This document shows, one piece after another, positions 1-64,000 of a stretch of 64,000 bases of DNA. The DNA comes from an uncultured Nitrososphaerota archaeon (GTDB taxonomy: Archaea; Thermoproteota; EX4484-205; JAAOZP01): the NCBI GenBank assembly GCA_964616835.1, contig CAZTSG010000001.1, positions 8,830 through 72,829 on the forward strand. The letters run 5' to 3'. Below the pieces are notes generated by a model. That model saw only the letters and a list, made by a program, of their open reading frames with translations, did not search any database and had not been told where the DNA came from. The position numbers and the translations under genes are program-made. Positions within the stretch are counted from its first letter, which is position 1. Each line of letters opens with the position of its first letter.

Positions 1-1
1 T

Positions 2-241
2 CGTTACGAGATTCGCATTAAACCAGGCGGGGAAATACCTTTGCAGGATATAAGGTCAATATCCGGAGTGACGGAGATCATACGGAGCGAAAACCGTGTA
101 ACAGTAGTATCTATGAAAGAAATAGGTAACGAACTGCTTTCTCTTGTTGCAAGACCACCGTTCAAAGAACTTGTTGAATCTCTAACTCCCATAGAACCCT
201 CTTGGGAAGAAATATACCGTTTCTACCAGGGAGGTGGATGA
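2..241 (+). CDS. partial CDS (5' end outside window): probable C-terminal domain of an ABC transporter ATP-binding protein
   Basis: Open frame runs from the window edge (frame of the 41..241 ORF). It ends 3 nt before the ABC-2-like permease gene. The C-terminal sequence resembles the extension of ABC-2 type ATPases. Weak. Confidence 0.3.
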   Translation, partial: RYEIRIKPGGEIPLQDIRSISGVTEIIRSENRVTVVSMKEIGNELLSLVARPPFKELVESLTPIEPSWEEIYRFYQGGG

Positions 242-244
242 GAA

Positions 245-1210
245 ATGATGAGTGACGCTTTCTCGATTGCACGGAAGGAATTTGTCGATGCAGTAACTGG
301 TAAGAGGCTATGGCTGGTTGCAGGAATATTCCTATTGTTTTCAATAGCCAGCACTTATTCAACATCCTTTGGCTTCATGATGGGGATTCAGCAAGCAACA
401 AGGCAGATGGTTCAGATAGCTTCAGCAATAGCTTCGACAACAGCATACATGGCTCCATTACTAGGCATAGCATTAGCCTTCGACGCCGTGTCTGGGGAAA
501 GGGAGCGCGGAACCCTTAGGCTCCTGCTTTCAAGACCAATATACAGGGAGGATGTGATAAACGGGAAGATAATATCAGCGCTCGCCGTAATAAGTTTAAC
601 TATGGCAATATCCTCGTTGGCATCAATATCAGTCTCAATACTACTGCACAATGTTGCTGTTACGCTCGACGATACTGCAAGAATCTGTGTCTTCGTAGCT
701 TTTTCAATAATTCTCTCCTTCGCATACTATGCCTTATCGCTTTTCATCTCGACATTCTCAAGCAAATCAAGCCACTCGCTCATAATTAGCATAGGCATCT
801 GGATTTTCTTTGCATTTATACTGCCCATAATAAGTAGCCTAGTTGCATTCATTGTCTTAGGGTCCCCTCCTGCTAGGGCTATTACTGTTTTCAATATGAC
901 GCAGAGACAGCAGTTCGGAAACTTCACGTTTCCAAGAGAGTCGGAAGAATATTTAAACTACAGGAAGAGGGTAGCAGAGATCTCGAGCACAGTAGAGTCT
1001 TTTTCAATAAATTATCATTACACGCAAATAACTAGTTCGCTCTTCGGCTTTGTCACAGGGCCTCTTGAATTCGGGCAGAGGGGAAGAGCAACCGCCAGCA
1101 TTTCTACAGTGCTTTCAACACGCATAGCTGACATCGTGATACTCATAGTCTTCCCAATGGTCTTCCTATTCGCCTCCTACATGGTGTTTACGAAGAGACA
1201 GGAAAAATAG
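245..1210 (+). CDS. polytopic membrane protein, ABC-2 family permease-like
   Basis: 321 aa with several hydrophobic helices. Tightly follows the partial ATPase-like ORF, an operon-like arrangement typical of ABC-2 exporters. Confidence 0.45.
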   Translation: MMSDAFSIARKEFVDAVTGKRLWLVAGIFLLFSIASTYSTSFGFMMGIQQATRQMVQIASAIASTTAYMAPLLGIALAFDAVSGERERGTLRLLLSRPIYREDVINGKIISALAVISLTMAISSLASISVSILLHNVAVTLDDTARICVFVAFSIILSFAYYALSLFISTFSSKSSHSLIISIGIWIFFAFILPIISSLVAFIVLGSPPARAITVFNMTQRQQFGNFTFPRESEEYLNYRKRVAEISSTVESFSINYHYTQITSSLFGFVTGPLEFGQRGRATASISTVLSTRIADIVILIVFPMVFLFASYMVFTKRQEK

Positions 1211-1248
1211 ACAGATATTTTCTCTCAAATAAAACACTATTAGTTTTC

Positions 1249-2127
1249 TCAACGCTTATTTTCATACTCCATCGTTAATGCTCCAATATTGCCTGTTAGA
1301 GGTAATTTACTGGCTACGGGATCTCCATAGTAAGTCCTGACATGCACTTCTCCAATGGGTAGGAGGTGGTTTAACAGGCTGGCCAAATCTGAAGGGTTTA
1401 ATGTCGTGTAGAATGGGTTTACCTCAATTATCTTTTTCGATGCCTCGACGCCACGTAGTTTTCTGAACACGTAGTCGTTGAAAGTGTAGAACTTGTCTTC
1501 AAGAATTAATCCATGGAGTTCTTCGATAATTGCTATGGTGCTCCCATATCTCAAGACCTTGCCCTTTGTTTTTAAATCCTCAAAGGCTTCTTCCGTTATT
1601 TTGACAGGGTAATAGCCGAAGTTGATAACACCATTTCTCTCCGAGAAGCCTATAGCATTCTTCAAATCGTGCCACTCAACATCATACGTTACTTTTCGAG
1701 CCCCAGAAACATCATTAAACGGTTGCGAGATGGTGTAATAAAGCCTCCTGTAGATCTTTCTGAATCCAACTTTTTCAAAGAGGCTTACTGCTAAAGCATT
1801 ATCCTCCATGACGAAAAGATAAACATGTTTGGAATTTAGACTGTTCAAGGCTATTTTTAAAAGACTGCTCCCTATCCCTCTCCCCCTGAAAACCTTATGG
1901 ACCAGTAGGCCCCCAATATAACCGGAATCGTAAATATAGTTCAGCGAATAAATGCATCCAATAACTTCATCATTAATCTCCGCTACAAAAATTTTGAAGC
2001 TTTCTAATTGGCTTAGCGTTTTCACTATGGGAATATTCATCAGATACGTGAAGGGGATGCCCTCATGCTGTTCGAACAGCTTAACTATTTTATCCACATC
2101 CCTGCTCTCCTTGATGACAATACCCAT
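1249..2127 (-). CDS. GNAT family N-acetyltransferase
   Basis: Motif VFRGRGIGSSLLKIA matches the GNAT acetyl-CoA binding motif (Q/RxxGxG/A). 292 aa. Confidence 0.6.
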   Translation of the reverse strand: MGIVIKESRDVDKIVKLFEQHEGIPFTYLMNIPIVKTLSQLESFKIFVAEINDEVIGCIYSLNYIYDSGYIGGLLVHKVFRGRGIGSSLLKIALNSLNSKHVYLFVMEDNALAVSLFEKVGFRKIYRRLYYTISQPFNDVSGARKVTYDVEWHDLKNAIGFSERNGVINFGYYPVKITEEAFEDLKTKGKVLRYGSTIAIIEELHGLILEDKFYTFNDYVFRKLRGVEASKKIIEVNPFYTTLNPSDLASLLNHLLPIGEVHVRTYYGDPVASKLPLTGNIGALTMEYENKR

Positions 2128-2142
2128 CCTACTGCAGCTTAC

Positions 2143-3759
2143 TCAATAGTCTGACTCAAAAGTGTTTCTTAAAACTCCCTTCTTCTCCTGCTGCCTCCTG
2201 TATAATTCGCCGACTCTCTTCAAAGTATCTACTTCGGATAGTGGTTTATCGCTTCGTATCCTTGTTATTCTCGCAAACCTTAGGGCGAAGCCAGACCTGT
2301 ACTTCGGGCTCCTCTGTATTTCGCTGTAGGCTACTTCAACAACTATCTCCGGCTTAACCCAGACAGTATTATCTTCTTCACCTATCTTCAGCTCTAATAG
2401 TCTCCTCGTCATTTCTTCAAACTCCTCGTCAGTTAAACCCTTGAATGTTTTCCCTATTATCTCATAGTTTCCAGTCTCCTCGTCTAATGCTGCTAAGAAG
2501 TAATCGCTTAACCATCCTGTCCTCCTACCGTATCCCCATTGGGCACCTACAATAACCAGGTCCAAGTAGTCTGCTGTTTTCAGTTTAAACCAGAGGTTGC
2601 CTCTTGCTCCAGGTATGTAGGGGCTTTGGAGAGACTTAGCTACAACTCCCTCATGCCCTTCCTCAACAGCTTTTCTCATGAATTCCTCAGCCTCACTGAT
2701 GTTTGAAGTAATTATTCTAGGGGTTAATTCTGAAGGCTTTACGATTCTTTCAAGCTCTTCCCATCTCCTAGAATACGGCTCGTCTATTAACTGCCTGCCG
2801 TTCAGATAAATCACGTCGAAAAGATATAGTTTTAGAGGTATGCGCTTCATCTCCTCCTCGATATTCTTAACCTTAGTAAACCTCCTCATCAAGTCTTGGA
2901 ACGGCAACGGCCTGCCGTCAGCCCCTACGGCTATGGCTTCACCGTCGAGTATGGCTTCTTCAGCATCTACTCCGTTAACAACTTCTTCGACCACGTCTGG
3001 AATGCTCACAGTCACTTCCGTTAAACGCCTGCTGAAAATCTTAATCTCGCTCCCTTTCTTATGAATCTGTACCCTCGCCCCGTCAAACTTGTATTCGAGA
3101 GCAACAGCCTTATGATACTTGAATACCTCTTGAAAACTGTAGGCCATTTGCGCGAGCATCGGCTTAACCGGATGGAAAAGCGTTAGACTAATGGACTTTA
3201 AACCCTCCTTGCCTGAGGTGAGGGCGACTTCAGCAACCTTGCCAAGGTTTCCCGAGAACATTAAAGCCCTCCTGACGAGGTCTAGGCTAGTGTTGGATGC
3301 CTTAGAAATGGCTTCAAGCATTACCCCCTCTCCAACTCCATGCTGCATTTCTCCAAAAATGTTTTTCACAATATACTTTGCTTCAAGCTCTGAAGCTCTT
3401 TCAAGCATCGACCTTAACAGAAGCTCCTTATTCTCCCTGGACTTTGGTCCTGTAACCTTTGCAATCCTATCGAAATAGTCTGCAACATTTAAAATAGTGA
3501 GGGGCTTTTCGAAAAGAGTTTTCTGAGGTGTAGACTCTAAGATCCTGCTTATTGTTGCAAAGCCTATTTCAAGAGTTTTAGAAGAAGACTCCGGAAATAT
3601 TTCACCCACTATCAAGAGCACTGCTGGCGCTATTTCTTCCCTCTTAAGCTTCTTCAAGAACTCGCTTATCATCTTAACTTTCTCCAACCTCTTAGTTGTT
3701 CTGGAGAGTTTTTCACAGAGCTCCGCAAGCTTGCTGAACAACGTATACTGACCTTCCAT
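2143..3759 (-). CDS. lig: ATP-dependent DNA ligase
   Basis: 538 aa. The adenylation motif KxDG is present as EYKFDGARVQIH. The length and motif order are typical of archaeal ATP-dependent DNA ligases. Confidence 0.9.
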   Translation of the reverse strand: MEGQYTLFSKLAELCEKLSRTTKRLEKVKMISEFLKKLKREEIAPAVLLIVGEIFPESSSKTLEIGFATISRILESTPQKTLFEKPLTILNVADYFDRIAKVTGPKSRENKELLLRSMLERASELEAKYIVKNIFGEMQHGVGEGVMLEAISKASNTSLDLVRRALMFSGNLGKVAEVALTSGKEGLKSISLTLFHPVKPMLAQMAYSFQEVFKYHKAVALEYKFDGARVQIHKKGSEIKIFSRRLTEVTVSIPDVVEEVVNGVDAEEAILDGEAIAVGADGRPLPFQDLMRRFTKVKNIEEEMKRIPLKLYLFDVIYLNGRQLIDEPYSRRWEELERIVKPSELTPRIITSNISEAEEFMRKAVEEGHEGVVAKSLQSPYIPGARGNLWFKLKTADYLDLVIVGAQWGYGRRTGWLSDYFLAALDEETGNYEIIGKTFKGLTDEEFEEMTRRLLELKIGEEDNTVWVKPEIVVEVAYSEIQRSPKYRSGFALRFARITRIRSDKPLSEVDTLKRVGELYRRQQEKKGVLRNTFESDY

Positions 3760-3840
3760 TTTCCTCCGGCTCTTCGGAGGAATAATGCTTGGAAAGCTGA
3801 TAAACCTATTGTGTTTTTAAGCAGGTAAATCCTCTGCATC

Positions 3841-4248
3841 ATGAGCCCAATGGCTGTCGAGAAGCTATCACTAGCATTGGCGAGGGCGATCTTCTACTTT
3901 AAAGGGTTTATCTGGCTTCTTAAGAGGAGGAGAGCGTATTCGATGGAAGACGTTTTAAAACTCTTCTATATAGATTTCCTCAAAATAGATGAGAAGTATA
4001 TCGAAGTCGTAAAGCTGGATGAGAACGAGCTCATAACTAGGTGTAGCAATCCATGTCCTATTTTAGAGCTTGCTAAGCGTCTTAATCTAGATACTAAGTA
4101 TGTATGTAAAGAGGTCTCCGAACCGGTCTGCAAATTCGTATTGAACAAGCTTAATCCAAGGCTAGTGTTTGAGAGAAACTATGAACACGTAAGACCATAC
4201 GTTGAGAGCTGCGAAGAACGCATATATTGGAGGCAAGGTGAGAAATAA
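3841..4248 (+). CDS. hypothetical protein (Cys-containing, 135 aa)
   Basis: ORF only; contains a CSNPCP ... VCK motif. No family recognised. Confidence 0.3.
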   Translation: MSPMAVEKLSLALARAIFYFKGFIWLLKRRRAYSMEDVLKLFYIDFLKIDEKYIEVVKLDENELITRCSNPCPILELAKRLNLDTKYVCKEVSEPVCKFVLNKLNPRLVFERNYEHVRPYVESCEERIYWRQGEK

Positions 4249-4302
4249 AGTTGCCTAGAAGCTACTGGTTGCGGCGGTATTGTTAAGCATATTTTTGAAG
4301 GA

Positions 4303-5379
4303 TTAGCTAATCAGAAGTTCCTCTAGCCCAAGGGCTCTGTAATAAGCCTTTAGCGACCCTCCGTGCAGCAATACCCTCATGGCGGAGGCTAGTTTCACAG
4401 CAATCTCCTCTTCCCATCTCCTCCCAAACCTCTTCCTAGACTCCGCTGCAACACGTCTAATTGCTTCAGCATGGTTTAACCCCTTCTCTAGCAGGTTGAG
4501 AACCTCAAGAACGTCTCGGGGGATTTTTAACGCGCTAATCTCGTCTTCATAGCTTAGGGTTAAGAGCCTCAGGTATTCGCCTACTGTAACTGGTTTCCCA
4601 TTCCAGCATAGTGTTGCATTAACGCCTCTCCGAGCCGCCTCAACCCTAGACTGAAGATAGGCTTCATGCGTTAAATTGTTGCAGGCTTTACTTCCATTCA
4701 TCCAAGCTGAAGTCAAAATCCTCAGTATTGTCATCACGGTGCAAATGTACGGGGGAATGTTGCTGTCGCAAACCCTTATTTCAAGCGTAGGAGGCTTATG
4801 CTTATTCGCTGGGTTAAGATTCATCTCCCTGTAGTGGTTCTGGTTTAACTCGCCTTTGGTTACGGGTATGCAGTACCTTCCTCCAACGCGCAGCATCCTG
4901 TTAGACGAGTATCTCGTTATCCTCCTCCTCCAGACCGGTGAGTTGGAGGAAACCGCTATGAGGAAAGGAATATGGTCGTGAATATAGTTTGCTAGGCTCA
5001 GAGCCTCCTCTCTTCCCAACCCCTTCTCTTTAAAACCTATGTGGAAGTGTGCCCCTGCAAACCTGTCGTTCCACCCTCCTATTGGAAGTGGGAGAGCATT
5101 ACAGCTATTAGATGGATCAGCGTATTTCCCGAGACCTCGGTCTATAGCATATAGCGCCTCAGTTATGTTTTCAAAAGGCTTAGTAACGTATTCCGAACCT
5201 ATACTCTTATCGATGGTAAACCTTTCCCCGCCTTCCGAAGACTTTTCACTGGGAAGCAGCACGCTTCTCGATATTCTTTTCTCCCTAATCAAGATAGTGT
5301 AGCACTCTATCTCAACACCTATCGTGATAGGCTCCTTCTCCTCAACCAGCATGCAACTTGTGCTTCTCGTTTTCAGCAA
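4303..5379 (-). CDS. glutamate--cysteine ligase family 2 (YbdK-like carboxylate-amine ligase)
   Basis: 358 aa. Motifs GVEIECYTI (GxExE) and AGAHFHIGF (HxH.G) resemble the GCS2/YbdK family. Confidence 0.5.
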   Translation of the reverse strand: MLKTRSTSCMLVEEKEPITIGVEIECYTILIREKRISRSVLLPSEKSSEGGERFTIDKSIGSEYVTKPFENITEALYAIDRGLGKYADPSNSCNALPLPIGGWNDRFAGAHFHIGFKEKGLGREEALSLANYIHDHIPFLIAVSSNSPVWRRRITRYSSNRMLRVGGRYCIPVTKGELNQNHYREMNLNPANKHKPPTLEIRVCDSNIPPYICTVMTILRILTSAWMNGSKACNNLTHEAYLQSRVEAARRGVNATLCWNGKPVTVGEYLRLLTLSYEDEISALKIPRDVLEVLNLLEKGLNHAEAIRRVAAESRKRFGRRWEEEIAVKLASAMRVLLHGGSLKAYYRALGLEELLIS

Positions 5380-5479
5380 GCTACTAACGTTAAGGCGAAA
5401 TATAAAATTTATCTTATAATTAAATCTATTTTACTAAATGAATAATGGTTCTTTCCCATTATTCAACGAGGCTTTTCAA

Positions 5480-5800
5480 CGATTCCTGTTTTGAATCACG
5501 ATTCGTGTTCTTAACTGGTTTCAGTGTTTTAAACAGAGGTCTAAATCCTTTTAATCCTTCAACAGTTTTAAACAGGCTAGGAGAAACTGGAAAGATTTTT
5601 CCTAAGCCGATTATCTTTAAAAAACACGTCTTGCAGGAAAACAACTCTCTGAATAACACTGGGAAAAACTGTTTCCCAACCATAATTGAAGAATTCTCCG
5701 AAAACTGTTTGCATTAAAACAGTTAATTTCCGAGAGAGACTTCTAACATCATTGTCATTTCCAAAGCATTTTTTAACCCTTTTTCGAAAACAGATTGAAA
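5480..5800. promoter_or_regulatory. cluster of TGTTT(N)AAACA-type palindromes and half-sites in an AT-rich spacer
   Basis: Direct reading shows tgttttaaaca (~5524-5534), cagttttaaacag (~5563-5575), gggaaaaactgtttccc (~5661-5677) and aactgtttgcattaaaacagtt (~5703-5724, an 8-bp perfect inverted repeat). Further CTGTTT/AAACAG half-sites are present. Confidence 0.35.
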
Positions 5801-6233
5801 ATTGAAGATGCTTCAAATAAACCGGCTCTAGAAAGAAATGGTTTGAAATACTCTGTGTTTCTGAAAGCTATAGTATGCAAGACCAAGGAGACAAACTGGT
5901 TCCTAAAAAACCGTAAGCATGTGGAACATTGTAGCTGGCAAACCTATTTCTGGGCTTAGACGAACCTGCCTGCCATAGAAATTAATTCTAAGCGGGTTTC
6001 CCCGCCTGTTCAACACAGTTGAACCGTCTCAAATGGAGAGCTGAATATATGTTGAAACAAGAAGGGTTGCGAATAAGCATGCAGGCAACTATGGCTGAAG
6101 AATGTGTTTCTACTTGGTTTAAAACCTAGATTATTGATTCTACGATGTTGGATCAATGAAGGTTTATGGCTGTGCAAAGTTCAGGAAAACTTTATATCTA
6201 GGTATGTGATATACTTAGATAGGTGATATTAAG

Positions 6234-6644
6234 ATGTGTGGTGGAAGGAAACTGCCTGCTGGATCATGCTACCACGGTGAAGGAGGGTGCCACGGTGAAG
6301 GGGGGCACATCTATCTTAAGGAAACCCCTGTTAGAGGGCTTTTACACCTATCAATCCTGAACTTGGTTAAGAACGGGCCTGTTTACGGTGCTGAAATATA
6401 TAGGGCTTTAAAAGAAAAGTATAACATTGAGGCTCCAAAAGCCATAATCTACGGTCTACTGAGAAGAATGGAGTACGCTGGCTTCCTAGCTTCAACATGG
6501 GATGTGGAGGGTGGAGGGCCTGCGAGAAGAAAGTATAAGATTACTGAGGAAGGATTAGACTATCTTAAAGACTCGCTGGAAAACCTTAGGAAGGTTAAGG
6601 GGGTAATCGACATTCTCCTCGCTGAGGATGTTGGCAAAGCCTAA
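6234..6644 (+). CDS. PadR family transcriptional regulator with a Cys/His-rich N-terminal extension
   Basis: Winged-helix PadR signature (YGAEIYRAL ... YGLLRRMEYAGFL ... RRKYKITEEG). The N-terminus reads CGG...CYHGEGGCHGEGGH, a tandem HGEGG peptide repeat. It immediately precedes an ABC transporter operon. Confidence 0.7.
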   Translation: MCGGRKLPAGSCYHGEGGCHGEGGHIYLKETPVRGLLHLSILNLVKNGPVYGAEIYRALKEKYNIEAPKAIIYGLLRRMEYAGFLASTWDVEGGGPARRKYKITEEGLDYLKDSLENLRKVKGVIDILLAEDVGKA

Positions 6645-6658
6645 AGGCGGCGAATCCT

Positions 6659-7579
6659 GTGAAAGCTATAGATGCTTTAGACCTTTACAAAAGGTTCGGT
6701 AGCATAGTGGCTGTAGACAGTGTTAGCTTCCAGGTGGAGGAAGGCGAGATATTCGGTCTTCTAGGTCCAAACGGTGCCGGTAAGACGACGACTATCCGCA
6801 TGTTAACAGGCATACTCAAGCCTGATAGAGGAGAGGCTAGAATAATGGGGTACAATATCCATAAGGATCCTGTTAAAGCAAGAATGTTGATCGGGGTGGT
6901 TCCTGAAGAGGCTAATCCGTATCCTGACCTGTCAGCTTGGGATAACCTGATGCTGGTTGGACGCTTATATGGTCTTCCGAAACACGCAGTGGGGGACAGA
7001 GCCTCTAGTCTGCTAAGACTCTTAGACCTATACGATGCTAGGAAACGGAGGGCTGGAAACCTTTCTAAGGGGATGAGGCAGAAGCTTCTCGTGGCTATGG
7101 CTTTAATCGGAGAGCCTAAGGTACTCTTCTTAGATGAACCTACATCCGGGCTTGATGTGTTGAGCACTAGAAAGATACGTAGCCTAATCCTTGACTTGAA
7201 GAAGAATGGTGTCACCATTCTTCTGACGACGCATAACGTAGAGGAGGCTGGAACTCTATGCGACAGGATTCTCATAATAAATGGTGGGCGAGTGGTTGAG
7301 ATGGGGACTCCAGAAGACCTTAGAATTAAGTCCGGGCTGTACACTTATGTGTCTGTGACGCTTAACAGAGCAGTAGACGAGAAGGATGCAGCGGGATTCT
7401 TTGATGAGTGGGATTACAGGATTCAGGGTTCTAGGATTCTCTTTGTTTGCAGTGATCTGACAAAACTGATGGTTAGAATAGTTGAATACGCTAAGGCGAA
7501 GGGTCTCGACATAGTCAACATAAGCACAGCACCGCCAAGCTTAGAGGACGTGTTTGTAAAAGTCATTGCAGGAGGATAG
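6659..7579 (+). CDS. ABC transporter ATP-binding protein (ABC-2/DrrA type), GTG start
   Basis: Walker A GPNGAGKTT, ABC signature LSKGMRQKL and Walker B LLFLDEPTSGLD. 306 aa with a C-terminal extension. Confidence 0.85.
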   Translation: MKAIDALDLYKRFGSIVAVDSVSFQVEEGEIFGLLGPNGAGKTTTIRMLTGILKPDRGEARIMGYNIHKDPVKARMLIGVVPEEANPYPDLSAWDNLMLVGRLYGLPKHAVGDRASSLLRLLDLYDARKRRAGNLSKGMRQKLLVAMALIGEPKVLFLDEPTSGLDVLSTRKIRSLILDLKKNGVTILLTTHNVEEAGTLCDRILIINGGRVVEMGTPEDLRIKSGLYTYVSVTLNRAVDEKDAAGFFDEWDYRIQGSRILFVCSDLTKLMVRIVEYAKAKGLDIVNISTAPPSLEDVFVKVIAGG

Positions 7580-8345
7580 AAGGATGAAAACCGTATCCTT
7601 TAGGCATTTCTCGATAGGTGTATGGACAATATGCTGGAAGGACATTAAACTTTACTATGCTAAGGGACCAATAGTTGTTACAGGTGTGCTTTTCCCTCTT
7701 TTTCTTTGGGCTGCCTTCTACATGGGCAGAGGCCTAGATTTTAATGAAGGATTGGCATCACTAGTAACGTTATCAATCTTCTTCACCTCTTCTTCAGTCA
7801 CACCAATAATAGCACCATGGGAAACTAGGCAGAGAACATTGGAGATGCTTATGTCCAGACCAGTAACAGTGACTACAATACTGGTTGGTGATATCTTGGC
7901 TTCAACGATCTTCGGGTTAATCTTCATAATTCCAATATTTTTATGCGGCGTAGTCCTAGGAGCGATACCAAGCAACGTTTTACTGGCTGCACTATTAACT
8001 GTGATTACCGCCGTAGGATTCTCATCTCTTGGAGTGCTTTTCTCCGCGTTACCTACCGATACACCTGCAGACGTCGTCTTATTAGCTAGCACCGTTAAGC
8101 TGCCCTTAATATTCGTTAGCGGAGTGTTAATACCGCTTTCACAGCTTCCGGAATGGGCTCTAGCAATAGCTGTGGTCTCTCCCTTAACTTATCCCACAGA
8201 CCTTTTGAGGGGGCTTTACATAGGCAACACGTTTTTCCCAATGTTCGCAGATTTTTCAGCTACAGTTGTCTTAACAGTCATATTTACACTAGGTGCTCTA
8301 ATACTTCATAAAAGAACGCTCTTCGCTAGACTACAAAAAAGATAG
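7566..8345 (+). CDS. ABC-2 family transporter permease
   Basis: 259 aa with six predicted TM helices. Its start overlaps the end of the ATPase gene. Confidence 0.7.
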   Translation: MQEDRRMKTVSFRHFSIGVWTICWKDIKLYYAKGPIVVTGVLFPLFLWAAFYMGRGLDFNEGLASLVTLSIFFTSSSVTPIIAPWETRQRTLEMLMSRPVTVTTILVGDILASTIFGLIFIIPIFLCGVVLGAIPSNVLLAALLTVITAVGFSSLGVLFSALPTDTPADVVLLASTVKLPLIFVSGVLIPLSQLPEWALAIAVVSPLTYPTDLLRGLYIGNTFFPMFADFSATVVLTVIFTLGALILHKRTLFARLQKR

Positions 8346-8391
8346 CTAAACTTTGGGTTGCTAACAATCTCCATCCAGAATTACGTTTTTA

Positions 8392-8898
8392 CTAATGGGT
8401 TATCCCTATTTTCGTATATATTTCTCTCGGGCTTTTTGCTTCAACTACTAGATTTACAAAATCGGCTCTATTAAAAAGCTCGGGAGGTGCGTACCTGCCT
8501 GTTAAAACCACGTCAGTCTCCTCTGGAGCTTCGTCTAACAGCTTCAACACTTCTTCAACAGGCACTAGGCCAACGTAAGTTGCTAGAGCAAGCTCGTCCA
8601 GAACCAGGAGGGCAGGTTTCTCTCTAAGCTTCTCCCTAGCCAATGAAAGGCCTTTTCTCGCCGCCTCCTTATCCTCTTCGGAAGGATTCCTGAGGTCTAC
8701 CCAGCTTTCTCTGCCTGCTAGGTGGATCTCGTACTCCGGTTTTAAGCGCTCAGACACAAGGTATTCACCAGTTTTCCACCCTTTCATGAACTGTATTATC
8801 ACGACCCTAAGCCCATGGCCTACTGCTCTAACCGCTAAGCCTATAGCATTGGTGGTCTTGCCCGCCCCGGTACCGGTGTAGAGAAATACCTTACCCAC
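8392..8898 (-). CDS. cobA: cob(I)yrinic acid a,c-diamide / corrinoid adenosyltransferase (CobA/BtuR type)
   Basis: N-terminal P-loop GTGAGKTTNAIGLAVRAVGHG and IIQFMKG, characteristic of the CobA/CobO family. 168 aa. Confidence 0.65.
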   Translation of the reverse strand: MGKVFLYTGTGAGKTTNAIGLAVRAVGHGLRVVIIQFMKGWKTGEYLVSERLKPEYEIHLAGRESWVDLRNPSEEDKEAARKGLSLAREKLREKPALLVLDELALATYVGLVPVEEVLKLLDEAPEETDVVLTGRYAPPELFNRADFVNLVVEAKSPREIYTKIGITH

Positions 8899-8911
8899 CT
8901 GCTCTCACCTC

Positions 8912-11527
8912 CTAAGCTACGGGGCATATGCTCCATCCGCAGTCTAGGCAGTGGAGGCATCCCCCCTCCTTAACAAGCCTCCTGCTGCCACAGTTGGGAC
9001 ACTGAGTGTATGTGTCAGTGCTCTCACTCCTGTCGAGAATCAGAACAGGTTTCTCAATACTAGTCACTGCCCTGGATGACATGCTGCTCGAGGTTTCTTC
9101 AAACCCTTTAATTTCGACTCCAAGCGATTTGGCAAGCTCTATCGTAGAGTTGCTGACTATCCTAGCATATTCCCCCGACTTAGAGGATGGTGCTACTAAC
9201 ACCTGCGAGGGGAGAGACCCCTCCCTATATATCGTAACGCCTTTCACACCCATTGCATGTGCCAGCATGAATGCTTTCTGAACGTCCTCCACAGTAACCC
9301 AGCTAGGCATGTTTATTGTTTTGCTTACTGCAGCACATATCCACTTAGTGAACTCTGCCTGCGCCCTAACGTGATCCCACCACGGTATGTCGTAGGCTAC
9401 TAGGAAGACTCTTGTTAACTCGCCGGGTAGGTCTAGTCCTATGAGCGAACCTCCGTTGTCTGAAACCATTTTAAGAACCCTCTCATCATACAGACCGTTC
9501 TCTCTTAGTGCTTTCTCAAACTCGACGTCAACATAGTAGAAGGTTCCTACAGTAACCCTTTTCTCATATATGAGTGCGAACTGCGGTTCTATTCCTGAAG
9601 AAACGTCTACTAGCATGGATATGGAGCCTGTTGGCGCTATGGTTGTGACTTCAGCATTCCTAATCCCGAACCTAATTATCTCGTGCTGTAGCTCGCGCCA
9701 CGGAAGGGTCTGCCAATCCTCATGGTAGAATCCCTCAATAGGCATCCCGCCTTCGGGGTATGAAGAGTTGGGGTACAGGGGAAACGGGCCGCGCTCCTTA
9801 GAGAGTTGACATGATTCCTTCATAGCGTGGAAAGTCAAGTGTTCCGCGATCCTGTTCATCATCCTGAAGCCTTCCTCACTGTTATACGGTATTCTGAGCG
9901 CGAAAAGCGTGTCTGCAAGACCCATGACTCCGAGGCCGACTTTCCTCGTCAGCTTTGTCTCACGTTCTATCTCCGGTATTGGAAACTTGTTAACATCTAT
10001 AACGTTGTCAAGAAACCTTAATGCAATTCTAATCGTTCTATCATATTCATCCCAATCAAAATACGTCTTTCCTCCTTCGTTTCTTATGAAAGCGTAGAGG
10101 TTTACTGAACCAAGGTTGCATGACTCATAAGGATACAATGGCTCTTCTCCGCAGGGGTTTGTCGATTTTATTAGCCCCTTATGCTTTGCAAGAATGTTTC
10201 TCCTGTTAATATTGTCGAGGAATACGACTCCAGGGTCTCCGGTTCTCCAAGCCATTTCAGCAATCTTCCAGAAGATATCGCGCGCATCCATGGTTTTCCA
10301 AACACTGCCGTTTCTAGGGTTTACCAACGGGTATTTGCCATCCTTCTTCAGATAATCCCAGAATTCTTCTTTAATCATAACGGATATGTTGAAGTTCTCT
10401 AGTCTTCCCCGCTCAGACTTTGACGTTATGAAAGCCTCTATGTCGGGATGGTCTATTTCCAGGATCCCCATGTTGGCTCCTCTTCTCTTTCCCCCCTGCT
10501 TCACAACTTCGGTAACAGTGTCTATTATCCTCATGAAGGAGACTGGGCCGCTTGCAACGCCGGAGGTGCTTGAAACAATGTCCCCAGCTGGCCTTAGCTT
10601 AGAGTAGTTTATCCCCACTCCACCGCCTGATTTGAAGATTATAGCTGCCTGAGTGGCTGCGTTCATTATGGATTCAATATTATCATCTATATCTAGGACG
10701 AAGCATGCTGAAAGCTGACCCAGCCTTGTCCCCGCATTGAAGAGCGTGGGCGAGTTAGGCATAAACCTTTTAGAGACCATGAGACTATAATATGCTTGAA
10801 AATTCTCGTAATAGTTGTCGAACTCGCCTGAGCTCAGCATCTTCAGGAAATCGCTCCAAGAAACCCTCATTCTACCCTGTGAGTTAAGCTCGTCGTAAAG
10901 CGTCTTCATACGCTCCAAATGATGCTCGTTCCAAGTTACGGAATAGCCCCCGCCACTCTTCCCGAGACCCAGCTTTCCAGCATAAGACTTGGCGTCGAAA
11001 TCCTCCTTTGGGAAAACGGGCAAACCCCCCTCCTTGTGGAAAACCCTCGGATCATAGAGTATATCCGGTATTACTATGGTCATCGCAACCCTCTGAAACA
11101 TCTGCTTAGGAGTTTCTATCAGCCTCCCGTTCTCATCCTTGAGCAGGTAGCGGTTGACCATGAGCCTGAGAGCGTTTACTGAGAACTCTTTCTCAACCTC
11201 GTCTATGAAATCCTTCTGGAGGAGCGCCTTCTTCTCCTCCCTTATACGCTCCCTCTCCTTCCTGTAGAGAATATACGCTTTAGCAACCTCGTAAAGGTCG
11301 AATTTCACGAGAGCAAGTTCAACAACATCCTGTATCTCTTCAACATGGGGAATCTTCCCTTCTTCATACTTCTTGCTTAGAACTTCAAGAACATAGTTGA
11401 CAACCTTATCCAATACCTTCTCATCATACTGTTTCACGCTCACCATGGCTTTCATAACAGCATTCCTAATTCTCTCAGGATTGAAATCAACAATCCTACC
11501 GTCCCTCTTCACAACCTTCTTATCCAT
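8912..11527 (-). CDS. nrdJ: class II (adenosylcobalamin-dependent) ribonucleoside reductase with N-terminal ATP-cone and C-terminal zinc ribbon
   Basis: 871 aa. ATP-cone VVKRDGRIVDFNPERIRNAV. Active-site region STNPCGEEPLY ... CNLGS. C-terminal CPNCG...CLHCLDCG zinc ribbon. No intein-sized insertion. Confidence 0.8.
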   Translation of the reverse strand: MDKKVVKRDGRIVDFNPERIRNAVMKAMVSVKQYDEKVLDKVVNYVLEVLSKKYEEGKIPHVEEIQDVVELALVKFDLYEVAKAYILYRKERERIREEKKALLQKDFIDEVEKEFSVNALRLMVNRYLLKDENGRLIETPKQMFQRVAMTIVIPDILYDPRVFHKEGGLPVFPKEDFDAKSYAGKLGLGKSGGGYSVTWNEHHLERMKTLYDELNSQGRMRVSWSDFLKMLSSGEFDNYYENFQAYYSLMVSKRFMPNSPTLFNAGTRLGQLSACFVLDIDDNIESIMNAATQAAIIFKSGGGVGINYSKLRPAGDIVSSTSGVASGPVSFMRIIDTVTEVVKQGGKRRGANMGILEIDHPDIEAFITSKSERGRLENFNISVMIKEEFWDYLKKDGKYPLVNPRNGSVWKTMDARDIFWKIAEMAWRTGDPGVVFLDNINRRNILAKHKGLIKSTNPCGEEPLYPYESCNLGSVNLYAFIRNEGGKTYFDWDEYDRTIRIALRFLDNVIDVNKFPIPEIERETKLTRKVGLGVMGLADTLFALRIPYNSEEGFRMMNRIAEHLTFHAMKESCQLSKERGPFPLYPNSSYPEGGMPIEGFYHEDWQTLPWRELQHEIIRFGIRNAEVTTIAPTGSISMLVDVSSGIEPQFALIYEKRVTVGTFYYVDVEFEKALRENGLYDERVLKMVSDNGGSLIGLDLPGELTRVFLVAYDIPWWDHVRAQAEFTKWICAAVSKTINMPSWVTVEDVQKAFMLAHAMGVKGVTIYREGSLPSQVLVAPSSKSGEYARIVSNSTIELAKSLGVEIKGFEETSSSMSSRAVTSIEKPVLILDRSESTDTYTQCPNCGSRRLVKEGGCLHCLDCGWSICPVA

Positions 11528-11607
11528 ACTGGTTCTCTAAACACATTCAAAGTATTATAAGGATTAAGCGAAATAAGAATAGAAGACTCGTTTACCAAAT
11601 GAGAAAG

Positions 11608-11694
11608 CGTCGGGGGCGGGATTTGAACCCGCACGGCGCGTGGGCGCCACTGGCTTAGCAGGCCAGCGCCTTAACCAGGTTTGGCTACCCCGAC
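11608..11694 (-). tRNA. tRNA-Ser (anticodon GCU)
   Basis: The reverse complement folds with acceptor GTCGGGG/CCCCGAC, a D-arm, an anticodon stem CTGGC/GCCAG with loop CTGCTAA, a long variable arm and T-arm GCGGG-TTCAAAT-CCCGC. Confidence 0.8.
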
Positions 11695-11893
11695 TCATTA
11701 GATGAGAACGATTCGTGGCTAAATAAAGATTTTCCTAAGCGTGTGGGAGGAGGGAAAGCAGTGTTAAGAGAGTGACTGCTTGCTCTACTAGCGGAAACAC
11801 GAGTTTGAAATATAGCGTATACGTTACAGATGCTTAAGGGTTGGCATAATGCTTAATTATGCTTAGAGCACCTATACTACTGGTGAATAGAAA

Positions 11894-12244
11894 ATGAGCT
11901 TGGAATCATTATTAATACAGATTATAGTTGAAACCATAGTTGTTGCTCCGGTTCTGTGGATTGCTGGGAGGATTATGGTGGGGGAGAAGAAGGCTAAGTT
12001 CACAGACGCTGTTTGGATCGTCGTCCTAGGTGTTATTCTGGGTGCGGTTATAGGTGCTTTCCTACACGGCTTAGTAGCGCGCGCGCTTATCAGTTTCATA
12101 GTTTGGCTGGCTTTGATCAAGCATTTCTTCGACTGCGGCTGGTTGAAGGCTTTCGTCATAGCTGTTTTCGCAGCGATACTCTTCGTAATCATAGCTGTAA
12201 TAATAGGAGTAATACTTGGAGTTGCATTGATTGCACTACTATAA
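11894..12244 (+). CDS. small hydrophobic membrane protein (hypothetical)
   Basis: 116 aa, almost entirely hydrophobic, three to four predicted TM helices. Confidence 0.35.
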   Translation: MSLESLLIQIIVETIVVAPVLWIAGRIMVGEKKAKFTDAVWIVVLGVILGAVIGAFLHGLVARALISFIVWLALIKHFFDCGWLKAFVIAVFAAILFVIIAVIIGVILGVALIALL

Positions 12245-12273
12245 GTATGTGCTCGATCCTTTTTACATGGTTC

Positions 12274-12672
12274 TTATCCCAGTAAGACTATAATCTCTAC
12301 TTCATCGCCATCACTGAGATTGAGTTTTTTGCGCAGATTTATTGGCGCTATTATTTCCACGATGTCTCTAGGATAAGATGGGACTTGAGGGATTACGATT
12401 GCACCCTCGACCTTGCCAGCTACTACTGCTTTGAAGCATTTTCCAGGGTAGAAGCCTTCTCTAGGAACTATTTCTATCCCGTGGTAACTGTCTAGTATTT
12501 CCCTTACGGCTCTAAACTCTGGAGGCAGTTGAATGTTAAGAGTTCCAGGATACGGTTTGAACCCCAGTTTTTCTACGAATTGATCCATAGCCCAAGGGAT
12601 GCTTACGAAAAAACTTCCCCTACTTTTGCCGCTGAAAACAATACCTTCCAAAATTATCTGATTCTTGGTCAT
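12274..12672 (-). CDS. ribK: CTP-dependent riboflavin kinase, archaeal type (stand-alone kinase domain)
   Basis: Archaeal RibK signature GFKPYPGTLNIQL. 132 aa. Overlaps the upstream xylanase gene by 4 nt (ATGA). Confidence 0.65.
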   Translation of the reverse strand: MTKNQIILEGIVFSGKSRGSFFVSIPWAMDQFVEKLGFKPYPGTLNIQLPPEFRAVREILDSYHGIEIVPREGFYPGKCFKAVVAGKVEGAIVIPQVPSYPRDIVEIIAPINLRKKLNLSDGDEVEIIVLLG

Positions 12673-13790
12673 CGGATTGTACCTATTTTTTCCAGCATGG
12701 CTTCGATTAAGGCGTAGTACGCCGGCTTAGGATTGTAGTTCTCGTCGAAAATTAGGGCTGCGCCATATCCTGGGAAAGCATGGGGTACCCAAGAATGTTT
12801 GTCTGTGAAGCCCCACATGATGAAGGCCTGTGGGCTATCGCTGTCCAAATACGCTTTGAAGATCTTCTTATATATTTCTGCCTGTTTAGTAAGTTCTTCT
12901 TCTGAAACAGGGAGCCTAATAGCGACATCCATCTCCGTTATCTCCACCTTTAGGCCGAGCTCTCTGAACCTCCTTATATTCTCTGCAATGCTTTGAGGAT
13001 CAGGGTGCCATTCAACTCTGATATGCATCTGCAATCCTATTCCATGTATTGGAACCCCTTTTTCCAGAAGGTTCTTAATCAAGTTGTATATTGCGTTGGA
13101 CTTCCTGTTTATGCCTTCTGCACCATAATCGTTATAGAAGAGCAATGCATTAGGGTCAGCTTCATGCGCCCACCTGAAGGCGAGCTCAATGTATTCTGGG
13201 CCTATGTTTCTAAGCCAGACAGTATCTCTTAAAGTACCATCGTCGTTGAAAGCCTCGTTAACAACATCCCAAGCATATATCTTGCCCCGATAGTATCCGA
13301 CAACCGTGAAAATATGGTCTCGAAGAATATTAATCCACCCCTCCCTTGTAAAATTCCCGTTAACCACCCAATCCGGTAGCTGATTGTGCCAGACAAGAGT
13401 GTGACCACGAACCTTCATTCCATGTTCCTCGGCGAATGAAACTATTGAATCTGCCATCGAAAAATCATAAACCATCCTATGGGGATGAATCATATAAAAC
13501 TTCATCTCGTTCTCTGGAGTAATAACATTAAATTCACGAGCGAGAATGCTTGCATACTTTTCCTCGCTCAAGGGGAAATAGCTTACGGCCGTTCCAATCA
13601 TTATGCCGCAAGACTCAGCGAGCTCTCTCAAAGTATGGTTTTGAAACAAGGAATAATCATGGTTCGCCATATCCTCGTTATTTTTCACCTTCGTTTTAAA
13701 CACCTGCCAGATTATGAAGGAGGCTAAAATAAGCATTGTTGTTCCGAAGATTACCGCAGTTTTCAATCTGCCTGTTTGCAACCTGTCCAT
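12669..13790 (-). CDS. glycoside hydrolase family 10 endo-1,4-beta-xylanase, N-terminal membrane anchor/signal
   Basis: GH10 motifs GHTLVWHNQLPDWV, acid/base WDVVNEA and nucleophile motif EITEMD. N-terminal hydrophobic segment MLILASFIIWQVF. 373 aa. Confidence 0.8.
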   Translation of the reverse strand: MDRLQTGRLKTAVIFGTTMLILASFIIWQVFKTKVKNNEDMANHDYSLFQNHTLRELAESCGIMIGTAVSYFPLSEEKYASILAREFNVITPENEMKFYMIHPHRMVYDFSMADSIVSFAEEHGMKVRGHTLVWHNQLPDWVVNGNFTREGWINILRDHIFTVVGYYRGKIYAWDVVNEAFNDDGTLRDTVWLRNIGPEYIELAFRWAHEADPNALLFYNDYGAEGINRKSNAIYNLIKNLLEKGVPIHGIGLQMHIRVEWHPDPQSIAENIRRFRELGLKVEITEMDVAIRLPVSEEELTKQAEIYKKIFKAYLDSDSPQAFIMWGFTDKHSWVPHAFPGYGAALIFDENYNPKPAYYALIEAMLEKIGTIR

Positions 13791-13821
13791 GGAGATTAGA
13801 GCTCAATATTTTTAAGACTTT

Positions 13822-14268
13822 ATGGCTTGGGAAAGTCCGGGGAATATTCTTACGCAAATATTCATAACACTAGTAATGATTACATTCGGCTACCCAGTAT
13901 TCGGAGTAGTTGCAATACCTGATGTACCCGCCATAATTATAATACTTGCAGGGGGTGGCGGCGTTCTCCGGGCTGGGCATGATATTCGGCGGGTCTTCAA
14001 AAACGTTGAAGCCTCATCCGCTCTCGGTAATGCCGTTGCGTTTCCCATGATGTTTCTCTCAGGGTCCTTCTGGTCTGTTGAAATAATGCCTCCCATACTA
14101 CAGTCGCTTGCAAAAATCATGCCTCTAACATACTTCTTCAACGCGCTTCGGAGTGCCATAATATACAAGGAGCCACTAAATGCCTTATACAACCTTGCAA
14201 TACTACCGGTGTTAGCAGTAGTCTTCATCACTATCGGAACAATACTCATCAGGTGGGAAGAAGATTAG
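13822..14268 (+). pseudogene. C-terminal fragment of an ABC-2 family permease (probable gene remnant)
   Basis: 148 aa covering only about three TM helices, with an ABC-2 permease-like C-terminal region (FPMMFLSGSFWSVEIMPPILQSL...). No N-terminal half upstream, where the xylanase gene begins. Confidence 0.35.
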
Positions 14269-14370
14269 GACGGTGCTAATACCAGTGTCAGCTACAAGTT
14301 GAAGCTGCAACAGCCTCTACGTAGACCAAGATGGGAATAGGCCTTCTCCTCCTTAATCCCGAATTAATGC

Positions 14371-14443
14371 GGGCCCGGAGGGATTTGAACCCTCGGCCAT
14401 CAGGTTAAGAGCCTGCCGCTCTACCATGCTGAGCTACGGGCCC
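14371..14443 (-). tRNA. tRNA-Lys (anticodon CUU)
   Basis: The reverse complement gives GGGCCCG-TA-GCTC-AGCATGGTA-GAGC, anticodon loop CTCTTAA and T-arm GAGGG-TTCAAAT-CCCTC with acceptor CGGGCCC. One non-Watson-Crick 27-43 pair. Confidence 0.75.
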
Positions 14444-14515
14444 TAAGCTTCCTTTTCGCCAGGGATTTTAAAAACTTTTAACTGATGTTCTTCATGGCTC
14501 TGGTGAGAATCCGGT

Positions 14516-14959
14516 ATGGGTAAGAGCGGTAAGATTGTTCTCACCACTGGTGTGTTCGACATCATTCACCCTGGTCACATAAGGTTCTTGGAAGAGGCTA
14601 AGAGGCTGGCCGGCAAGGATGGTAGGCTTATAGTTATCGTCGCCTGCGACAGCGTTGTTAGGAAGAGTAAGGGGAGAAGCCCCATGTTCAGAGCTAGAGA
14701 TAGAGCTCTCATGATTTCTAGGCTTAAGCCTGTTGACGCTGTGTATGTTGGCAGGCGGGGGAGGCTTGAGAAAAACATCTCGTGGTTTCTTAAGAAGATT
14801 AGGCCTGATATTCTTGTGTTCGGCTACGACCAAGAGTCAGTTATGAAGAATACTCTTAAAGTTATGGGTGAGCTTGGGCTTAGAATTAGAGTTGTAAAGA
14901 TGAGAAAGTTCTACGACATCAGCAGTAGCAAGATAATAAGGAGGATTAAGAAATCTTGA
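14516..14959 (+). CDS. ribL: FAD synthetase (FMN adenylyltransferase), archaeal RibL type
   Basis: Cytidylyltransferase fold motif TTGVFDIIHPGHIRFL. 147 aa, the size of archaeal RibL. Divergent from the HTH-RibK gene. Confidence 0.75.
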   Translation: MGKSGKIVLTTGVFDIIHPGHIRFLEEAKRLAGKDGRLIVIVACDSVVRKSKGRSPMFRARDRALMISRLKPVDAVYVGRRGRLEKNISWFLKKIRPDILVFGYDQESVMKNTLKVMGELGLRIRVVKMRKFYDISSSKIIRRIKKS

Positions 14960-14967
14960 GGGGGAGC

Positions 14968-15666
14968 TTATTCACGGGTTGTTGTTTTGAAAAAGAACAT
15001 TACCTTGTCCCCGTCTTCCAACCCCAGTTCCTTCCTCAAGTTGTAGCGTGAGATTATTTCAACCACGGAGCTATCGTATATTGTTCTCAACGCTTTTATC
15101 ACTGCCCCATCGTATTTCTCGTTTACAACGACCGGGTAGCAATATACCTCTCCAAAAGTTCTCTCCTGGTCTGAGAAGCCGTGTATAACTATGGGTGGCT
15201 TAGACATTTTCTCGGCGAGTATCAACTGGTCCATGTAGTTCTCTATCTTAAGGTTTAGAGTACCCGGATAGGGGTAGAAGCCCAGCCTCGTGTGAAACTG
15301 GTCGAGATAAGGTTTCCTAGAAACGTAGTATGCTCCCTCCCCCAGCCCCGTGAAAACCCTGCCGGTGAAGACATGAGTCACATAGACCTTGTTTACTATC
15401 GACATTATCGACCCAACGTGGAGCTTAATCTGGTTAATACCCTTGTCTGAGAGCCTTACCACTCTCCCTTTGGGGGACATCATTGTCTCAATCAGCTTCT
15501 CTTTTTCAAGCTCCTTCAGGTACCTAGAAGCTGATTGGTGCGAAACGTCAATAGCCTTGGACAATTCTCTAGTGGAGATGTAGGTCTTGCCTTCTTGTAT
15601 CAGCTTGGCGATTGCAAGCAGCATATATGTCTTCTTATACTCTTTCATCTTATACTTTTCCGACAT
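14968..15666 (-). CDS. ribK: HTH transcriptional regulator fused to CTP-dependent riboflavin kinase (COG1339-type riboflavin/FAD operon regulator)
   Basis: N-terminal HTH (ISTRELSKAIDVSHQSASRYLKELE) plus a C-terminal RibK domain with GFYPYPGTLNLKI. 232 aa. Confidence 0.75.
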   Translation of the reverse strand: MSEKYKMKEYKKTYMLLAIAKLIQEGKTYISTRELSKAIDVSHQSASRYLKELEKEKLIETMMSPKGRVVRLSDKGINQIKLHVGSIMSIVNKVYVTHVFTGRVFTGLGEGAYYVSRKPYLDQFHTRLGFYPYPGTLNLKIENYMDQLILAEKMSKPPIVIHGFSDQERTFGEVYCYPVVVNEKYDGAVIKALRTIYDSSVVEIISRYNLRKELGLEDGDKVMFFFKTTTRE

Positions 15667-16294
15667 CTCCAGTAATTGCCTCCAGCATCTTCACGGAGAG
15701 CCTGTGCGCCACCTCCAGTGGAATAGGCAGTTTGAAACCCTCCGGCGTAATTCTTCTTAGAACGCTATACGCTCCTTCGAGAGTAATCATGTTGCCAACA
15801 CTGTAATAAAACTTGTCCTTAAACATCCTTAAATTGTTAACGTTATGCTCCGCCTCAAGCCCTCCTAAGGGTTTCTTCGCGATACCTATCGTCGGCTTCT
15901 TAAGAATAACCCCCAAATAGGTTGCAAGACCACACTTCCTCGGATGCGCTAGACCATGACCGTTGACTATGAGGACATCATACTCGTCGATGAATTTCCT
16001 AAGCGTTTTGAGAACCACAGGCCCCTCTCTGAAGGAGAGGAGGGTTGAAACATAGGGCATTTTAACAAGCGTCCTTGAAACGCTTAAGAGCACTATGTTC
16101 TCCTTCGAAGCGTCAAATACTGAAAACCCGACTGCTGCAGATTCCCCTTTGTAAGAAGCATCCACTCCGCCAATCCTCTGGATTTTCTCCAATGATTCAT
16201 CAGAGACTGAAACCTTCTTCGAGAGGAGTTCCTGAATCCTGCAAAGCCTGTGGTAAAGAGACTGGTCTATCCCGTGGTTACGGGCTGCACACAT
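15650..16294 (-). CDS. nfi: endonuclease V
   Basis: Motifs GGVDASY and LSFREGP, matching Endo V catalytic signatures. 214 aa. Confidence 0.7.
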   Translation of the reverse strand: MCAARNHGIDQSLYHRLCRIQELLSKKVSVSDESLEKIQRIGGVDASYKGESAAVGFSVFDASKENIVLLSVSRTLVKMPYVSTLLSFREGPVVLKTLRKFIDEYDVLIVNGHGLAHPRKCGLATYLGVILKKPTIGIAKKPLGGLEAEHNVNNLRMFKDKFYYSVGNMITLEGAYSVLRRITPEGFKLPIPLEVAHRLSVKMLEAITGDVGKV

Positions 16295-16296
16295 TT

Positions 16297-16932
16297 CTAG
16301 AGCTTTTCTAAACGTTTTTCCATCGAGGATAGGAAGGCTTTTCTTCTAAGCTCCTCGTTCAGGATGGTGAAGGCTGATTCCACCGAGGCCCTGTTAACAT
16401 CTATCTTCCTCTTGAACCCGGGTAATACTGCGTCTCCCAGCGCTATCGTCGAGATGTTTTCATAGAGCTGGGTCATCATGCTGTATGTTTCCTCAGCCTC
16501 GTCCAACTGCCCCCTCCTGAGCTTCTCCATCATCACCCTCTTCAGCTCCCCTATAAGATCCGATGCTGCGTACAGTATCGAAGCCGGAGGAGGTCTTACC
16601 CTCAGCCTATATTCTTTTCCAGAGGCGAACCAGTATATGAATACGGCTTCCAGAAGCTCTTGGTATGTCTGCACTATCGGCGGCCAAGTATTGTAAACCC
16701 CCTTCTTAGAAGCTGTCTTCACGATCCTACCTATTTCACGCTGTACTTCGTCAAGCAGCTTCTTCGCAGCCTTAAAATCCTGAGCGTAGGATGCTTTAAC
16801 CGATTGCCTACACTTCTTCAAGACCACGCTTATATCCTTGAGGAGCTCGTACTTCGCATCCTCCTGTTTCCTAAGGAACTCGTAAGAGTCTTTAACTAGC
16901 AGGTTTATCCTGGTTTGAAAATCCCTCGGCAA
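16297..16932 (-). CDS. hypothetical alpha-helical protein (possibly translin-like)
   Basis: 211 aa, all-helical composition. Size and Glu/Asp spacing are loosely reminiscent of archaeal translin; not verified. Confidence 0.3.
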   Translation of the reverse strand: MPRDFQTRINLLVKDSYEFLRKQEDAKYELLKDISVVLKKCRQSVKASYAQDFKAAKKLLDEVQREIGRIVKTASKKGVYNTWPPIVQTYQELLEAVFIYWFASGKEYRLRVRPPPASILYAASDLIGELKRVMMEKLRRGQLDEAEETYSMMTQLYENISTIALGDAVLPGFKRKIDVNRASVESAFTILNEELRRKAFLSSMEKRLEKL

Positions 16933-16935
16933 GAC

Positions 16936-17136
16936 CTACACTATCCTAGCGGTTCTTTGAAGAGGCTTAGTCTGCCACGTGTATTTCCTAATCTTAGAAG
17001 TCCTTCCGAAACCGCATGCAGCGCAATACTTCTTCCTCACGTTGAAAGACCTTCTCCCGCATCTCCTGCATATCTTGTGAGTCGCCTTCTTATGGAGTCT
17101 TCCAAAGGCTGTTGTGCCAGCCGAGGTCTTACCCAA
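16936..17136 (-). CDS. rpl37e: 50S ribosomal protein L37e
   Basis: 66 aa basic protein with a C4 zinc finger (CRRCGRRSF...CAACG). Forms the conserved L37e-Sm gene pair. Confidence 0.8.
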   Translation of the reverse strand: MGKTSAGTTAFGRLHKKATHKICRRCGRRSFNVRKKYCAACGFGRTSKIRKYTWQTKPLQRTARIV

Positions 17137-17143
17137 TTCTCAA

Positions 17144-17437
17144 CTACCTCTTCTCCTCAGATTTGTACTCGATGGGTGGCGATATCAGTATCACATTGTC
17201 TCCCCTTATCACGATGAGGCCTAGCTTGGTTGTCTCATTACCCTTCAGCTCCTCCGCATCGGACAGGACTATGTTGAGATGAGGATCGTAGCCGTCCAGT
17301 ATGCCACGTATCTTCGCTCCGCCTTTCAGTTTTACTATTATGCTTTTCCCGAGCGATGCTTGAAGCAGCTCCATCGTAGTGTCTGTAGACAATTCCCGAG
17401 GATTCTGTAAACCGCCTAAATAAATCTTTTTCTCCAC
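17144..17437 (-). CDS. Sm-like (LSm/SmAP) RNA-binding protein; true start possibly the internal Met (MELLQ...)
   Basis: Sm1/Sm2 motifs IIVKLKGGAKIRGILDGYDPHLNIVLSDAEE ... IRGDNVILI. Confidence 0.8.
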   Translation of the reverse strand: MEKKIYLGGLQNPRELSTDTTMELLQASLGKSIIVKLKGGAKIRGILDGYDPHLNIVLSDAEELKGNETTKLGLIVIRGDNVILISPPIEYKSEEKR

Positions 17438-17482
17438 TCACAGTGATGGAGGAAGTATGAGTAATATCGAGCAGCTCTCGTT

Positions 17483-19384
17483 TTAAAGGGCTCTATAAGT
17501 CTCTAAAAGCCTCGGAGAATACACAGGGTCGCCGTAGAGCCTGCTGAGTATTCTCTTCATATTCTGTATTTTCTTAGCTTCCCCGTGAACTAGGAACAGA
17601 GGCCCCCTCTTAGTGTATACGCGCCTTACGTAGTTTAACAACTGGTTTCTGTCGGAATGCCCTGAGAACCCGTCCACTTTCTCAACAGTGCTCCTTATGG
17701 TGAGTGCCTCAACCTTCCCGCTGGAATTCTGGAAGGTAAGCTCTCTAAGCCCGTTTAAAACCCTGTTGCCCAGCGTCCCCTCTATCTGATAGTTTACGAA
17801 TATTATTGTAGACTCTTCTTGAGGTGCGACCAGTTTGAAGTATTCGAGCACCGGCCCGCCTTCCAGCATGCCGGAGGGCGAGAGTATTATGTTCCTTCTG
17901 CTCTCAGTTATCTCCTCTTTCGAGACAGAGTTCTTAACAGGTATTACATACTCGGATTTGAACGGGTTTAAACCATTGTTCATGAGGTTCCTAAGGTCTT
18001 TCGACAGATAGTTGGGGAATGAAGCGTGTATTGCAGTGACTTCTGAAATCATGCCGTCCACGTATATCGGTACCTCTGGTATTTTCTTGTTCCGTATAGC
18101 GTTGTCGAGTATTAGCATTATCTCCTGGGCTCTCCCGACGGCGAGCGTGGGGATGAGCACATTCCCGTTCTTGTCGAGCGTCGAGTTGACTAGGCTTATA
18201 AGCCGGTTCTCCACTTCTTCTCTCGGAGGCATTACGTCGTTCTGCCCCCCGTAGGTGCATTCCGTGATGAGCGTCTCAACCCTGGGAAACGTCGTAGAGG
18301 CATGTTCGAGAAGTATTGAACGGTCGTACTTCAAGTCTCCTGTGAAAACAATGTTGTGAAGCCCCTCCCCTATGTGAAGGTGTATTATTGCTGAGCCAAG
18401 TATGTGGCCGGCGTTTCTGAAAGTAAGCTTTATGTCGGGCGCGATATCCACCACTACACCGAATTTTACGGGGATAGTGTGTTGAAGTATCGTCCTAAGG
18501 TCTTTCAATTCGAAGAACGGTGTCACACCGTTCTTCTGAAGAACATCGTAGAGATCATTTAGGAGGAGGAACATTAAGTATACTGTGGGCTCAGTCATGT
18601 AGACCGGGCCCCGGTAGCCGTATTTGAAGAGCAGCGGGAGCCCTCCCATGTGGTCAAGGTGAGCATGCGATATGACTACGGCATCTATGTTTTCAACGGA
18701 GATCGGAACCCTATCGATCCTTGGGAAGGCGTCTGAGAAAATGTTTGCCGCAGGGTTCATTCCGAAATCCATGAGCACGTTGCTCTCGTCGGTTGAGACG
18801 AGTATGCTCGACCTCCCAACTTGTTCAGCGCCGCCGAGGAAGGTTAGAGTAATGCTCTCGGTTTTGAAAAGCGTTCTCCTGAAGATTCTTTCCCCAACCT
18901 CCCGGAGTATTTTGAACCTTTCTTCAGCGCTCTGGTTGAACACGTACATTACCTGCGGGATAATCGTTGTGCTCAGGGGCGGGATCCTTATCACAACCGG
19001 TTTCCATCCTGTTTTAACCAGTATCTCGTTAAGAATCTTCTCGCCAAGCTCTTCAACAGCATCGGGATTTCTCACTGAGATAAGTACTTCTCCAAAAACT
19101 TCGTTGAACACTACTGCCTCTAGGCCCGCCTTCTGGGGAACTATCTGCCTAATAGCCTTCTCAGTCTCCTCCTTAGGCAGCCTGACCGATGCGGCGGGCC
19201 TTACGATTATCCTCTTCCTAAGCTGTTTCGCAACCTCCGCCAGTACTTGCTGCCCCCTAGCTAGGAAATCAAGATTCTCAATGTAAACAGCTATAGTGGG
19301 CCCCTCCATCTCTATGCTGACTATCTTCGCATCCCTAGGAATCTTCTCGAAGATGACTTCCTTAATGCTGTTTTCAGAGCTCAT
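17483..19384 (-). CDS. fttA: beta-CASP RNase aCPSF1 / transcription termination factor FttA (KH domains + metallo-beta-lactamase + beta-CASP)
   Basis: 633 aa. MBL motif VISHAHLDHMGG. N-terminal KH-like region. Conserved linkage with the proteasome beta gene, whose stop overlaps this gene's start. Confidence 0.85.
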   Translation of the reverse strand: MSSENSIKEVIFEKIPRDAKIVSIEMEGPTIAVYIENLDFLARGQQVLAEVAKQLRKRIIVRPAASVRLPKEETEKAIRQIVPQKAGLEAVVFNEVFGEVLISVRNPDAVEELGEKILNEILVKTGWKPVVIRIPPLSTTIIPQVMYVFNQSAEERFKILREVGERIFRRTLFKTESITLTFLGGAEQVGRSSILVSTDESNVLMDFGMNPAANIFSDAFPRIDRVPISVENIDAVVISHAHLDHMGGLPLLFKYGYRGPVYMTEPTVYLMFLLLNDLYDVLQKNGVTPFFELKDLRTILQHTIPVKFGVVVDIAPDIKLTFRNAGHILGSAIIHLHIGEGLHNIVFTGDLKYDRSILLEHASTTFPRVETLITECTYGGQNDVMPPREEVENRLISLVNSTLDKNGNVLIPTLAVGRAQEIMLILDNAIRNKKIPEVPIYVDGMISEVTAIHASFPNYLSKDLRNLMNNGLNPFKSEYVIPVKNSVSKEEITESRRNIILSPSGMLEGGPVLEYFKLVAPQEESTIIFVNYQIEGTLGNRVLNGLRELTFQNSSGKVEALTIRSTVEKVDGFSGHSDRNQLLNYVRRVYTKRGPLFLVHGEAKKIQNMKRILSRLYGDPVYSPRLLETYRAL

Positions 19385-20145
19385 GCTGGCTTTACGTACC
19401 TCGCCTTCTCCTCCGGACTAAGCTCCCTGCAGCCCTTTGAGTCAACCACCATGACTTCGAAGTCATTACCGGTTGCAGTATCCCTCTGCATAGCCGCCAG
19501 TATTGCTTTGATCGCTGTGGGTATGGCTGACGAAGTGTCTATTGGAGTCTTGAGCTCCGCCTCCAGGTAGCCTAGGGCAACCGGGGAGCCTGACCCAGAG
19601 CCTGCGAAAACTTCTTTCGAAAACCCTCCGAGGGGGTCGAGCACGTAGAGGCTGGCGCCATCCCTATCGTAGCCGCCTATCATCAATTGTATGTAGAGCG
19701 GCGCCATCCGCGTGGAGGAGAGTATTATTGAAGCTATGTTTGCAGCGGCCTTAACAGGCATGTTTATGCCTCTCTCAAGCTTGTAAGTCCTCGCCTCCCA
19801 TTGAAGCGCCGCTATGAGTGCCTGCGCGTCAGCAACTCCTCCGGAGATGGTTGCAGCTATGTAATCGTCTATTTTAAGGATCTTCTTACCCCTTTTATGA
19901 GCTATGAAATAGTAGCCTTGCACGACCCTGGTGTCGGAGGCAAATATAACGCCGTCTCTACAGGATATTCCGACTGTAGTAGTCCCCCAGACGGGGGAAA
20001 CGCTTCCTGCTTTACCAAACCTTTTAGTAATGTTCTCCAAATCTCTTAACACCTCTAGAACCTTAGACCGAATCCTTAGGGAAAGGCTTAAAGATAAACC
20101 TTTCCCTGAAAACCTGTCAGGCTGTTGAAAGACAAGAGTAGGCAC
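19381..20145 (-). CDS. psmB: proteasome subunit beta (catalytically competent; propeptide then TTTVG)
   Basis: VWG|TTTVGISCRDGVIFASDTRV with Thr1, Asp17 and Lys33 conserved. The annotated start overlaps the divergent egsA start, so the real start is probably downstream (non-ATG). Confidence 0.8.
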   Translation of the reverse strand: MPTLVFQQPDRFSGKGLSLSLSLRIRSKVLEVLRDLENITKRFGKAGSVSPVWGTTTVGISCRDGVIFASDTRVVQGYYFIAHKRGKKILKIDDYIAATISGGVADAQALIAALQWEARTYKLERGINMPVKAAANIASIILSSTRMAPLYIQLMIGGYDRDGASLYVLDPLGGFSKEVFAGSGSGSPVALGYLEAELKTPIDTSSAIPTAIKAILAAMQRDTATGNDFEVMVVDSKGCRELSPEEKARYVKPA

Positions 20146-21189
20146 GTGATAAGTCTTCCCCGGCGCATAATACTTGGGGACGGGGCTGTAGACGACCTTG
20201 ACTCAAGCATAAGGGAGACGGGTGTGAAGAAAATCATTGTTCTGATGAGCAAAACCCCTTTAAAGATACTTGGTGACAGGATAAGGAAGATACTTGCTGG
20301 AAACGGCCTTCCGTTTAAAATAGTGCTCGTAGGGGGCGGGGACTCTTTCTCAGAGGCTAAGAGGATTGAAAAACTTTTCCTCCGTAGCAAGAGGGATAAG
20401 GCTGTTATCGTCAGCGTCGGAGGAGGTAGGGTAATAGATGCAGGCAAGATCATCGCGTGGAGGAGAGGCTTAGAATTCATAAGCGTCCCAACGGTTCCTT
20501 CTCACGACGGGATTGCAAGCCCCCTGGCCTCGGCCCCCAGGGGGAAGAGAAGATATTCTTTCTACACAGTCATGCCCTCTGTGATAATAGGGGACGTGTC
20601 TATTCTCGCTGCCGCACCCGACAGGTACTTCGGCTCGGGAGTGGGCGACCTCGTGGCTAAGTATACTGCGGTGAGAGACTGGCGTCTCTCCCACTCGCTC
20701 AGAGGAGAGTATTACGGCGAGTACGCTGCAAGCCTCGCGGAAAACATTGCGGACAGGATTATGAAATGCGCAGACATTATTGCGAGCGACAAGTTTGAGG
20801 GGGCGAGCATACTGATAGAGGCGCTCATACACTGCGGTGTCCTAATAGGCATAGCTGGGAGCAGCAGGCCCTGCAGCGGCTCGGAGCATCTCTTCAGCCA
20901 CGCGCTGGACCTCGTCGCTGGATACCCTGCTCTCCACGGTGAGCAAGTGGGTATTGGAACGATAATGATGAGCAAGCTTCACAACTGCGACTGGGAAAGA
21001 GTGAGGGAAACATTGTTAACAGTCAAGGCTCCTGTCTCAGCTAAGGACATCAACGTTCAAGAGAAGAAGGTAATCGAAGCACTAACCATAGCGCACACGA
21101 TAAGGCCTGAGAGATACACTATCCTGGGCGACAAGGGTTTGACGAGGAAGGCGGCTGAAGAGCTTGCCAGAAGCACCATGGTAATATGA
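20125..21189 (+). CDS. egsA: glycerol-1-phosphate dehydrogenase [NAD(P)+]
   Basis: 354 aa with TTG start. Strong similarity to archaeal EgsA throughout: SVGGGRVIDAGK, PSHDGIASP, AGSSRPCSGSEHLFSHALD, HGEQVGIGTIMM and ALTIAHTIRPERYTILGD. Confidence 0.8.
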   Translation: MKDKSRHVISLPRRIILGDGAVDDLDSSIRETGVKKIIVLMSKTPLKILGDRIRKILAGNGLPFKIVLVGGGDSFSEAKRIEKLFLRSKRDKAVIVSVGGGRVIDAGKIIAWRRGLEFISVPTVPSHDGIASPLASAPRGKRRYSFYTVMPSVIIGDVSILAAAPDRYFGSGVGDLVAKYTAVRDWRLSHSLRGEYYGEYAASLAENIADRIMKCADIIASDKFEGASILIEALIHCGVLIGIAGSSRPCSGSEHLFSHALDLVAGYPALHGEQVGIGTIMMSKLHNCDWERVRETLLTVKAPVSAKDINVQEKKVIEALTIAHTIRPERYTILGDKGLTRKAAEELARSTMVI

Positions 21190-21641
21190 TCCTGAAAATG
21201 GCGAAGTACATCTACTTAAGCCGGGGGATCAGGCCTGGGAGCGTCTTCACATACGTGGGTGAAGCATACGAGTGTATGCAGTGCAGCAACAGGGGGCGTT
21301 GCCACGGCGCATTAAGCATGGGCTTCGCATACAGGGTTGAGAGGACAACGGAGGGGGAGGGCGTGTACTGCATTCTCAGGGGTGACGAAGTAGTCCCGTA
21401 CGAGGCTTCCCTGGAACCACTGGTTCTTCTAGCGCCCTCGGGGAGGGTTAAAGAGGGGGCTGTGATGGAGCTTAGGCTCGACGACGCGTTCTGCAAGACG
21501 GATTGCGAGAGAATAGGGGAGTGCCCCATCCTGTTCAACGTTCTCATCGCGGGCCGTAGGGTTAAGGTTCTGGAGAGGCTCGGCGGCTTCGACTGCCCGG
21601 AGAGGAAACTAGTCCTGATTAAGGCTGAAATCCTTGATTAG
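21186..21641 (+). CDS. Cys-rich hypothetical protein (UPF0179-like?)
   Basis: 151 aa with multiple Cys (CMQCSNRGRCHG ... CKTDCERIGECP ... C). Start overlaps the egsA stop (ATGA). Confidence 0.3.
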   Translation: MILKMAKYIYLSRGIRPGSVFTYVGEAYECMQCSNRGRCHGALSMGFAYRVERTTEGEGVYCILRGDEVVPYEASLEPLVLLAPSGRVKEGAVMELRLDDAFCKTDCERIGECPILFNVLIAGRRVKVLERLGGFDCPERKLVLIKAEILD

Positions 21642-21647
21642 AGCGTT

Positions 21648-22367
21648 TTAAGAAGCCGTCCTCTCCTCTAGAGTTTTCTCAGCCGGCTCCCCGGGTGTTG
21701 CGAAAACATCCATGAACCTTACAGTCTTAACCCCCTTAATAATGCTCGTAACATCCTCGAAAACAGCCTTCTTGATTTGCTGAATGCCTTCTGAAAACAA
21801 AACCTTGTCTGGGAGCCTTACAGTAACAATATCCCCCTCCTTATCCACCTGCACCTCTTCTACGGAAGCCTCTGGGAGACGCCTGTTAACCAGGTACTTT
21901 ACCTTCTCCACATCGTCCTCCAGAACCCTCACTATCTTAAACCTGTAGATGAGCGTCTTACCGGCTAGCGGCGGGTTGAAATCAACCTGAACCCGCCCGC
22001 CGCTAATGTTTCTCACAATGCCTATTCTCCCATCCACCTCAACCAACGTACCCGGGGAAAGCTCCTGGGGTCTTGCAAACCTTCTCGCAGCGTAGGTCTT
22101 AACCTTGTTAGGGTCTCTGAAGCCGTATGCTTTCTCCGGGGGTATTTCAACAGTCCTCTCGACGCCGACTTCGCTCCTCAGCAATTCCTCCTCCCAACTC
22201 TCTAGGACCCATTTCCCCCCTAGGTAAACCAGCTTGGGAGAATACTTTTCACCCTCCTTGTATATCGATGCTTTCTTCGCCTCCTCCTCTATCGTCGTCT
22301 CTATGACGCTGCCTGTCTCCTTCACCGTGAGCGTGTAATCCACTAGTATTAGAGACCCTGTTTCCAT
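21648..22367 (-). CDS. FKBP-type peptidyl-prolyl cis-trans isomerase (long archaeal type)
   Basis: N-terminal FKBP fold signature LVDYTLTVKETGSVIETTIEEEAKKASIY, then an IF/insert domain and C-terminal domain. 239 aa. Confidence 0.65.
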   Translation of the reverse strand: METGSLILVDYTLTVKETGSVIETTIEEEAKKASIYKEGEKYSPKLVYLGGKWVLESWEEELLRSEVGVERTVEIPPEKAYGFRDPNKVKTYAARRFARPQELSPGTLVEVDGRIGIVRNISGGRVQVDFNPPLAGKTLIYRFKIVRVLEDDVEKVKYLVNRRLPEASVEEVQVDKEGDIVTVRLPDKVLFSEGIQQIKKAVFEDVTSIIKGVKTVRFMDVFATPGEPAEKTLEERTAS

Positions 22368-22413
22368 TCCTTGGGGACTGGCCTGCGGAACCGCTTATAA
22401 ATACTCTCCCGGC

Positions 22414-22971
22414 TTAAAAAGCCTCGTCGGAAGACGTTAAAGCCCTTATCCTCTCAACACCCTGTATGCTCCCTATGTACTCGAATACCTTCTTAGGAAC
22501 CAGTTGGCTCCAGTCCTCGCCCGATAGTATTCTCCTCCTTATCTCTACGCCGGAGTATTTCTCGCGCTCAAGGTACGGTATAGGCCTAACTTCGTAGCCT
22601 GCCTCGGTGAAAAGCCTCTTGGTGAAAGGCTGGTTGGTATACACTATTTCGAAGGGCGGCGACATGGCTTCAACAATCTTTACCCATAGGAAGTGCATAG
22701 CCGGCACATCGGGGACACCGGTTACGATGCACCTCCCACTATCTATGCCAGTTTCTTCGAAGGCGAGACGCAGCATCTGGAGCCTTTCCCCGAACGTGAA
22801 TGGATTATCCTTCTCATGGCTCGTCAGAGAGCTTCCCACAGCTATGATGACGCAGCCGTGGTTTGAAAGAATGTGCTTTATAGCGTGCACGTGACCGTTG
22901 TGAACAGGCTGGAAGCGGCCGATGTAGAGAGGGTTCCTCCCCATTCCGAACCCTTTAGCTCGCTGGAGCAT
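22414..22971 (-). CDS. nadM: nicotinamide-nucleotide adenylyltransferase (archaeal NMNAT)
   Basis: Signature YIGRFQPVHNGHVHAI (GRFQPxHxGH). 185 aa. Confidence 0.8.
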   Translation of the reverse strand: MLQRAKGFGMGRNPLYIGRFQPVHNGHVHAIKHILSNHGCVIIAVGSSLTSHEKDNPFTFGERLQMLRLAFEETGIDSGRCIVTGVPDVPAMHFLWVKIVEAMSPPFEIVYTNQPFTKRLFTEAGYEVRPIPYLEREKYSGVEIRRRILSGEDWSQLVPKKVFEYIGSIQGVERIRALTSSDEAF

Positions 22972-22994
22972 TGATAAACATTAGCCTGCTCCGA

Positions 22995-24083
22995 TTAACG
23001 CTTAAAACCTGCTCCACTAACCCTGTAGCCCCCGGGCGAGCCTACTTCACCGTATACTTTGAACCTTACCGGTAGGAAGAGCTCTACGAGACTTATTGTC
23101 GTCAGAGTATGCAGCGTAACCTCATGCGTCCTCAAGGCTGAAACCCCGTCTGCGAGAGCCGCGTAGACAACAAGCTGGTCGGCAAGGTTCCTGTCTGCAG
23201 GAGCCCTTTGCTCAACCTGTCTGATGAACTCTGAAACCGCCTCGCCGCCAACCTTCTCAGAAGGCTTACCCCTCTCCCCCAGCGCGCTTGATGCGAAAAC
23301 CGTGCCGTCCCCAAGCGTCCCGATTATCAATACTCCGCAGCCAGGGTCTAGGGAGGCATTAGGCTCCTCCCCGCTCAGAACCTCGTACTCTACCGTCGGC
23401 TCAACCCCGAGCCTGCTCCTTATCTGGGAGGAGGCTGAGCCCGCGATCCTCTCGGCCACGTGCCTCGGCAGCTTGGAGCTGTAGACGAAAACCCTAACGC
23501 TCTTCAAGCCTGGGAAATCGGTGATTTGAAAAGGCTTTAGGCGCTCGACAGGCCTTGACCTAAACCGCACTATCCCCCCGCCCCTCGGGTAGAAACCTCT
23601 CCGCTCAACGCTTAAGTCGACTACGTAACCCGTTCTCGAAAGATTCCTCGCCAAGACTTCTCTAACATAGTCTATGGGGGGTGCCCTAGGGTTGTCAGTA
23701 CCCCCTTTGAGAACCAGCGTAACCTCTCTCCCGGAGAAAGCTAGGACGGGCATCATTGCTTGAAGAACAAGAGATATGCTTCCGGCGGTGCCGACGTCAA
23801 GCTCGATGTCTGAAGCCTTGACTTCTCCGGGGTAGAAGAGTATCTGGCTGGAGCCAACGCTCAGCCCTTCAACCCTGGCCCCGGTTAGACTCGCCACAGC
23901 CTTCACGGCGGCGAGGTGCTGAGGCCTTAACCCAGGGTTTGAACGCTTAGCCCTGATGTTGAACACTCTAACCGGTTTCTTCAAGAGTGCTGAAAGAGCC
24001 ACGGCTGTCCTTAAGACCTGCCCGCCGCCCTCGCCCATGGAGCCGTCTATTTCAAGCGTTTCAACCATGCTGAGGCTTCCCAC
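22995..24083 (-). CDS. rtcA: RNA 3'-terminal phosphate cyclase
   Basis: N-terminal GSMGEGGGQVLRTAVALSAL, matching the RtcA signature. 362 aa. Confidence 0.8.
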   Translation of the reverse strand: MGSLSMVETLEIDGSMGEGGGQVLRTAVALSALLKKPVRVFNIRAKRSNPGLRPQHLAAVKAVASLTGARVEGLSVGSSQILFYPGEVKASDIELDVGTAGSISLVLQAMMPVLAFSGREVTLVLKGGTDNPRAPPIDYVREVLARNLSRTGYVVDLSVERRGFYPRGGGIVRFRSRPVERLKPFQITDFPGLKSVRVFVYSSKLPRHVAERIAGSASSQIRSRLGVEPTVEYEVLSGEEPNASLDPGCGVLIIGTLGDGTVFASSALGERGKPSEKVGGEAVSEFIRQVEQRAPADRNLADQLVVYAALADGVSALRTHEVTLHTLTTISLVELFLPVRFKVYGEVGSPGGYRVSGAGFKR

Positions 24084-24119
24084 GCCCAGTCATAAAAGCT
24101 TATTTCCGACCCCGGCCGT

Positions 24120-24743
24120 ATGTGGAGCAAAGGTGAATTGCTGGGTATGGGTGAAATAGTGCCGGGTGCAACCGTCGTCGGGATAGTGTACGATAACGGT
24201 GTCATACTTGGTGCTGATAGGAGGGCGGCGTACGGCACTTTCGTAATCGGGAAATCGGTTAAGAAGATTTTTCAAATAACACCGCGGATAGGTCTCGCCT
24301 CAGCCGGATTGATCTCGGACGTCCAGACGATAGTGAGGGAGCTCAATTACCATGCTAGAATGTTCAAGTACAATACCTCTAGGGAGATAACTGCTAAAGC
24401 CCTTTCAAAACTATTGTCAAATATCCTCTTCGCGAACAGGCTTTTTCCACTCATAACTCAGACGCTCATAGGAGGGTTTACTTTCGACGCTCACGGAATA
24501 TACGTGCTGGACGCGCTGGGCTCAGTAATAGAGGACAAGTATGCTGCAGCGGGGAGCGGAACCGAGATAGCGCTCGGAATACTGGAGGCAGAGTACAGGG
24601 ATGGCATGAACAAGAGCGAAGCCAAGAACCTTGCGCTGAAAGCAATAAGAACAGCCCTGGAGAGGGATTCTGCAAGCGGGAACGGTATAGACCTCCTGAT
24701 AATAGATAGGGCTGGGACTGTGGAAGAGAACTACCCTGGTTAA
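24120..24743 (+). CDS. psmB: proteasome subunit beta paralog with Ala at the Thr1 position (probably non-catalytic)
   Basis: Aligns to beta subunits (G|ATVVGIVYDNGVILGADRRA ... GKSVKK) with Asp17 and Lys33 conserved. The nucleophile position reads Ala. Confidence 0.7.
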   Translation: MWSKGELLGMGEIVPGATVVGIVYDNGVILGADRRAAYGTFVIGKSVKKIFQITPRIGLASAGLISDVQTIVRELNYHARMFKYNTSREITAKALSKLLSNILFANRLFPLITQTLIGGFTFDAHGIYVLDALGSVIEDKYAAAGSGTEIALGILEAEYRDGMNKSEAKNLALKAIRTALERDSASGNGIDLLIIDRAGTVEENYPG

Positions 24744-24871
24744 ACCCCTTTTAAACGAATAATCCAAACTGGTTTCCTCGTCTTCATCCACCCTCTGCTC
24801 GGGAACATCGACCAATACCAAGACTTGAACGAGCTCGGAGCTTAAAAGACGATTGGAGAAAACCCAAGAGG

Positions 24872-25198
24872 ATGAGCGAGCGGCTCGAGGAATTAAAGAT
24901 TCTCGCGAGACACTACGGTGAGCTGAGGCACCAAGTAATAGCCAGCGTGAAGAAAATAAACGATTACTCCCTAATACTCTTCAAAGCATTCCTAGAGTAC
25001 GCGGAGAAAAGAAAAGGGGAGAACCTGGAGCCCCATGCTCTTCTAAACGAGTTTCTCAACACGCTGGCCCTAGACAGGGATGAGGACAGGGGGACAAGAG
25101 CCTCCCTAGCCAGAAGATTCTACAAGCTTGCTGAAAAACATGTTCGAAACCCCTGCGAGCAAAAAAGCCTCCTGCAATACCTTAAGCACCAACCATAG
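24872..25198 (+). CDS. hypothetical protein
   Basis: 108-aa ORF between the beta subunit gene and tuf. No family recognised. Confidence 0.3.
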   Translation: MSERLEELKILARHYGELRHQVIASVKKINDYSLILFKAFLEYAEKRKGENLEPHALLNEFLNTLALDRDEDRGTRASLARRFYKLAEKHVRNPCEQKSLLQYLKHQP

Positions 25199-25289
25199 AA
25201 CACCACTGTCTCCCGATCCCATTAAATCAAACCATTATCTTACAGTGAAAAACCGTCGAAAGATATTTGGGTCTATCGCTTTAGAGAAA

Positions 25290-25305
25290 ACATTGAAAAA
25301 ACAAG
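25290..25305 (-). terminator. oligo-T tract just downstream of tuf
   Basis: The plus-strand A7 run (gaaaaaac, ~25295-25301) is a T7 run on the tuf transcript, about 16 nt past the stop. Confidence 0.35.
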
Positions 25306-25316
25306 TTGCGGGGAAA

Positions 25317-26642
25317 CTACTTGGCTTCGAAAGGAACCTTCTCAGGAATCTCAGTCACGATGCCGGCGGCGACCGTCATACCCATGTCTCTGATCGCAAA
25401 CCTGCCGAGCTGCGGAAACTCAGAGTAAACCTCGATGGCAATCGGCCTCAGGGGCCTGAACTTGACGATAGCAGCGTCACCAGTCTTCAAGAAGTCAGGC
25501 TTCTCCTGAATAACCGCGCCAGTACGAGGGTCAATCTTCTTCAGAAGCTCCTCGAAGGTGCAGGCAACCTGCTCAGTATGCACGTGAAGCACAGGAGTAT
25601 AGCCCGCAGCAATAGCAGTAGGATGCCTGATAACGATAATCCTGCCTACGAAAGCCTTCGCGACAGTCGGCGGGTTCTCAGGATACCCCATAACCATACC
25701 TCTCCTCAACTCCTGCTTGGAAACACCCTTGACAGCCATGCCGACATTGTCACCGGGCTCAGCCTTCTCAAGCTGCGTATGATGCATCTCAATAGTCTTC
25801 AGCTCAACAATCTTATCCAGAGGCCTAATGACAACCCTAGTGTTAGGCTTCAACACACCGGTCTCAACCCTGCCCGCGGGAACAGTGCCAACACCCGGAA
25901 TAGTGAAAACCTGCTGAAGAGGAATCCTCAAAGGCTTGTCAACAGGCCTAGGCGGAGGCTGAAACGCGTCGAGAGCCTCAATCAAAGTAGGACCCTTATA
26001 CCAAGGCATCTTATCACTAGGCTTAACAAGATTATCACCAGTCCAGCCGCTGATAGGAATAATCGGAATCGGGTTCTTCTCAAGGTTAAAGCCGATACGC
26101 CTCAGCAAATCCTCAATGTTCTTCTTAACCTCGTTAAACCTGTCCTCGCCCCAATTAACAGAAGGATCATCCATCTTGTTAACGCCAATAACAATCTGTC
26201 TAACACCCAAAGTGAAAAGCAGAAAAGCATGCTCAGTAGTCTGGCCCTCAGGACTCACACCAGCCTCGAACTCACCCTTCTTCGCAGACACAATCAGCAA
26301 AGCACTATCAGCCTGACTAGCACCAGTAATCATATTCTTCACAAAATCACGGTGGCCAGGCGCATCAATGATCGTATAGTAATATTTCTTTGTTTCAAAC
26401 TTCACGTACGCAGCATCAATAGTAACACCACGCTCACGCTCCTCCTTCAACTTATCCAGCACCCACGCAAACTTGAAAGTATCCCCGAGACCAGTCTTAG
26501 CAGACTCAGCCTCCAGCTCCCTCATCTTCCTCTCATCAACGTAACCAGTCAAGTAAAGCAAGTGACCAGTAGTAGTACTCTTGCCGTGGTCCACATGTCC
26601 GCAAACGACGAGATTTAGGTGTGGTTTGCTTGACGAACTCAT
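25317..26642 (-). CDS. tuf: translation elongation factor 1-alpha (aEF-1A)
   Basis: G-domain motifs GHVDHGKST, DAPGH and NKMD. 441 aa. Confidence 0.95.
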   Translation of the reverse strand: MSSSSKPHLNLVVCGHVDHGKSTTTGHLLYLTGYVDERKMRELEAESAKTGLGDTFKFAWVLDKLKEERERGVTIDAAYVKFETKKYYYTIIDAPGHRDFVKNMITGASQADSALLIVSAKKGEFEAGVSPEGQTTEHAFLLFTLGVRQIVIGVNKMDDPSVNWGEDRFNEVKKNIEDLLRRIGFNLEKNPIPIIPISGWTGDNLVKPSDKMPWYKGPTLIEALDAFQPPPRPVDKPLRIPLQQVFTIPGVGTVPAGRVETGVLKPNTRVVIRPLDKIVELKTIEMHHTQLEKAEPGDNVGMAVKGVSKQELRRGMVMGYPENPPTVAKAFVGRIIVIRHPTAIAAGYTPVLHVHTEQVACTFEELLKKIDPRTGAVIQEKPDFLKTGDAAIVKFRPLRPIAIEVYSEFPQLGRFAIRDMGMTVAAGIVTEIPEKVPFEAK

Positions 26643-26649
26643 TTTTCTT

Positions 26650-26700
26650 TCCTCCCTTGCTGTTTCATTAGCCTGATGGGGGGCTATTTAAGGTTTAAGG
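26650..26700 (-). promoter_or_regulatory. putative tuf promoter (TATA-like TTAAATA) and Shine-Dalgarno GGGAGG
   Basis: The reverse complement of 26643-26700 reads ccTTAAATAgcccccc...gcaagGGAGGaaagaaaaATG, with SD at -12 and a TATA-like element upstream. Confidence 0.3.
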
Positions 26701-27123
26701 TTTCATTATGGCAGTGATTTTTTACTGAGTGCTTTTTTTAGTTGTTTTTCCTGAGGGTGGTTGGGCGATGTGTTTAGCGTTGCTTTCTTTTCAAGATTCT
26801 CTATAAGTAAAATTTGGACAGTGGGGCTCTTCAAGCAAGCCTTCAGGCTGGCTTTCTTTCATACTAACGTTTATGTAAATCGTAAATCCGACTAAGACTC
26901 GGAGGCAGTTATGCTTAAAAGAATATTCGCATCTTATTGTTAGTGGATGGGCGTTAGGGAGCGCTTCATAAGCTCGATAGAGTACCTCCGCAAACTAGGG
27001 TTCTTCGAAGAATTGCTGGAAACGATTGAGGTTATGCAGGATGAGGATCTGAGTGGTTGAAAAAACAGGCTAGCATTTCTTTTCACCATAGTTCAAAAAT
27101 GGCTGGGTTGCTAGTGTCGCAAA

Positions 27124-27155
27124 AGTTTATAAATTATAATTCATAATTCATAATT
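27124..27155 (+). promoter_or_regulatory. direct-repeat operator/TATA region upstream of vapB
   Basis: tttataaattataattcataattcataatt contains the tandem unit ataattc/ataattcataatt directly abutting the vapB start. Confidence 0.35.
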
Positions 27156-27356
27156 ATGAGTACCATACCCGTGAGTAAGGAGACGAAGAAAAGATTGGAG
27201 AGCCTTAAGGGGGAGAAAGCATGGGATGAGTTTCTGAACGAGCTTGCGAACATAGCTCTAAGTGAAAACAGGCTTAAAAATAGGAAAAGAATGCAGAAAC
27301 TTCTGGAAATTGGGTATGATGAAGTCAGGGTTAAAAAATGGGCGAGAGAATACTAG
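27156..27356 (+). CDS. vapB: antitoxin (VapB-like small DNA-binding protein)
   Basis: 66-aa charged protein immediately upstream of a PIN-domain gene that it overlaps by 19 nt. Confidence 0.55.
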   Translation: MSTIPVSKETKKRLESLKGEKAWDEFLNELANIALSENRLKNRKRMQKLLEIGYDEVRVKKWAREY

Positions 27357-27700
27357 TGGATACAGATTGTCTAATCGATTACTATAGGGGGGAACTAGAG
27401 TTAAACCCGGAGGATTCACACCATGTTTCGGAAATAACTGTCTACGAGTTCATCAGGGGGACGAGGAATGTGAAGGAAGCTAAGAGGATACTGGAGAGAT
27501 CTTTCAGCATTGTTTGGCTCGACAACGAGATTCTGGAGAAAGCCTCGGAAATATGGAGGAGACTCAAGGCCTCAGGCAGGCTTGTTGAAGACAGGAACCT
27601 AATAATAGGGAGCACGGCAGTAGTGAAGAGGCTCAAGCTGTTAACGAGAAACATTAAGCATTACGAGGGGCTGAAAACATACGGGTTAGTTTTTTATTGA
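27338..27700 (+). CDS. vapC: PIN-domain ribonuclease toxin VapC
   Basis: N-terminal ILVDTDCLIDYY acidic motif typical of PIN. 120 aa. Confidence 0.75.
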   Translation: MGERILVDTDCLIDYYRGELELNPEDSHHVSEITVYEFIRGTRNVKEAKRILERSFSIVWLDNEILEKASEIWRRLKASGRLVEDRNLIIGSTAVVKRLKLLTRNIKHYEGLKTYGLVFY

Positions 27701-27837
27701 AAAATCTTCTTCGACTCTTTATGCATTTTTTCGTAGCAGTATATGGGTGTCTAACAGTTTTATCTTAAACCGCGGTGAAAACATAACTGTGGAAGCGGTT
27801 AAAAAACAGGATTGTTGCAGCAAGAAGTAGCGTAACA

Positions 27838-27985
27838 ACAGCTTTTCTCCTTAATTCGCTCCACCGGTAAGGCGAATAAGGCGGTGGTTGAAATATTGGC
27901 AGACTATTTCAAAGTGAAGAAGAGCGCGGTCGGAATGGTTAAGGGTGAAGCATCAAGAGAGAAAGTCTTTCAGCGTGGAGAATGA
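27838..27985 (+). pseudogene. C-terminal fragment of a DUF167 (UPF0235/YggU-like) gene with no start codon
   Basis: A 49-codon frame reads ...STGKANKAVVEILADYFKVKKSAVGMVKGEASREKVFQRGE*, matching the conserved GKAN...SR.K C-terminal half of DUF167 proteins. A TAA lies immediately upstream in frame and the N-terminal half is absent. Confidence 0.4.
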
Positions 27986-28060
27986 TTGCTGAATAAGCCG
28001 GTTTTCCTGAGGCTTGTTAGGTTTTTGCTATGAAATCATAGACGAGTTGGCGTGCACCAC

Positions 28061-28447
28061 TTAGAGACAGAAAATGAGGTCAGGTACCTTGATGTCTCCT
28101 AAGAGGACGTGAGCAGCTTCCCTGCATCCTCCTTTACATTTTTCCAGCATCGAGTAGCCTTCGCACATTTTAGGAGTATAACGTAGATTTATGAATCCTC
28201 TTATGTATTCAGATTTCTCGTAGAGTTCTTGGGGGTCTGATTCCACGCAGTTTCTGACCACTGTTGGAGAATGATTGCAGACTTTTAGTCCTCCTGAAGG
28301 ATCTATGGCGCAATGAATGTTTTTACCGGCCATACATCCTTCTTTCAACATGAACATTGTATACTTAAATTTTTCGGCTACCGAACGCGAGTTCCAGTGA
28401 TGTAAAAACCCCAAGATTACTCGCCTAGAGCGGTCTGAATGATACAC
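28061..28447 (-). CDS. orphan Cys-rich protein resembling the C-terminal SPASM/twitch domain of radical SAM maturases (no radical SAM core)
   Basis: 128 aa. A Cys pattern ending ...CEGYSMLEKCKGGCREAAHVL resembles the end of a SPASM domain. No CxxxCxxC radical SAM motif in the ORF or upstream. Confidence 0.35.
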   Translation of the reverse strand: MYHSDRSRRVILGFLHHWNSRSVAEKFKYTMFMLKEGCMAGKNIHCAIDPSGGLKVCNHSPTVVRNCVESDPQELYEKSEYIRGFINLRYTPKMCEGYSMLEKCKGGCREAAHVLLGDIKVPDLIFCL

Positions 28448-28657
28448 TCGGCGGGGTCGGGCTCCGATGGAAGATTAACGAATTTAAATGCTAATTGGCT
28501 TCTGGTTTTCAAGGTGTTTTAACTGGGTTAACCTGTTAACCAGAAACACTAAGGATTATGGTTTGCTTAAAGCAATACTAGCCAGTTTTCATCAAGTTAT
28601 CTTAAGGATGATTATTGATTCAAGAATGAGGTTGCTTCGCTTAGTGTAGACTTAGAT

Positions 28658-30094
28658 TTATAAGAGCGTGCTCTGGCTTACGGTGCTTTTCTCCTTGTGT
28701 GAAATGATTTTCACAACCCTTCCCTTTTTTCTTAACTCTTCAACGCTGGAGGCTCCGGCGTAGCCCATTGCAGCCCTTATGCCTGAAGTGAACTCGCCTA
28801 TAACTGATGATGCATCTCCGCGATACGGCACCCATATCTCGGTTCCCTCAGGTATTTCCTTCGCGAACGTTGCGTACCTGTCTAGAGCCATTCTCTTCTG
28901 CCTCGCGGACTGGCTGCCCATGCCCCTGTGTAGCTTGAAGTATTTGCCGTTTATTATGGTCATGGGGCTCGGGCTCTCTTTGCAGCCTGCTAAAACATAC
29001 CCGAGCATGGCGCATGATGCTCCCAATGCTATTGCTAACGCGACGTCTCCCGGGTTCCTGACTCCGCCGTCTGCTATCACCGGTATTTTCAAACCTAGTT
29101 CTTCAAGAGCGTCTGCAGCCTGGGCTACTGCGAAGAGTGTGGGCGCTCCCGCCCTAGTGATCTCTGTCGTTATGCATACTGAGCCGCTTCCTATCCCTAC
29201 TCTGAGCCCTGCGACGTCTTCTATTTTAGAAACCGAGTCAAGCACCCCCTGCTTAGTCCCCAGGTTCCCGATTACAATGTCTACGTCTACTTCTTTCACA
29301 AGCCTCCGCGTTGCTTCTATCACGTTCCTGTTGTGGAAGTGTGCGACATCTATCACTAGGGCGTCCGCGTGCTTCGCCAGCATCCTGGCTCTTTCGATGT
29401 CGAATGGGGATACTGCAGCGGCGACCCTAAGCCTGCCCTCAGAGTCTCTAGTGGCCTCCTTATACTCTCCTCTAAGCGCCACATCCTTGTAGGTTATTAG
29501 TCCGACGAGCCTCTTGTTATCGTCTACAACCGGCAGCTTCTCAACCCTGTGCTTCTTCATGAGCTCCACTGCTTCCTCGGGAGTGATGCTTGGGCTTGCT
29601 ACTACGACGTCCTTAGTCATAGCTTCCTCAACCCTTATCGAGGGGTTTGCGAACCTCACGTCCCTCCCAGTTATTATCCCGATCAGTCTGTTGTCTTCAA
29701 CAACTGGGAGACCCGATATCTTGTGTCTCCTCATTATTTCAGCAGCCTCTCCGACAGTAGCATCCTTGTTTATCGTTATCACGTCTCTGATTATGAAAGA
29801 CTCTGCTCTCTTCACTGCTTTAACCATCTCCAGCTCTTCCTCTGCGGAGCAGTTCCTGTGCACGACGCCTATTCCACCGTGTCTCGCGAGCGCTATCGCC
29901 ATTTCAGACTCGGTTACGGTATCCATCGGCGAAGATACTAAGGGGATGTTTATCGGGATGTTTTTCGAAAAACTTGTTCTCAGATCTATATCCCTAGGCT
30001 CGATCTCGGAGAAGCCGGGTAGCAGGATAACGTCTTCAAAATTGAAGGCCGTCTCAGCCTTTTCAAATTTCTCCTGGAACGCCCCCATATTCAA
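28658..30094 (-). CDS. guaB: inosine-5'-monophosphate dehydrogenase with tandem CBS domains
   Basis: GGIGVVHRN, two CBS domains, catalytic loop IGIGSGSVCITT. 478 aa. Confidence 0.9.
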   Translation of the reverse strand: MNMGAFQEKFEKAETAFNFEDVILLPGFSEIEPRDIDLRTSFSKNIPINIPLVSSPMDTVTESEMAIALARHGGIGVVHRNCSAEEELEMVKAVKRAESFIIRDVITINKDATVGEAAEIMRRHKISGLPVVEDNRLIGIITGRDVRFANPSIRVEEAMTKDVVVASPSITPEEAVELMKKHRVEKLPVVDDNKRLVGLITYKDVALRGEYKEATRDSEGRLRVAAAVSPFDIERARMLAKHADALVIDVAHFHNRNVIEATRRLVKEVDVDIVIGNLGTKQGVLDSVSKIEDVAGLRVGIGSGSVCITTEITRAGAPTLFAVAQAADALEELGLKIPVIADGGVRNPGDVALAIALGASCAMLGYVLAGCKESPSPMTIINGKYFKLHRGMGSQSARQKRMALDRYATFAKEIPEGTEIWVPYRGDASSVIGEFTSGIRAAMGYAGASSVEELRKKGRVVKIISHKEKSTVSQSTLL

Positions 30095-30171
30095 TTATTC
30101 CAGGGCTCCGATTATAAGTCTTTCACCACGGGATGCCGGAGTCTTAGAATGCTGGAGGGTCGCCCTACGGC

Positions 30172-30750
30172 TTAACGCGAGGCCTCTGCGTGTCTCTCCA
30201 GCTCCTTCTTTCTGGAGACCGCGTAGCTGGAGTCCTCGTTATTGGCAGCGTTGATTATTTCTTCGGCAAGCGCCTCAGCTATCGTCTTCCTGTTTTTAAA
30301 GCTCTTCATCTTAGCCCCGTCCACGATGTTTCTTACTGCAAGGTCTATCCTCCTACCCGGCGAGATGTCTACAGACTGATAGTAGACTATGCCGCCGTAG
30401 CTTACCCTGGTGGTGTCCTCCCTCGGGGCAGAGTTTACGAGTGCTTCTACGAGGGCCTCTACAGGGTTCCTGCCCGTTTGGAGGGCTATTATTTCGAAAG
30501 CATCCTTAACTATGTTTATCGCCTTAGCCTTCCTGCCTCCTGCTCTAGCTGTCTGGGCAACCCTGTTCGTTAAGCGTTCAACAATATTTACATTGTACTT
30601 CCAGAATTTCCTTTTCTCATGCCTCCCGCCCGAATGAGGGATCCTGACGGGTTTAAGGCTTATCACTTGGGCTAGCCCGGGGTCCCTCACCTCGATTCCT
30701 TCGAAGCTCCACTTGTCGAATAGTTTACACTCTATGCTCGGCTTAGCCAA
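30172..30750 (-). CDS. rps7: 30S ribosomal protein S7
   Basis: 192 aa; universal S7 fold sequence and position downstream of S12. Confidence 0.9.
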   Translation of the reverse strand: MAKPSIECKLFDKWSFEGIEVRDPGLAQVISLKPVRIPHSGGRHEKRKFWKYNVNIVERLTNRVAQTARAGGRKAKAINIVKDAFEIIALQTGRNPVEALVEALVNSAPREDTTRVSYGGIVYYQSVDISPGRRIDLAVRNIVDGAKMKSFKNRKTIAEALAEEIINAANNEDSSYAVSRKKELERHAEASR

Positions 30751-30787
30751 GCTGGGTGGTGCTGCGCTGCTAAGCTTATAAAAGTTT

Positions 30788-31216
30788 TTACCTCGTGGGC
30801 TTCTGCTTCTTACCCTTCAGAAGCGCATCCAGCGATACGCCGTTGACGCTTATAACCTTGTACCTTACCCCGGGGATGTCCCCCATAGACCTTCCAAGCG
30901 TGCCCCCTATGCCCGCGATAATTACCTCGTCCCTCTCGTTTATGAAGTTTAGAGCCCCGTCCTTGGGCACGAATGCGGTAACCTCCTTCCCGTTCTTTAT
31001 CAACTGGACTCTGACGCATTTCCTCACAGCACTGTTGGGTTGCTTGCTAGCTATCCCGACCTTCTCCAAAACTATGCCCCTCGCCATGGGGGCTCCTTCA
31101 AGCGGGTCGTAAAGCTCCTTGAGCCTCAGAACCCTCTTAGTATAGTATCTAGAGCTCCACCTGAACTTCTTGCGAACAAGTATCAGTTTCCTGGCTGCGA
31201 ATTCTCCTCTACCCAA
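30788..31216 (-). CDS. rps12: 30S ribosomal protein S12
   Basis: [27 protein letters not shown], characteristic of S12. 142 aa. Confidence 0.9.
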
Positions 31217-31258
31217 TCCTGGGGGATTGTTGGAGAAGCACCTTATTAAGCTTCTTGC

Positions 31259-31714
31259 CTAACGTATTTTAACGTCGCTTACTCCAAAATGCCTTTTTGC
31301 GAACTCCCTTATTCCCTGTATTCTGAAGCCGTTCCTACCTATTGCCTTGCCCTTATCCATTTCGCTAACCGTTACGTAGACTACTCTCCCACCCTTGGCC
31401 CCGTTTTCAACCTGTACGTTGAGCACTCTCGCGGGATAGAGGGCTTGCCTGAGGAAGGTTTCAAGGTCTTCGTTAAAACCCATCACATGCACCTCCTTAC
31501 CTATTCTTTTAGAGAAGTGTTGGAGTAGAATCTTGCAACTGTTTTTAATCCTTTCAAAATCCTCTGGTTTAAGCAGGAAGAAGACCGTCTTATCATTATT
31601 GGTTATCAAACAGTCGACTACTCTCGCCCCAGTAGCGTTCTCGAAGAAGCCGATGTAGCTCAGCTCCTGGTTTGACCAGCTTACTTTCACATCGCTCTTG
31701 CTCGACATGTTCAC
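31259..31714 (-). CDS. nusA: archaeal NusA-like protein (two KH domains)
   Basis: 151 aa. KH GXXG motif GKAIGRNG. Conserved position between L30e and S12. Confidence 0.8.
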   Translation of the reverse strand: MNMSSKSDVKVSWSNQELSYIGFFENATGARVVDCLITNNDKTVFFLLKPEDFERIKNSCKILLQHFSKRIGKEVHVMGFNEDLETFLRQALYPARVLNVQVENGAKGGRVVYVTVSEMDKGKAIGRNGFRIQGIREFAKRHFGVSDVKIR

Positions 31715-32022
31715 TTATGGTCCTCCAGTATGTTGGATTCCCCTTGGTCCACTATTCCTATAACAGCAACTGGGTATTTTAAGCTTAACGCCTTCCCTAA
31801 CGCTACGCGAGAACCCTCATAGACTATTGACGGAGTCTTTGAGAGGTCCAGGGCGTTTTTAAGCATCCCGAGATACGGCTCCGGCAGCTTTGAGACGTAT
31901 ATTACTCCCTCCAGCTTACCCCGTAGCACAAGCCTATAGACCTCGTTGAAACCAGTTACGAAGCTACCTGTCTTAGCAAGGAGCTCAAGCCTGCTGCTTA
32001 GAGACGCTTTCTCCTCCGACAT
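31711..32022 (-). CDS. rpl30e: 50S ribosomal protein L30e
   Basis: 103-aa L30e/L7Ae-fold sequence (GKLEGVIYVSKLPEPY...VAVIGIVDQG). Conserved position after rpoA. Confidence 0.85.
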   Translation of the reverse strand: MSEEKASLSSRLELLAKTGSFVTGFNEVYRLVLRGKLEGVIYVSKLPEPYLGMLKNALDLSKTPSIVYEGSRVALGKALSLKYPVAVIGIVDQGESNILEDHK

Positions 32023-35000
32023 CTCCCGAATCCACCTTGCTCTTCGTAAAGCCCTCTATATCAACGTATACCTTGACCATGCCTGTTCCAGCATATATCT
32101 CTGAGCCTGCAAGCACTCTCTCAGTCATGCCGAGAAGCTTATCCTCCATGCCTGCTACAGCCCCCTCCACTAGGACTTGGACGGCTCTTTCGAAAGCTGC
32201 CTTGGCGAGGACGCTCTGCTTGCTCCCGCTTACCCCGTGCCTGCCTATCTGTTTCACAGTCCCGTCTTGAGTCATAGCGCTCGCGACGAGCGATAGGTGC
32301 CTCCAGTCAACGTCCAAGCCCTGCTCGTTCAAAGTCTTCCACATTTCGTTTATTAAAGCAGCCCTAGCCGCCTCTATGCCAAGCACCTCGGCTATCTCAT
32401 GGATATCGTTGGTAACTGTCCTCGTGTAGTCAACCTCCGGAATGTTGAAGACCTCTGCGAGGTTGCTTCCCTCCGTTATTATGCAGTACTCCTTGTTCTC
32501 CTCCTTTAACAAGACTCCCTTAACTCCGGTTATTCCGCTTACAGGCGTCTTCCTTATCTTTGATTCAAACTTCTCAGCATCGTTCTTAATGGGTATTTCG
32601 ATGGTGCCGTCGCTCTTAACGTTGAACCTTACGTTGAGCGTCTTAAAGACCTTCTGCACATCTTCTTCTGAAAGACCTCTTTCAGCCAACCATTCTTTAA
32701 CCGGATATATGACGAGATAGTCGTATGCCGTGGTTGATTTCAAACCTATTCTAGCCACGTCCTCTATCGTCGTGTAAACCATTTTCTTAGCGACTCTGAG
32801 CGCTCTACTATAGTCCTCGTTGTACGGTTTCTTCAAATAGACAGTCATCATCGGCGTCTTCGGCGTCTTCCTCGCGTCGAGCAGTTCGATAAGCCTCGGC
32901 AGCCCTAGGGTTACGTTCGCCTCCCTTACGCCGGCGTAGTGGAAGGTTCTCAGAGTCATCTGGGTACCGGGTTCCCCTATGGATTGCGCTGCAACAATCC
33001 CCACGCTTTCCCCAGCTTCTACAAGCGCCCGCTTATACTCTTCAACCACCCTCTCCACAACTTTCCTAGCGGCTGAAGCTGGGAGACGCTTAGAGATTAT
33101 CGCGTGGAAAGTCTCCTTCTTAACGTTGAGCGGGAGTATCCTGCCGTGCTCCTCGATCATCTTCTTAACGGTCTGCCTGCTTGCTGGACTACCCTTCTTA
33201 GGTATGGACAGCAAGTATTCTTCAACTATTCTGAAAGCATCGACAGACTTCCCATGGTCGCTCTTAGATGGGTCTACACCATCCTCGCCGTATATTATGT
33301 CAACTATGTTCCCGTAGGAGTCTCTCACAGTCCCATCGTACTCTACTCTAAGAGATTCCAACGCGTGTATTAGTCTGCGCTGCAAGTATCCGCTCTGCTG
33401 GGTTCTAACTGCGGTGTCCACGAGGGATTCGCGCCCACTCATAGAGTGGTAGAAGAGCTCTATGGGTGAAAGCCCCATGTAATAATTAGCTTTTATGAAT
33501 CCTCTCGCAAGGGGACCGAGGTCTCCTCTTCGGAAATGCGGCAGAGGCCTCTCAAAGTACCCTTTGAATATTCTCTTACCCCTCAGAGCCTGCTGCCCCA
33601 GGCAGCCGGATATCTGTCCTACGTTAAGGTCTGAGCCCCTCGCACCAGTCTTAGTCATCACGACCATGCTGTTGTCCAGCCCTAGGGTTGACGAGACTAG
33701 GTTTCCAACTCTGCTCCTAACGTTTGAAAGAGCGTCCATTATGTAGGCCTCTAGGCTCTCCTCCTCGCTCATCCCGGGGATCCTCTTTATCTTGCCCTTC
33801 TTCCACTCCTCAAGCAGCTTCTCAACCTCGGCATCAGCCTGGTCCACTTCTCTACTGACTCTTTCCTGAACGTTCTTAGGCAGCTCCACATCCCTGTAGC
33901 TGAAGCTGAAGCCTCTTAGAAGAAGGAATTCTCTAACCATTTTCTCGAATGCTGAGATAAACCTGTGGCCTTCCTCGGCTCCGTACTTCTTTATTATCCT
34001 GTGTAGGATGGTGTCCGCCTTCTCAGCGCCTATGGAGGCCTTGTCGATAACCCCGGATATTATCTTCCCGTTCTTTATGACTATCTCCGCCTCCTCCTTG
34101 CTCGCAGCGTCTCCCACGCTAGTCTTATTCACGTAGTTAAAGTCCTTCCTCAGCAACAGGCTGACTGCCTGCCGGCCTGACCACAGGGGTTCCGGCGTCT
34201 TAACCTCCGGCTCAGGAAGCTCGCCCTCATAGCCCGCGGCATACACTATTCTCGCAAACTCCTCCTTAGTAAGATAAGTGTCTTTCCTAGTGAGGAGGTA
34301 GGCTCCTGTTATGAAGTCTCTTATCGCACCCATGATGGGTGCGCCATACCTCGGAGTAAGGTAGTGGTTCTTAACACCTAGGAGCATGCTCGTCTCTACG
34401 GAGGCCTCTAGGCTCTGCGGCACGTGCAGGTTCATTTCGTCGCCGTCGAAGTCCGCGTTGTAAGGCGGGCAGACGCTCGGGTTGAGTCTAAAAGTCTTCC
34501 CCGGAAGCACTTTCACCCTGTGCCCGAGCATTGAGAGACGGTGGAGCGAGGGCTGCCTGTTGAAAATCACGAAATCACCGTCCAGCAAGTGTCTTTCGAC
34601 AACGAAACCTATGTCGAGTGCTTCAGCGAGGGTATCCCTGTTCTCAACAAACTGGAGCTTATGCTTAGCGCCGCCGGGCCTAATTATGTACTCTGAACCA
34701 GGGTGTGTGAAAGGCCCGTTTCTGACGAGCTGCATCAACCAGTCCCTATTCCAGTACGTGACTCTCTCAGGTACTGTGAGTATTTTAGCAACCTCCACCG
34801 GGACGCCGACTTCATCAATATCGAGATAGGGGTCGGGAGATATTACTGTCCTAGCGGAGAAGTCGACCCTCTTTCCTGAGAGGTTCTTCCTGAAACGGCC
34901 CTCCTTCCCCTTCAGCCTTTGCGCGAGCGTCCTAAGCGTCTTACGCGTCCTGTGCTGTGCCGGGAGTACCCCAACGGCCTCGTTGTCGAAATAAGTCGTC

Positions 35001-35833
35001 ACGTGATACTGTAGAAGATCCTCATGGTCCTGTATTATTAAGGGGGAGGCTCCGGACTCTATGTACTCCCTTATTCTGCGCGCTGTCCTTATTATGTCGA
35101 CAAGCTTATGCGTTAAATCGTCTTCAGACCTCTCGCCGGTTTCAAGTATTATCGAGGGTCTAACCTGTATGGGTGGAACCGGCAGGACTTCTATAACGTA
35201 CCACGCTGGATGAGCAACCTCAGGGTCTATGTTCAGAAGCCTAAGGTCATCGTTAGGGATCGAGTTTAAACGCTCCCTTATTATCCGGGAGTTTAGAAGC
35301 CTAAGGGCTCCGTCAGGATCCCTCTCGTAGAACTTCGTAGGTCTCTCAAGCCTGATCTGGTATTTCTCAGCCCCGCAGTGCGGGCACCTGTTTGCCCTCC
35401 TAACCTCGTCCTTTATCTGGTCGAAAATCTGCTCGGGCACGATGCCGTACAGCTCCTCGTACTCCCTCATCTTCTCCCTGTAATGGCTTATCCTATCGTT
35501 CGGCAGCAGTATTCTGCCGCATTGCCTGCAGGTTGATTGCAGAACGCGTTCGATCTCCCGCGCGAACGAAACATGTATCACTGGGACGGGCAGCTCTATG
35601 TGTCCGAAGTGTCCCGGACATTTGTCGGGCAGGTTGCCGCAAGTCTTGCACCTCTGCCTAGGCTCTATGGTTCCTAGGCGCGTATCCATTATCCCGCCTG
35701 GGACGGAGAGACCGTCCTGGTCATACGTCTCGTCAGTCGTCACTTCCATCACGGAGAGCTTCCTGATCTCAGCTGGGGATAGTACTCCGAACTTTATCGA
35801 ATCCAGCTGCTTTATCTCAACTTCCTGACTCAT
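31985..35833 (-). CDS. rpoA: DNA-directed RNA polymerase subunit A encoded as one continuous ORF (A' and A'' portions in frame, 1282 aa)
   Basis: N-terminal zinc motifs, NADFDGDEMN catalytic loop, then no stop, and the A''-type region begins (KKMIEEHG... VGIVAAQSIGEPGTQMTLRTFHYAGV bridge/trigger loop). Junction codons verified at ~33150-33200. Confidence 0.85.
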   Translation of the reverse strand: MSQEVEIKQLDSIKFGVLSPAEIRKLSVMEVTTDETYDQDGLSVPGGIMDTRLGTIEPRQRCKTCGNLPDKCPGHFGHIELPVPVIHVSFAREIERVLQSTCRQCGRILLPNDRISHYREKMREYEELYGIVPEQIFDQIKDEVRRANRCPHCGAEKYQIRLERPTKFYERDPDGALRLLNSRIIRERLNSIPNDDLRLLNIDPEVAHPAWYVIEVLPVPPIQVRPSIILETGERSEDDLTHKLVDIIRTARRIREYIESGASPLIIQDHEDLLQYHVTTYFDNEAVGVLPAQHRTRKTLRTLAQRLKGKEGRFRKNLSGKRVDFSARTVISPDPYLDIDEVGVPVEVAKILTVPERVTYWNRDWLMQLVRNGPFTHPGSEYIIRPGGAKHKLQFVENRDTLAEALDIGFVVERHLLDGDFVIFNRQPSLHRLSMLGHRVKVLPGKTFRLNPSVCPPYNADFDGDEMNLHVPQSLEASVETSMLLGVKNHYLTPRYGAPIMGAIRDFITGAYLLTRKDTYLTKEEFARIVYAAGYEGELPEPEVKTPEPLWSGRQAVSLLLRKDFNYVNKTSVGDAASKEEAEIVIKNGKIISGVIDKASIGAEKADTILHRIIKKYGAEEGHRFISAFEKMVREFLLLRGFSFSYRDVELPKNVQERVSREVDQADAEVEKLLEEWKKGKIKRIPGMSEEESLEAYIMDALSNVRSRVGNLVSSTLGLDNSMVVMTKTGARGSDLNVGQISGCLGQQALRGKRIFKGYFERPLPHFRRGDLGPLARGFIKANYYMGLSPIELFYHSMSGRESLVDTAVRTQQSGYLQRRLIHALESLRVEYDGTVRDSYGNIVDIIYGEDGVDPSKSDHGKSVDAFRIVEEYLLSIPKKGSPASRQTVKKMIEEHGRILPLNVKKETFHAIISKRLPASAARKVVERVVEEYKRALVEAGESVGIVAAQSIGEPGTQMTLRTFHYAGVREANVTLGLPRLIELLDARKTPKTPMMTVYLKKPYNEDYSRALRVAKKMVYTTIEDVARIGLKSTTAYDYLVIYPVKEWLAERGLSEEDVQKVFKTLNVRFNVKSDGTIEIPIKNDAEKFESKIRKTPVSGITGVKGVLLKEENKEYCIITEGSNLAEVFNIPEVDYTRTVTNDIHEIAEVLGIEAARAALINEMWKTLNEQGLDVDWRHLSLVASAMTQDGTVKQIGRHGVSGSKQSVLAKAAFERAVQVLVEGAVAGMEDKLLGMTERVLAGSEIYAGTGMVKVYVDIEGFTKSKVDSGDVGGESVSKQQA

Positions 35834-35837
35834 TCCC

Positions 35838-38800
35838 CTACACCCTCTCCCTAACCCTCAGCCTCGGAAATATTCCTAGGCTCATCAACTCTTGGAGCAG
35901 GAGCTTGAACGCGTAAGACATTTCTACGCCGCTGACGTCCTTCCCCTTCTCGCAGAGCGGGCAGACATGCTTCTTCTGCTTAGCATCGTAGTAAGCAAAG
36001 GTACCGCACTTCTCGCAAACATACACTATAGTCCTGTCCGACTCTTCTAAAAGCCTGTCTTGGAGAAGCCTGGCTGCGCCATGCCCTACTAGACAGTCTC
36101 TCTCCATCTCTCCAAACCTTAAGCCGCCGCCCCTGGACCTTCCTTCAGTAGGCTGGTGCGTAAGCATCTGGACTTGCCCTCTAGCCCTTGCATGCATCTT
36201 GTCCTTAACCATGTGGTGGAGCCTCTGATAGTAAATTATGCCCATGAAAACCTTTGCTCTGAAGCGTTTCCCAGTGATCCCATCTATGAAATCAAACTCG
36301 CCGTACGGCGAGAAGCCGTGTACTTCAAGAATCTTTTGAACCTCCTGCTCCGGAGCATGTATGAAAGTAGTGCCATCCATCCGCCTTCCCTCAAGTGCTG
36401 CGGCAATACCAAACAACGACTCGAGGAAGTGGCTTATCGTCATCCTAGACGGGATTGCATGCGGGTTTATCAAGAGGTCCGGAACCAAACCGTCCTCGGT
36501 GAAAGGCATATCTGTCTGGGGGACGAGCATTCCGATAACCCCCTTCTGACCAGACCTGGAGGCAAACTTGTCCCCTATCTCCGGAATCCTGTGATCTCTA
36601 ATCCTAACTTTTATCAACCGGTTGTTCTCCAAGTCCTCTGTTATCATCACACTATCCACGTAGCCGCTTTCAGACGGTTTAAGAGCGACAGAAGAGTCTC
36701 TCCGAGCAGGTGCTTGGAAAACAAGCTCCTTATATTCTTCGAAGAACCTCGGTGGGCTTGACCTGCCGACTATAACCTCCCCGCCCTTGACCTCTGCCTC
36801 AACCGAGACTATGCCGTCCTCCTCTATCTTAGCATAGGCCTCGTCCCCCCTGTATCCTCTGACCTGCGAATCAGGCTTCTCTATCCTATCAACCTCGCCC
36901 ATCGGGTACCTCCTGGCTTCAACCTCGTAAGACTTGTAGGTGGTTGATCTCGCTAGGCCGCGCTGAATCGACGCTGCGTTCAAAACTATGGCGTCCTCCA
37001 TGTTGTACGGGTGGGACAGTACCGCAACCATGAAATTCTGACCGATAGGCCTCTTATCCAAGCCTATGATCGGGTCGACTCTAGAGGCTACTAGTGGCGT
37101 CTGAGGATATGTCATAACGTGGAAAGTAGTGTAGAAAGAATTGCTGATGTTAGCGAACGGGAGCCCAAGCGCCTGCTTAGCCATCGCCGCCTCGTAAGTG
37201 TTCCTGGGCGAGTGGTTGTGCTCTGCGAAGGGGACGGTTGACGAGACGACGCCGAACATGAGTATCGGGCTTATCTCCAGATGCGTTGTTTCACTCGTAA
37301 CATCTTTCAAGGATACTGCTATAACAGCATTCTCCTCTTCATCGGCGTCTAGAAATTCAACCACTCCATTATTAACAAGGTCTTCGAAACTTATCTTGCC
37401 GAGGGCGAGCTTCGAAACATGGTCCTTGGTGAGCTTAACCTGCCCCTCTTCAACGACTATGAGGGGCCTCCTAACCCTTCCGGGGTCGGCGTTGAAATAA
37501 ACCTCCTTAACAATCCTGCCGCCGTAGTTAAACTCGTAATATGCTACGTTTATCTCCTGCGGTATTACTCCCCTCCTCCTCAGCCCCCTGATCTCCTTAA
37601 CCAGAGCCTCTCCAGAGTGGGAATAGCCGACTAGGACACCGTCTATGAATATTTTCGCAGCCGTGGAACGCGTCTCCGGATCAGCCTTGGTCACAGGTAC
37701 TAAGCCGAATTTTGAAAGAATCTTGTCGAGCATAGACTTGTCTGCCGATACGGAGACCTGTGCGCCTATGCTCATATTCTTCACGAGCCCACAATTCACG
37801 CCCTCAGGCGTCTCGTTCGGGTCTAGCTTGCCCCATTGAGTAGGATGCAGGTCTCTGGCGTCAAAGTTAGACTGGCTCCTGCTCAGTGGCGATTGGATTC
37901 TCCGCAGGTGGCTTAGGACGGAGAGATAATTAGTCCTGTCCAGTAGTTGAGTGACGCCGACAAGCCTCTTCCCCCAGTTTCCAGTAGCCATAGCTTGGTT
38001 GATGGAGTCTGTGATAAGACTGGTAGTGATCAGGTTTGAGAAAGAGTATATTGCTCTGTGCCTGAGGCTGAACTTTTCAAGCTGGTACCTGAAGTCTCTA
38101 ACCATCCTCCTGAATGATGTTCTGAAAAGCTCTGCGAGAAGCCCGCCGGCAAGCCTGATCCTCTTATTCTTATAATGGTCCTTGTCGTCGGGGGGACGCC
38201 AGCCGAGCTTCATTGCTAGGATCCTCTCAGCCATCTCGCAGAGGAAAAGCGCCTTACTGTATCTGGAAGACTCATCCATACCGATGTGGGGCAGTAGGAT
38301 CTTGTCTAGAACGTTCTGAGTCTTGTTTAAACGAACCCTATCAGACTGGCCGTAGGCAACCCTGTTACCTATGTACATTATAGCGTCCTCCTTGCTCATA
38401 ATATTCTGCGCAGCGTCGAAAGACGGTGCCAGCAATTCCTGGATCTCGGGGAACGGTGAAACATGTTCCGCTATCTCCTTGTCCGAAGTCATTCCCAAAG
38501 CCTTCAGCATTATTACGAATGGGATCTCCTGCCCGACACCGGGGAGATAGACCTTAAGCTCGTTGCTCTGCCCCTTCAGCCTCACCTCAACCCTGGTCCT
38601 ATAGCCTACTGTGGTGGAGAACACGCGTGCAATGTAGAAGGAGTAGGGCCCTATCTTCTTCTCCTCGAGAATTATCCTGTTCGGAGCAAGGTCTTCAACA
38701 CCGACAATGATCCTCTCGGAGCCGTTTATTATGAAGTAGCCACCGGGGTCATAGGGGTCTTCCCCAAGCCTAATCCTCGCCTCCGGACTGAGGCCGGCGA

Positions 38801-39200
38801 GTGCGCAATACCTCGAGTTAACCATGATCGGTATCTCCCCTATAAGGACTTCCTGCCTCGTCTCCCTACCGTCCCTCAGCTCCTTAACCTCTAGGTAAAC
38901 TGGGGCGGAGTATGTGAAGTTCCTCATCCTCGCCTCCATGGGGTATACGTTTCTCACAGCACCGCTCGGCTCTATGATCCTCGGAACGTGAACACGTATT
39001 TCTCCAAACTCTACGCGGATAGTCTTATCCTCTACAGTAACCTCTATATTCTTAACCTCGTCCACTATCTTCTGCATATCCTTGTCTACGAACTCGTTGA
39101 ACGAGTCTATATGGTGCCTCGCCAACCCAATGCTCCTTATATGGTGCTCGGCAACCACCCACAGGTCTGCTTCACTAAGCTCCTCAGCCATGTTGCTCAA
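35838..39200 (-). CDS. rpoB: DNA-directed RNA polymerase subunit B (unsplit)
   Basis: 1120 aa. Conserved B-subunit blocks ([11 protein letters not shown]-like [11 protein letters not shown]-terminal zinc motif CEKCG...CPLC). Confidence 0.95.
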
Positions 39201-39454
39201 CCCTCTACCACTACGCGGTACGCCAGAGTTTCCCCAGCAACCGGGCTCTTCCTCACTACCTCGACAATATCCCCCGGCTTAGCTCCTATTGCTATCGCAA
39301 CAGGATCGCTGTTAAGCATCTTAGGCAACTGGGAGGGCTTAATATCGTACTTCTTGAGAAGGGCTTCCTTCTCCTCAGTAGATAAAATCCGGTGACGGGG
39401 CACTAAAACATGGTCGAGTATGTTCACTTTACTAATGTTTTTCTTACTAACCAA
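39197..39454 (-). CDS. rpoH: DNA-directed RNA polymerase subunit H (Rpb5-like)
   Basis: 85 aa, [14 protein letters not shown]...[10 protein letters not shown]. Stop overlaps the rpoB start. Confidence 0.85.
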
Positions 39455-39750
39455 GCAGCGTCGAGTGGGGTAGGGAAAAGGTGGTAATAAACGTTTCCCC
39501 TTTAAAAGAAGCCGGGAAGCTGGTTTTCAACCTCGGAAACACAGGGGGCAGCCGATTAAACCTCAAGTCCGCAGCACGACGCTTCGTCGAAGCCAGCGTC
39601 TTCTACACAATATCCCGCCCGCCGGCATTTTAACACCTTAATTGAGCTTTGGAAACAACGCCACCTGAAGAATGAAGAATTAATCAAACAGGGGCTTAAA
39701 ACCCTTGGGAGAAAAGTTAAATAAGGACATTGGGCTTAAAAGAGAAATGT

Positions 39751-39892
39751 CCCGCGGTAGCTCAGCCTGGTAGAGCTTCCGGCTGTAGTCCTCCACCGCG
39801 GGTGGGGGCGTTCAGCCTACCGGGCGAACAGAAACCGGAGAGCCGCGCGTGCCGCGCCTGGAGTGTCGCTGGTTCAAATCCAGCCCGCGGGA
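39751..39892 (+). tRNA. tRNA-Tyr (anticodon GUA) with an approximately 68-nt intron at the canonical 37/38 position
   Basis: Acceptor CCCGCGG/CCGCGGG with C1-G72 and A73 (archaeal Tyr identity). D-arm GCTC...GAGC. Anticodon stem TCCGG/CTGGA (one G-U) with loop CTGTAG|intron|C. T-arm GCTGG-TTCAAAT-CCAGC. Confidence 0.65.
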
Positions 39893-40088
39893 CTTCTAGA
39901 AAGCTCAAAAGTTTGTGTCTCATATGCAACAATATGTCTTAATTCGTCTTGAAGATTTATTAACATAAATCTCTTGCTTATCCTTCCCATCTATCTTCCA
40001 TCTATCTTGTTTTAGAAACCGCTTTTTAATTTAAAGGCTCTAATTAATTTTTGTTATTTTTTCTTATTAACAGTGAATACTTAAATAT

Positions 40089-40436
40089 ATGTACTCTCAT
40101 AATACTGGAGCCATGAAGCAAGCGGGGAAGAAGCCAGAGGTATTCAAGGCAAAAGTGTTTAAGGCTTTAAGCGATCCTGCTAGACTGGAGATCATTGAGC
40201 TACTTAAGGGAGGAGGAAAGTATGTCAGCGATATTGTTAAGAAGACCGGTGTTGTTCAGCCAGCGGTTTCACGCCACTTGAAGATACTTAAGGAGTGCGG
40301 TGTGGTTGAGGAAAGTAAAGTTGGGAATAAGAGGCTTTACAAGGTTACTGACGCAAGGATATTCAAAGTCATTAACTCGCTCGATCCAAACTTGATAGAG
40401 GGTCTGAAAAAGCACGTGCTTGAGCGCATGGTTTAA
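40089..40436 (+). CDS. ArsR/SmtB family transcriptional regulator
   Basis: HTH region LSDPARLEIIELLKGGGKYVSDIVKKTGVVQPAVSRHLKILKECGVV. 115 aa. Confidence 0.7.
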   Translation: MYSHNTGAMKQAGKKPEVFKAKVFKALSDPARLEIIELLKGGGKYVSDIVKKTGVVQPAVSRHLKILKECGVVEESKVGNKRLYKVTDARIFKVINSLDPNLIEGLKKHVLERMV

Positions 40437-40490
40437 AGCTCGGATTAATCTGGAAAAACTTCAGCGAGACAGCCGCTCGATTAGTATTTT

Positions 40491-41054
40491 CTATGCTTTC
40501 CACCATTTAGATACTAGATACTTTACATCATCATTCTTCACATCGGCGATCGCAAAAACAAACAGTTTTTTCACAGATGTTGCAAGCCTTCCCGCGCGGA
40601 CGAAGTCCGGCGCGTCTATCTTGTCACTAACCTTCTTGACTTCAAGTATTGCTGGCGCATGGTCTATCCCTGGGCCATGTTCGTAGATCGCAAAGTCGCA
40701 TCCGAATTTTATTCCCGGTGTGACTACGAACCCTCTGTTCCTAAGGTCCCTGTAAACTATGAATTTGCTTTTAAAATCCTCGTGGATTCTCGAGGCTATT
40801 CTCAGTAATTGTTCGGAAGTAACTTCCTTCCCCTCTCTGTCAACGACTCTTATCACCCTTTTTTCCAAGAGGTATAGTCCCTCGAACAAGTCTAGCGTTA
40901 GGGGGGCGTTGAAATTAAAATCCTTGGGTTTCGGAATGCCGACGGGCTTGCCGAAGAAACCCATTTTGTATACTTCTTGCGAGTGTGCAATATCCCATAT
41001 TATCAAGCGGTCTCCTACGAGTTCAGCGATTATTTCAGCCGGTGTACTGCTCAT
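40491..41054 (-). CDS. endA: tRNA-splicing endonuclease (catalytic subunit type)
   Basis: C-terminal catalytic domain motif VVTPGIKFGCDFAIYEHGPGIDHAPAILEVKK (G.KFG.DF.Y...H...). 187 aa. Confidence 0.75.
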   Translation of the reverse strand: MSSTPAEIIAELVGDRLIIWDIAHSQEVYKMGFFGKPVGIPKPKDFNFNAPLTLDLFEGLYLLEKRVIRVVDREGKEVTSEQLLRIASRIHEDFKSKFIVYRDLRNRGFVVTPGIKFGCDFAIYEHGPGIDHAPAILEVKKVSDKIDAPDFVRAGRLATSVKKLFVFAIADVKNDDVKYLVSKWWKA

Positions 41055-41069
41055 TTCTCAAACACTCTT

Positions 41070-41729
41070 TTAGAAAACGCTTAGAGATAATACTCTTGCC
41101 GCGTCTGCCGCGTCTGCAGCCCTGTCTACGACCTCCTCTATGAGGTTTGCAACATCCTTTAGAAGTAAGATCGTGGGGGTGTCCGTTTTTGAAAATATTA
41201 TCTTTATCTCAAGGGATCTGAAGAGGCTGTCAACCTCCTTCTCGCACGTTTCAACGTTCCTTGCGAATTCCTGTATTTTTGAAGTTTCAAAGCCTAGTGT
41301 GAATATTGCCTCCCTCATCTTAACGACAGCATCCAGAGCCTTTACCGTCAACTCTTTAAAATGCTCCTTCAAACCCTTCTCCACAGTCTTCTTCCTGAGG
41401 AAGAACTCTCTGAGCCTATATATTATTCCTTCGCAGAGATCTGGTATTCCAGTTAGCGGTGATGCTAGTCTGAGAAAATCCTCCCTGCTTACCATTATGG
41501 CTCCCGCTTCAATAAGATCGTTCGAAAGGCTTCTCTTAGTCTCTATAGACTTGTTTTTAAGGGCAACTACATTGTTTAAAGACTCATCCAGTTTAGAAAG
41601 GTCGTCGTCGAAACATGCTAGGACAAGATTGTGGACTTCTCTAACCGAGTCTACAGCGTACCTCGCAAGCTCCTGGCATGTTTGCAGGAGCTGTCGTTTA
41701 AGCCGTAGTGTTGTCTCGGTGGGATACAT
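41070..41729 (-). CDS. PhoU-like / DUF47 family protein (putative phosphate-transport regulator related)
   Basis: 219 aa, all-helical with repeated ExxxD-type acidic helix motifs. Weak recollection of the DUF47/PhoU_div family. Confidence 0.3.
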   Translation of the reverse strand: MYPTETTLRLKRQLLQTCQELARYAVDSVREVHNLVLACFDDDLSKLDESLNNVVALKNKSIETKRSLSNDLIEAGAIMVSREDFLRLASPLTGIPDLCEGIIYRLREFFLRKKTVEKGLKEHFKELTVKALDAVVKMREAIFTLGFETSKIQEFARNVETCEKEVDSLFRSLEIKIIFSKTDTPTILLLKDVANLIEEVVDRAADAADAARVLSLSVF

Positions 41730-41832
41730 TTCTCAACTATCCTGTTTTCCCTCATTATCGATAGTGGTGTTCAGAGTTTTAAGCTTTTTCCGAGGAGTAC
41801 TGACTTATTCGAGTTTTTATAACCGTTTAATT

Positions 41833-43353
41833 TTAAACCGAGGGCCTGGGTGTTGAAAGCAGTCTGTTAAGCTCAGTAGGCAGGCTGGCTATGCTTATCC
41901 TCTTCTGCTCCCTGGTGTCTCTAAACCTCAGCGTTACAGTATCGTCTGAAAAAGTCTGGTGGTCTATGGTTATTGCAAACGGTATTCCTATTTCGTCGGC
42001 TCTAGCATACCTGCGGCCGATGCTTCCAGAATCGTCAAAGTTCACTTTGAAATCGCTCAGATAATCTGCTACCTCCCTGGCCTTAGCTATGAAATCCGGC
42101 TTTGAAAGCAGTGGGAAAACAGAGACATCGAACGGCGAGAGATAGGGAGGTATGGAGAGGTATGTCCGCCCGTCTTCGTCAACTCTCAGGCTGTACTCTA
42201 GGAGAGCGTAGAGGAGCCTCTCTGCGCCGAAGCTGGGCTCCACCACATGGGGAACTATCTTCCTATTGGTTGAAGAAATGAAAACACTCATGTCCTCGCC
42301 GCTAACCCTCATGTGTCCAGAAAGATCATAATCGGTTCTGTAAGCGAATCCCGCTACCTCCGTCCACCCCCATGACTCTAGAAGAACCTCGCAGTCGAAG
42401 AGTTGCTTAGCGTAATGAGCCCTCTCGTTCGGAAGCTTCTCCCTAAACCTGTAGGAGCCATCCGGTATCCCCAGGGCCTTGAGAAAGCTCTTCGTCAGAA
42501 CCAGGAAGAAGGGTATCCAGTTGTTGCTGAAAAACCCTTTTTCAACAGCATCTCTTACCTTGATGCTTCGCAATCCTGAGAACCCCTTCTCCTGTTCCTC
42601 CGCGGTCAACACGGGTATTGTTTCCTCCAAATACTTCTCGTCCAGTGGCCCAGTGTTAGTGTCCGGGTCGAAGAAGAACTCGACTTCCATTATGGTGAAT
42701 TCCCTGAGCCGAATAGGGCCCTGCCTCGGCGAGATCTCGTTCCTGAAGACCTTTCCCACTTGAGCGATTCCCAGCGGCAGGCTTGACCTGCCGTGGACAT
42801 AGAGCCTCTTGAACTCTGTGAATATTCCTTGAGCAGTCTCGGGACGTAGGTAGCCGGGGTCGCCCACTCCTATCTCTGTCTTAAACATTAAAAGCCATTG
42901 GAAAGACTTTGAAAAGCTCTCGCCGCAATTGGGGCACTTAACCTTGTTGCGTGCAACCAGCTTATCTATATGTTCTAAAGATGCTCCTTCAGGAACGTTA
43001 ATGCCGGCCTCGCTTAACAGATGGTCGGCGCGGAAGACTGAGCCGCACTTCTCGCACTTCAAAGCCTTATCTGTAAACTGGGTTTCATGACCTGAGGCCA
43101 CGTAGACTGGTCTAGGACCTATTACCGGGGACTCTATTATTTGAAAATTCCTAGAGTACACAAAGTATTTTATCCAAAGGTTTTCTAAACGCCTTTTTAT
43201 CTCGAAACCCAGGTTCCCCAGGGTTAATAGGCCCTTAACTCCACCATATATCTCGTAAGAAGGCCAGAATATTCCGCGACGCTTAGCCAACTCTATGAGA
43301 ACATCCGTTTTCTTCTGCTTCATTGCAGACAAGACGTTTCCGCTAACGAACAT
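41833..43353 (-). CDS. glyS: glycine--tRNA ligase (archaeal/eukaryotic alpha2 type)
   Basis: N-terminal SYEIYGGVKGLLTLGNLGFEIKRRLENLW and class II motif GIAQVGKVFRNEISPRQGPIRLREF. 506 aa. Confidence 0.85.
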   Translation of the reverse strand: MFVSGNVLSAMKQKKTDVLIELAKRRGIFWPSYEIYGGVKGLLTLGNLGFEIKRRLENLWIKYFVYSRNFQIIESPVIGPRPVYVASGHETQFTDKALKCEKCGSVFRADHLLSEAGINVPEGASLEHIDKLVARNKVKCPNCGESFSKSFQWLLMFKTEIGVGDPGYLRPETAQGIFTEFKRLYVHGRSSLPLGIAQVGKVFRNEISPRQGPIRLREFTIMEVEFFFDPDTNTGPLDEKYLEETIPVLTAEEQEKGFSGLRSIKVRDAVEKGFFSNNWIPFFLVLTKSFLKALGIPDGSYRFREKLPNERAHYAKQLFDCEVLLESWGWTEVAGFAYRTDYDLSGHMRVSGEDMSVFISSTNRKIVPHVVEPSFGAERLLYALLEYSLRVDEDGRTYLSIPPYLSPFDVSVFPLLSKPDFIAKAREVADYLSDFKVNFDDSGSIGRRYARADEIGIPFAITIDHQTFSDDTVTLRFRDTREQKRISIASLPTELNRLLSTPRPSV

Positions 43354-43381
43354 AACCTAATAAACCTTAGTGCCAGAATAT

Positions 43382-43744
43382 TTACAATAAGGGTAATCCC
43401 CCAGTAATCTTATTCATCAACTCTTCTGGAGCCGGGCCCAAGCCCAGACAGGTCACTGTGCCGGGGGGCAGCTCAGTAAGACCCATGTCGGAAATTAGGC
43501 AGGCCGCAACCCCCTCTTTTAAAGCCTCATCCCTGATCTTGAACAGCTCCTCTAGGGATTTGACTCTCAGGACGATTTTCCTCTGCCCCTCCTTAAACCA
43601 TTCTTCAAACCAATCGGGTTTAAGCCTTCGGGTTTCCTCGGCTGCTGAGACTGCTGCGTGTGCGACTTGGGCGCAGGCCTTGCCCAATGACATTTTCAAA
43701 TCCTCTCTAACCACTATGCATTGCTTAAACCTGAAGCTACTCAT
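43382..43744 (-). CDS. pth: peptidyl-tRNA hydrolase, archaeal PTH2 type
   Basis: 120 aa. CIVVREDLKMSLGKACAQVAHAAV ... GLGP motif typical of PTH2. Confidence 0.8.
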   Translation of the reverse strand: MSSFRFKQCIVVREDLKMSLGKACAQVAHAAVSAAEETRRLKPDWFEEWFKEGQRKIVLRVKSLEELFKIRDEALKEGVAACLISDMGLTELPPGTVTCLGLGPAPEELMNKITGGLPLL

Positions 43745-43835
43745 CCGGCTTTAGAATCGTGATAAAGGCTTAAGCTTTTCCCAAATCCTCTACCGCTAAG
43801 CTTATTAATACAGCTGGTTCATACCGGTGCGCAAA

Positions 43836-43997
43836 ATGGTAGTATGCATGTCGTGCAATAGGCCGATAGACCCCTACGAGAGATACGTGAAGTTCACATG
43901 CTTTAACTGCGGCGAAGTAACCATATGGCGTTGCGAGAAATGTAGAACGTTCTCTAGAGAAGTTAAGTGCCCGAAATGCGGTTACACGATGCCCTAG
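43836..43997 (+). CDS. small zinc-ribbon protein (four CxxC pairs, 53 aa), below the ORF-track size cut-off
   Basis: Translated directly: MVVCMSCNRPIDPYERYVKFTCFNCGEVTIWRCEKCRTFSREVKCPKCGYTMP*. Confidence 0.45.
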   Translation: MVVCMSCNRPIDPYERYVKFTCFNCGEVTIWRCEKCRTFSREVKCPKCGYTMP

Positions 43998-44139
43998 CTC
44001 CTTAAAATAGTTCCCAAGGTAATCGCTTACTGAACGCTTGAGAAAAGCTTTATATAGTTTTTGAAGAATCGTGGGTCGTGTTGTTGCGTGGAAACATCAA
44101 GTTGGTTGCTTCGAATCCACGGGCTGGAGGAGAAGAGTG

Positions 44140-44427
44140 ATGAAGCAAATAATCTATACTCTGAGGATTTTCCCCGACGAGAACACTACGGATTTAGACG
44201 GGCTCCTTAAGAGGATAGAAGAGAATCTGAAGAGCGGTAGGATAATTGCTCATCAAGTGGCAGAACACTTCTTCGGCATGAAGATCCTCCTAGTGAATGT
44301 AGAGGCTCCTGAAGTAGACGGGGTTTCTGACAGGATTGAGGAGGAGATCAGGAATACGAACGGGGTCTCTGAGATGGAAATTTTAAACGTAACTAGGAAA
44401 GTGGAGGTTTGGAAAGAGGGTGGTTAG
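44140..44427 (+). CDS. ef1b: translation elongation factor 1-beta (aEF-1B); likely start at the internal ATG 44140 of the 44071 ORF
   Basis: About 96 aa from MKQIIYTLRIFPDE... with the conserved EF-1B pattern (ILLVNVEAPEVDGVSDRIEEEIRN...VSEMEI). A TATA-like TTTATATA lies at ~44042-44049. Confidence 0.7.
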   Translation: MKQIIYTLRIFPDENTTDLDGLLKRIEENLKSGRIIAHQVAEHFFGMKILLVNVEAPEVDGVSDRIEEEIRNTNGVSEMEILNVTRKVEVWKEGG

Positions 44428-44665
44428 GACATCCGAAGAGGACAGGAGGATAATCCCGCTTAGAAACTATATTTTCGACATCCTTGAGAAGAAAAAGAGC
44501 ATTACTCTCTCGGAGCTTTTAAGAGGTTTGGAGAAGGACGTGGGGAGAGTAAGCATCTCCGAGGTCGAGAGAGAGCTGATGGCGATGGAGATAAGAGGGA
44601 TACTCCGGGTCTTCGCCTCGGGGAAGAAGGATCAAAGGCTGGAGCTCGTGAGCCCCGGCGGTTGA
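44420..44665 (+). CDS. hypothetical small protein (possible winged-helix)
   Basis: 81-aa ORF overlapping the ef1b stop by 8 nt. No family recognised. Confidence 0.3.
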   Translation: MVRTSEEDRRIIPLRNYIFDILEKKKSITLSELLRGLEKDVGRVSISEVERELMAMEIRGILRVFASGKKDQRLELVSPGG

Positions 44666-44719
44666 ACCGGCTTCCAAACCCGAAACCGTTAATAGCTTCC
44701 CGAGCTCTACATACTTGTA

Positions 44720-45742
44720 ATGGGTGTTCAACTGGGAGACATAATTCCGGCGAGGGAGATAAGGCTGGAGAGCCTTTATAACAAGAGGATTGCGATAGAC
44801 ATGTATAACACGCTCTACCAGTTTCTCACTATAATAAGGGGGGCTGACGGAAGGCCTCTAATGGATGCTAAGGGAAGGATCACGAGCCACCTTTCGGGAA
44901 TATTCTATAGGACGTGCAACTTTCTCTCTGCGGGGCTTAAGCCGATTTACGTCTTCGACGGCGAGCCTCCGAAGATTAAGAGGGAGGAATCGGAGAGAAG
45001 AAGGATGCTGCGTGAGGAAGCCTCTAGGAAATACGAGGAGGCCTTAGCAACCGGGAGGATTGAGGAGGCTCGTAAGTACGCACAGATGTCCGCGACCCTA
45101 GACGAGTATCTTATTCAATCGGCTGAGAAGCTAATCAGCCTAATGGGCATACCTGTCGTACACGCGCCGTCGGAGGGGGAGGCTCAGGCTGCGCACATGG
45201 TTTCTACGGGCGTGGCAGACTATGTTGGCAGCCAGGATTTCGACTCCCTCCTATTCGGGGGGAAGATGCTCGTGAGAAACCTTGCGATAACGGGTAGAAG
45301 GAAGCTCCCAGGTAAGAAAGCGTACGTGGAGGTTAATCCAGAGGAGATCTCTCTGGAAGAGACTTTGAAGACGCTTGCGATCACTAGGGAGCAGTTGATA
45401 GATATTGCTCTGCTCGTAGGCACTGATTACACTGAGGGTATAAAGGGCATTGGACCCAAGAGGGCGCTGGAGCTCGTTAGAAGCGGGTTGAGCCTGGAAG
45501 ATGTTTTCAAGAAGTACGGAGAAGACTTGTCTAAGATCTCGAGATATTACGAGGCTAAGGAATTCTTCCTGCATCCGCAGGTTAAGGACTTGGGCGAGCT
45601 GGAGTGGAGAGATATAGATGAGGATGGTGTTATAAGATTCCTGCACGACGAGCATGACTTCTCCTTGGACAGGGTTGCAAAAGCCATTGAAGAGGTTAAG
45701 AAGAAAAAGCCTGCGGAAGGAGCCTTATCAAAGTGGTTTTAA
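44720..45742 (+). CDS. fen: flap endonuclease 1
   Basis: N-terminal MGVQLGDIIPAREIRLESLYNKRIAIDMYNTLYQFL and 340 aa, a classic FEN-1. Confidence 0.9.
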   Translation: MGVQLGDIIPAREIRLESLYNKRIAIDMYNTLYQFLTIIRGADGRPLMDAKGRITSHLSGIFYRTCNFLSAGLKPIYVFDGEPPKIKREESERRRMLREEASRKYEEALATGRIEEARKYAQMSATLDEYLIQSAEKLISLMGIPVVHAPSEGEAQAAHMVSTGVADYVGSQDFDSLLFGGKMLVRNLAITGRRKLPGKKAYVEVNPEEISLEETLKTLAITREQLIDIALLVGTDYTEGIKGIGPKRALELVRSGLSLEDVFKKYGEDLSKISRYYEAKEFFLHPQVKDLGELEWRDIDEDGVIRFLHDEHDFSLDRVAKAIEEVKKKKPAEGALSKWF

Positions 45743-45743
45743 A

Positions 45744-46430
45744 CTAGAAGCCGTATTCTCCTCTCAGCGGGACAAATATCACCGGCCCCATGTTAATTGT
45801 GCTCACCCTCCCCTTCTCATCCTTCTTGACGAGCATTAGGTTCTGCTCAAAAAACTCTGATTGGACGGGTATTACCATTCTTCCATTCGGCTTCAACTGC
45901 TCTATGAGCGGCTCAGGGATTCTTGGCGCTGCAGCAGTTACCGAAATACAGTCGTATGGCGCTTCCTCCCAATAGCCCTTTGACCCGTCTCCCTCTATTA
46001 CTTTAACAACCTTGTCAAACCCGAGCCTGGAGAGGTTTCTTCTTGCAAACTCGACCAGCCTATGGTTTATTTCAATCGTGAAGACCAAGGGCTTTGAAGA
46101 ATCCAGATTAGGACAGGTTAAAACAGCTAGAGTAGCTGCATGATACCCCCCGCCGGTACCTACTTCAAGGATTTTCTCACCCACTTGAACATTCAGAAGC
46201 TCATTCATTATCGCAACCATGTGGGGTGCCGATATGGTCTGGTTAGTATCCCCTAGGGGCAGGGGGATATCGTCGTAAGCATGCTTCAACTGGTCTGGCC
46301 ACACAAACTCGTGCCTAGGCACCCTCAGCATAGCGTTCTTCACTTTTTCTGTTTTTATCACCCCCTCTTCAACGAGTTGCTCCACAAGCCTTCTCCTCTT
46401 TTCAAAATACGGATCTGAACTCTTCTCCAT
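45744..46430 (-). CDS. pcm: protein-L-isoaspartate O-methyltransferase
   Basis: SAM-binding motif ILEVGTGGGYHAATLAVL. 228 aa. Confidence 0.85.
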   Translation of the reverse strand: MEKSSDPYFEKRRRLVEQLVEEGVIKTEKVKNAMLRVPRHEFVWPDQLKHAYDDIPLPLGDTNQTISAPHMVAIMNELLNVQVGEKILEVGTGGGYHAATLAVLTCPNLDSSKPLVFTIEINHRLVEFARRNLSRLGFDKVVKVIEGDGSKGYWEEAPYDCISVTAAAPRIPEPLIEQLKPNGRMVIPVQSEFFEQNLMLVKKDEKGRVSTINMGPVIFVPLRGEYGF

Positions 46431-46478
46431 CCTTCTCCTAAACGATATTTCTTAAATCTGGGATAAAACCGTTTTTTA

Positions 46479-46907
46479 TTGATTATGGATGCGGTGATAG
46501 AGACGGTTCATGGAAGGGGGCATAGGAACATAAGGGCTACGCACCCGACTACGCTGGCTGTTACTAGAGATGTTGAAGTGGGGAGGACTGGAGACTGTTT
46601 TCTCATCGTCTCCGCAGACAAGTCTCCGCGAACCCTGTCGGAGGATTTTAAAAACGCTGCTAGAAAACCCGTTAAGATAAGCGTTGAAATAATAGTTGGA
46701 GACCTTGTGGACGAGTTCTACTGCTACGGCGACCCTGCTCTTACGTTTAAAGATGATCGTACAATGGTGTTCAGGAAAAGCTCGTACGTTTGCGACAAGA
46801 CTGTCGGAATCAGGAGCAATAAGAGCGCAATAGATATAGACCGAAGAATAGTTGAAAGGTTGAGAAACGGTTGCGAGGCTGTTGTAAAGCTCAGGATCAA
46901 CCCGTGA
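46479..46907 (+). CDS. hypothetical protein (DUF371-like?)
   Basis: 142-aa ORF. Family assignment is from memory only. Confidence 0.3.
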   Translation: MIMDAVIETVHGRGHRNIRATHPTTLAVTRDVEVGRTGDCFLIVSADKSPRTLSEDFKNAARKPVKISVEIIVGDLVDEFYCYGDPALTFKDDRTMVFRKSSYVCDKTVGIRSNKSAIDIDRRIVERLRNGCEAVVKLRINP

Positions 46908-46941
46908 TTGAAGCAGCTCTGCAACAAATGCTAGTGCTAAG

Positions 46942-48069
46942 CTATCTTTCGCGCTCTCCTCTTATAAACTCTTCAAACCTTCTCTTAGCCTCTTCGTAAG
47001 GCATTTGGACCGGAGGATGCTTGAAGCAGTATGCGGACACGCTTATCAAAGGCCCGCTTACACCCCTGTCCAAAGCTACTTTAACCCCTCTTAAAGCGTC
47101 TATTATGACTCCCGCACTATTCGGAGAATCTATTACCGAGAGCTTAAGGTCTATAGTTAGGGGCGCGCCCCCGAAGTATCTTCCTTTAATCCATATGTAG
47201 CATATCTTCTCGTTTTCTAGGAACGGAATATAGTCGCTGGGGCCTATTCTAAGGGGCATCTCGTAGGGAGACATCGCTCTGACTGCTGAGGTCTTGCTTT
47301 CTCTTTTAGAGACGAGCCTCTGCTGCTCCAGCATATTCAGGAAGTCTGTGTCCCCACCTATGTTGAGCTGGTACGACTCATCAACTTTAACCCCTCTGTC
47401 TACAAGCAGTTTGATCAGAGTCTTGTGCAAGACTGTTGCGCCAAGCTGGCTCATCACGTCGTCCCCGGCTATCGGCAACCCTTTTTCCTCGAACCTCTTC
47501 TGCCAATCCTCAGAAGACGCTATGAAAGTCGGCATAGCGTTGATGAATGCTACACCCGCCTCCAAGGCTGATTGAGCATAGAAACGGCTTCCCTTCTCGC
47601 TCCCCACGGGGAGATAGTTTATTAAGACTTCTGCCCCAGAAGACTTCAACTCCTCAACAACGTCAACATCCCTATCTTCAGAGAACCTTATAACCTCCCT
47701 TAAGTATCTGCCCACCCCGTCTAGAACAGGGCCTTTCTTCACGGTTACTCCAAGCTTAGGGACTTCTTGAAACCTGATCGTGTTATTCGGCTTCTCGAAT
47801 ATTGCTTCACTCAAATCCTTACCGACCTTTCTACGGTCAACGTCGAATGCTGCTACAAACTCTATATCCTCCGGTCGGTACCCTCCTACATCGGGGTGTG
47901 CTAATCCTGTTTGCTCCCCCGCCTCTTTATAGTATTGGATCCCTTGGACTAGGGCTGATGCGCAATTACCCACTCCAGCTATTGCTACCTTTATTCTTCC
48001 CAATTCCTGATATGAGAATTGTTTTACCCTTATAAAATTAACTCGATTCACTTCAGTTTTAAACCGCAC
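46942..48069 (-). CDS. ino1: myo-inositol-1-phosphate synthase (archaeal short form)
   Basis: N-terminal Rossmann IAGVGNCASALVQGIQYY characteristic of archaeal MIPS. 375 aa. Confidence 0.8.
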   Translation of the reverse strand: MRFKTEVNRVNFIRVKQFSYQELGRIKVAIAGVGNCASALVQGIQYYKEAGEQTGLAHPDVGGYRPEDIEFVAAFDVDRRKVGKDLSEAIFEKPNNTIRFQEVPKLGVTVKKGPVLDGVGRYLREVIRFSEDRDVDVVEELKSSGAEVLINYLPVGSEKGSRFYAQSALEAGVAFINAMPTFIASSEDWQKRFEEKGLPIAGDDVMSQLGATVLHKTLIKLLVDRGVKVDESYQLNIGGDTDFLNMLEQQRLVSKRESKTSAVRAMSPYEMPLRIGPSDYIPFLENEKICYIWIKGRYFGGAPLTIDLKLSVIDSPNSAGVIIDALRGVKVALDRGVSGPLISVSAYCFKHPPVQMPYEEAKRRFEEFIRGERER

Positions 48070-48542
48070 TTCCTACAGTATCTTATCCCCTCCGTGACAG
48101 GGGCTCCGCACCTTGGGCAGAAGCCGACTACTTCACCCAGCTTCTTAGGCTTCTCCTCCTCTTCCTCCTCCCTGAAGGATTCCTCCGGCGCTTCTTCAAC
48201 AACCTCCTCCGGCGCAGTTTCCTCGTACGCTTGCTCAGTCTCCACTCCGCCCGCCTCCACCTCCTCCTGGACCCCGTAGGAATCCTCTTCGACTCTTTTC
48301 CGAGGAGCCTCTTCAACAGCTTCTGCAGGAATTAGTATTTTCTTCCTCTTCGGTTTAATCAATATCGAAATTATCACCACTATGAAGCCGATCCAGAAAA
48401 GGATGGTTGTAAGCGATATGAACGTGTTTTCACCACCAATATTACTTATTATGGTTTCCCTAATCATTCCCTGAGTGCTTTGAAGATATAGTCCAAGTGC
48501 TATGAGTAACACGCCTACTGCTAAGACGTTCGATTTATTCAA
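48048..48542 (-). CDS. membrane protein with acidic linker and C-terminal zinc ribbon
   Basis: Two N-terminal TM helices, a Glu-rich linker, and a C-terminal CPRCG...CRKCG. Confidence 0.4.
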   Translation of the reverse strand: MNKSNVLAVGVLLIALGLYLQSTQGMIRETIISNIGGENTFISLTTILFWIGFIVVIISILIKPKRKKILIPAEAVEEAPRKRVEEDSYGVQEEVEAGGVETEQAYEETAPEEVVEEAPEESFREEEEEEKPKKLGEVVGFCPRCGAPVTEGIRYCRKCGLKLK

Positions 48543-48615
48543 TTCCCATAGATAACGGGATCAGGTAGTAATTAACTTTTTTCTATAATCACGGCGATGA
48601 CTGGTGGACTGTTTT

Positions 48616-49026
48616 TCAGAGCACGTTTTGACGCCTGATTATGACGAGGCTTATTACAGTCAGGATGATGCAGATTATGCTTAAGATTAGTTCCATCGAA
48701 GAAACCATTCCTTGGGCAATAGCGAAATACAACGGCGGGGAAACTCCGGCAACCCCCATCACTATTCCTGTTAAAAACATGTAGCGCACAGCCCGCTTAA
48801 ATGCTGTATCGGAAATACACCTTACGCATAGGGAGGCGCCTATTAGCGCTCCTGCAACGGTCAAATTGTACGCCTCGCCTGCTGTAAAAATGCTTGTCGA
48901 AAAATATGCTACTGCAAGAATCATCCCCGGCAGTAGGTTGAGCAGCTTGCCTCCTGAGACAAGTTTCTTTTTTGGAGTCGTTTCTCCAGCGTTCTCTTCC
49001 GAGCTCAATACTACGCCCACCTTCAA
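48616..49026 (-). CDS. hypothetical polytopic membrane protein
   Basis: 136 aa, four hydrophobic segments. Confidence 0.35.
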   Translation of the reverse strand: MKVGVVLSSEENAGETTPKKKLVSGGKLLNLLPGMILAVAYFSTSIFTAGEAYNLTVAGALIGASLCVRCISDTAFKRAVRYMFLTGIVMGVAGVSPPLYFAIAQGMVSSMELILSIICIILTVISLVIIRRQNVL

Positions 49027-49043
49027 ACAGCTTTTTAAAAAGG

Positions 49044-50000
49044 TTACGTGCCAATATCTACGGAATTACCGGTTGCGGAGGATTTTAAACTGGCTTCGAT
49101 TATTTTAAGGGCTTCTACAGCATCCTCCTCCCCGGGACTGGGGTTTGCGTCACTAACTATGCATTCTATGAAATGTTTCAACTCGTAACGCAGAGGCTCG
49201 CTCCACTCGGAGAACGGGGTTATCCTATCATCCTTAGAGCTTAGGGTTACTTGCTGCGTAACCAAGTCGGCTTCAACCATTCCTTCAGACCCTATTACTT
49301 CTATGCTCCTTATCTTGTACGGGGTCAGCCAGTTCGCCTTGATTATGGCCATTCTCCCACTGGGGAAGGTTAAGACTATCGTAGCATAGTCCTCGTGAAC
49401 CCTGTGCATGGATCTCCCCGTCTTGGCGTATACCTTAACCGGGTCCTCTGAGAAAAAGTATCTCATCAAATCTATGTCGTGTATTGCAGTATCTAAGAGG
49501 ACTCCTGAATCAGTGATTCTCTCAGGCCACCTTCTGACTCTTGTTGCTGAAGCCATGATCACCTCGCCCAGAGCCCCTTCCTCAATGTATCTCTTGACCA
49601 TTCTCGCAGCAGGGTTGAACCTTTCAATAAACCCGACCATAATCTTAACTTTTCTGTTTTTCAGAAAGCTGATGAGTTCAAGCGCGTCCTTTACGGTTGG
49701 TGTGAAAGGTTTCTCGACGAGAAGGTGCTTCACGTTTTTCAATGCTAGCTGCATCGCCACCTCCTTGTGCGTGGAAGTTGGCGTGGAAACAACTGCTCCG
49801 TCATACATGTTTTCAGGAATCTCGGAGACATCTACGTAATAAGGGACGTTGTAAAGCTTACCGTAGGCGCTAGCTCTCTCCCTATCTATGTCGCACACGC
49901 CTCCGAGGCTCCCGAGTTCTGCAAGAACCCTTACATGATTTTTCCCGAAGCCTCCTGCCCCAACGACTATGATGCTTGGCTTTCCCACCATGCTTAACAC
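49044..50000 (-). CDS. Gfo/Idh/MocA family NAD(P)-dependent oxidoreductase
   Basis: N-terminal Rossmann IIVVGAGGFGKNHVRVL. 318 aa, with the C-terminal alpha/beta domain typical of the family. Confidence 0.7.
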   Translation of the reverse strand: MLSMVGKPSIIVVGAGGFGKNHVRVLAELGSLGGVCDIDRERASAYGKLYNVPYYVDVSEIPENMYDGAVVSTPTSTHKEVAMQLALKNVKHLLVEKPFTPTVKDALELISFLKNRKVKIMVGFIERFNPAARMVKRYIEEGALGEVIMASATRVRRWPERITDSGVLLDTAIHDIDLMRYFFSEDPVKVYAKTGRSMHRVHEDYATIVLTFPSGRMAIIKANWLTPYKIRSIEVIGSEGMVEADLVTQQVTLSSKDDRITPFSEWSEPLRYELKHFIECIVSDANPSPGEEDAVEALKIIEASLKSSATGNSVDIGT

Positions 50001-50012
50001 TCCCCGTTATTT

Positions 50013-52466
50013 TCACATGAAGTCTTTAAGCTTTAGGCTCTTCCTAGGAGGCTCTATCTCTATACCCAGCGGGTCGAGAACCTGTTCGAAAGTAGCTTTC
50101 ATGACTTCCAGATACTTATCCAAGTCTATCTCTTCTATCCGAGCTAGTTTAACAGGCTTAACGCCGTTCTTAACCTTAACGTAGGATATTATGTCGCCAG
50201 CCCTAGCTTTGACTCCCAACTCCCTCTCAAGCTGTTTCGCTGCTTTAACGTGTTGCGGCGTGCTCTTCTCATAGTCGTTTAAAGGCTTGCTTAGCATTAC
50301 GTCGAAAGCAAGCTCCTCGAGGCTAAGCTGCCGGTTGACAAGCTTCTCAACATACTCGTTTATCATGTTCTTTATGCTGGCGACAGCCGTGTTAAACTCC
50401 TCCTCGTTCCTAACCTTGCTGAGCACGTTAATCATATCGTGAAAAGCCTGTTTCACGAACTTTGGTGTTGAGCTCTTCTTCCCGACAAGACCCTTTATAT
50501 CTACATTGCCGTCCTCAGTAACTCCCAAATAGTTCTTCTTACGCTGGCTGAAAACCCCATACCTGTAAACCTTGTCGATGTTAAGCTCAATATTATATTT
50601 TTTCCTCACGAATTCGATGAGCTTCTCAACCTCCTCGGGCTTGGGGTCTCTCAGGAAGATGGAATCAGTATCTCCGTAGACGACCTCTATGCCAAGGTTG
50701 TTCGCCGTTTCAACAAGCTCGGTGAAGATCCCCCTACCTATCCAGGTTACTGTCTCGGCTGCTGAAGGAGCGTAGAAATGAAAAGTGTCTGCTCCCATAA
50801 CTCCGTAACTAGCGTTTATGAAAACCTTTATCGCCCTCTGTACAACGTCGTAGAAAGCACGCTTCTCCACGGTTTCAGCCTTCTTGGAAAGGGGCTGGTA
50901 GTATTTTACACGGAGCTCTCTCAAGGCGCCTATTATGGAGCTCTCTATGCCTCTTCTCTTCACGCATATCCAGTGCGGAGAATTCATTGGAGTATTGCTT
51001 TTACACTCTTCATGCCTACACCTGACGGTCTCGTAACTTATGTTGAAATTCATTATTATGCTCGGATATAGGGATGCGAAGTCAAGTATCACTAGGTTAA
51101 AGTACAGTCCCGGCTTTGGCTCAAGCACTATCGCCCCTCTATACTTCTTACCCTTTATGATTGCTTCGGACTTCTTCTCGCTCTTGAGCTGTAAAATATC
51201 CTCCTGCCTCGGTATCAGGTAATTGTTTCTCCTATGTAAACTTAAGAGCATGCTTTTAATCCACGTGGAGACACCGTGCCTGACAACATCCTCCATGGGC
51301 AGCCTGCTTATCCTCATGAAGAGTATGAGGAGCTTGAGTAGAAGATAGTCCCTATTGGCGATCAAGTCGAAGGTTATCTCAGCGTCTCTGAAACAGTATT
51401 CAGCAAGCTCCCTCGGCTTCAGCATCCAAATATCTTCAGTCAGAGCTATCTTCCCCTTGCCGAGTAAAGCCCTGCCTATGGCGTCTAAGGTCACCTCCTT
51501 GTAAATACCTCCGTAAGCGTAGTTTTGTATCGATTTGTTGAAGAAAACCCTGTAAAGGTCTATGTGAACCCCTTCGGTGAGGTCGACATAGTCCTTGCCT
51601 TTTTCCAATGGGGCTTCCTCGTCTAGCGATAGCTTGCTAGCCCTATTGTACAGGTAGAGAAGGTCGAATTTATCGCCGTTGAAGGTCACTAGGAACGGGT
51701 ATTTCCTTATTTCCTTAAACACTTCTTTCAAAAGTTTCTCTTCGCTTGAAACATGGATTATTTTCTTAACCCCGTCGTACTCCTCCCCGTCGAAATCGTC
51801 AAGAACATAAACCTTGTTTTCCCCCGCGTTGGATTTGAAGGCGACGGAAATTATCGGGTCCTCCGCCTTACTAGCATCAGGAACATGATTGGGGCCGGGG
51901 GGCTTTACTTCTATGTCGAGTGAGGAAAGCTTCATGAAAGGTATCGGCTGGTTCAGCATCTCGATGAGTTCTCTCATCTCCGGGTATTCGGATTCTGGCG
52001 GCTTGACAGCTTCCTCAAGCGTCGTTTCCAAACGTCTTTCAACAAGCTTCCCATCTACTATGTCGTAATAGAACCCCGGCTTCTTGTCAGTATCGTATAT
52101 GTAGCACCAGGTGTAGTGAATATCCGCTTCCCAAGCTCTCCCCAATATCTCCCTTATCGAGGTTGCGGACCCTCCTATGGACAAAGGGTCCTTTGCAACG
52201 ACTTTTCTGAAAACCCTCTCCCTATCTTCCAGCAGATCATACTTCTTAACTTCCTCAATCCTATCAAAGCCGTGATGATTAATCAACTGCTGGTTGCTCA
52301 TCAATTCCTCTATGCTTAAATCGGTTAGCAAATACGGCTGATGAGCCTCGTTAGACGGGATAATCACCATCTCCCGCTTCTCCGGATCGTATAGTTTAAG
52401 CAAAACCCTTCTGTTGTCTCCATCGTAGGAGGCGGAGACTAGTATCAGCCCCTTCCTTTCTTCCAT
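50013..52466 (-). CDS. polB: DNA polymerase, family B
   Basis: 817 aa. Exo I region LDIEV, motif B KVFINASYGVMG (KxxxNSxYG), motif C VVYGDTDSIFL. No intein-sized insert. Confidence 0.85.
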   Translation of the reverse strand: MEERKGLILVSASYDGDNRRVLLKLYDPEKREMVIIPSNEAHQPYLLTDLSIEELMSNQQLINHHGFDRIEEVKKYDLLEDRERVFRKVVAKDPLSIGGSATSIREILGRAWEADIHYTWCYIYDTDKKPGFYYDIVDGKLVERRLETTLEEAVKPPESEYPEMRELIEMLNQPIPFMKLSSLDIEVKPPGPNHVPDASKAEDPIISVAFKSNAGENKVYVLDDFDGEEYDGVKKIIHVSSEEKLLKEVFKEIRKYPFLVTFNGDKFDLLYLYNRASKLSLDEEAPLEKGKDYVDLTEGVHIDLYRVFFNKSIQNYAYGGIYKEVTLDAIGRALLGKGKIALTEDIWMLKPRELAEYCFRDAEITFDLIANRDYLLLKLLILFMRISRLPMEDVVRHGVSTWIKSMLLSLHRRNNYLIPRQEDILQLKSEKKSEAIIKGKKYRGAIVLEPKPGLYFNLVILDFASLYPSIIMNFNISYETVRCRHEECKSNTPMNSPHWICVKRRGIESSIIGALRELRVKYYQPLSKKAETVEKRAFYDVVQRAIKVFINASYGVMGADTFHFYAPSAAETVTWIGRGIFTELVETANNLGIEVVYGDTDSIFLRDPKPEEVEKLIEFVRKKYNIELNIDKVYRYGVFSQRKKNYLGVTEDGNVDIKGLVGKKSSTPKFVKQAFHDMINVLSKVRNEEEFNTAVASIKNMINEYVEKLVNRQLSLEELAFDVMLSKPLNDYEKSTPQHVKAAKQLERELGVKARAGDIISYVKVKNGVKPVKLARIEEIDLDKYLEVMKATFEQVLDPLGIEIEPPRKSLKLKDFM

Positions 52467-52548
52467 TTCTCTTTTCTTACTCGACGTTGATTCTCATTCT
52501 CGCTATATAGGTTTATCTCCTTGGGTTAGGAACAAATACTGTAGGATT

Positions 52549-52869
52549 ATGCCGGTAAAAGAGTATAAAACAAGATACGTAGTGTTCGAGGTTAAGAACC
52601 GCGAGGAATTGATTAAGACGCTTAAAAACGCTCAAAACACCCAGCCGGGCTTCCGTTTTAAAATAGTCCGCGAGTACGACGGGCTCGTTGTCGTAAAGTG
52701 CCCGCACAAGGCTGTTCCGATTCTCAGAGAAATAGTGGACAGCCTTGTTAAACCCCCGCTCACTCCAAGTTTGAGAATAATAGGTGTCTCGGGCACCTTG
52801 AGGAAGGCTGTCAACAAATTCTGTATTACGAGGATTCCGCAGGGCAAAGATTATAAGGCTTGGGAATAA
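52549..52869 (+). CDS. RNase P protein component Pop5 (Rpp14-like)
   Basis: 106 aa, KTRYVVFEV...GLVVVKCPH pattern. Conserved position immediately upstream of psmA in the archaeal exosome superoperon. Confidence 0.55.
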   Translation: MPVKEYKTRYVVFEVKNREELIKTLKNAQNTQPGFRFKIVREYDGLVVVKCPHKAVPILREIVDSLVKPPLTPSLRIIGVSGTLRKAVNKFCITRIPQGKDYKAWE

Positions 52870-52884
52870 TAACTTGAAAGAGTC

Positions 52885-53589
52885 ATGATACCCGGTTACG
52901 AGCGGATATACGGTTTCTCGCCCGACGGAAGGATTCTCCAAGTAGACTACGCTATGGTTATGGTTAACAATAGTCCTACGGCATGGGGTATTCAGGTAGA
53001 GGAGGGTATTGTGCTCGCAGGCATAGAGAAGAGGATAGATATGCTTCAGGACAGGACTTTCAGCCAGAAGCTCTTTCAGATAGATGAGCACATAGCAACT
53101 GTTGTGGCAGGCTTTAACTCCGATGCTAGGCTTCTCGTGGAATACGCTAGGAACGAGGCGCAGGTGAACAGGCTCCTGTACGATGAGCCTATGGACGTGG
53201 AGTATCTTGTGAGGAAGCTGAGCAATACTGTTCAAGCGTATACTCAGCACGCTGGAATGAGGCCATTCGGCATTTCGATGCTCATAGGCGGTGTCGACAT
53301 GCTTGGCGCCAGCCTCTACCAGTTAGACCCCACTGGTATATACTTCAAGTATTTCGCGTCGGCAATCGGCATTGGCAGAGAGGACATACTCAAATACTTT
53401 AGGAACAACTACTCGATAAACGCAAGCCTGGAAGAGGCTATAACAATGGGTATTAAGGGCAGTATCGAGGTTTTGAAAGAGGAAGTGGCTCCTGATAGGC
53501 TTAGGATTGGAATAATCAGGACGGATGACAAGAAGTTCAGGGTACTGAGCTATGATGAAGTGAGGAAATATTACGAGAAAGCGAAGTAG
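52885..53589 (+). CDS. psmA: proteasome subunit alpha
   Basis: N-terminal YERIYGFSPDGRILQVDYA alpha-subunit signature. 234 aa. Confidence 0.9.
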   Translation: MIPGYERIYGFSPDGRILQVDYAMVMVNNSPTAWGIQVEEGIVLAGIEKRIDMLQDRTFSQKLFQIDEHIATVVAGFNSDARLLVEYARNEAQVNRLLYDEPMDVEYLVRKLSNTVQAYTQHAGMRPFGISMLIGGVDMLGASLYQLDPTGIYFKYFASAIGIGREDILKYFRNNYSINASLEEAITMGIKGSIEVLKEEVAPDRLRIGIIRTDDKKFRVLSYDEVRKYYEKAK

Positions 53590-53596
53590 ATGAGAA

Positions 53597-54286
53597 TTGA
53601 GCAGGCCTTCAACCATAAGCAGGCTTTCACTGAAGGGCGAGAAGTTTGAGATAATCGTTGCTCCAGACCCCGCGTTAAACTTCAAGCTTACTGGTAAGGG
53701 GGACATAAGGAAGATCCTTTTGGTGGACGAGGTCTACTCAGACTCTAAGAAGGGGCTCCGAGTGTCTTCGGAGAAACTTAGGAAATTCTTCGGGACAACC
53801 GATGTTTTCAAGATAGCTGAGAAAATCCTCCTCGAGGGCGAGCTCCAGCTCACGAGCGAGCAGAGACGTAGGATGATTGAGAGCAAGAGGCAGCGGATAA
53901 TAGCAATACTCTCCAAGATTCTTATAGACCCTTCTCTCGGGAACCCGATTCCCTCGCTTAGGATTGAGCAGGCTCTCAACCAGGTTGGTGTCTCGATAGA
54001 CCCTCTCAAACCCTCGGAGGAGCAGGTTAAGAACGTTGTTAAAGCTTTGAGGCAAATGTTGCAGTTTAAGGTTAACGAGGTTTCTCTGACACTAACCTGC
54101 CAACAGGAGGAGTCTACTGACTTATATGGCTTCGTAAACTCCTTCGGCGAAGTGGACCAGACTAAGACTCAGAAGGATAAGAGTGTGAAGCTAATGGCCA
54201 GAATACCGGCTGTCCTCACGTCGTATTTCCTTGAAAAACTGAACAGTAAATACGGGGACCGGGTAAAAGTTGATATAGGGGCGTGA
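53597..54286 (+). CDS. sdo1: SBDS/Sdo1 family ribosome maturation protein
   Basis: 229 aa; FYSH-like N-terminal domain LKGEKFEIIVAPD. Conserved superoperon position. Confidence 0.75.
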   Translation: MSRPSTISRLSLKGEKFEIIVAPDPALNFKLTGKGDIRKILLVDEVYSDSKKGLRVSSEKLRKFFGTTDVFKIAEKILLEGELQLTSEQRRRMIESKRQRIIAILSKILIDPSLGNPIPSLRIEQALNQVGVSIDPLKPSEEQVKNVVKALRQMLQFKVNEVSLTLTCQQEESTDLYGFVNSFGEVDQTKTQKDKSVKLMARIPAVLTSYFLEKLNSKYGDRVKVDIGA

Positions 54287-54332
54287 GGGCAGGCTTAACA
54301 CGCTAAGGAATGCTGTTTAAGGAGGATTAGAA

Positions 54333-55031
54333 TTGTCACAGGGTAATGAGCAACAGAGGCAGAGGCCTATAGTTGTTCCGGGAGAGCCCTTAGGGGATAG
54401 TAAGTTCTATATCCCGGGTATGAATACGCTGAAAATCTCAGACAGGTTTTTCGCAACCACTGTTGGAATAGTCAGGGTAGATGGGAAGCGTTTAGACGTT
54501 ATATCGTTAAAATCTTTCTACCAGCCTAGGATAGGGGACCTTGTAATCGGGATTGTTAAGGAGCCTAATGTAGCAGGCTGGACCGTTGATATAAACTCTC
54601 CTTTCCTCGCCTTCCTACCCCTCTCGGAGTATCCTGAGAAGAGAATACGTTTGTCAAGGGATAATATAAGTAGGATTCTGGAGACCGGGACAGTTATAAC
54701 AGGGGTCATAAAGGACGCGTCAATATTCTCCTCTCCAGTAATAACGTTGAAGGGTAAGGGGCTTGGAGTTGTCTCAAGCGGCACCCTGCTGAACATAACT
54801 GCTTCTAAAGTACCCCGTCTAATAGGTAAGAAGGGCTCTATGCTGTCTGTTATAGAGCGGGCAACCGGAGTTAGGCTTACAGTGGGCCAGAACGGTCGTA
54901 TAATAGTGCATTCTGAAGACAGCGATATTATCGCCAAGATCAGGAATGTGATAGAAATGGTTGAGAGGGAATCACATATATACGGGCTGACGGAGAGGGT
55001 TGAGGCATTGCTAGTGGGAAGGAAGTCGTAG
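54333..55031 (+). CDS. rrp4: exosome complex RNA-binding protein Rrp4 (S1 + KH)
   Basis: 232 aa with N-terminal domain, S1 and KH regions. Precedes rrp41. Confidence 0.8.
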   Translation: MSQGNEQQRQRPIVVPGEPLGDSKFYIPGMNTLKISDRFFATTVGIVRVDGKRLDVISLKSFYQPRIGDLVIGIVKEPNVAGWTVDINSPFLAFLPLSEYPEKRIRLSRDNISRILETGTVITGVIKDASIFSSPVITLKGKGLGVVSSGTLLNITASKVPRLIGKKGSMLSVIERATGVRLTVGQNGRIIVHSEDSDIIAKIRNVIEMVERESHIYGLTERVEALLVGRKS

Positions 55032-55035
55032 AAAC

Positions 55036-55764
55036 ATGGGGGAAAAGATAAGTCTGTTTAAGGAAGACGGTAGGAGGACGGACGGTAGGGCTCCGGATGA
55101 GCTTAGGCCGATTAAGATTAAGGTAGGCGTATTATCCAATGCTCAAGGCTCCGCCTACATCGAGCAGGGTAAGAACAAGATACTTGCAGCAGTCTACGGC
55201 CCTAAGGAAGCGCTTCCAAAGCACATTTCACTACCAGACAGGTGTATCCTAAGATGCAGGTATCATATGGCTCCTTTCTCAACACCCGAGAGGAAGAGCC
55301 CTGCCCCCAGCAGGAGGGAAATAGAGCTTTCAATGGTTATTAGAAATGCTCTTGAACCGCTTGTCATGACTTCCCTCTTCCCCAGGACTGTGATAGACAT
55401 TTTCATAGAGGTTCTGCAGGCTGACGGGGGCACTCGCTGCGCCGGGTTGACGGCAGCAGTCCTAGCACTCGCAGACGCTGGCATACCTTTGAGAGGGCTG
55501 ACTGCAGCCTGTGCAGTTGGAAAGGCTGAGGGCAAGGTGATAGTGGACCTTAACGATATCGAGGACAAGTATGGCGAGGCTGATATGCCCATAGCTTACA
55601 ATCCGACCCTAGACGGGATCACATTGATTCAGATGGACGGTATAATGTCGAAGGAGGAGATTGAGCAAGCGCTATCCTTAGCTATAACTGCTACTCAAAA
55701 AATTCACAAGATGCAAGTTGACGCGTTGAAAGAGAGGTTTTCGCTTTCACGGAGGGAGGTTTAA
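55036..55764 (+). CDS. rrp41: exosome complex exonuclease Rrp41 (RNase PH family)
   Basis: RTDGRAPDELRPIKIKVGVLSNAQGSAYIEQG RNase PH motif. 242 aa. Confidence 0.85.
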   Translation: MGEKISLFKEDGRRTDGRAPDELRPIKIKVGVLSNAQGSAYIEQGKNKILAAVYGPKEALPKHISLPDRCILRCRYHMAPFSTPERKSPAPSRREIELSMVIRNALEPLVMTSLFPRTVIDIFIEVLQADGGTRCAGLTAAVLALADAGIPLRGLTAACAVGKAEGKVIVDLNDIEDKYGEADMPIAYNPTLDGITLIQMDGIMSKEEIEQALSLAITATQKIHKMQVDALKERFSLSRREV

Positions 55765-56588
55765 TGTCGGTGACTGAGCAGAGGCCGATTATCTCTAAGC
55801 TCGAGAAACAGGAGCTTTACCGCCTCCTAGCTGAGGGTAAGAGGGTTGACGGTCGGAGCCTCTTCCAACACAGGAATCTAAGCGTGCAACTCGGGTACAT
55901 TGAGAAGGCAGAGGGCTCGGCGCTTGTGGAGCTTGGCAACACTAAGATTCTGGCTGCTGTTAAAGTTGGCGTGGCACTGCCTTTTGCAGACACTCCTAAC
56001 GAGGGTATTTTGATCGTGAACGCTGAACTCGTTCCCCTAGCATCCCCCGTTTTCGAACCGGGTCCCCCATCGGAGGAGTCTATTTCTCTAGCGCGGTACG
56101 TTGACAGGAGCATCAGGGAATCTAAGACTGTTGACCTTTCTTCACTATGCATAGTTCCAGGCAGGTCTGTTTACTCACTGTACATCGACCTCTATATTCT
56201 TGACTACGACGGTAATCTGATAGATGCTTCAGTAATAGCGAGCGTAAACGCTCTCGGTACTACGATGCTTCCTAAGTATAGTGTGGAAGGGCAGAACATT
56301 AAAAAGCTTGACGAAAGCTTTAAGCTTGAGCTTAAGGATTACCCTGTCTCACTGACGTACGCGTTTCTCGGCGACAAGTATGTTGTTGACCCCTGTCTGA
56401 ACGAGGAGTATGCCTCTGACTTCACCGTCTCAATAACGGTTAAGTCCGATGACAGGTTCTGCGCAATACAGAAGAACGGCGGGGGGATGCTTTCTCCCAA
56501 GAGCTTTCTAGACCTCTTGGAGAAATCCATAACGCTGGGGAAAGAGTTAAGAAGAGTAGCGTACAGCCAGCTCGTTAAAAATGACTAA
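55764..56588 (+). CDS. rrp42: exosome complex subunit Rrp42 (RNase PH-like, inactive)
   Basis: 274-aa RNase PH-like fold. Start overlaps the rrp41 stop. Confidence 0.8.
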   Translation: MSVTEQRPIISKLEKQELYRLLAEGKRVDGRSLFQHRNLSVQLGYIEKAEGSALVELGNTKILAAVKVGVALPFADTPNEGILIVNAELVPLASPVFEPGPPSEESISLARYVDRSIRESKTVDLSSLCIVPGRSVYSLYIDLYILDYDGNLIDASVIASVNALGTTMLPKYSVEGQNIKKLDESFKLELKDYPVSLTYAFLGDKYVVDPCLNEEYASDFTVSITVKSDDRFCAIQKNGGGMLSPKSFLDLLEKSITLGKELRRVAYSQLVKND

Positions 56589-56841
56589 GAGAAGGAAGGA
56601 ATCCGGAGCCTTAGGAGTGAAATACGGCTTCTCCCTCAGAGAGAGATACATGCAGGTTTTAAAGAGGAGGAGGGCGGTTTACAACTGCCCCAGGTGTGGA
56701 ACAGGGATTCTTAAGAGGCTTAGCGTAGGTGTCTGGAGCTGCAGGAAATGCGAATACACTTTTGCAGGAGGAGCGTACGAGCCCTCTACTAAAATAGGCG
56801 AGGCCGCTGCAAGGGCTGCGGGCGTCAAGACTGTGCTTTAG
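56581..56841 (+). CDS. rpl37ae: 50S ribosomal protein L37ae (L43e)
   Basis: C4 zinc ribbon CPRCG...CRKCEYTFAGGAY. 86 aa. Confidence 0.85.
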   Translation: MTKRRKESGALGVKYGFSLRERYMQVLKRRRAVYNCPRCGTGILKRLSVGVWSCRKCEYTFAGGAYEPSTKIGEAAARAAGVKTVL

Positions 56842-57081
56842 ATGATAAGAGTTAAACTGATTTTGAAGTACGGGGATGAATGGGTTCCAAGTGCAATCTA
56901 CAGGGCTTGCCTTCAAGAGGTGGTTTCGGAGCCTAAAAGCGGGGTTAATGCGAAGGTCGTCGGCAATAAGCTGCTTCTTTTATTCAAAGGAAGCAAGCCT
57001 TCTAAGGTGGCTGAAAGACTGAGGAATACCTTGCACCTGATCAGCTTGATGGAGCGTTCCATAGCCCTCCTGGAGACCTAG
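56842..57081 (+). CDS. small conserved protein, possibly KEOPS subunit Pcc1-like
   Basis: 79 aa in the superoperon slot where Pcc1/RpoP-type small genes occur. The C-terminus (LRNTLHLISLMERSIALL) is loosely Pcc1-like. Confidence 0.3.
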   Translation: MIRVKLILKYGDEWVPSAIYRACLQEVVSEPKSGVNAKVVGNKLLLLFKGSKPSKVAERLRNTLHLISLMERSIALLET

Positions 57082-57140
57082 CTCTCATTACGCTGGAAGC
57101 ATATGTTTTTAAGCATCCTGGATTATGGGAATTAGGAGCA

Positions 57141-57506
57141 ATGTCTCAGGAACTGCCTCTTCAACTGCAAGAGAAGCTGTCTAGGCTTCAACAGCTTCAG
57201 CAAACCCTAGAATCTCTCTACATCCAGAAGGAGCAGGCTAAGCTTGAAGCCAGGGAGCTGGAATCTGCTCTTCAAGAACTGTCTTCTGTCGATGAAAACA
57301 CTCCGGTTTACAGGATAACCGGTAGGATTCTTATTAGGAAGAGCAAGGCAGACTTGATAAACGAGTTGAATGAGCAGAGGGAGCTTATTAAAGTCAGGAT
57401 AAGCGCGATCGAAAGGCAGGAGAGCAAGGTTAGGGAAAGGGTTAGCGAGCTTGAAAACGAGTTGAAAGCAGCTCTTTCTACTGGCAAGGGCAATCTACCT
57501 GCTTAA
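57141..57506 (+). CDS. pfdB: prefoldin subunit beta
   Basis: 121-aa coiled-coil protein with a central beta-hairpin region (VYRITGRILIRKSK). Confidence 0.75.
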   Translation: MSQELPLQLQEKLSRLQQLQQTLESLYIQKEQAKLEARELESALQELSSVDENTPVYRITGRILIRKSKADLINELNEQRELIKVRISAIERQESKVRERVSELENELKAALSTGKGNLPA

Positions 57507-57572
57507 GAAATAAGCAGGCTGCTTGTCTAAAGACTTTTTAAATCACCCCCTGTTTCTGAGACAAAACTGAGG

Positions 57573-58424
57573 ATGAACATAGTAGAGCTGAGAAACGTGA
57601 GCTTCCGATACGCGGGCTCCGAGAGAAACGTTTTATCAAATCTTAATCTTAAGATTGAGGAAGGAGAGAGTGTACTCATAACGGGTCCCTCGGGTTGCGG
57701 GAAGTCTACGATAGCTAGAGTCATCACGGGCTTGATACCGCATAGTTATCCCGGGGATTTCAGTGGCGAAGCATATGTCTTAGGCATGAACGTTTTGGAG
57801 AACCCGGTTAGCAGAATTGCGACGAGTTGCGGGATCGTGTTTCAAAACCCCGAAAACCAACTGTTCACTTTCAGCGTGGAGGATGATGTCGCATTCGGAC
57901 CTGAAAACCTCGCCCTCCCCCCTGACGAGATTTGTAGGAGAGTCGACGAATCTCTTAGGCTTGTTGGAATAGAACATCTCAGACGTGCTTCTCCAAACAG
58001 TATTTCAGGCGGGGAGCAGCAGAAGGCGGCTATCGCATCCATACTCTCCATGCATCCGTCCTTGATAATTTTTGACGAGCCTACTTCTATGCTGGACCCC
58101 TCGTCGTCAGCTAGTCTGATTCAAAGCATCTTCAGGCTTAAGGAGAGTCTTAGAAGGATGGGGAAGGAGATAACGCTGATAATTATAGAGCATAGGATTA
58201 GTCTACTTATTGACCATATCTCAAGGATGATTGTTGTGTCAGACGGTAGAATAGTTCTCGACGGAGACCCTATGATGGTTCTCAACGAGAGCTTTAAAAG
58301 AAGGATTCCGATCAACATCCCCCCGGTTCTTCAAATATACTTCAGGATTAAGGATAGGTGCGGCTTAGAGAAGCCTCCGAGAAGCCTCAAAGAGCTCCTC
58401 TCTCATTTAAGGGAGGCGGGTTGA
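57573..58424 (+). CDS. ecfA: ECF (energy-coupling factor) transporter ATPase EcfA1/CbiO
   Basis: Walker A GPSGCGKST, signature ISGGEQQKAAIAS, Walker B LIIFDEPTSMLD. 283 aa. Confidence 0.8.
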   Translation: MNIVELRNVSFRYAGSERNVLSNLNLKIEEGESVLITGPSGCGKSTIARVITGLIPHSYPGDFSGEAYVLGMNVLENPVSRIATSCGIVFQNPENQLFTFSVEDDVAFGPENLALPPDEICRRVDESLRLVGIEHLRRASPNSISGGEQQKAAIASILSMHPSLIIFDEPTSMLDPSSSASLIQSIFRLKESLRRMGKEITLIIIEHRISLLIDHISRMIVVSDGRIVLDGDPMMVLNESFKRRIPINIPPVLQIYFRIKDRCGLEKPPRSLKELLSHLREAG

Positions 58425-58430
58425 TGAGAA

Positions 58431-59255
58431 ATGGTTGAAATAGTTGTCGAGAACCTTTTCTTCAAATATCCGGAAGCTGAGGACTATGCTTTGAAAAGCG
58501 TTAATCTCGTCATTAAAGAAGGTGAGAGTATTGCGATACTTGGTGAAAACGGCGCTGGCAAGACAACGCTTGCTAAAAACCTTAACGGCCTGCTCAAGCC
58601 AACCCGGGGAAGCGTTAGGATCGAAGGCGTGGATACGAGGAGCCTCTCGGTTGCGAAGATAGCTAGGAAAATAGGCTTCGTATGCCATAACCCCGACCAC
58701 CAGTTTTTTGCAGAAACGGTTGAGGAAGAGATCCGGTTTGGACTGAGGAACTTCGGTTTCCCTGAGGACGAGGCTGAGAAGAGCGTCCAGGAGGCTCTGA
58801 AAACATTCGGATTGGAGGAGTATAGGTCTAGAAACCCTTTCCAACTGAGCGGTGGAGAGAAGAAGAGACTGGCCATGGCTTCGATAATGGTTTGGCACCC
58901 GGAGTTACTGATCTTGGACGAGCCGACAATAGGCATGGACTATGCTCAGAGGCTGAATATTCAAAGAGTTCTTAAAAACCTGGTTTCAGAAGGCAGGAGC
59001 ATAGTTGTGATAACTCACGACGTTGATTTTGCTGCAAGCCTGTGCGAGAGAGCAATAATCCTAAGCAGGGGTGAAGTAATTGGAGACGGATGCTTACGCA
59101 AGCTTCTTTCAGATAGTGAAGTTGTTGAGAAAGCCTCCTTGAGAAAGCCCTTCTTGATCGAGCTTGAGGAAGAGGCTGGTTTCTCAAAGATGGAGGAGGA
59201 TTTCGACGAGATATGCGATTTTCTGACGAGGGTGTTTCCTAAATGTCGTTCCTAA
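58431..59255 (+). CDS. ecfA: ECF transporter ATPase EcfA2/CbiO
   Basis: Walker A GENGAGKTT, signature LSGGEKKRLAMAS, Walker B LLILDEPTIGMD. 274 aa. Confidence 0.8.
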   Translation: MVEIVVENLFFKYPEAEDYALKSVNLVIKEGESIAILGENGAGKTTLAKNLNGLLKPTRGSVRIEGVDTRSLSVAKIARKIGFVCHNPDHQFFAETVEEEIRFGLRNFGFPEDEAEKSVQEALKTFGLEEYRSRNPFQLSGGEKKRLAMASIMVWHPELLILDEPTIGMDYAQRLNIQRVLKNLVSEGRSIVVITHDVDFAASLCERAIILSRGEVIGDGCLRKLLSDSEVVEKASLRKPFLIELEEEAGFSKMEEDFDEICDFLTRVFPKCRS

Positions 59256-59977
59256 GAGCATTCAAATACAAGAGGAAGGATTCTTTAATACATAGGCTGG
59301 ATCCCAGGTCTAAGTTTCTTCTCTCAATAGTGTTAATGTCTTTTTCAATAGTGTTTCTTGATTTGCGCATACTCTTTGCAATCCTAATTTTTCAAATAAC
59401 CCTATTAGGCTTGGCGAAGACTCTTAGAGAATGGGTTTATTCACTCAGGGGGTTAATCTTCTTTTTCATAATAATATTCATCACGCAAATACTATTCGGC
59501 GGGAGCCTTTTCACAGGATTCATACTCTCCTTAAGGCTTATAGTATTATCATCGTCGATGTCCTGGTTTTTCCTTTCCTCTACTCCCGAGGATATTGGTA
59601 GAGCTATGAGCGCTGCGCGAATCCCCATAGAGCTTACTTTCTCCTTCATAATGGCCATCCGTTTCATACCTGTTATCTACGACGAGTTCCAATCCATATA
59701 CGATGCGCAGCGTTCACGTGGGCTGGAGCTTGAAAAAGGAGGCTTCAGGACGAGAATAAGAAACCTTATGCCGATTCTAATCCCCCTTCTCGTCGGGACA
59801 ATAAGGAGGACTTATGAGATCGCCGACGCGATGGAGGTTAGGGCCTTCGGGGCCTCGCCCAAGAGAACAAGCTACAAGCCTTTAAAGTTTGGAAGGGGAG
59901 ACTATTTTATCTGCTTAGCCGCAGCAATACTGGCTCTACTCATTTTCTACCTTAAACTGTTTTTAGGGCTGGAGTAG
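59243..59977 (+). CDS. ecfT: ECF transporter transmembrane component EcfT/CbiQ
   Basis: 244-aa polytopic protein with the EcfT C-terminal motif region (EIADAMEVRAFG). Confidence 0.75.
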   Translation: MSFLRAFKYKRKDSLIHRLDPRSKFLLSIVLMSFSIVFLDLRILFAILIFQITLLGLAKTLREWVYSLRGLIFFFIIIFITQILFGGSLFTGFILSLRLIVLSSSMSWFFLSSTPEDIGRAMSAARIPIELTFSFIMAIRFIPVIYDEFQSIYDAQRSRGLELEKGGFRTRIRNLMPILIPLLVGTIRRTYEIADAMEVRAFGASPKRTSYKPLKFGRGDYFICLAAAILALLIFYLKLFLGLE

Positions 59978-59979
59978 GC

Positions 59980-61458
59980 TTAAGCGAATCTTATTTGAGA
60001 AACCATTCCGTTCTTAAGCATGAGCACTGCAGCAATATTCGGAGTCGGCATTATTCCAAGCTGCTCTTGATACTTGGTTCTCTCCTGCCACGTACCGCTG
60101 TTTATTAGCTTAATTTCCCTATAAACCCCGTTTCTGAAAACATGTACGTGACCTGTATGAAACACATCCGGAACCTCATCTATGACAAGATCGTCTTGAC
60201 CCTGTGCTAGTAAAGGTGTTCTATAACCGTACACTGGAGCTAGGTGCCTGAGTTGAAGCATTATCTCCATAGCGTTCTCAGGCCTATCGTAACTCGCGTT
60301 CTTGGCGAAGGTTGCAATATCCTCCATGCTTGTGCCATGATACACTAGGAACTTAACACCGTGCAGCGACACCATGCAGGGATTGCTAAGAGATAATAGG
60401 TTTCCACTACTATCGAGCTTCTCCAGATACTCGTCAAATATCGGGGGCTGCGGGATAGCTCTTAGGGTAGCGTCATGATTGCCAGGTATAACTATGATCT
60501 TGATATACTCAGGTATTTGACTCAGAAGAGTTGAAAGACCAACATACTGTTCTTCCACACTTCTCGCTTTCAGTTCTTTTTCTTGCTGAGGATAGACTCC
60601 AACGCCGTCTACAAGGTCTCCAGCTATGATTATGTACTTAACCCTGGAAGATACTTCCTTCTCCCTCCCAGTAAGACCCCCCTCCCTAAGCCACCGTATC
60701 ATTCTTAAGAAGGCTTTCTCAGAGAATTTCTGGCTCCCATAATGGATGTCGGAGGTTAAGATGACCGACACGTCTTCTTCAGCCGGCTTAAACCTCTTTA
60801 TCGGCACGTCTGGAAAAATCAGCGACCTGCAGAAAAGCCTAGAGTTAGAGACGTAAAAGGACACTCCGACCACCGAGTCAGGTAAGAGCCTGCCTATTTT
60901 TTCCCTCAAATCTCTGTCACAATCCTTAGGGATCATTATCTTCGTAGTGAAATCAATATCCTCCACTACAAGGTAGTTTTCACGCTTCTCATACACCATG
61001 GCTATGGTTTTCCCCTCTGAGCGGTCTGGGAGGCTGCATGCTTTTCTCAACGGGTAATACGGAGCCATGTCCACTCTGCTCCTTAATATTGAAGAGATCT
61101 TTGAATACCTGTCTGCAAAATACCTTCTCCTAGCCTCCAGATCATCCGATGCCTGCCTAGCCTCGTAGGACTTTAAAACCTTGATTCTTTCCTCAATGTC
61201 TTTAGCTAAAACCTGATTGTGCACGCCCAACGACACCTCTGTCTTCATAGTGCTACCTATAACTCGTTCAACAGCCTCTTTCGAGACAACAACCCCCTCT
61301 TTCCCGGTTTCTTCAACCAGTTTACTAAGGATCGTGTGAATCGATTTTTCATCGTAGTTTTCAACAAGAATTGAAAGTGCCTCCGGGTTTAGAAGCATCC
61401 CCAAGCGCGTTGCTTCTGCTAGTATCTTCCTCTTGACAACCTCCTTATTCTGACTCAA
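59980..61458 (-). CDS. polB: DNA polymerase II (PolD) small subunit DP1-like calcineurin-type phosphoesterase
   Basis: Phosphoesterase motifs SDIHYGS, IIAGDLVDGVGVYPQQEKEL, VIPGNHD and HTGHVH. The GDxVDGxGxYP motif II is DP1-like rather than Mre11-like. 492 aa. Confidence 0.55.
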   Translation of the reverse strand: MSQNKEVVKRKILAEATRLGMLLNPEALSILVENYDEKSIHTILSKLVEETGKEGVVVSKEAVERVIGSTMKTEVSLGVHNQVLAKDIEERIKVLKSYEARQASDDLEARRRYFADRYSKISSILRSRVDMAPYYPLRKACSLPDRSEGKTIAMVYEKRENYLVVEDIDFTTKIMIPKDCDRDLREKIGRLLPDSVVGVSFYVSNSRLFCRSLIFPDVPIKRFKPAEEDVSVILTSDIHYGSQKFSEKAFLRMIRWLREGGLTGREKEVSSRVKYIIIAGDLVDGVGVYPQQEKELKARSVEEQYVGLSTLLSQIPEYIKIIVIPGNHDATLRAIPQPPIFDEYLEKLDSSGNLLSLSNPCMVSLHGVKFLVYHGTSMEDIATFAKNASYDRPENAMEIMLQLRHLAPVYGYRTPLLAQGQDDLVIDEVPDVFHTGHVHVFRNGVYREIKLINSGTWQERTKYQEQLGIMPTPNIAAVLMLKNGMVSQIRFA

Positions 61459-61549
61459 CCGTTAGAAATTGAACAGTAGAGTTTTTATTCTTTTCAAAGC
61501 CGATAAAGGATAAGTTTATTTACCTTGAGTAGAAAAATAACTGTTGTAA

Positions 61550-61735
61550 ATGTCTGAAGAACGTTCTAAGAAAAAAGGAGGACGTAGGTCTGCCCGCCTC
61601 CCTGCGGGAACCGCGGGACTATTCAGCACCCTGGGTGAAAAAGGTAAAGGTTTTCAGATTAAGCCCATAATAGTAATCGCTCTATCGATAATCTTTGTAG
61701 CACTCAGCGTACTAATGCTTGTGTTGAGAATATAA
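61550..61735 (+). CDS. secG: preprotein translocase subunit Sec61beta (SecG archaeal type)
   Basis: 61 aa. Basic N-terminus, PAGTAGLFSTLGE (cf. SAGLxRYxDE) and a single C-terminal TM helix. Confidence 0.55.
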   Translation: MSEERSKKKGGRRSARLPAGTAGLFSTLGEKGKGFQIKPIIVIALSIIFVALSVLMLVLRI

Positions 61736-61739
61736 AAGA

Positions 61740-63509
61740 TTGTCCTCCAGAGACGCATCTCGTTATGCCAAGTTCCTCCTTTCATTTCCATCTTTACACG
61801 TATTAGCGCCTGTAAACCTCTTGCTAGAGGTAACTATTTCAATATTTATATTGGTTTCGTGTCCTATTCTCAGAGGGATTCCTCAAACTTTAATCCTATT
61901 TTTCTCACCAACGCTATACTCAGTATTCATCTATGAGGTTTTTCTTCGGGGAGATAAAATCCTAACCTTAAGGAGACTGCTGGCGCTTCAATCTATCCAA
62001 GAGGTTCTTTACATACTGCTTGTTTCAATCGGATTTTTACTTGCTCTAGTTTTTGGTCAAAGTTCCTGCTCTACAATATTCTTCATGGTTTCAATAGGTG
62101 TGTCCTTGTCATCCTTCACCTCTACACTAGTAATGCTCGGCTTCCTGAGGAGAAAAACTCCTATTGTCCTCGCAATATCTTTGCTATACGCGTTTTTACA
62201 ATCATCCCGCTGGCTCATATTAAGTCTAATACTGGTTGGATCGTGGGTCAAAACAATTCTGCCACTTTCAATATCTTTTTCCGCATGTCTACTCTTCTTG
62301 TTTACTATACGTCTTAAATGGGAGAAATACTCTTCGAAGAATCCGTTAGAGATTTTCAAAGCATACTTGGAATACTACTTAAACAAGAATCCTGAGCCGT
62401 TTGAAACCATCCTTGAGGAAATGAGTAGGAAAGAGGACCTAGCACTGTCCCTGTTGTTCCTAACACCTCGGGCTGGAGAAAGCCTGTCAATCTTCGGCTT
62501 ATCCGCTCACTTCGGGCCATTTGGCACGGTTGGCAGCAGTTCACTGCCGAGTCGTTTAATCGAGGAGTTTGAAAACAATGGTTTTCGAATAGTTCTGCTC
62601 CGTAATCTTTCAGACCACCGTTTTAACCTCCCCTCATGGAGACAAGTCGAGAAGATTAGGGAGAAGATGTTGGAAGCGTTAAGTTCCGCTGAACCCTTGG
62701 GAGAGTGTCGGGCAAGCATAATTCAAAAAGAGGCTGAGGGGTATTGCATCACCGCTATCCGTATCTGTTCCTATTGTATTGTTTTATTATCATGCCCAGG
62801 GCATTCTGTGGAAGACCTTCCTCCGGAATGGTTGCCAGTGTTTTCGGATATTGTGAGCAACCACGGCTTAACTGCGCTAATAGTTACTGATGCGCATAAC
62901 TCGATAGATTCTTCAAATTGGAAAATGTCGGAACCTAATAGGGAAACCTTCTCAAGGCTCTTGCATAGTGCGTTGGGAAACCTAAAGGAAATGCCTCAAA
63001 AAGATTTGAAAATCGGGTTTAACAGGCTTCTGCCCACCATTCTTCCTAGAGACGAAATAGGGCCTGGGGGAATATCTACCGTAGTTTTCAATACTGGGGA
63101 TGAGAATCATGTCCTCGTATTAATTGACGGGAACAATATGGTTAGCGGATTACGTAATTACCTCGTTAACAACCTTAAAAGCATACTCGGTTTATCAACG
63201 CTTGAGGTCGTTACGACAGACACTCACCTCCTAACCGGTGTTAGGAAGTCTAGGAAGGGATATTTCCCAATAGGCTCTAAGACAGGTAGAGAGCTTATTC
63301 TTCAATCCTGCATGGAGTCTATTAATAGTGCTATGAAGAGTCTTTCCCCATGCTCAGTGAATGCTTGGACCGGGAGAGTTGATGGGGTCAAGGTTACTGG
63401 GGAGGTTTTCGATAGGTTTATGAACTTCGTGGAGTATTGTGACAGAGTGATACGTGTTCTATTTCTTGCTATAACACTACTGAATACTTTGTTGCTTGGC
63501 TTCCTTTAA
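61740..63509 (+). CDS. large membrane protein (N-terminal ~250-aa polytopic domain + soluble domain + C-terminal TM), DUF2070-like?
   Basis: 589 aa. Starts 4 nt after the Sec61beta stop. Family assignment not verifiable here. Confidence 0.35.
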   Translation: MSSRDASRYAKFLLSFPSLHVLAPVNLLLEVTISIFILVSCPILRGIPQTLILFFSPTLYSVFIYEVFLRGDKILTLRRLLALQSIQEVLYILLVSIGFLLALVFGQSSCSTIFFMVSIGVSLSSFTSTLVMLGFLRRKTPIVLAISLLYAFLQSSRWLILSLILVGSWVKTILPLSISFSACLLFLFTIRLKWEKYSSKNPLEIFKAYLEYYLNKNPEPFETILEEMSRKEDLALSLLFLTPRAGESLSIFGLSAHFGPFGTVGSSSLPSRLIEEFENNGFRIVLLRNLSDHRFNLPSWRQVEKIREKMLEALSSAEPLGECRASIIQKEAEGYCITAIRICSYCIVLLSCPGHSVEDLPPEWLPVFSDIVSNHGLTALIVTDAHNSIDSSNWKMSEPNRETFSRLLHSALGNLKEMPQKDLKIGFNRLLPTILPRDEIGPGGISTVVFNTGDENHVLVLIDGNNMVSGLRNYLVNNLKSILGLSTLEVVTTDTHLLTGVRKSRKGYFPIGSKTGRELILQSCMESINSAMKSLSPCSVNAWTGRVDGVKVTGEVFDRFMNFVEYCDRVIRVLFLAITLLNTLLLGFL

Positions 63510-63773
63510 GTGAGGATTCTCCACAACTATTTCTATCACAGGCACTATTCTTGAAGAGCCTTCCCCGCTTTCCTCTAGAATCCTTACTTCAATTATCTGC
63601 ATGCCCGCTATATTCCTCCGCAGAAGATTGGCAACGTCAACAGCTCTAGAAATGTTCTCCCCCCTACCTCTTATGATGAGGGTTTTGCTCCCGCTATTAA
63701 ACACGGTGATGCATGCGGTAACATAGTTCCAAGGCTTCTTCCTCCCCACTATAACCACAGCCTCGCTAGCCAA
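63477..63773 (-). CDS. albA: Alba (Sso10b-type) DNA/RNA-binding protein, TTG start
   Basis: VVIVGRKKPWNYVTACITVFNSGSKTLIIRGRGENISRAVDVANLLRR matches the Alba family. 98 aa. Confidence 0.85.
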   Translation of the reverse strand: MASEAVVIVGRKKPWNYVTACITVFNSGSKTLIIRGRGENISRAVDVANLLRRNIAGMQIIEVRILEESGEGSSRIVPVIEIVVENPHLKEAKQQSIQ

Positions 63774-64000
63774 TATTCATCATCTCCACTTCACTGTCGC
63801 CAGTAACCTCAACGCATAATCTACCTATACCCCTTTCCCTAACGTTGCACCATTTAATTCTTAACCCCATCCCGGGCCGTAGACCAAGTATTTTACTAGT
63901 GTTTTCGCGCCAAGCCACTACCTCCACCATCCCCGTGTCATCCATTATGTTTAGGCGGCATGCTCTTATCTTTTCACCAGATGCTAAAACAACTTCTTGC
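63765..64000 (-). CDS. partial CDS (N-terminus outside window), possible OB-fold nucleic-acid-binding protein
   Basis: A minus-strand frame is open to the window edge and reads ...IMDDTGMVEVVAWRENTSKILGLRPGMGLRIKWCNVRERGIGRLCVEVTGDSEVEMMNIG*. Its stop overlaps the albA start. Confidence 0.25.

Follow-up and report, generated by a model that had tools for sequence, protein, structure and literature searches.

The longest non-coding stretch of the 64-kb window (the whole 64,000-nucleotide stretch of DNA analysed here) is a gap of 854 bases at 5380-6233, and comparison with related genomes indicates that it is a composite of two parts with separate origins. The first, from 5380 to ~6045, is an AT-rich, non-coding, single-copy spacer that lies at the same locus in all the Brockarchaeota loci recovered and is enriched in the word CTGTTT/AAACAG. 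The second, ~6046-6233, arrived with a PadR-ABC cassette, bringing padR's own TATA box and a palindrome with 7-bp arms. Our leading explanation, which we hold tentatively, is that the first part serves as a long upstream region of control to which a putative DNA-binding protein would attach.

A composite gap beside the GCS2-like gene

The gap is bounded on the left by a minus-strand gene for a GCS2-like protein (glutamate-cysteine ligase family 2, Pfam PF04107; 4303-5379, with its start codon at ATG 5352 or TTG 5379), whose orthologues in Brockarchaeota/Thermoproteota MAGs are 67-84% identical. On the right lies a plus-strand cassette of padR (ATG at 6234), an ABC ATPase and an ABC-2 permease (6234-8345, assigned with Pfam). 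No credible gene occurs between them, and the initial annotation was right to describe the gap as non-coding and AT-rich: G+C is 35.6% in the gap against 47.6% in the window, with 32% in 5380-5820 and 39.5% in 5821-6233. The ORF list also bears out its remark that the gap's open reading frames overlap one another (five ORFs, of 90, 74, 79, 54 and 55 aa). To call the gap by far the largest was an overstatement, as the next-longest measure 634 nt (39455-40088, holding an intron-containing tRNA) and 513 nt (26643-27155). A tRNA scan of the gap found no tRNA, TRF returned nothing for 5380-6233, and a repeat search gave two-copy families only, without the regularly spaced direct repeats of a CRISPR array or tandem repeat.

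Homology found with blastn and nhmmer, together with alignments, delimits the ancestral spacer at 5380-6045. In all Brockarchaeota loci recovered, 13 of them from a genome scan, it sits between cobA/btuR and the GCS2-like gene, always directly upstream of the latter; across those 13 loci and further metagenome contigs it is flanked by RNR-cobA and, at its opposite end, by GCS2-ligase. Where genes were called, the neighbours are RNR, cobA, GCS2-like, ligase, GNAT and ABC genes, and no conserved regulator gene adjoins the spacer. It is a single-copy sequence, with nhmmer matches confined to the cobA-GCS2 context. A metagenome scan with a degenerate pattern of the spacer's conserved core gave seven true homologous loci, four of them new contigs and all in the same context, the remaining matches being mostly chance; no transcript-like contigs were among the matches. 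The homologous gap measures 655-845 nt and is kept in 14 of 14 species compared (12 loci of the genome scan together with the window and the sister lineage L002; L013 and scan locus L021 count as one species), in genomes where most gaps are shorter than 100 nt. Fifteen homologous sequences were aligned with MAFFT, and a 6-sequence alignment was also made.

The PadR-ABC cassette is found at this locus only in the window and L002 lineages. In L010, L011 and L013 the called genes show no cassette between cobA and the spacer, and stop-to-stop frames and tblastn show none there in further relatives; homologous cassettes occur at other loci in other Brockarchaeota. The cassette moved into the locus and was then exchanged between the two lineages by recombination. 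Homology with the relative L015 stops near 6029-6045, and the plus-strand upstream region 6046-6233 has no counterpart in PadR-less relatives and so was carried in with the cassette. The annotation's suggestion of a mobile-element scar survives only as this insertion at the cobA-proximal edge.

Upstream of padR a TATA box, CTTTATAT, occupies 6190-6197, followed at 6199-6217 by the palindrome TAGGTAT-GTGAT-ATACTTA. The last ~55 nt before the padR ATG are conserved upstream of PadR homologues (72-75% identity) at unrelated loci, where the shared unit is CTTTATAT followed by TAGGTAT-N5-ATAC(C/T)TA; within the gap, this conservation of a palindrome concerns 6190-6217 only. The palindrome at 6199-6217 is probably an autoregulatory PadR operator. 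LmrR-LmrCD of Lactococcus lactis, in which a PadR-family repressor autoregulates an adjacent ABC exporter, resembles 6190-8345 in having padR, ABC ATPase, permease and a promoter-overlapping palindrome. It differs in that the present cassette is archaeal and occupies different loci in different Brockarchaeota, and the likeness leaves the spacer at 5380-6045 unexplained.

PadR proteins bind palindromes, and in the window the TGTTT/AAACA palindromes adjoin padR, so that they could be read, as they had been in the initial annotation, as a multi-operator array for the downstream regulator. Synteny contradicts this. The sites at 5480-5800 do not co-occur with padR: homologous palindrome-bearing DNA stands in the same place in Brockarchaeota without padR-ABC here, and because all but the window and one sister lineage lack PadR at the locus, the spacer palindromes are not PadR operators. 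They also lie 440-750 nt from the padR ATG, and PadR homologues elsewhere share only the last ~55 nt, with a different palindrome, TAGGTAT-N5-ATACCTA. We give the PadR array almost no credence. The annotation's broader idea of a regulatory region for the flanking genes therefore fails for padR; for the GCS2-like gene it is plausible and is the explanation that we favour.

A repeated word, a promoter-like block and an invariant core

The annotation had singled out the TGTTT/AAACA half-site, and its abundance is indeed more than shuffling predicts. Within 5480-5800 it occurs 10 times against 2.35 +/- 1.45 in dinucleotide shuffles, and the longer CTGTTT/AAACAG occurs seven times against 0.42 expected; for both words, 0 of 1000 shuffles reached the observed count. 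Over the whole 64 kb, these are the two richest bins of 320 nt. The seven words form a cluster at 5486-5793 (CTGTTT starting at 5486, 5669 and 5705; AAACAG at 5531, 5570, 5717 and 5788), with the extended consensus CTGTTT[T/A/C]AAAA. Enrichment (P<=0.04) is seen in 12 of the 15 homologous spacers, and among over-represented hexamers the word leads the ranking when both clades are required; taken singly, clade A places it at the top with z 8.4 and clade B in fifth place with z 6.3. It appears in both orientations on one strand, often as dyads of variable spacing, which fits DNA rather than RNA recognition. The two clades carry the motif at different positions, but outside the conserved islands the alignment of one clade with the other is near random, and site turnover is therefore indistinguishable from misalignment. 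A search for CTGTTTNAAA across the 64-kb window, following the annotation's proposal that the half-site might mark a regulon, returned the spacer's two sites and no second location, giving no evidence of a regulon. Nor does the spacer show the 10-11-bp A/T-tract phasing associated with curvature or histone positioning.

The non-random excess resides in the word and not in hairpins. For the AT-rich half the number of perfect inverted repeats does not exceed chance (P=0.16), and for the whole gap it does so by a marginal amount (P=0.02), so the picture of a gap packed with palindromes and hairpins holds for the existence of the named structures but not for their number in that half. The 10-bp perfect inverted repeat TGAATAATGG-N7-CCATTATTCA (5439-5465) is lineage-specific and degraded in relatives, and the near-palindrome GGGAAAAACTGTTTCCC, confirmed at 5661-5677, is retained in close relatives only. 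The 8-bp inverted repeat is real, with arms AACTGTTT and AAACAGTT at 5703-5710 and 5717-5724, although the gap between them is 6 nt (GCATTA) rather than the 5 reported. Three neighbouring hairpins identified by local folding at 5992-6039 (GCGGG-TTTC-CCCGC, GTTCAAC-ACA-GTTGAAC and TCTC-AAATG-GAGA) include the one that the annotation had placed at 6011-6027, which exists at 6008-6024. All three are confined to the window and L002 lineages and lie where the cassette insertion borders the spacer; the local fold of this region has an energy of -21.8 kcal/mol for the window and -19.5 for L002, against -4 to -14 for 13 other relatives.

Besides the word excess, two short sequences are kept clade-wide. 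One, adjoining GCS2, is a 42-bp promoter-like block with two TATA-like elements set back to back (5395-5435, minus strand), near-invariant in 15 of 15 sequences (..AGTAAAATAGATTTAATTATAgGAtAAAaTTTATATTTyGCC in GCS2 sense). Its first element, at plus-strand coordinates 5398-5413, is BRE/TATA-like for the GCS2-like gene; the second, at 5413-5425, is TATA-like and could fire in the opposite direction. The segment GATAAA-TTTTATATTT, invariant in the 15 sequences, ends ~20 nt upstream of TTG 5379. Archaeal promoters of this kind have an A/T-rich TATA element and a purine-rich BRE ~25 nt before the transcription start, and from that consensus we infer that the block is a putative GCS2 promoter plus a second element. 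The other conserved sequence is a 12-bp core, AACAGTTAATTT (5718-5729), ~300 bp upstream of the promoter block and the sole interior island near-invariant across the 15 sequences. It overlaps the right arm and right flank of the 8-bp inverted repeat (5703-5729 with the flank), whose left arm is unconserved; the palindrome at 5703-5724 is therefore not itself the conserved unit.

Elsewhere the spacer diverges in a mostly neutral-like manner. Over 66 species pairs its identity follows four-fold-site identity at ~1:1, in close pairs it is less conserved than the flanking genes, and between clades A and B, where four-fold sites are saturated (0.36-0.45 identity), the alignment is near random outside the conserved islands. 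An identity of ~79% to L015, considered as a sign of strong constraint, was dropped as such after the four-fold-site calibration on the 66 pairs. Recombination tracts distort single-pair identity comparisons. The 1:1 relation and the lower conservation in close pairs are what would be expected if function were limited to the promoter block, perhaps together with the 12-bp core, and the spacer were otherwise neutral filler, slowly decaying DNA such as the remains of a gene that the ancestor of the Brockarchaeota had lost, with the word excess as a leftover or a mutational bias. Long repeats at chance level and lineage-specific hairpins would suit this as well. We nevertheless consider it fairly unlikely, given that 655-845 nt have been retained in 14 of 14 species despite saturated four-fold sites and in genomes whose gaps are mostly under 100 nt, that the same hexamer is over-represented in both clades, that a six-frame Pfam scan brings up no gene relic, and that an interior island of 12 nt is invariant.

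Tests for a protein, an RNA and a replication origin

No open frame in the spacer is conserved across species when stop-to-stop frames are compared, substitutions show no codon phase or period-3 pattern, indels are mostly of 1-2 nt, and the six-frame Pfam scan gave no credible match. A small protein gene, for instance the 90-aa ORF at 5445-5717, could draw on the leaderless geometry of that ORF, whose ATG lies ~25 nt downstream of a TATA-like element, and on its having been called in L001, L008 and L009, gene callers having predicted it on two contigs. But in the sister lineage indels of 1 and 2 nt interrupt the frame, L016 and L017 have no such ATG, and with no frame open across species, no codon phase and no Pfam match we regard such a gene as extremely improbable.

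The annotation's candidate of an unannotated non-coding RNA is not supported. At the gathering score Rfam gave no match, the best hit in 5200-6400 being no lower than E=0.88, and nine homologous loci gave nothing at E<=0.1. Applied to both strands of 6 and of 15 sequences, RNAalifold found no shared structure. For the 15 sequences the consensus energy was -2.4 kcal/mol for one strand and 0 for its complement; among the 6, covariation was only apparent and did not persist. No helices are common to both clades, the predicted ones falling at different columns, and local consensus folding gives -1 to -16 kcal/mol per 150 nt. Structural RNAs of hyperthermophiles have a G+C content clearly above the genome background. 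The spacer's, at 30-40% in all species, lies 7-12 points under that of its locus, and the window's tRNAs reach 65-69%. Each strand has 1-8 oligo-T tracts, a density that agrees with expectation and shows no depletion, and the tracts therefore indicate no selection for a long transcript. One signal is of a different kind: against column shuffles, the whole-length consensus fold has z ~ -3.5 on the GCS2-sense strand, with -0.6 to -1.0 on the other strand and -1.1 to +1.0 in a coding control.

That one-strand signal is among the points in favour of one or more short, unstructured non-coding transcripts, for example a divergent promoter-associated RNA that the second TATA-like element would initiate on the plus strand around 5445, or a GCS2-sense sRNA ending at the T-tract that directly precedes the GCS2 promoter. 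The 42-bp block is invariant in both its halves, of which the second can be read as a plus-strand TATA box, and close to the core there is a T5-6 tract at ~320-340 nt from the putative transcription start. The absence of Rfam matches in all 10 loci and of helices common to both clades, the weak local consensus energies, the 30-40% G+C and the undepleted oligo-T tracts weigh against transcripts, as do the motif's two orientations and, in clade B, a first oligo-T tract only ~40 nt from the putative divergent start. We judge such transcripts unlikely. The spacer resembles protein-sponge RNAs such as CsrB/RsmZ in that a few hundred fast-evolving non-coding bases hold one short word in a homotypic cluster, but it differs from them in carrying the word in both orientations on one strand, in its undepleted oligo-T tracts and in having no conserved hairpin-loop presentation.

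The annotation had also raised an origin of replication, which our results do not bear out. The ORB core TTCC...GAA (PMC1904270) is missing: neither TTCC-N3-6-G/GAA patterns nor TCCANNNGAAA occur in the 15 spacers on either strand. No Orc1/Cdc6 or WhiP-like protein is encoded among the 29 window ORFs scanned against Pfam (a set that takes in all the long ORFs but two of more than 1,000 aa, with ~38 shorter ones outside it), and the Pfam-annotated flanks of +/-3-5 kb in L010, L011 and L013 hold no initiator gene. Cumulative GC skew, the check that the annotation had proposed, follows gene strand over the 64-kb window and does not inflect at 5-6 kb. Among inverted pairs the best, of 20 nt with 17/20 matching, is limited to the window and L015, at P ~0.05 against shuffles; no inverted ORB pair is conserved across relatives, and the top pairs of other species differ and are at chance level. 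GTTCAAC-TGT-GTTGAAC-AGGCGGGG with an inverted partner at 5557-5582, considered as an ORB-like dyad with a G-string, is as a pair at chance level and absent in other species.

The spacer does share with archaeal oriC regions (ORB/DUE/ORB with orc1/cdc6 or whiP) a long, AT-rich, conserved intergenic sequence, repeated words and replication genes nearby; it differs in having no TTCC..GAA core, G-string, conserved inverted ORB pair, adjacent initiator or skew change. A non-canonical origin or chromosome-maintenance site, its CTGTTT/AAACAG words read by an initiator encoded elsewhere, would suit an AT-rich, conserved, non-coding, single-copy sequence with a homotypic word cluster, neighbours that include RNR, DNA ligase, FEN1, PolB and PolD DP1, and central direct repeats with 16-24 nt spacing in several species. 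There is a precedent in Hyperthermus butylicus, where one crenarchaeal origin is reported without an adjacent initiator gene (bioRxiv 10.64898/2026.08.15.744077). With the ORB/mini-ORB core in 0 of 15 sequences, no conserved G-string ORB pair (the one 20-nt inverted pair being limited to the window and L015), no initiator in the scanned ORFs or the three flanks, no skew inflection, and most genes to the right pointing towards the spacer, this is in our estimate very doubtful. The genes with that orientation include the two ORFs of more than 1,000 aa at 32-39 kb, possibly RNA polymerase.

A proposed extended control region and its meaning

The extended control region that we tentatively favour would have the spacer act as DNA and not as a gene. 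A DNA-binding protein would occupy the half-sites and the 12-bp core and act on the promoter block; its binding sites may turn over within the spacer, which may also insulate the GCS2-ligase unit from the upstream RNR-cobA unit. Such a region would fit the synteny, single copy and non-coding nature of the spacer, the word excess present in both clades despite saturation, the invariant islands, the motif's two orientations and the undepleted oligo-T tracts. Archaeal control regions are usually shorter than 100 bp, and 650-850 bp would be unusually long. Against a control region also count the lack of a conserved regulator gene beside the spacer and of a second motif site in the 64 kb, the differing motif positions of the two clades, the one-strand fold signal (z ~ -3.5), for which it does not account, and the divergence of most of the spacer at about the rate of four-fold sites, by which much of it may be filler.

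Among known systems, archaeal BRE/TATA promoters with upstream sites of the Lrp/Ptr2 type offer a likeness: a TATA/BRE-like block suitably spaced from the start of the gene, short dyad-like sites that recur upstream of it, and fast-evolving sequence between the sites. The upstream regions described for that type span tens of bp, whereas the spacer spans 650-850 bp, with variable site spacing and no linked regulator gene.

We think it quite unlikely that the spacer represents a type of chromosomal element new to archaea and specific to this clade, either an origin, partition or organisation site whose CTGTTT/AAACAG repeats are read by a factor other than Orc, or the template of a fast-evolving motif-array RNA. 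If it did, its site density and length, and not its sequence, would be the reason why all Brockarchaeota genomes retain the element. Separating the spacer palindromes from PadR removes a misleading link. Brockarchaeota are uncultured, and to our knowledge nothing is known of their gene control and replication; a non-coding region of 650-850 bp that every member keeps at one locus gives a concrete target.

A composite gap between the GCS2-like gene and padR

The window derives from a hot-spring Brockarchaeota (Thermoproteota) population, as judged from the NCBI names of flanking-gene orthologues and from identical proteins on hot-spring metagenome contigs. No credible gene lies between its GCS2-like gene (PF04107; 4303-5352/5379, minus strand) and padR (PF03551; 6234-6644, plus strand), which is followed by genes for an ABC ATPase and an ABC-2 permease. 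The initial annotation had described this gap (5380-6233; GC 35.6% against 47.6% for the window) as gene-free and by far the largest such stretch. It is the longest, though 'by far' overstates it: the runners-up measure 634 nt and 513 nt, in a ranking that discounts a spurious ORF antisense to EF-1alpha and counts a small vapB.

Several neighboring features were recorded. The discounted ORF (25128-26642, plus strand, 496 aa) is the longest ORF at its position, is of low complexity and has no Pfam match; it lies antisense to an elongation factor 1-alpha-like, 441-aa GTPase with the motif GHVDHGKST (25317-26642, minus strand). Within the second-longest gap (39455-40088) lies a 142-nt, presumably intron-containing tRNA (39751-39892, plus strand; Rfam, 46.9 bits) that ARAGORN missed; an ArsR/TrmB-like regulator gene (40089-40436) lies downstream. 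The 513-nt gap (26643-27155), without an ORF of at least 50 aa, precedes a probable VapBC toxin-antitoxin pair (27156-27700, plus strand) consisting of a 66-aa ORF and a 120-aa PIN-domain protein whose start the ORF overlaps. Replication genes are unusually concentrated in the window: ATP-dependent DNA ligase (2143-3759), ribonucleotide reductase (RNR; 8912-11527), FEN1/XPG (44720-45742), family B DNA polymerase (50013-52466) and the PolD small subunit, DP1 (59980-61458). In the window and in its sister PadR-carrying lineage, L002, the class II RNR (minus strand) has 871 aa and no intein; in related Brockarchaeota (L010, L011, L013) it is ~1265 aa, with an intein bearing a LAGLIDADG endonuclease (PF14890, PF14528).

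Contigs with an identical PadR belong to two lineages; between them the gaps are ~93% identical, with indels of 1 and 2 nt. Contigs with GCS2 orthologues (67-84% identity) lack padR-ABC and carry, in order, RNR, cobA/btuR, a 650-850 nt gap, the GCS2-like gene and DNA ligase. A genome scan found this RNR-cobA-gap-GCS2-ligase arrangement at 13 Brockarchaeota loci, all with gaps homologous to window positions 5353-~6045 (blastn E down to 2e-158; nhmmer across the full 700 positions), and a metagenome scan added four homologous contigs. Every homologue sits between cobA and GCS2, and the spacer is thus single-copy and locus-bound. Its presence, length (655-845 nt, where most gaps in these genomes are <100 nt) and low GC (30-40% in every species) are kept clade-wide.

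PadR-ABC homologues (72-75% identity) occur in other Brockarchaeota at unrelated loci, and alignment with them is limited to the last ~55 nt before the ATG, a segment that includes a TATA element, CTTTATAT, and the palindrome TAGGTAT-N5-ATAC(C/T)TA (6190-6217). Given the homologous spacer at padR-less loci and only these ~55 nt in common with PadR loci elsewhere, sequence comparison indicates that the gap is composite: an ancestral spacer (5380-~6045), then the stretch upstream of padR that belongs to an inserted PadR-ABC cassette (~6046-6233). The suggestion of a mobile-element scar holds only for the cobA-proximal edge, where the cassette was inserted; the ancestral spacer is older. Because the TGTTT/AAACA sites fall in the ancestral part, before ~6045, they cannot be the PadR operators once proposed, and a PadR operator array is a very improbable account of the spacer. 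It is the PadR-proximal 50 nt that resemble an ordinary autoregulated PadR-ABC promoter.

The window and L002 (ena:ERZ27247235 k141_928009) are 70-80% identical overall and 90-100% identical from ~4900 to ~8400, a tract that takes in the 5' part of the GCS2-like gene, the spacer and the entire padR-ABC cassette; their PadR proteins are 100% identical. It resembles the mark of a recent homologous recombination or transfer. At another PadR locus, L148 (GCA_017601395.1 JAFNIQ010000011.1, MAG GD2_1), no ABC genes are called in the ~820 nt past the padR homologue, a stretch that an ABC ATPase and permease fill at the otherwise same locus L150, which points to a deletion or to a gap in assembly or annotation.

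A recurrent word in a spacer that diverges at about the neutral rate

An early reading of strong constraint, drawn from 79% spacer identity to L015 against 58% at GCS2 four-fold sites, failed calibration. Over 66 species pairs, spacer-interior identity follows four-fold-site identity of cobA, GCS2 and ligase ~1:1 (for example 0.93/0.94, 0.86/0.89, 0.75/0.69-0.84 and 0.60/0.63-0.64), outliers match recombination tracts, and in close pairs the flanking genes are better conserved than the spacer. Between the two clades, A and B, identity nears saturation (0.36-0.45 spacer, 0.38-0.48 four-fold sites). Two elements stand out. A near-invariant 42-bp block adjoining GCS2 (5395-5435) carries a putative BRE/TATA ~20 nt before the TTG at 5379 and a second, oppositely readable TATA-like element. 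The sole interior island kept clade-wide, AACAGTTAATTT (5718-5729), is the right arm of an 8-bp inverted repeat whose left arm is not conserved across the clade.

The claimed recurrence of a half-site survived dinucleotide-preserving shuffles: at 5480-5800, TGTTT/AAACA occurs 10 times (2.35 +/- 1.45 expected) and CTGTTT/AAACAG 7 times (0.42 expected), and the two 320-nt bins over this segment are the richest in the word within 64 kb. The inverted repeats fared less well: perfect repeats are no commoner than chance in the AT-rich half (P=0.16), and their excess over the whole gap is only marginal (P=0.02). In the 8-bp repeat the arms are 6 nt apart rather than 5, and the GTTCAAC hairpin is present at 6008-6024, not ~6011-6027. 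Hairpins are weaker evidence than the word.

In 12 of the 15 spacers compared, CTGTTT/AAACAG is over-represented (P<=0.04). Among hexamers it ranks first in clade A (z 8.4) and fifth in clade B (z 6.3), and it leads the list if enrichment is demanded in both; the extended consensus is CTGTTT[T/A/C]AAAA, and both orientations occur on one strand. Site positions do not match between clades in the alignment, which may reflect site turnover or mere misalignment. A spacer that is mostly neutral filler around a promoter would suit the calibration and is a somewhat unlikely reading; with neutral sites saturated between clades, the excess of the same word in both argues for selection on it.

The homologous spacers also contain, at their center, short direct repeats 16-24 nt apart (L017 2517-2566; L023 2563-2600; L013 4560-4602; L020 2558-2600), such as TTCAAnnnnTTTTCAA, present three times in L017, and AGYGTTGCTTKAAAA, present twice in clade B. 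No clear equivalent occurs in the window, and top repeat scores are no higher than in shuffles.

Coding, RNA and origin tests

The spacer does not code for protein. Across species no reading frame stays open, no stop-free frame of at least 60 codons exists inside the gap in L017, L022 or L026, and a six-frame Pfam search of the spacer gave no match. Most indels between close pairs span 1-2 nt, and substitutions are even over the three phases. Gene callers did propose a 90-aa ORF; the sister lineage has it frame-shifted, and L016 and L017 lack its ATG. A small protein gene is hardly credible.

Nor is the spacer a structured or long RNA, and the proposal of an unannotated ncRNA is not supported. 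Rfam has no match in the window gap or nine homologous loci, and the 15-sequence consensus fold reaches -2.4 kcal/mol on one strand and 0 on the other. Folded apart, the clades place helices at different columns; in windows of 150 nt the energy is -1 to -16 kcal/mol, and the clades give conflicting z-scores. Three hairpins at 5992-6039 occur only in the window and L002 lineages, and GC is 30-40% against 65-69% for tRNAs here. Oligo-T tracts signal termination in archaea; their density is as expected on both strands (39 vs 39.5 on one, 51 vs 42 on the other), so a spacer-spanning transcript is not under selection. One signal runs the other way: against column shuffles, whole-length alignments of the two clades fold at z -3.7 and -3.4 on the GCS2-sense strand, the minus strand of the window (opposite strand -0.6 and -1.0; coding control -1.1 to +1.0), yet no helix common to both clades was found. 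Short unstructured transcripts are an unlikely explanation.

The spacer is also not a canonical origin, another of the candidates put forward. Archaeal origins are normally replicator-initiator pairs (PMC4010727). No TTCC..GAA ORB or mini-ORB core (PMC1904270) occurs in the 15 spacers, and the Pfam scan of 29 window ORFs (the long ones except two of >1,000 aa; ~38 shorter ones lay outside it) revealed no Orc1/Cdc6, nor do the annotated flanks of L010, L011 and L013 contain one. Cumulative GC skew, the check suggested for an origin, has no inflection in the 64-kb window. The single ORB-like inverted pair (6008-6027 with 5557-5582) was rejected as chance-level (P about 0.05) and as found in the window and L015 alone. 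That the spacer is a non-canonical origin or chromosome-maintenance site is quite improbable; one crenarchaeal origin (Hyperthermus butylicus) is reported to have no initiator gene beside it (bioRxiv 10.64898/2026.08.15.744077).

A candidate control region

Whether taken for an Orc1/ORB origin, a structured RNA, a coding gene or a repeat array, the spacer fails on the defining features that were tested. We tentatively favor, at somewhat less than even confidence, a region that controls the GCS2-like/ligase unit at the DNA level. A putative DNA-binding protein would recognize the 12-bp core and the CTGTTT/AAACAG half-sites, which often form dyads of variable spacing (for example CTGTTTTCGAAAACAG in L002). 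Once bound, it would influence the putative promoter block; T-tracts immediately upstream of that block may also halt read-through from RNR-cobA. The data establish the homology, the synteny, the lack of coding and the excess of the word; that the block is a promoter, that a protein binds and that expression is regulated are inferences. No cognate regulator gene is linked to the spacer. As a cis-acting intergenic region it loosely fits an archaeal promoter with upstream factor sites; its length is unusual beside archaeal control regions, and with a small probability it belongs to a kind so far undescribed. The mechanism is a proposal; the observation is real and clade-wide.

Follow-up and report, generated by a model that had tools for sequence, protein, structure and literature searches.

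A PadR-type regulator with a conserved Cys/His-rich N-terminal tail heads a candidate autoregulated export cassette in a Thermoproteota/Brockarchaeota-like archaeon

RESULTS

A PadR regulator, an ABC ATPase and an ABC-2 permease form a self-contained cassette

The window, i.e., the whole stretch of 64,000 nucleotides of DNA from an uncultured archaeon analyzed here, harbors a self-contained export cassette of three genes, for a repressor of the PadR family and for the ATPase and the ABC-2 permease of an ABC transporter:

6234..6644, forward strand: PadR-s2-type transcription regulator, 136 aa (PF03551; AlphaFold2; solved small-PadR relatives)
6659..7579, forward strand: ABC transporter ATPase of the DrrA type, 306 aa, GTG start (PF00005, TIGR01188)
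7584..8345, forward strand: ABC-2 family permease, 253 aa (PF01061)
8386..8390, forward strand: T5 tract 40 nt past the permease stop, a possible archaeal terminator read from the sequence

The ATPase and permease genes lie directly 3' of the PadR open reading frame (ORF), with gaps of 14 nt (PadR to ATPase) and 4 nt (ATPase to permease), and the trio is kept in more than 20 distinct loci whose flanking genes are unrelated. Nucleotide homology of the window to the orthologous loci L010 and L011 begins at position 6136 and ends at 8335, the borders of the cassette. Comparison of the orthologous loci revealed no conserved fourth gene, the flanks varying from locus to locus, and no classical metal-resistance gene consistently adjoining the cassette. 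Rfam and tRNA scans gave no match in or near it, and a sigma-70 and terminator scan, which is not applicable to an archaeon, gave only chance-level matches. The neighboring genes include some for radical-SAM and Fe-S proteins, so the hosts of the cassette appear to be anaerobes. In locus L006, genes of the NifX-like and Fe-S ParA/CbiA ATPase types are found near the cassette.

The earlier note on this DNA had read the first ORF as a PadR regulator, and this assignment holds. The Pfam PadR model PF03551 matched aa 41 to 112 with 55.2 bits (cutoff, 27; E = 7e-15), and a PDB profile search returned 48 solved PadR chains with E < 1e-3. The best solved relatives are the small PadRs 5dym, 3elk and LmrR (3f8b), proteins of 108 to 132 aa with a single C-terminal helix; no ArsR or HTH_20 Pfam match was obtained for the window PadR. 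The AlphaFold2 model has a pLDDT above 90 for most of residues 40 to 130, as well as for the C-terminal helix, and places helices at residues 34 to 45, 52 to 63, 69 to 81 and 105 to 133. The predicted protein is thereby divided into an N-terminal tail (aa 1 to 32), a winged helix (aa 34 to 103) and a single C-terminal helix (aa 105 to 133). A small protein in which a winged helix is followed by one C-terminal helix is what defines PadR subfamily 2 (PadR-s2; PMC3506622), and the modeled architecture of the window PadR is that of this subfamily, which includes LmrR and bcPadR1/2.

The reading of the two downstream genes as an ABC-2 ATPase and permease was likewise borne out by Pfam. The ATPase matched PF00005 (E = 8e-32) and exceeded the cutoff of the NCBIfam drrA model TIGR01188 (320.1 bits; cutoff, 312.45), with a match to the DrrA C-terminal domain PF13732 that stays under the 27.4-bit cutoff (23.9 bits; E = 7e-5). 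Its orthologs, 43 to 77% identical, directly follow the PadR gene in other loci. The permease scored 74.1 bits with PF01061 (cutoff, 26.9) and 49 bits with the drrB model TIGR01247 (cutoff, 223); by these scores, it belongs to the ABC-2 family and is not a DrrB equivalog. Its start is most likely the ATG at 7584 rather than the TTG at 7566, giving a protein of 253 aa where orthologs have 252 to 256 aa. Efflux of metal by this pump is unsupported, because the permease has no Cys, His or Met among the positions conserved in at least 95% of 24 orthologs; the ATPase, in addition, is of the DrrA type. To our knowledge, pumps of the ABC-2/DrrAB type are not known as metal-ion exporters.

A conserved palindrome follows the TATA box of the PadR gene

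Upstream of the PadR gene, comparison of orthologous loci delineated the following elements:

6186..6198, forward strand: archaeal promoter core, a purine-rich BRE-like stretch followed by the TATA box TTTATAT (6191-6197), from the ortholog alignment
6199..6217, forward strand: candidate PadR operator, a 19-bp 7-5-7 palindrome TAGGTAT-GTGAT-ATACTTA, from the conserved upstream regions
6222..6227, forward strand: Shine-Dalgarno-like GGTGAT, 6 nt upstream of the ATG

TATA/BRE elements serve as promoters in archaea, and TTATATA is invariant or nearly so in the 15 aligned orthologous upstream regions. The palindrome, which follows the TATA box and precedes the predicted transcription start, has the family consensus TAGGTAt-N5-aTACCTA. 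It is perfect in L009 (TAGGTAT GTTAT ATACCTA), matches at six of seven positions in the window and in L010, L011, L022, L070 and L099, and takes the form of a symmetric TAAGTA...TACTTA variant in L008; the best palindrome of L016 is spaced differently (7-1-7). Palindromes are frequent in AT-rich promoter DNA. In the window, the one at 6199-6217 is the only such site adjoining a gene of the module, and a second match, at 38353, does not exceed chance (2 found, 2.6 expected). PadR-s2 proteins act as homodimers on a palindromic operator in their own promoter. A conserved palindrome that overlaps the promoter fits autorepression by PadR, and conservation and position together suggest that it is likely an autoregulatory operator. 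A 17-bp direct repeat (6193-6209 and 6210-6226; D3) was also considered as the operator and was rejected, as the comparison of loci showed the TATA box, the 7-5-7 palindrome and the Shine-Dalgarno sequence to be conserved instead.

The N-terminal tail is translated and under selection

The PadR ORF opens with a segment that precedes the winged helix and contains a short repeat:

6234..6329, forward strand: Cys/His/Gly-rich tail of 32 residues, MCGGRKLPAGSCYHGEGGCHGEGGHIYLKETP, with which the translation of ORF 6234-6644 begins (Cys2, Cys12 and Cys19; His14, His20 and His25)
6273..6308, forward strand: in-frame 18-bp tandem duplication, YHGEGG followed by CHGEGG (sequence, repeat search, orthologs)

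Such a segment may be an artefact, either because the real start lies downstream or because the tail is unconstrained junk left by repeat slippage. This explanation draws on two observations, namely, that the copy number of the 18-bp unit varies among close relatives and that the annotation of two database entries, P0016 and P0017, leaves the tail out. The sequence around the start codon argues against it. Upstream, the frame is closed by a stop at 6216-6218; downstream, it offers no further start until a TTG at codon 44, already within helix 1, so that the ATG at 6234 has no plausible alternative. The start is further fixed by the elements conserved ahead of it: the order TATA box, palindrome, Shine-Dalgarno sequence and ATG is conserved across the orthologs, the TATA box and the Shine-Dalgarno sequence keeping a fixed distance to the ATG, and nearly all orthologs have GGTGAT or a one-mismatch variant 4 to 7 nt before the ATG. 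Moreover, the M-C start is kept across independent assemblies. These data support a start ahead of the Cys/His segment, as the earlier note had assumed, and hence a translated tail.

The tail is also conserved at the protein level. Its pattern is M-C-G-G...C-H-G...H-I-(C/Y)-L, and Cys2 and the C-H pair recur in orthologs of 45 to 100% identity. Tail pN/pS values of 0.07 to 0.62 are well below 1, making purifying selection evident from the codon comparison; between the window and L011, for example, 9 synonymous and 2 nonsynonymous differences were counted over 31 tail codons. Promoter spacing and selection analyses taken together, we consider the artefact effectively refuted and its probability negligible.

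As for the repeat itself, its two copies, cacggtgaaggagggtgc (6273-6290) and cacggtgaaggggggcac (6291-6308), are identical at 15 of 18 bases. The repeat search reported a 16-nt repeat of 94% identity (family D2), and the 18-bp repeat scored under the threshold of Tandem Repeats Finder and was not listed there; in 64 kb, a repeat so short could turn up by chance alone. However, the difference between the window and its closest relative, L010, is precisely this indel of 18 bp (6 codons), which thus reflects a genuine duplication or deletion event. The tandem duplication seen earlier is therefore real, and the HGEGG given as its unit is part of the full peptide unit (C/Y)HGEGG. Tandem HGEGG is not a conserved hallmark, since close relatives have either one copy (CHGEGG in L010, L070, L074 and P0002) or two (the window, and L011 and L071, both CHGEGG-CHGEGG). 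Judged from these sequences, the duplication is a variable feature, and the conserved core of the tail is M-C...C-H...C, usually with at least three Cys per tail. Tails with Tyr in place of the third Cys (HIYL) usually have an additional Cys elsewhere, for example those of the window, L010, P0009 and P0013.

AlphaFold2 assigned a pLDDT below 50 to residues 1 to 25, and no zinc-finger-like folded tail appeared in the model. The tail is therefore predicted to be disordered, as would be expected of a segment that folds upon ligand binding.

Tail type follows the adjacent exporter

We then considered how tails are distributed among PadRs. The statement that PadR proteins normally lack such a segment proved too strong, since at least three Cys fall within the first 35 residues in about 25 of the best 150 cluster representatives (50% identity). 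Cys/His-rich N-terminal tails are thus not rare among uncharacterized PadRs; for characterized PadR proteins, none is described. In the literature searched, drawn largely from outside the subscription journals, we found no precedent for a Cys-rich PadR that senses metal or redox state and no PadR mechanism that works through thiols or metals.

Among 61 distinct relatives, Cys-rich tails were almost exclusively paired with the ABC-2 exporter. The raw ratio of ABC-2-adjacent to other genes was 24/4 with a Cys-rich tail versus 3/30 without one (Fisher p = 7e-10, for sequences that are phylogenetically related and not independent). It became 25/4 versus 2/30 once the tail of L094, distorted by a frameshift artefact, had been reassigned by eye; L078, a 5'-truncated gene with no start codon, was also corrected by eye. 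At least three Cys are present in 23 of the 27 distinct ABC-2-linked tails and at least two in 25 of them, with Cys at position 2 in all but one of the Cys-bearing tails. L087 and L130 have only two Cys and several tails lack His (L022, L099). Overall, Cys number varies from 2 to 6 with widely varying spacing, and the tails of several relatives contain CC pairs.

Sister PadRs have poly-His or acidic tails and adjoin MFS, ABC-B or SLAC1 exporters. Because those with poly-His tails adjoin drug-type pumps (MFS and ABC-B), the composition of a tail does not have to reflect a metal that is transported. Across the wider clade, N-terminal tails are very diverse, being Cys-rich, His-rich, Pro/Trp-rich or acidic. 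Distant PadRs with Cys-bearing tails adjoin metal- or metalloid-related genes, i.e., MIP plus CobW, split ArsP_1 permeases, or NifX-like proteins with Fe-S ATPases, and the Cys-tailed PadR of L017 adjoins DsrE/DsrF sulfur-relay genes, in convergent orientation and at this single locus.

This distribution bears on whether the tail is a sensor at all. The PadR body could instead sense an organic inducer, as LmrR does, the tail serving, for instance, to bind structural Zn, to stabilize the protein, to buffer metal or to clamp DNA; the locus would then be an ordinary PadR-ABC-2 resistance cassette. The great diversity of tails in the wider clade and the DrrA-like exporter are compatible with this, as is the fact that the PadR-s2 proteins characterized so far regulate drug-type pumps and, where a ligand is known, bind drugs or peptides (PMC3506622). 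However, that tail type tracks the type of the adjacent exporter is hard to square with a generic stability element, and the low-confidence tail of the AlphaFold2 model does not resemble a zinc finger. Furthermore, inspection of the translation revealed no Trp in aa 105 to 136 (TEEGLDYLKDSLENLRKVKGVIDILLAEDVGKA), so that the C-terminal helix has no equivalent of the LmrR pore residue, reportedly W96 of its C-terminal helix. We thus regard a tail without sensory function as a rather unlikely explanation, and the tail as probably the signal sensor of PadR.

A broader and more speculative idea is that this archaeal PadR clade uses interchangeable disordered N-terminal tails as sensor modules (Cys-rich with ABC-2, poly-His with MFS/ABC-B, acidic with ABC-B), tail chemistry rather than the folded domain setting inducer specificity. 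In the Cys branch, the free N-terminal Cys of the mature protein (M-C-G-G start) would be a reactive sensor of metal, O2/oxidant or aldehyde, a prokaryotic counterpart of the plant MCGGAI switch. We consider this proposal improbable as it stands.

DISCUSSION

Our preferred reading, to which we give a probability of roughly one in three, is that of an autoregulated export cassette controlled by a PadR repressor with a metal- or metalloid-sensing tail. A dimeric PadR-s2 repressor would bind the palindrome at 6199-6217, between the TATA box and the transcription start, and thereby block transcription of its own gene and of the downstream DrrAB-like ABC-2 exporter. The flexible N-terminal tail would provide the signal input. 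After Met removal, it would start with Cys1 and offer, in each monomer, some three thiolates and a Cys-His pair that is nearly invariant; we infer that it most likely chelates a thiophilic metal or metalloid ion, e.g., As(III)/Sb(III), Cu(I), Cd or Zn. Folding of the tail beside helix 1 could then loosen DNA binding and switch the pump on. The substrate of the pump would probably be organic or conjugated rather than a bare metal ion. The metal- or metalloid-related genes beside distant Cys-tailed PadRs speak for this reading, as do the three-Cys sites of As(III)-sensing ArsR proteins; tails with only two Cys or no His, a permease lacking conserved Cys, His and Met, and flanks in which no metal-resistance gene recurs speak against it.

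The cysteines could also act through their redox chemistry. Here, tail Cys residues, especially the exposed N-terminal one, would be oxidized to disulfides, persulfidated or alkylated, which would release the repressor and induce the pump, by analogy with MexR, OhrR, YodB and CstR in bacteria and MsvR, SurR and OxsR in archaea. Several Cys per tail with a nearly invariant Cys2, hosts that appear to be anaerobes and the DsrE/DsrF genes beside the L017 PadR are all in line with such a switch. Thiol-based transcription factors are known in archaea, none known from the PadR family, and RosR, which is of the PadR type, has a role in oxidative stress through a mechanism that is not established (PMC9426492). 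Nevertheless, a thiol switch leaves the conserved His beside Cys and the poly-His sister tails unexplained, the ABC-2 exporter has no link to oxidant defense, and the DsrE neighbors are convergent and found at one locus only. Metal ligation is favored over disulfide chemistry because the His next to Cys is conserved and sister PadRs have poly-His tails; a thiol switch is rather unlikely in our view, and metal sensing by the tail is plausible.

Alternatively, a [2Fe-2S] or [4Fe-4S] cluster might be ligated by the three Cys and single His of a tail, or by Cys contributed by both tails in a dimer, and its loss or oxidation would alter DNA binding as in IscR, NsrR and RsrR. The Cys3-His ligand set does recur in tails, and behind distant Cys-tailed PadRs lie genes for NifX-like cluster carriers and Fe-S ParA/CbiA ATPases, gene types also present near the cassette of L006. 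However, these distant PadRs have nonhomologous tails, Cys number and spacing are too variable to speak for a cluster site, an adjacent C-H pair would be unusual as cluster ligands, and there is no evident reason to tie Fe-S status to an ABC-2 exporter. An Fe-S sensor is therefore quite doubtful.

The signals that PadR repressors are known to sense are phenolic acids, drugs and peptides, and we know of few archaeal transcription factors with defined sensory chemistry. If the tail is a sensor, it would represent a new type of input for the PadR family and would indicate that a repressor can be retuned by a short disordered tail that gains or loses length as an 18-bp repeat slips. The cassette would also be a compact sensor and pump module of three genes and one operator, from thermophile-like archaea, that could be reused as a biosensor.

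Several known systems resemble parts of this module. Plant ERF-VII factors carry an N-terminal MCGGAI N-degron, in which Met excision exposes an O2-sensing Cys (PMC5376641). Like the window PadR and most of its close orthologs, they are transcription factors starting with M-C-G-G, but the likeness is limited to these four residues: the fold is unrelated, the domain of life is another, and the mechanism needs cysteine oxidases, arginyl transferase and ubiquitin-dependent degradation. The hallmark of As(III)-sensing ArsR proteins (R773 ArsR, AfArsR and CgArsR) is a three-Cys site whose position shifts between lineages and which may be on a terminal arm or contain a vicinal Cys-Cys pair (PMC11868830). 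They are winged-helix autorepressors, and window-type tails likewise keep about three Cys at shifting positions, several with CC pairs. However, their fold is ArsR/SmtB and not PadR, their sites do not use the His that window-type tails conserve, and their targets, the ArsB, Acr3 and ArsC genes, are absent from the cassette.

CopY of Enterococcus hirae, a winged helix with a short Cys-rich tail, reportedly releases DNA upon metal swap or binding and thus shares the design principle of a winged helix with a terminal Cys-rich tail. In contrast to the window PadR, with its N-terminal tail, CopY belongs to the MecI/BlaI family, targets P-type ATPases and has a C-terminal tail with a fixed CxCx4CxC motif, which is absent from the window tail and from the ortholog tails. 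Rv3488 of Mycobacterium tuberculosis, a PadR family protein said to bind Cd and the only PadR known to us as metal-linked, matched the window PadR in the PDB profile search with E = 1e-6 (structures 5zhc and others). It has no Cys-rich N-terminal tail, and the window protein, scoring 32.3 bits with the Rv3488 family model NF053635, far under the equivalog cutoff of 140, is of the same PadR family without being a member of the Rv3488 family.

The closest resemblance in gene order is to LmrR-LmrCD of Lactococcus lactis and bcPadR2-BCE3447/3446 of Bacillus cereus, in which an ABC exporter directly follows, and is probably cotranscribed with, a small PadR that has a single C-terminal helix (PMC3506622). 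LmrR is autoregulatory, small PadRs beside DrrAB-like or LmrCD pumps are established, and the pump of bcPadR2 is DrrAB-like (PMC3506622); the ATPase of the cassette is likewise of the DrrA type. Unlike these bacterial systems, the cassette resides in an archaeal host and has a TATA/BRE promoter in which the candidate operator follows the TATA box and precedes the transcription start. Drug sensing by LmrR takes place in a dimer pore lined with Trp, whereas the window PadR has a Trp-free C-terminal helix and, unlike LmrR and bcPadR2, a Cys/His N-terminal tail. We read the cassette as a variation on the known pairing of a small PadR-s2-type repressor with an exporter.

Organization and distribution of the cassette

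The cassette consists of three genes on the forward strand, preceded by elements whose order is conserved among orthologous loci:

6191-6197 (+), TATA box
6199-6217 (+), palindrome, candidate operator
6222-6227 (+), GGTGAT
6234-6644 (+), PadR ORF, 136 aa, starting MCGGRKLPAGSCYHGEGGCHGEGGHIYLKETPVRGLLHL
6659-7579 (+), ABC ATPase (PF00005), beginning 14 nt past the PadR stop codon
7584-8345 (+), ABC-2 permease (PF01061), 4 nt past the ATPase, with ATG 7584 as likely start

The PadR protein matched PF03551 (Pfam PadR) at residues 41-112 (E 7e-15; 55 bits against a cut-off of 27). A profile of this protein and 21 homologues matched 48 solved PadR chains, headed by the small PadRs 5dym, Thermoplasma TA0346 (3elk) and LmrR (3f8b). 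In an AlphaFold2 model based on a 22-sequence alignment, residues 34-133 were confident and formed three helices, a beta wing and a single long C-terminal helix (105-133); residues 1-25 had a pLDDT below 50. The modeled architecture is that of PadR subfamily 2, as defined previously (PMC3506622). Membership tests likewise placed the protein in PadR and in this subfamily, and outside the ArsR, CopY and Rv3488 families. The ATPase passed the NCBIfam drrA cut-off (320 bits versus 312), and the permease scored only 49 bits with the drrB model (cut-off 223). ATG 7584 is favored as permease start because orthologues measure 252-256 aa.

The three genes were found together at more than 20 distinct loci in genome and metagenome collections, with variable flanks. 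Compared with L010 or L011, the closest cassette-bearing relatives, the window showed nucleotide homology at 6136-8335 only. The preceding ~750 bp (5380-6135), which separate a GCS2-like gene (4303-5379, minus strand) from the cassette promoter, have only short ORFs listed and showed neither an Rfam match nor nucleotide homology to these two loci. Radical-SAM/SPASM enzymes lie just 5' of the cassette in L002 (3558-4907) and L008 (1-2046), as does a Nitro_FeMo-Co, DUF5320 and CbiA-Fer4 gene cluster in L006 (1-3761); neither is present there in the window, and such neighbors may be coincidental. In the Candidatus Brockarchaeota MAG GD2_1 (L001 5405-6229, identical to L012 4405-5229), PadR is intact and the ATPase and permease have decayed to fragments lying within ~800 bp; at the syntenic locus L009 the cassette is complete. 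The window is archaeal, given a probable intron-bearing tRNA and closest relatives in Brockarchaeota, Thermoproteota and "Thaumarchaeota" MAGs. The tRNA, a 142-nt Rfam match (39751-39892, +; 46.9 bits) unreported by ARAGORN, is probably of the archaeal type with an intron.

The Cys/His tail is genuine, but the HGEGG duplication is not its conserved feature

The first 32 residues of the PadR protein form a tail rich in Cys, His and Gly. The earlier note had proposed that this PadR, with its duplicated HGEGG, and the ABC-2 exporter form a metal-sensing efflux module, its main reservation being that translation might start downstream of the tail. This reservation can be set aside. Orthologous loci share, 5' of the start codon, the order TTATATA, TAGGTAt-N5-aTACCTA, (a/g)GTAGGTGAT, 4-7 nt and ATG-TGT, which supports ATG 6234. 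The frame has an upstream stop at 6216-6218, and the next start is a TTG at codon 44, within helix 1. Furthermore, pN/pS (Nei-Gojobori counts, 12 orthologue pairs) was 0.07-0.62 in the tail and 0.07-0.41 in the body, and the 31 tail codons differed between the window and L011 by 9 synonymous and 2 non-synonymous changes. Because of the conserved upstream order, the low pN/pS and the lack of a plausible alternative start, these sequences indicate that the tail is translated and constrained.

The extension proved common to orthologues, whose alignment opens with M-C-G-G. A linker that varies leads to a near-invariant C-H pair, and H-(I/V)-(C/Y)-L follows, seven residues ahead of helix 1. The 18-bp tandem repeat also exists (6273-6290 and 6291-6308, in frame, 15/18 bases identical), but its copy number varies among close relatives. 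One CHGEGG unit was present in L010, L070, L074 and P0002 (85-91% identical), and two such units in the window (and P0001, L067, L068), L011 and L071. Since L010, nearest to the window by synonymous distance (body pS 0.21), has one copy and the farther L011 (0.40) has two, the unit must have been gained or lost repeatedly, which is what slippage at an 18-bp repeat would produce. The two L011 copies differ by synonymous changes only, so that both persist in the protein. Copy 1 of the window carries Tyr in place of Cys; three Cys remain (2, 12, 19), as many as single-copy relatives have (2, 12, 13). Where Tyr replaces the last Cys, an extra one is usually found elsewhere (window, L010, P0009 with Cys7, P0013 with Cys3), the exception being L087 with 2 Cys only. 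Among 27 distinct ABC-2-linked PadRs, 23 have at least three Cys and 25 at least two; the other two are L078, a 5'-truncated gene, and L027, which has no Cys and then a more distant ATPase. The L078 PadR gene (~1000-1090) lacks the tail, start codon and conserved promoter, the ATPase and permease being intact; it probably either is a pseudogene truncated at its 5' end or results from a rearrangement.

Tail composition tracks the neighboring exporter

We compared 61 distinct PadR relatives with at least 40% identity and enough downstream sequence. ABC-2 adjacency for PadRs with and without Cys-rich tails was 24/4 versus 3/30 in the raw table (Fisher p = 7e-10, a value that treats related sequences as more independent than they are) and 25/4 versus 2/30 after correction of L094. 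The sister PadRs, which belong to the same archaeal clade, are without Cys-rich tails and adjoin other exporter types; L101, whose tail is a short C-x-C, is included for completeness.

Tails and neighbors of sister PadRs (PadR match near 3001 or 4001 in most loci)
L133, L138: tail MLYYEFHDHHEHEHHKHHHH... (poly-His); MFS
L090, L018: tail MHHHSRHHHH; two ABC_membrane + ABC_tran (ABC-B) half-transporters
L113, L117, L100: acidic tail, MSSDDLPQGINF; ABC_membrane + ABC_tran (ABC-B) half-transporter type
L101: tail MAEKKVYDYRCECF (short C-x-C); SLAC1/TehA-like protein

No transporter adjoined those Thermofilaceae homologues that have tails rich in His, Pro and Trp. Tail composition thus tracks the type of neighboring gene, which is our strongest argument for a role of the tail in signal recognition. 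In L017 (1358-3188, minus strand), from Methanomethylicota, a PadR whose tail reads MCCEGDCGPNSECCCL has no ABC-2 pair and is convergent to a run of sulfur-relay genes of the DsrE/DsrF family; the pair is present in L099, a close relative.

The rarity ascribed to such tails did not hold. Searched with a profile, 1.84 billion cluster representatives yielded 6,701 PadRs at E <1e-3 and 380 at E <1e-10. About 25 of the best 150 representatives have at least three Cys within the first 35 residues, many starting with M-C. N-terminal extensions rich in Cys and His thus recur in this section of the family and are uncharacterized. Some distant Cys-tail PadRs, bacterial and archaeal, have neighbors related to metals, metalloids or metal clusters, but their tails are non-homologous to that of the window. 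They adjoin a MIP channel and a CobW-type GTPase (L037, 3863-6236; L045, 3833-6203), split ArsP_1 permeases (L035, L039), or NifX-like Nitro_FeMo-Co proteins and Fe-S ParA/CbiA ATPases (L029, L031, L033, L034, L036). These neighbors lend circumstantial support to the idea that PadRs with Cys tails sense metals or clusters.

Proposed mechanism, signal and substrate

Archaeal repressor sites usually lie downstream of the TATA box, ahead of the transcription start. PadR would bind the predicted operator palindrome located there and repress its own cassette, LmrR being a precedent for an autoregulated PadR-pump operon (PMC3506622). As signal we tentatively rank a thiophilic metal or metalloid first: with a conserved His, approximately three Cys that shift in position and a Cys-Cys pair in some members, and with poly-His in sister tails, the family recalls the As(III) sites that evolved independently in ArsR repressors (PMC11868830). 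Next comes a switch responding to thiol redox state, persulfides or electrophiles. An Fe-S cluster sensor is a less likely rival, and the tail may, with fairly low probability, have no sensory role at all.

Metal efflux is the weakest part of the earlier proposal. Across 24 permease orthologues, no Cys, His or Met occupies a position conserved at 95% or more; conserved positions are mainly Pro/Gly, others being aromatic, polar or charged, and they include the E80-R82-T85-E87 motif region. The ATPase resembles DrrA. The pump more probably exports an organic or conjugated compound than a bare ion. The proposal holds as regards a conserved, sensory-looking tail on a putatively autoregulated PadR-exporter cassette, but not in the weight given to the duplication, in the rarity of the tail or in metal efflux.

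Comparison with known systems

So far, thiol-based transcription factors of archaea belong to the ArsR (MsvR, SurR) and TrmB (OxsR) families only (PMC9426492). No account of a Cys-rich PadR that senses metals or thiols came to light in the literature covered, and as this coverage is incomplete, the claim of novelty is provisional. The M-C-G-G start resembles the MCGGAI oxygen-sensing N terminus of plant ERF-VII factors (PMC5376641), a likeness that may serve as a lead only. By analogy with LmrR-LmrCD and the bcPadR2-DrrAB-like pairs, the window locus would work as a PadR-pump pair. It differs from them, however, in its conserved Cys/His tail, in the absence of the LmrR-type Trp and in its archaeal promoter context.

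Follow-up and report, generated by a model that had tools for sequence, protein, structure and literature searches.

A probably resident and vertically inherited GH10 xylanase gene beside a permease remnant in a Brockarchaeota-type archaeal genome

Extracellular GH10 xylanases are already known in Brockarchaeota: the supplement of De Anda 2021 lists predicted extracellular GH10 enzymes from eight hot-spring Brockarchaeota MAGs (nine genes), with two copies in the MAG QC4_43 (PMC8065059). In the searched parts of that paper, gene order, a RibK neighbour and a membrane anchor are not treated. The closest described enzymes are XynB of T. maritima (1VBR/1VBU) and the GH10 of T. petrophila (3NIY), both single-domain thermostable xylanases. 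In 2021, CAZy held 44 archaeal and 4,321 bacterial GH10 entries (PMC8458939). Two described systems bear on the flavin genes that surround the xylanase gene studied here. MJ0056 of Methanocaldococcus jannaschii (2P3M, 2VBV) is a stand-alone riboflavin kinase (RibK) of about 132 aa, while RbkR of Thermoplasma acidophilum (Ta1064; 3CTA/5TRD; Rodionova et al. 2017) combines a wHTH domain with the kinase. In the description of the RbkR family, the CTP-site residues of the T. acidophilum protein are Gly102/104/106, Thr131-Leu132-Asn133 and Leu202-Arg203, and the FMN-site residues Tyr115 and Glu195 are termed absolutely conserved (PMC5397151).

The window (the whole 64,000-nt stretch of DNA analysed, from an uncultured Nitrososphaerota archaeon) contains a GH10 gene followed by a RibK-type gene and preceded by a fragment of an ABC-2 permease gene. 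We consider it highly probable that this is a resident, vertically inherited xylanase locus of a Brockarchaeota-type archaeon from a hot spring, in which the adjacency to RibK is inherited and carries no obligatory link, and in which the permease is a recent remnant, not a gene disrupted in place.

The xylanase gene (12669..13790, minus strand) encodes a 373-aa protein that matches PF00331 over nearly the full length of the profile (E 4.1e-111; positions 2-310 of 311; score 371.6 bits, cut-off 22.1) and contains the motifs GHTLVWHNQLPDW, WDVVNEA and ITEMD. E179 in WDVVNE (codon 13254..13256, minus strand) is the predicted acid/base catalyst and E286 in ITEMD (codon 12933..12935, minus strand) the predicted nucleophile; both align with the corresponding motifs of 1VBR, and neither varies across 20 archaeal homologues. 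Among solved structures, T. maritima XynB (1VBR) matches best (E 1e-114, residues 50-369), and the alignments to the solved barrels 1VBR, 3NIY and 1XYZ are gap-poor (E 1e-103 to 1e-114), from which a (beta/alpha)8 TIM-barrel fold is predicted. The dN/dS values of 0.09-0.15 against three orthologues indicate purifying selection. GC content (0.437) and GC3 (0.489) both lie inside the range of the neighbouring genes.

The N-terminus of the protein carries a putative signal-anchor at residues ~9-32 (13695..13766, minus strand), with basic residues R3, R8 and K10 before the hydrophobic stretch. This is the sole hydrophobic stretch in the protein (Kyte-Doolittle, 19-residue window, above 1.6), and a basic and hydrophobic N-terminus is retained in all orthologues, even where the sequence itself has fully diverged. 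The GH10 hallmarks and the N-terminal anchor that the preliminary description had read from this ORF are therefore both borne out, and the evidence supports its assignment as a bona fide, anchored GH10. It is likely that the product is a retaining endo-beta-1,4-xylanase tethered outside the cytoplasmic membrane by its uncleaved signal-anchor and a linker of 20-40 residues, a topology predicted from the N-terminus. The enzyme would cut xylan to oligosaccharides that the cell could then import, a step that fits the xylan/xylose metabolism proposed for the phylum.

A block of ~55 nt directly upstream of the gene (13791..13846, minus strand) is conserved in L004, L011 and L014, three relatives that lack the permease fragment. 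It includes a TATA-like element, TTAAAAATA, at -25 to -17. In leaderless archaeal mRNAs such an element typically lies ~5 nt farther from the ATG, which leaves the exact start of the xylanase uncertain. For the QC4_43 orthologue, the start chosen by NCBI is an internal Met; the resulting protein has 339 aa, and this choice probably leaves out the membrane anchor.

The gene order EndoV-RbkR-RibL-tRNA-Lys-GH10-(RibK)-mem116-RNR-CobA recurs in L004-6, L015, L011, L014, L095, L097 and L050. Identity of the GH10 protein to that of the window is 92% in L011, 87% in L014, 86% in L004-6 and L015, and 65% in L050. L014 is contig QC4_scaffold_54 of the Candidatus Brockarchaeota MAG QC4_43, the closest named genome, and in it RbkR, RibL, RibK, RNR and CobA flank GH10 in the same order as in the window. 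The mem116 gene (11894..12244, plus strand), convergent with RibK and GH10, encodes a conserved multi-pass membrane protein of 116 aa with no Pfam or NCBIfam match, and in every syntenic relative it adjoins GH10 or RibK. On the other side, a tRNA-Lys(CTT) gene found with ARAGORN (14369..14443, minus strand) is conserved in L004, L011, L014 and L095, and its 3' end bounds a variable spacer: homology among the relatives stops no more than ~15 nt from it. An integrated element between tRNA-Ser and tRNA-Lys was considered and rejected, since this interval has no att-like or inverted repeats and is of ordinary composition. It contains no integrase-like ORF, and the only repeat found is the T-arm that the two tRNAs share, not a duplicated 3' part of the tRNA.

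Homologues of the xylanase fall into over 100 protein clusters (56-92% identity), the named ones mostly from Bathyarchaeia, Thermoproteota or Brockarchaeota, and among the best 80 GH10 loci in GTDB species representatives ~30 are archaeal. The rarity of GH10 in archaea, as first described, thus holds for CAZy and cultured genomes but not for MAGs. In a neighbour-joining tree without support values, built from taxa picked by similarity, the 31 archaeal sequences included all fall into a single clade nested among the bacterial GH10s, and the window sequence groups with its syntenic relatives. A single archaeal clade nested in this way implies that any transfer was ancient. Together with the conserved synteny of the orthologues, this argues against recent import, and GH10 appears to be a long-standing vertical trait of the Brockarchaeal lineage. 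Three genomes, QC4_43, DRTY-6_82 and JZ-1_83, have two GH10 copies each.

The gene that follows GH10 (12274..12672, minus strand) encodes a stand-alone RibK/DUF120 paralogue of 132 aa, here called RibK132. Its residues 12-128 match PF01982 (E 4.8e-35, profile positions 1-120 of 121), and it is homologous to the riboflavin kinase MJ0056 (2P3M; E 9e-20). The dN/dS values are 0.17-0.28. RibK132 keeps TLN (44-46), Glu106 and Leu113-Arg114. Its GxGxG loop reads G15-K-S17-R-G19, the change of the middle Gly to Ser being confined to the window lineage; the relatives have GKGRG or GEGKG. At the position of the FMN-site Tyr it has Ala, adjoined by Trp (P27-W28-A29), and this replacement of Tyr by P-W-(A/V) is common to the whole short RibK subfamily; the Trp may stand in for the Tyr. 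With the NCBIfam equivalog model ribK_Meth (NF040694; cut-off 168 bits), RibK132 reaches only 90.5 bits, and the canonical RbkR copy in the same genome, at 92.9 bits, also falls short, which indicates that the model is lineage-narrow. RibK132 is most likely a CTP-dependent riboflavin kinase. Weak MazE/AbrB matches at its C-terminus, which we take to reflect the cradle-loop-barrel/AbrB relationship, were not counted as evidence that it is an antitoxin.

The window also encodes a canonical RbkR and a probable RibL, both within ~3 kb of RibK132. RbkR (14968..15666, minus strand; 232 aa), 2.3 kb away, is a wHTH protein with a CTP-dependent riboflavin kinase domain (PF01982, E 2.3e-38, plus MarR/HTH matches), and its motifs are all canonical (GLGEG, P-Y, TLN, E, LR). 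A cytidylyltransferase-like gene (14516..14959, plus strand; PF01467, E 3.8e-22, with a weak FAD_syn match) occupies the position of the archaeal FAD synthetase RibL. The tail-to-tail arrangement of RbkR and RibL recurs widely in archaeal metagenome loci. Two other origins of RibK132 were rejected. One is recent duplication from the kinase domain of RbkR; the two share only 37% identity, and RibK132 groups with the widespread short family. The other, that GH10 split an ancestral divergent pair of RibL and RibK, finds no support among 80 metagenomic RibK-type loci, in which the matches adjacent to RibL either have a detectable wHTH (RbkR type) or lie behind EndoV in the RbkR position, and the short stand-alone genes nearest to RibK132 sit elsewhere.

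The stop codon of GH10 (12669-12671) and the start codon of RibK132 (12670-12672) overlap as ATGA on the minus strand, in agreement with the preliminary description. At least six related lineages have GH10 and RibK as a pair, the two genes being -4 to +43 nt apart, and the pair persists down to 57% RibK identity. In L011 a Fpg-like gene lies between the two, and in L050 and L007 RibK is missing from the locus and GH10 is kept. The flanks of 22 other archaeal GH10 loci contain no RibK, and GH10 is near none of the 80 metagenomic RibK-type loci. The adjacency, the pairing first described as odd, thus appears to be a clade-restricted, inherited gene order. It is likely that RibK132 is co-transcribed, being read through from GH10 only as a consequence of gene packing in this clade and with no obligatory functional link.

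Alternatively, GH10 and the DUF120/RibK paralogue could form a functional operon, in which the paralogue has a xylan-linked role, acting on another substrate or in regulation, instead of housekeeping FMN synthesis. Retention of the pair with tight or overlapping junctions would fit such an operon, as would the presence of a canonical RbkR kinase in the genome, the P-W-(A/V) sequence of the paralogue family at the otherwise absolutely conserved Tyr115 (PMC5397151), and the sub-threshold NCBIfam score; the adjacency also survives considerable divergence, and synteny alone is compatible with a functional link. However, the pair is broken in L011, GH10 persists in L050 and L007 without RibK, the same short family is widespread with no GH10 nearby (0/80 loci), and the CTP/FMN-binding TLN, Glu and Leu-Arg are all kept. 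Moreover, the entire neighbourhood is syntenic, so the conserved adjacency is not independent evidence. We therefore regard the functional operon as very unlikely. A more specific proposal is that the short DUF120 subfamily, with P-W-A/V in place of Tyr and coexisting with a canonical RbkR, is something other than a plain riboflavin kinase, and that in the Brockarchaeal clade it was recruited into a xylanase operon for a role linked to xylan, for example with a different phospho-acceptor or as a sensor. Such recruitment would make GH10-DUF120 a real functional unit, and we think it decidedly unlikely. Inherited gene order remains the preferred reading of the pair.

The ORF upstream of GH10 (13822-14268, plus strand; 148 aa) is divergent from it, with 31 nt between them. 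Its matches to ABC-2 profiles are confined to their C-terminal portions (PF01061 positions 104-210 of 211; PF12698 positions 219-346 of 347), and it also matches drrB-type TIGRFAMs. It was first described as a C-terminal permease fragment with no N-terminal half, which the profile ends confirm, although it lies on the opposite strand to the xylanase. No ABC ATPase gene is adjacent. Homologues with intact N-termini are 227-243 aa long, or ~420 aa in L013, and the 148-aa form is confined to the window lineage, which points to a remnant, not to a full family of small proteins. When a longer homologue was compared with the fragment by tblastn, only its residues 98-243 aligned. The ~420-aa permease gene of L013, itself decaying, has 82% nucleotide identity at its 3' end over exactly the stretch that we annotate as the ABC-2 permease 3' remnant (13839..14270, plus strand). 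A complete PadR-ATPase-ABC-2 operon at 6234-8345 was rejected as the parent of the fragment because the identity is only 25%, and no viral relatives of the fragment were found.

Within the remnant, a stretch at 13951..13993 (plus strand) is out of frame: a +1 shift in the G-run 13951-13955 is compensated by a -1 shift at GGCGGG 13988-13993. The ORF frame reads GGGVLRAGHDIRRVF, while the alternative frame reads GVAAFSGLGMIFGG, like the homologues (GSVMFSGIGMLLSG). The effect is to put R, H, D, R and R into a transmembrane helix. The ATG of the ORF and its first eight codons lie inside the GH10 upstream block, on the opposite strand, and at the position of this ATG (13822) the relatives have ATT, ACT or ATA. 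Since the ATG falls within the conserved block, the fragment abuts a pre-existing GH10 promoter region. At the junction of block and fragment lies a 7-nt microhomology, GGGGAATA (13839..13846, unstranded): GGGAATA closes the conserved block in L011, L004 and L014, and the permease sequence of L013 is GGGGAATATTCTTAC. No permease remnants were found by tblastn in L004-6, L011 or L014. Since even the closest relative, L011, lacks any trace of the permease, GH10 was resident before the fragment arrived. We read the ORF, on these alignments, as a true remnant, the non-functional 3' end (~435 nt) of an ABC-2 permease gene. Its junction with the GH10 upstream region, which was already in place, is probably a recent product of illegitimate recombination, or of a deletion, mediated by the microhomology. 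The remnant occupies the hypervariable spacer that directly follows tRNA-Lys, and its ATG is probably fortuitous.

The ORF could also be envisaged as a domesticated half-permease that functions as a small membrane protein, its expression running from the GH10 promoter region in the divergent direction. All 148 codons are open because the two frameshifts compensate each other, the sequence is identical in three independent assemblies, and the last 91 codons have a dN/dS of 0.15 and a codon-position pattern of 10/4/24 against L013. A very recent truncation fits this low dN/dS, and residual constraint would also fit. On the other hand, the form is missing from every other lineage and has neither an ATPase nor an N-terminal half; five charged or polar residues from the frameshifted stretch fall in a transmembrane helix; the ATG arose in GH10 upstream DNA, 5-15 nt from the sole TATA-like element, with an in-frame stop 6 nt before it; and the L013 relative is decaying too. 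We consider domestication very unlikely, and a recent, non-functional remnant the better account.

Recent horizontal transfer of a GH10 (+RibK) cassette into a resident ABC-2 permease gene, with loss of the 5' half of that gene, is equally hard to credit. In its favour, GH10 is overwhelmingly bacterial, bacterial sequences surround the archaeal clade in the tree, the closest solved structure comes from Thermotoga, the truncated permease abuts the GH10 start and two tRNA genes flank the block. But the chromosomal context is the same in relatives down to 65% GH10 identity, relatives with no permease DNA (L011 among them, at 92%) share the upstream block, past which alone the permease homology begins, the composition is not anomalous and no att-like copies of the tRNA are present. 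The preliminary description had named synteny of GH10 orthologues across the lineage as an observation that would refute it, and such synteny is what the relatives show. The earlier suggestion that an insertion or acquisition of GH10 disrupted a transporter gene is thus not upheld.

For enzymology, the gene in the window is a further candidate among thermophilic archaeal GH10s, and beyond annotation hygiene the locus has little import. In the literature searched, no GH10 of this archaeal clade was found to have been characterised biochemically. The 148-aa ORF is better annotated as a pseudogene remnant than as an ABC transporter permease, and the spacer downstream of tRNA-Lys would be a small natural case of microhomology-mediated accretion of junk DNA in an archaeal genome.

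Compared with complete ABC-2 permeases, the remnant has only the C-terminal 35-60%, is frameshifted and lacks an ATPase partner; what it shares with ABC-2 (DrrB/NodJ-like) exporters is the final transmembrane helices of the PF01061 and PF12698 profiles. RibK132 resembles MJ0056 in being a stand-alone protein of the same domain and length, and the two have the PYPGTLN, Glu and Leu-Arg ligand residues in common. The identity is ~35-40% by eye, and RibK132 differs in its G-K-S-R-G loop, in the family-specific P-W-A at the FMN-contacting Tyr and in the presence of RbkR in the same genome. The 232-aa neighbour has the wHTH and kinase architecture of T. acidophilum RbkR, whereas RibK132 lacks the wHTH. 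At 37% identity to the kinase domain of the RbkR in its own genome, it is not a recent duplicate.

The xylanase aligns with 1VBR from end to end of the catalytic domain (residues 50-369 against 2-324), with WDVVNEA and ITEMD identical and most of the surrounding conserved residues as well. Unlike the Thermotoga enzymes, it has an N-terminal transmembrane anchor and a linker, and its archaeal clade is separate in the neighbour-joining tree. The GH10s reported by De Anda 2021 (PMC8065059) belong to the same phylum-level group and are the same gene as that of the window. The window represents a different species-level lineage from those MAGs, and the ABC-2 remnant is particular to it.

All of the features given in the preliminary description are borne out by the sequence. 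The 373-aa ORF at 12669-13790 (minus strand) matches the GH10 profile PF00331 over nearly its whole length (E 4e-111) and carries the motifs GHTLVWHNQLPDW, WDVVNEA, and ITEMD. In the comparison with Thermotoga maritima XynB (1VBR, E 1e-114), E179 and E286 fall on the catalytic motifs, and both are invariant across 20 aligned archaeal homologues. The sole hydrophobic segment lies at residues ~9-32, preceded by three basic residues. A basic and hydrophobic N-terminus is found in all GH10 orthologues, including those of the related loci L094, L095, L097, and L050, where its sequence has diverged beyond recognition; retention of the segment despite this divergence argues that the anchor is translated and functional. 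A conserved TATA-like element, TTAAAAATA, occupies positions -25 to -17 relative to the ATG, ~5 nt nearer than is usual for leaderless archaeal mRNA, and the start site is therefore a predicted one. In Candidatus Brockarchaeota isolate QC4_43 (locus L014), NCBI's public 339-aa model of the orthologue at 10001-11122 (MBO3799580.1) begins at an internal Met and excludes the conserved transmembrane anchor, which is probably a start-site mis-call. The gene is predicted to encode a membrane-tethered extracellular endoxylanase of a xylan-using Brockarchaeon.

QC4_43 is the top GTDB species-representative match (GH10 87% identical), and the identical locus was recovered in three independent assemblies (ENA, JGI, and Logan). 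Brockarchaeota are reported to be able to degrade xylan (De Anda et al. 2021, PMC8065059); the supplement to that study lists "GH10+CBM22 (Extracellular)" for eight hot-spring MAGs with nine genes, two of them in QC4_43. A hot-spring CAZyme survey also reported GH10 from Brockarchaeota and Bathyarchaeota (PMC8857248). The rarity of archaeal GH10 remarked on in the preliminary description holds for CAZy, with 44 archaeal entries against 4,321 bacterial (PMC8458939), but not for metagenome-derived proteins, where the clade is a large one, comprising over 100 clusters with 56-92% identity; those named to taxon are mostly archaeal. Several Brockarchaeota/Bathyarchaeia genomes encode two GH10 paralogues of different subclades (L014 and L029; L017 and L027; L035 and L039; L009 and L095), and a divergent GH30–GH10 pair is common among them. 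The same pair occurs in more distant archaea (L009, L016, L017, L032). Among the ORFs checked in the 64-kb window GH10 is the sole CAZyme, the remainder being core housekeeping genes (RNA polymerase A/B, EF-1α, IMPDH, PolB, exosome, SBDS).

An acquisition of GH10 that disrupted a transporter gene had been proposed from the sequence alone. GH10 orthologues, however, were found in a shared gene order across the lineage, a finding that the preliminary description had itself named as counting against its model: EndoV–RbkR→ ←RibL ←tRNA-Lys GH10→ (RibK→) ←116-aa membrane protein … RNR–CobA, where RbkR is a wHTH and CTP-dependent riboflavin kinase, RibL an FAD synthetase-like protein, and RNR a ribonucleotide reductase. 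This order is present in L004-6/L015 (GH10 86% identical), L011/L012 (92%), L014 (87%), L095 and L097 (where GH2 precedes RNR), and L050 (GH10 65%, RbkR 76%, RNR ~80%). In L050 and L007, GH2 and GH30 lie between RibL and GH10. GC (0.437) and GC3 (0.489) of GH10 fall inside the local range, and its dN/dS is 0.09-0.15 against three orthologues, with similar values for its neighbours. In a neighbour-joining tree (82 GH10 domains, no support values), all 31 archaeal sequences form one clade nested among bacterial ones, and the window sits beside its syntenic relatives. GH10 is thus not a recent insertion, and the synteny, dN/dS, composition, and single nested clade together place any transfer from bacterium to archaeon in the distant past.

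Two neighbouring genes showed features of their own. The 116-aa multi-pass membrane protein at 11894-12244 (plus strand), which has no family match in Pfam or NCBIfam, runs convergently to GH10 or RibK in every case, even in relatives without RibK. The class II RNR (8912-11527) is an intein-free 871-aa protein in the window, L011, and L014; in several close relatives (L004 13214-17014, L007 6481-10284, L095, and L097) the orthologues are ~1266 aa, with an intein and LAGLIDADG endonuclease all at one insertion site.

The transporter remnant itself is genuine. The 148-aa ORF at 13822-14268 aligns to ABC-2 permease profiles in their C-terminal part only, and its homologues that keep the N-terminus run to 227-243 aa. 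It begins 31 nt from the GH10 start codon and, as a correction to the first description, lies on the plus strand, divergent from GH10. Its closest relative, in L013, is a ~420-aa gene that is itself frameshifted (330 + 93 aa) and follows a fragmented ATPase; nucleotide identity to the window, 82%, is limited to 13839-14270. That L013 operon (193-2356) looks decayed, its ATPase lying in pieces of 95, 163, and 35 aa and its permease interrupted by an indel; the G-rich site of that indel is also where the window is shifted. The remnant has two frame changes, +1 in the G-run 13951-13955 and -1 at 13988-13993, between which the homologous peptide GVAAFSGLGMIFGG falls in another frame; the ORF there reads GGGVLRAGHDIRRVF, where a transmembrane helix would be expected. 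Its last 91 codons have a dN/dS of 0.15 against L013, a value that fits recent truncation, in agreement with the absence of the fragment from the closest relative, L011; it was not found in L004-6 or L014 either. The remnant is a pseudogene scrap preceding GH10. At 6234-8345 lies a PadR–ABC ATPase–ABC-2 permease operon that is complete and unrelated to the remnant (25% identity); in L004-L006 the syntenic position holds only a ~840-nt gap.

Alignment of the tRNA-Lys-to-GH10 spacers was decisive. Relatives without the fragment share with the window a conserved ~55-nt block upstream of GH10, from which the 148-aa ORF takes its ATG and opening eight codons (MAWESPGN); at this ATG the relatives read ATT, ACT, or ATA. 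The block ends in GGGAATA and the L013 permease has GGGGAATATTCTTAC at the corresponding point, which identifies the junction at 13839-13846 as a 7-nt microhomology. From the block to the tRNA-Lys 3' end, the DNA is unrelated between lineages (~110 nt in L004, ~640 nt in L011, ~520 nt in the window); this spacer is hypervariable. Att repeats, an integrase, and viral relatives were sought at the locus and none was found. Of the two, the permease fragment arrived later and GH10 was already resident, the opposite of the order of events first envisaged.

The GH10 stop overlaps, as ATGA on the minus strand, the start of a 132-aa RibK/DUF120 ORF (12274-12672, minus strand; PF01982), here called RibK132. 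This had been taken for an odd functional pairing of co-transcribed genes, a reading that the comparison with relatives does not support. The adjacency recurs with spacers of -4 to +43 nt in no fewer than six lineages; an Fpg/Nei-like gene separates the two genes in the closest relative, L011, and L050 and L007 have no RibK at the locus. A further 22 archaeal GH10 loci all lacked a neighbouring RibK, and 80 RibK-type loci from metagenomes all lacked a neighbouring GH10. Inherited packing peculiar to this clade is the best reading of the pairing, and co-transcription would be a by-product of it. The L011 RibK allele (10140-10532) is saturated at synonymous sites (pS 0.78, against 0.13-0.23 in flanking genes), which suggests local allele replacement by recombination. 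The Fpg/Nei-like gene lies at L011 9152-9928; a 51-aa piece of the same gene, 70% identical, lies at 7732-7884, upstream of GH10.

RibK132 is probably a monofunctional riboflavin kinase. Of the residues that Rodionova et al. 2017 (PMC5397151) single out, it retains T-L-N, Glu, and Leu-Arg; its P-loop reads G-K-S-R-G, in which Ser is specific to the window lineage, and its dN/dS of 0.17-0.28 indicates purifying selection. A xylan-linked novel function for the short DUF120 subfamily of RibK132 seems very improbable. Two ABC ATPases and an EcfT/CbiQ-type protein, together forming an ECF-transporter energising module, are encoded at 57573-59977, 43 kb from the flavin genes. RibK132 and the kinase domain of the neighbouring RbkR-type protein (14968-15666) share only 37% identity; RibK132 belongs to a family of 128-136-aa DUF120 proteins widespread in Bathyarchaeia and Thermoproteota. 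It is nearest to the stand-alone Methanocaldococcus jannaschii kinase MJ0056 (E 9e-20), and less similar to RbkR of Thermoplasma acidophilum. Throughout the short subfamily (P0144-P0262, 128-136 aa), P-W-(A/V) replaces a Tyr described as absolutely conserved in RibK and RbkR (PMC5397151). In the window's clade the subfamily occurs together with a canonical RbkR. The 119 genomes surveyed in 2017 (PMC5397151) were listed by lineage as having either RbkR or RibK. This subfamily, with its Tyr-to-Trp pattern and its coexistence with RbkR, is the sole mildly unusual feature that the analysis leaves.
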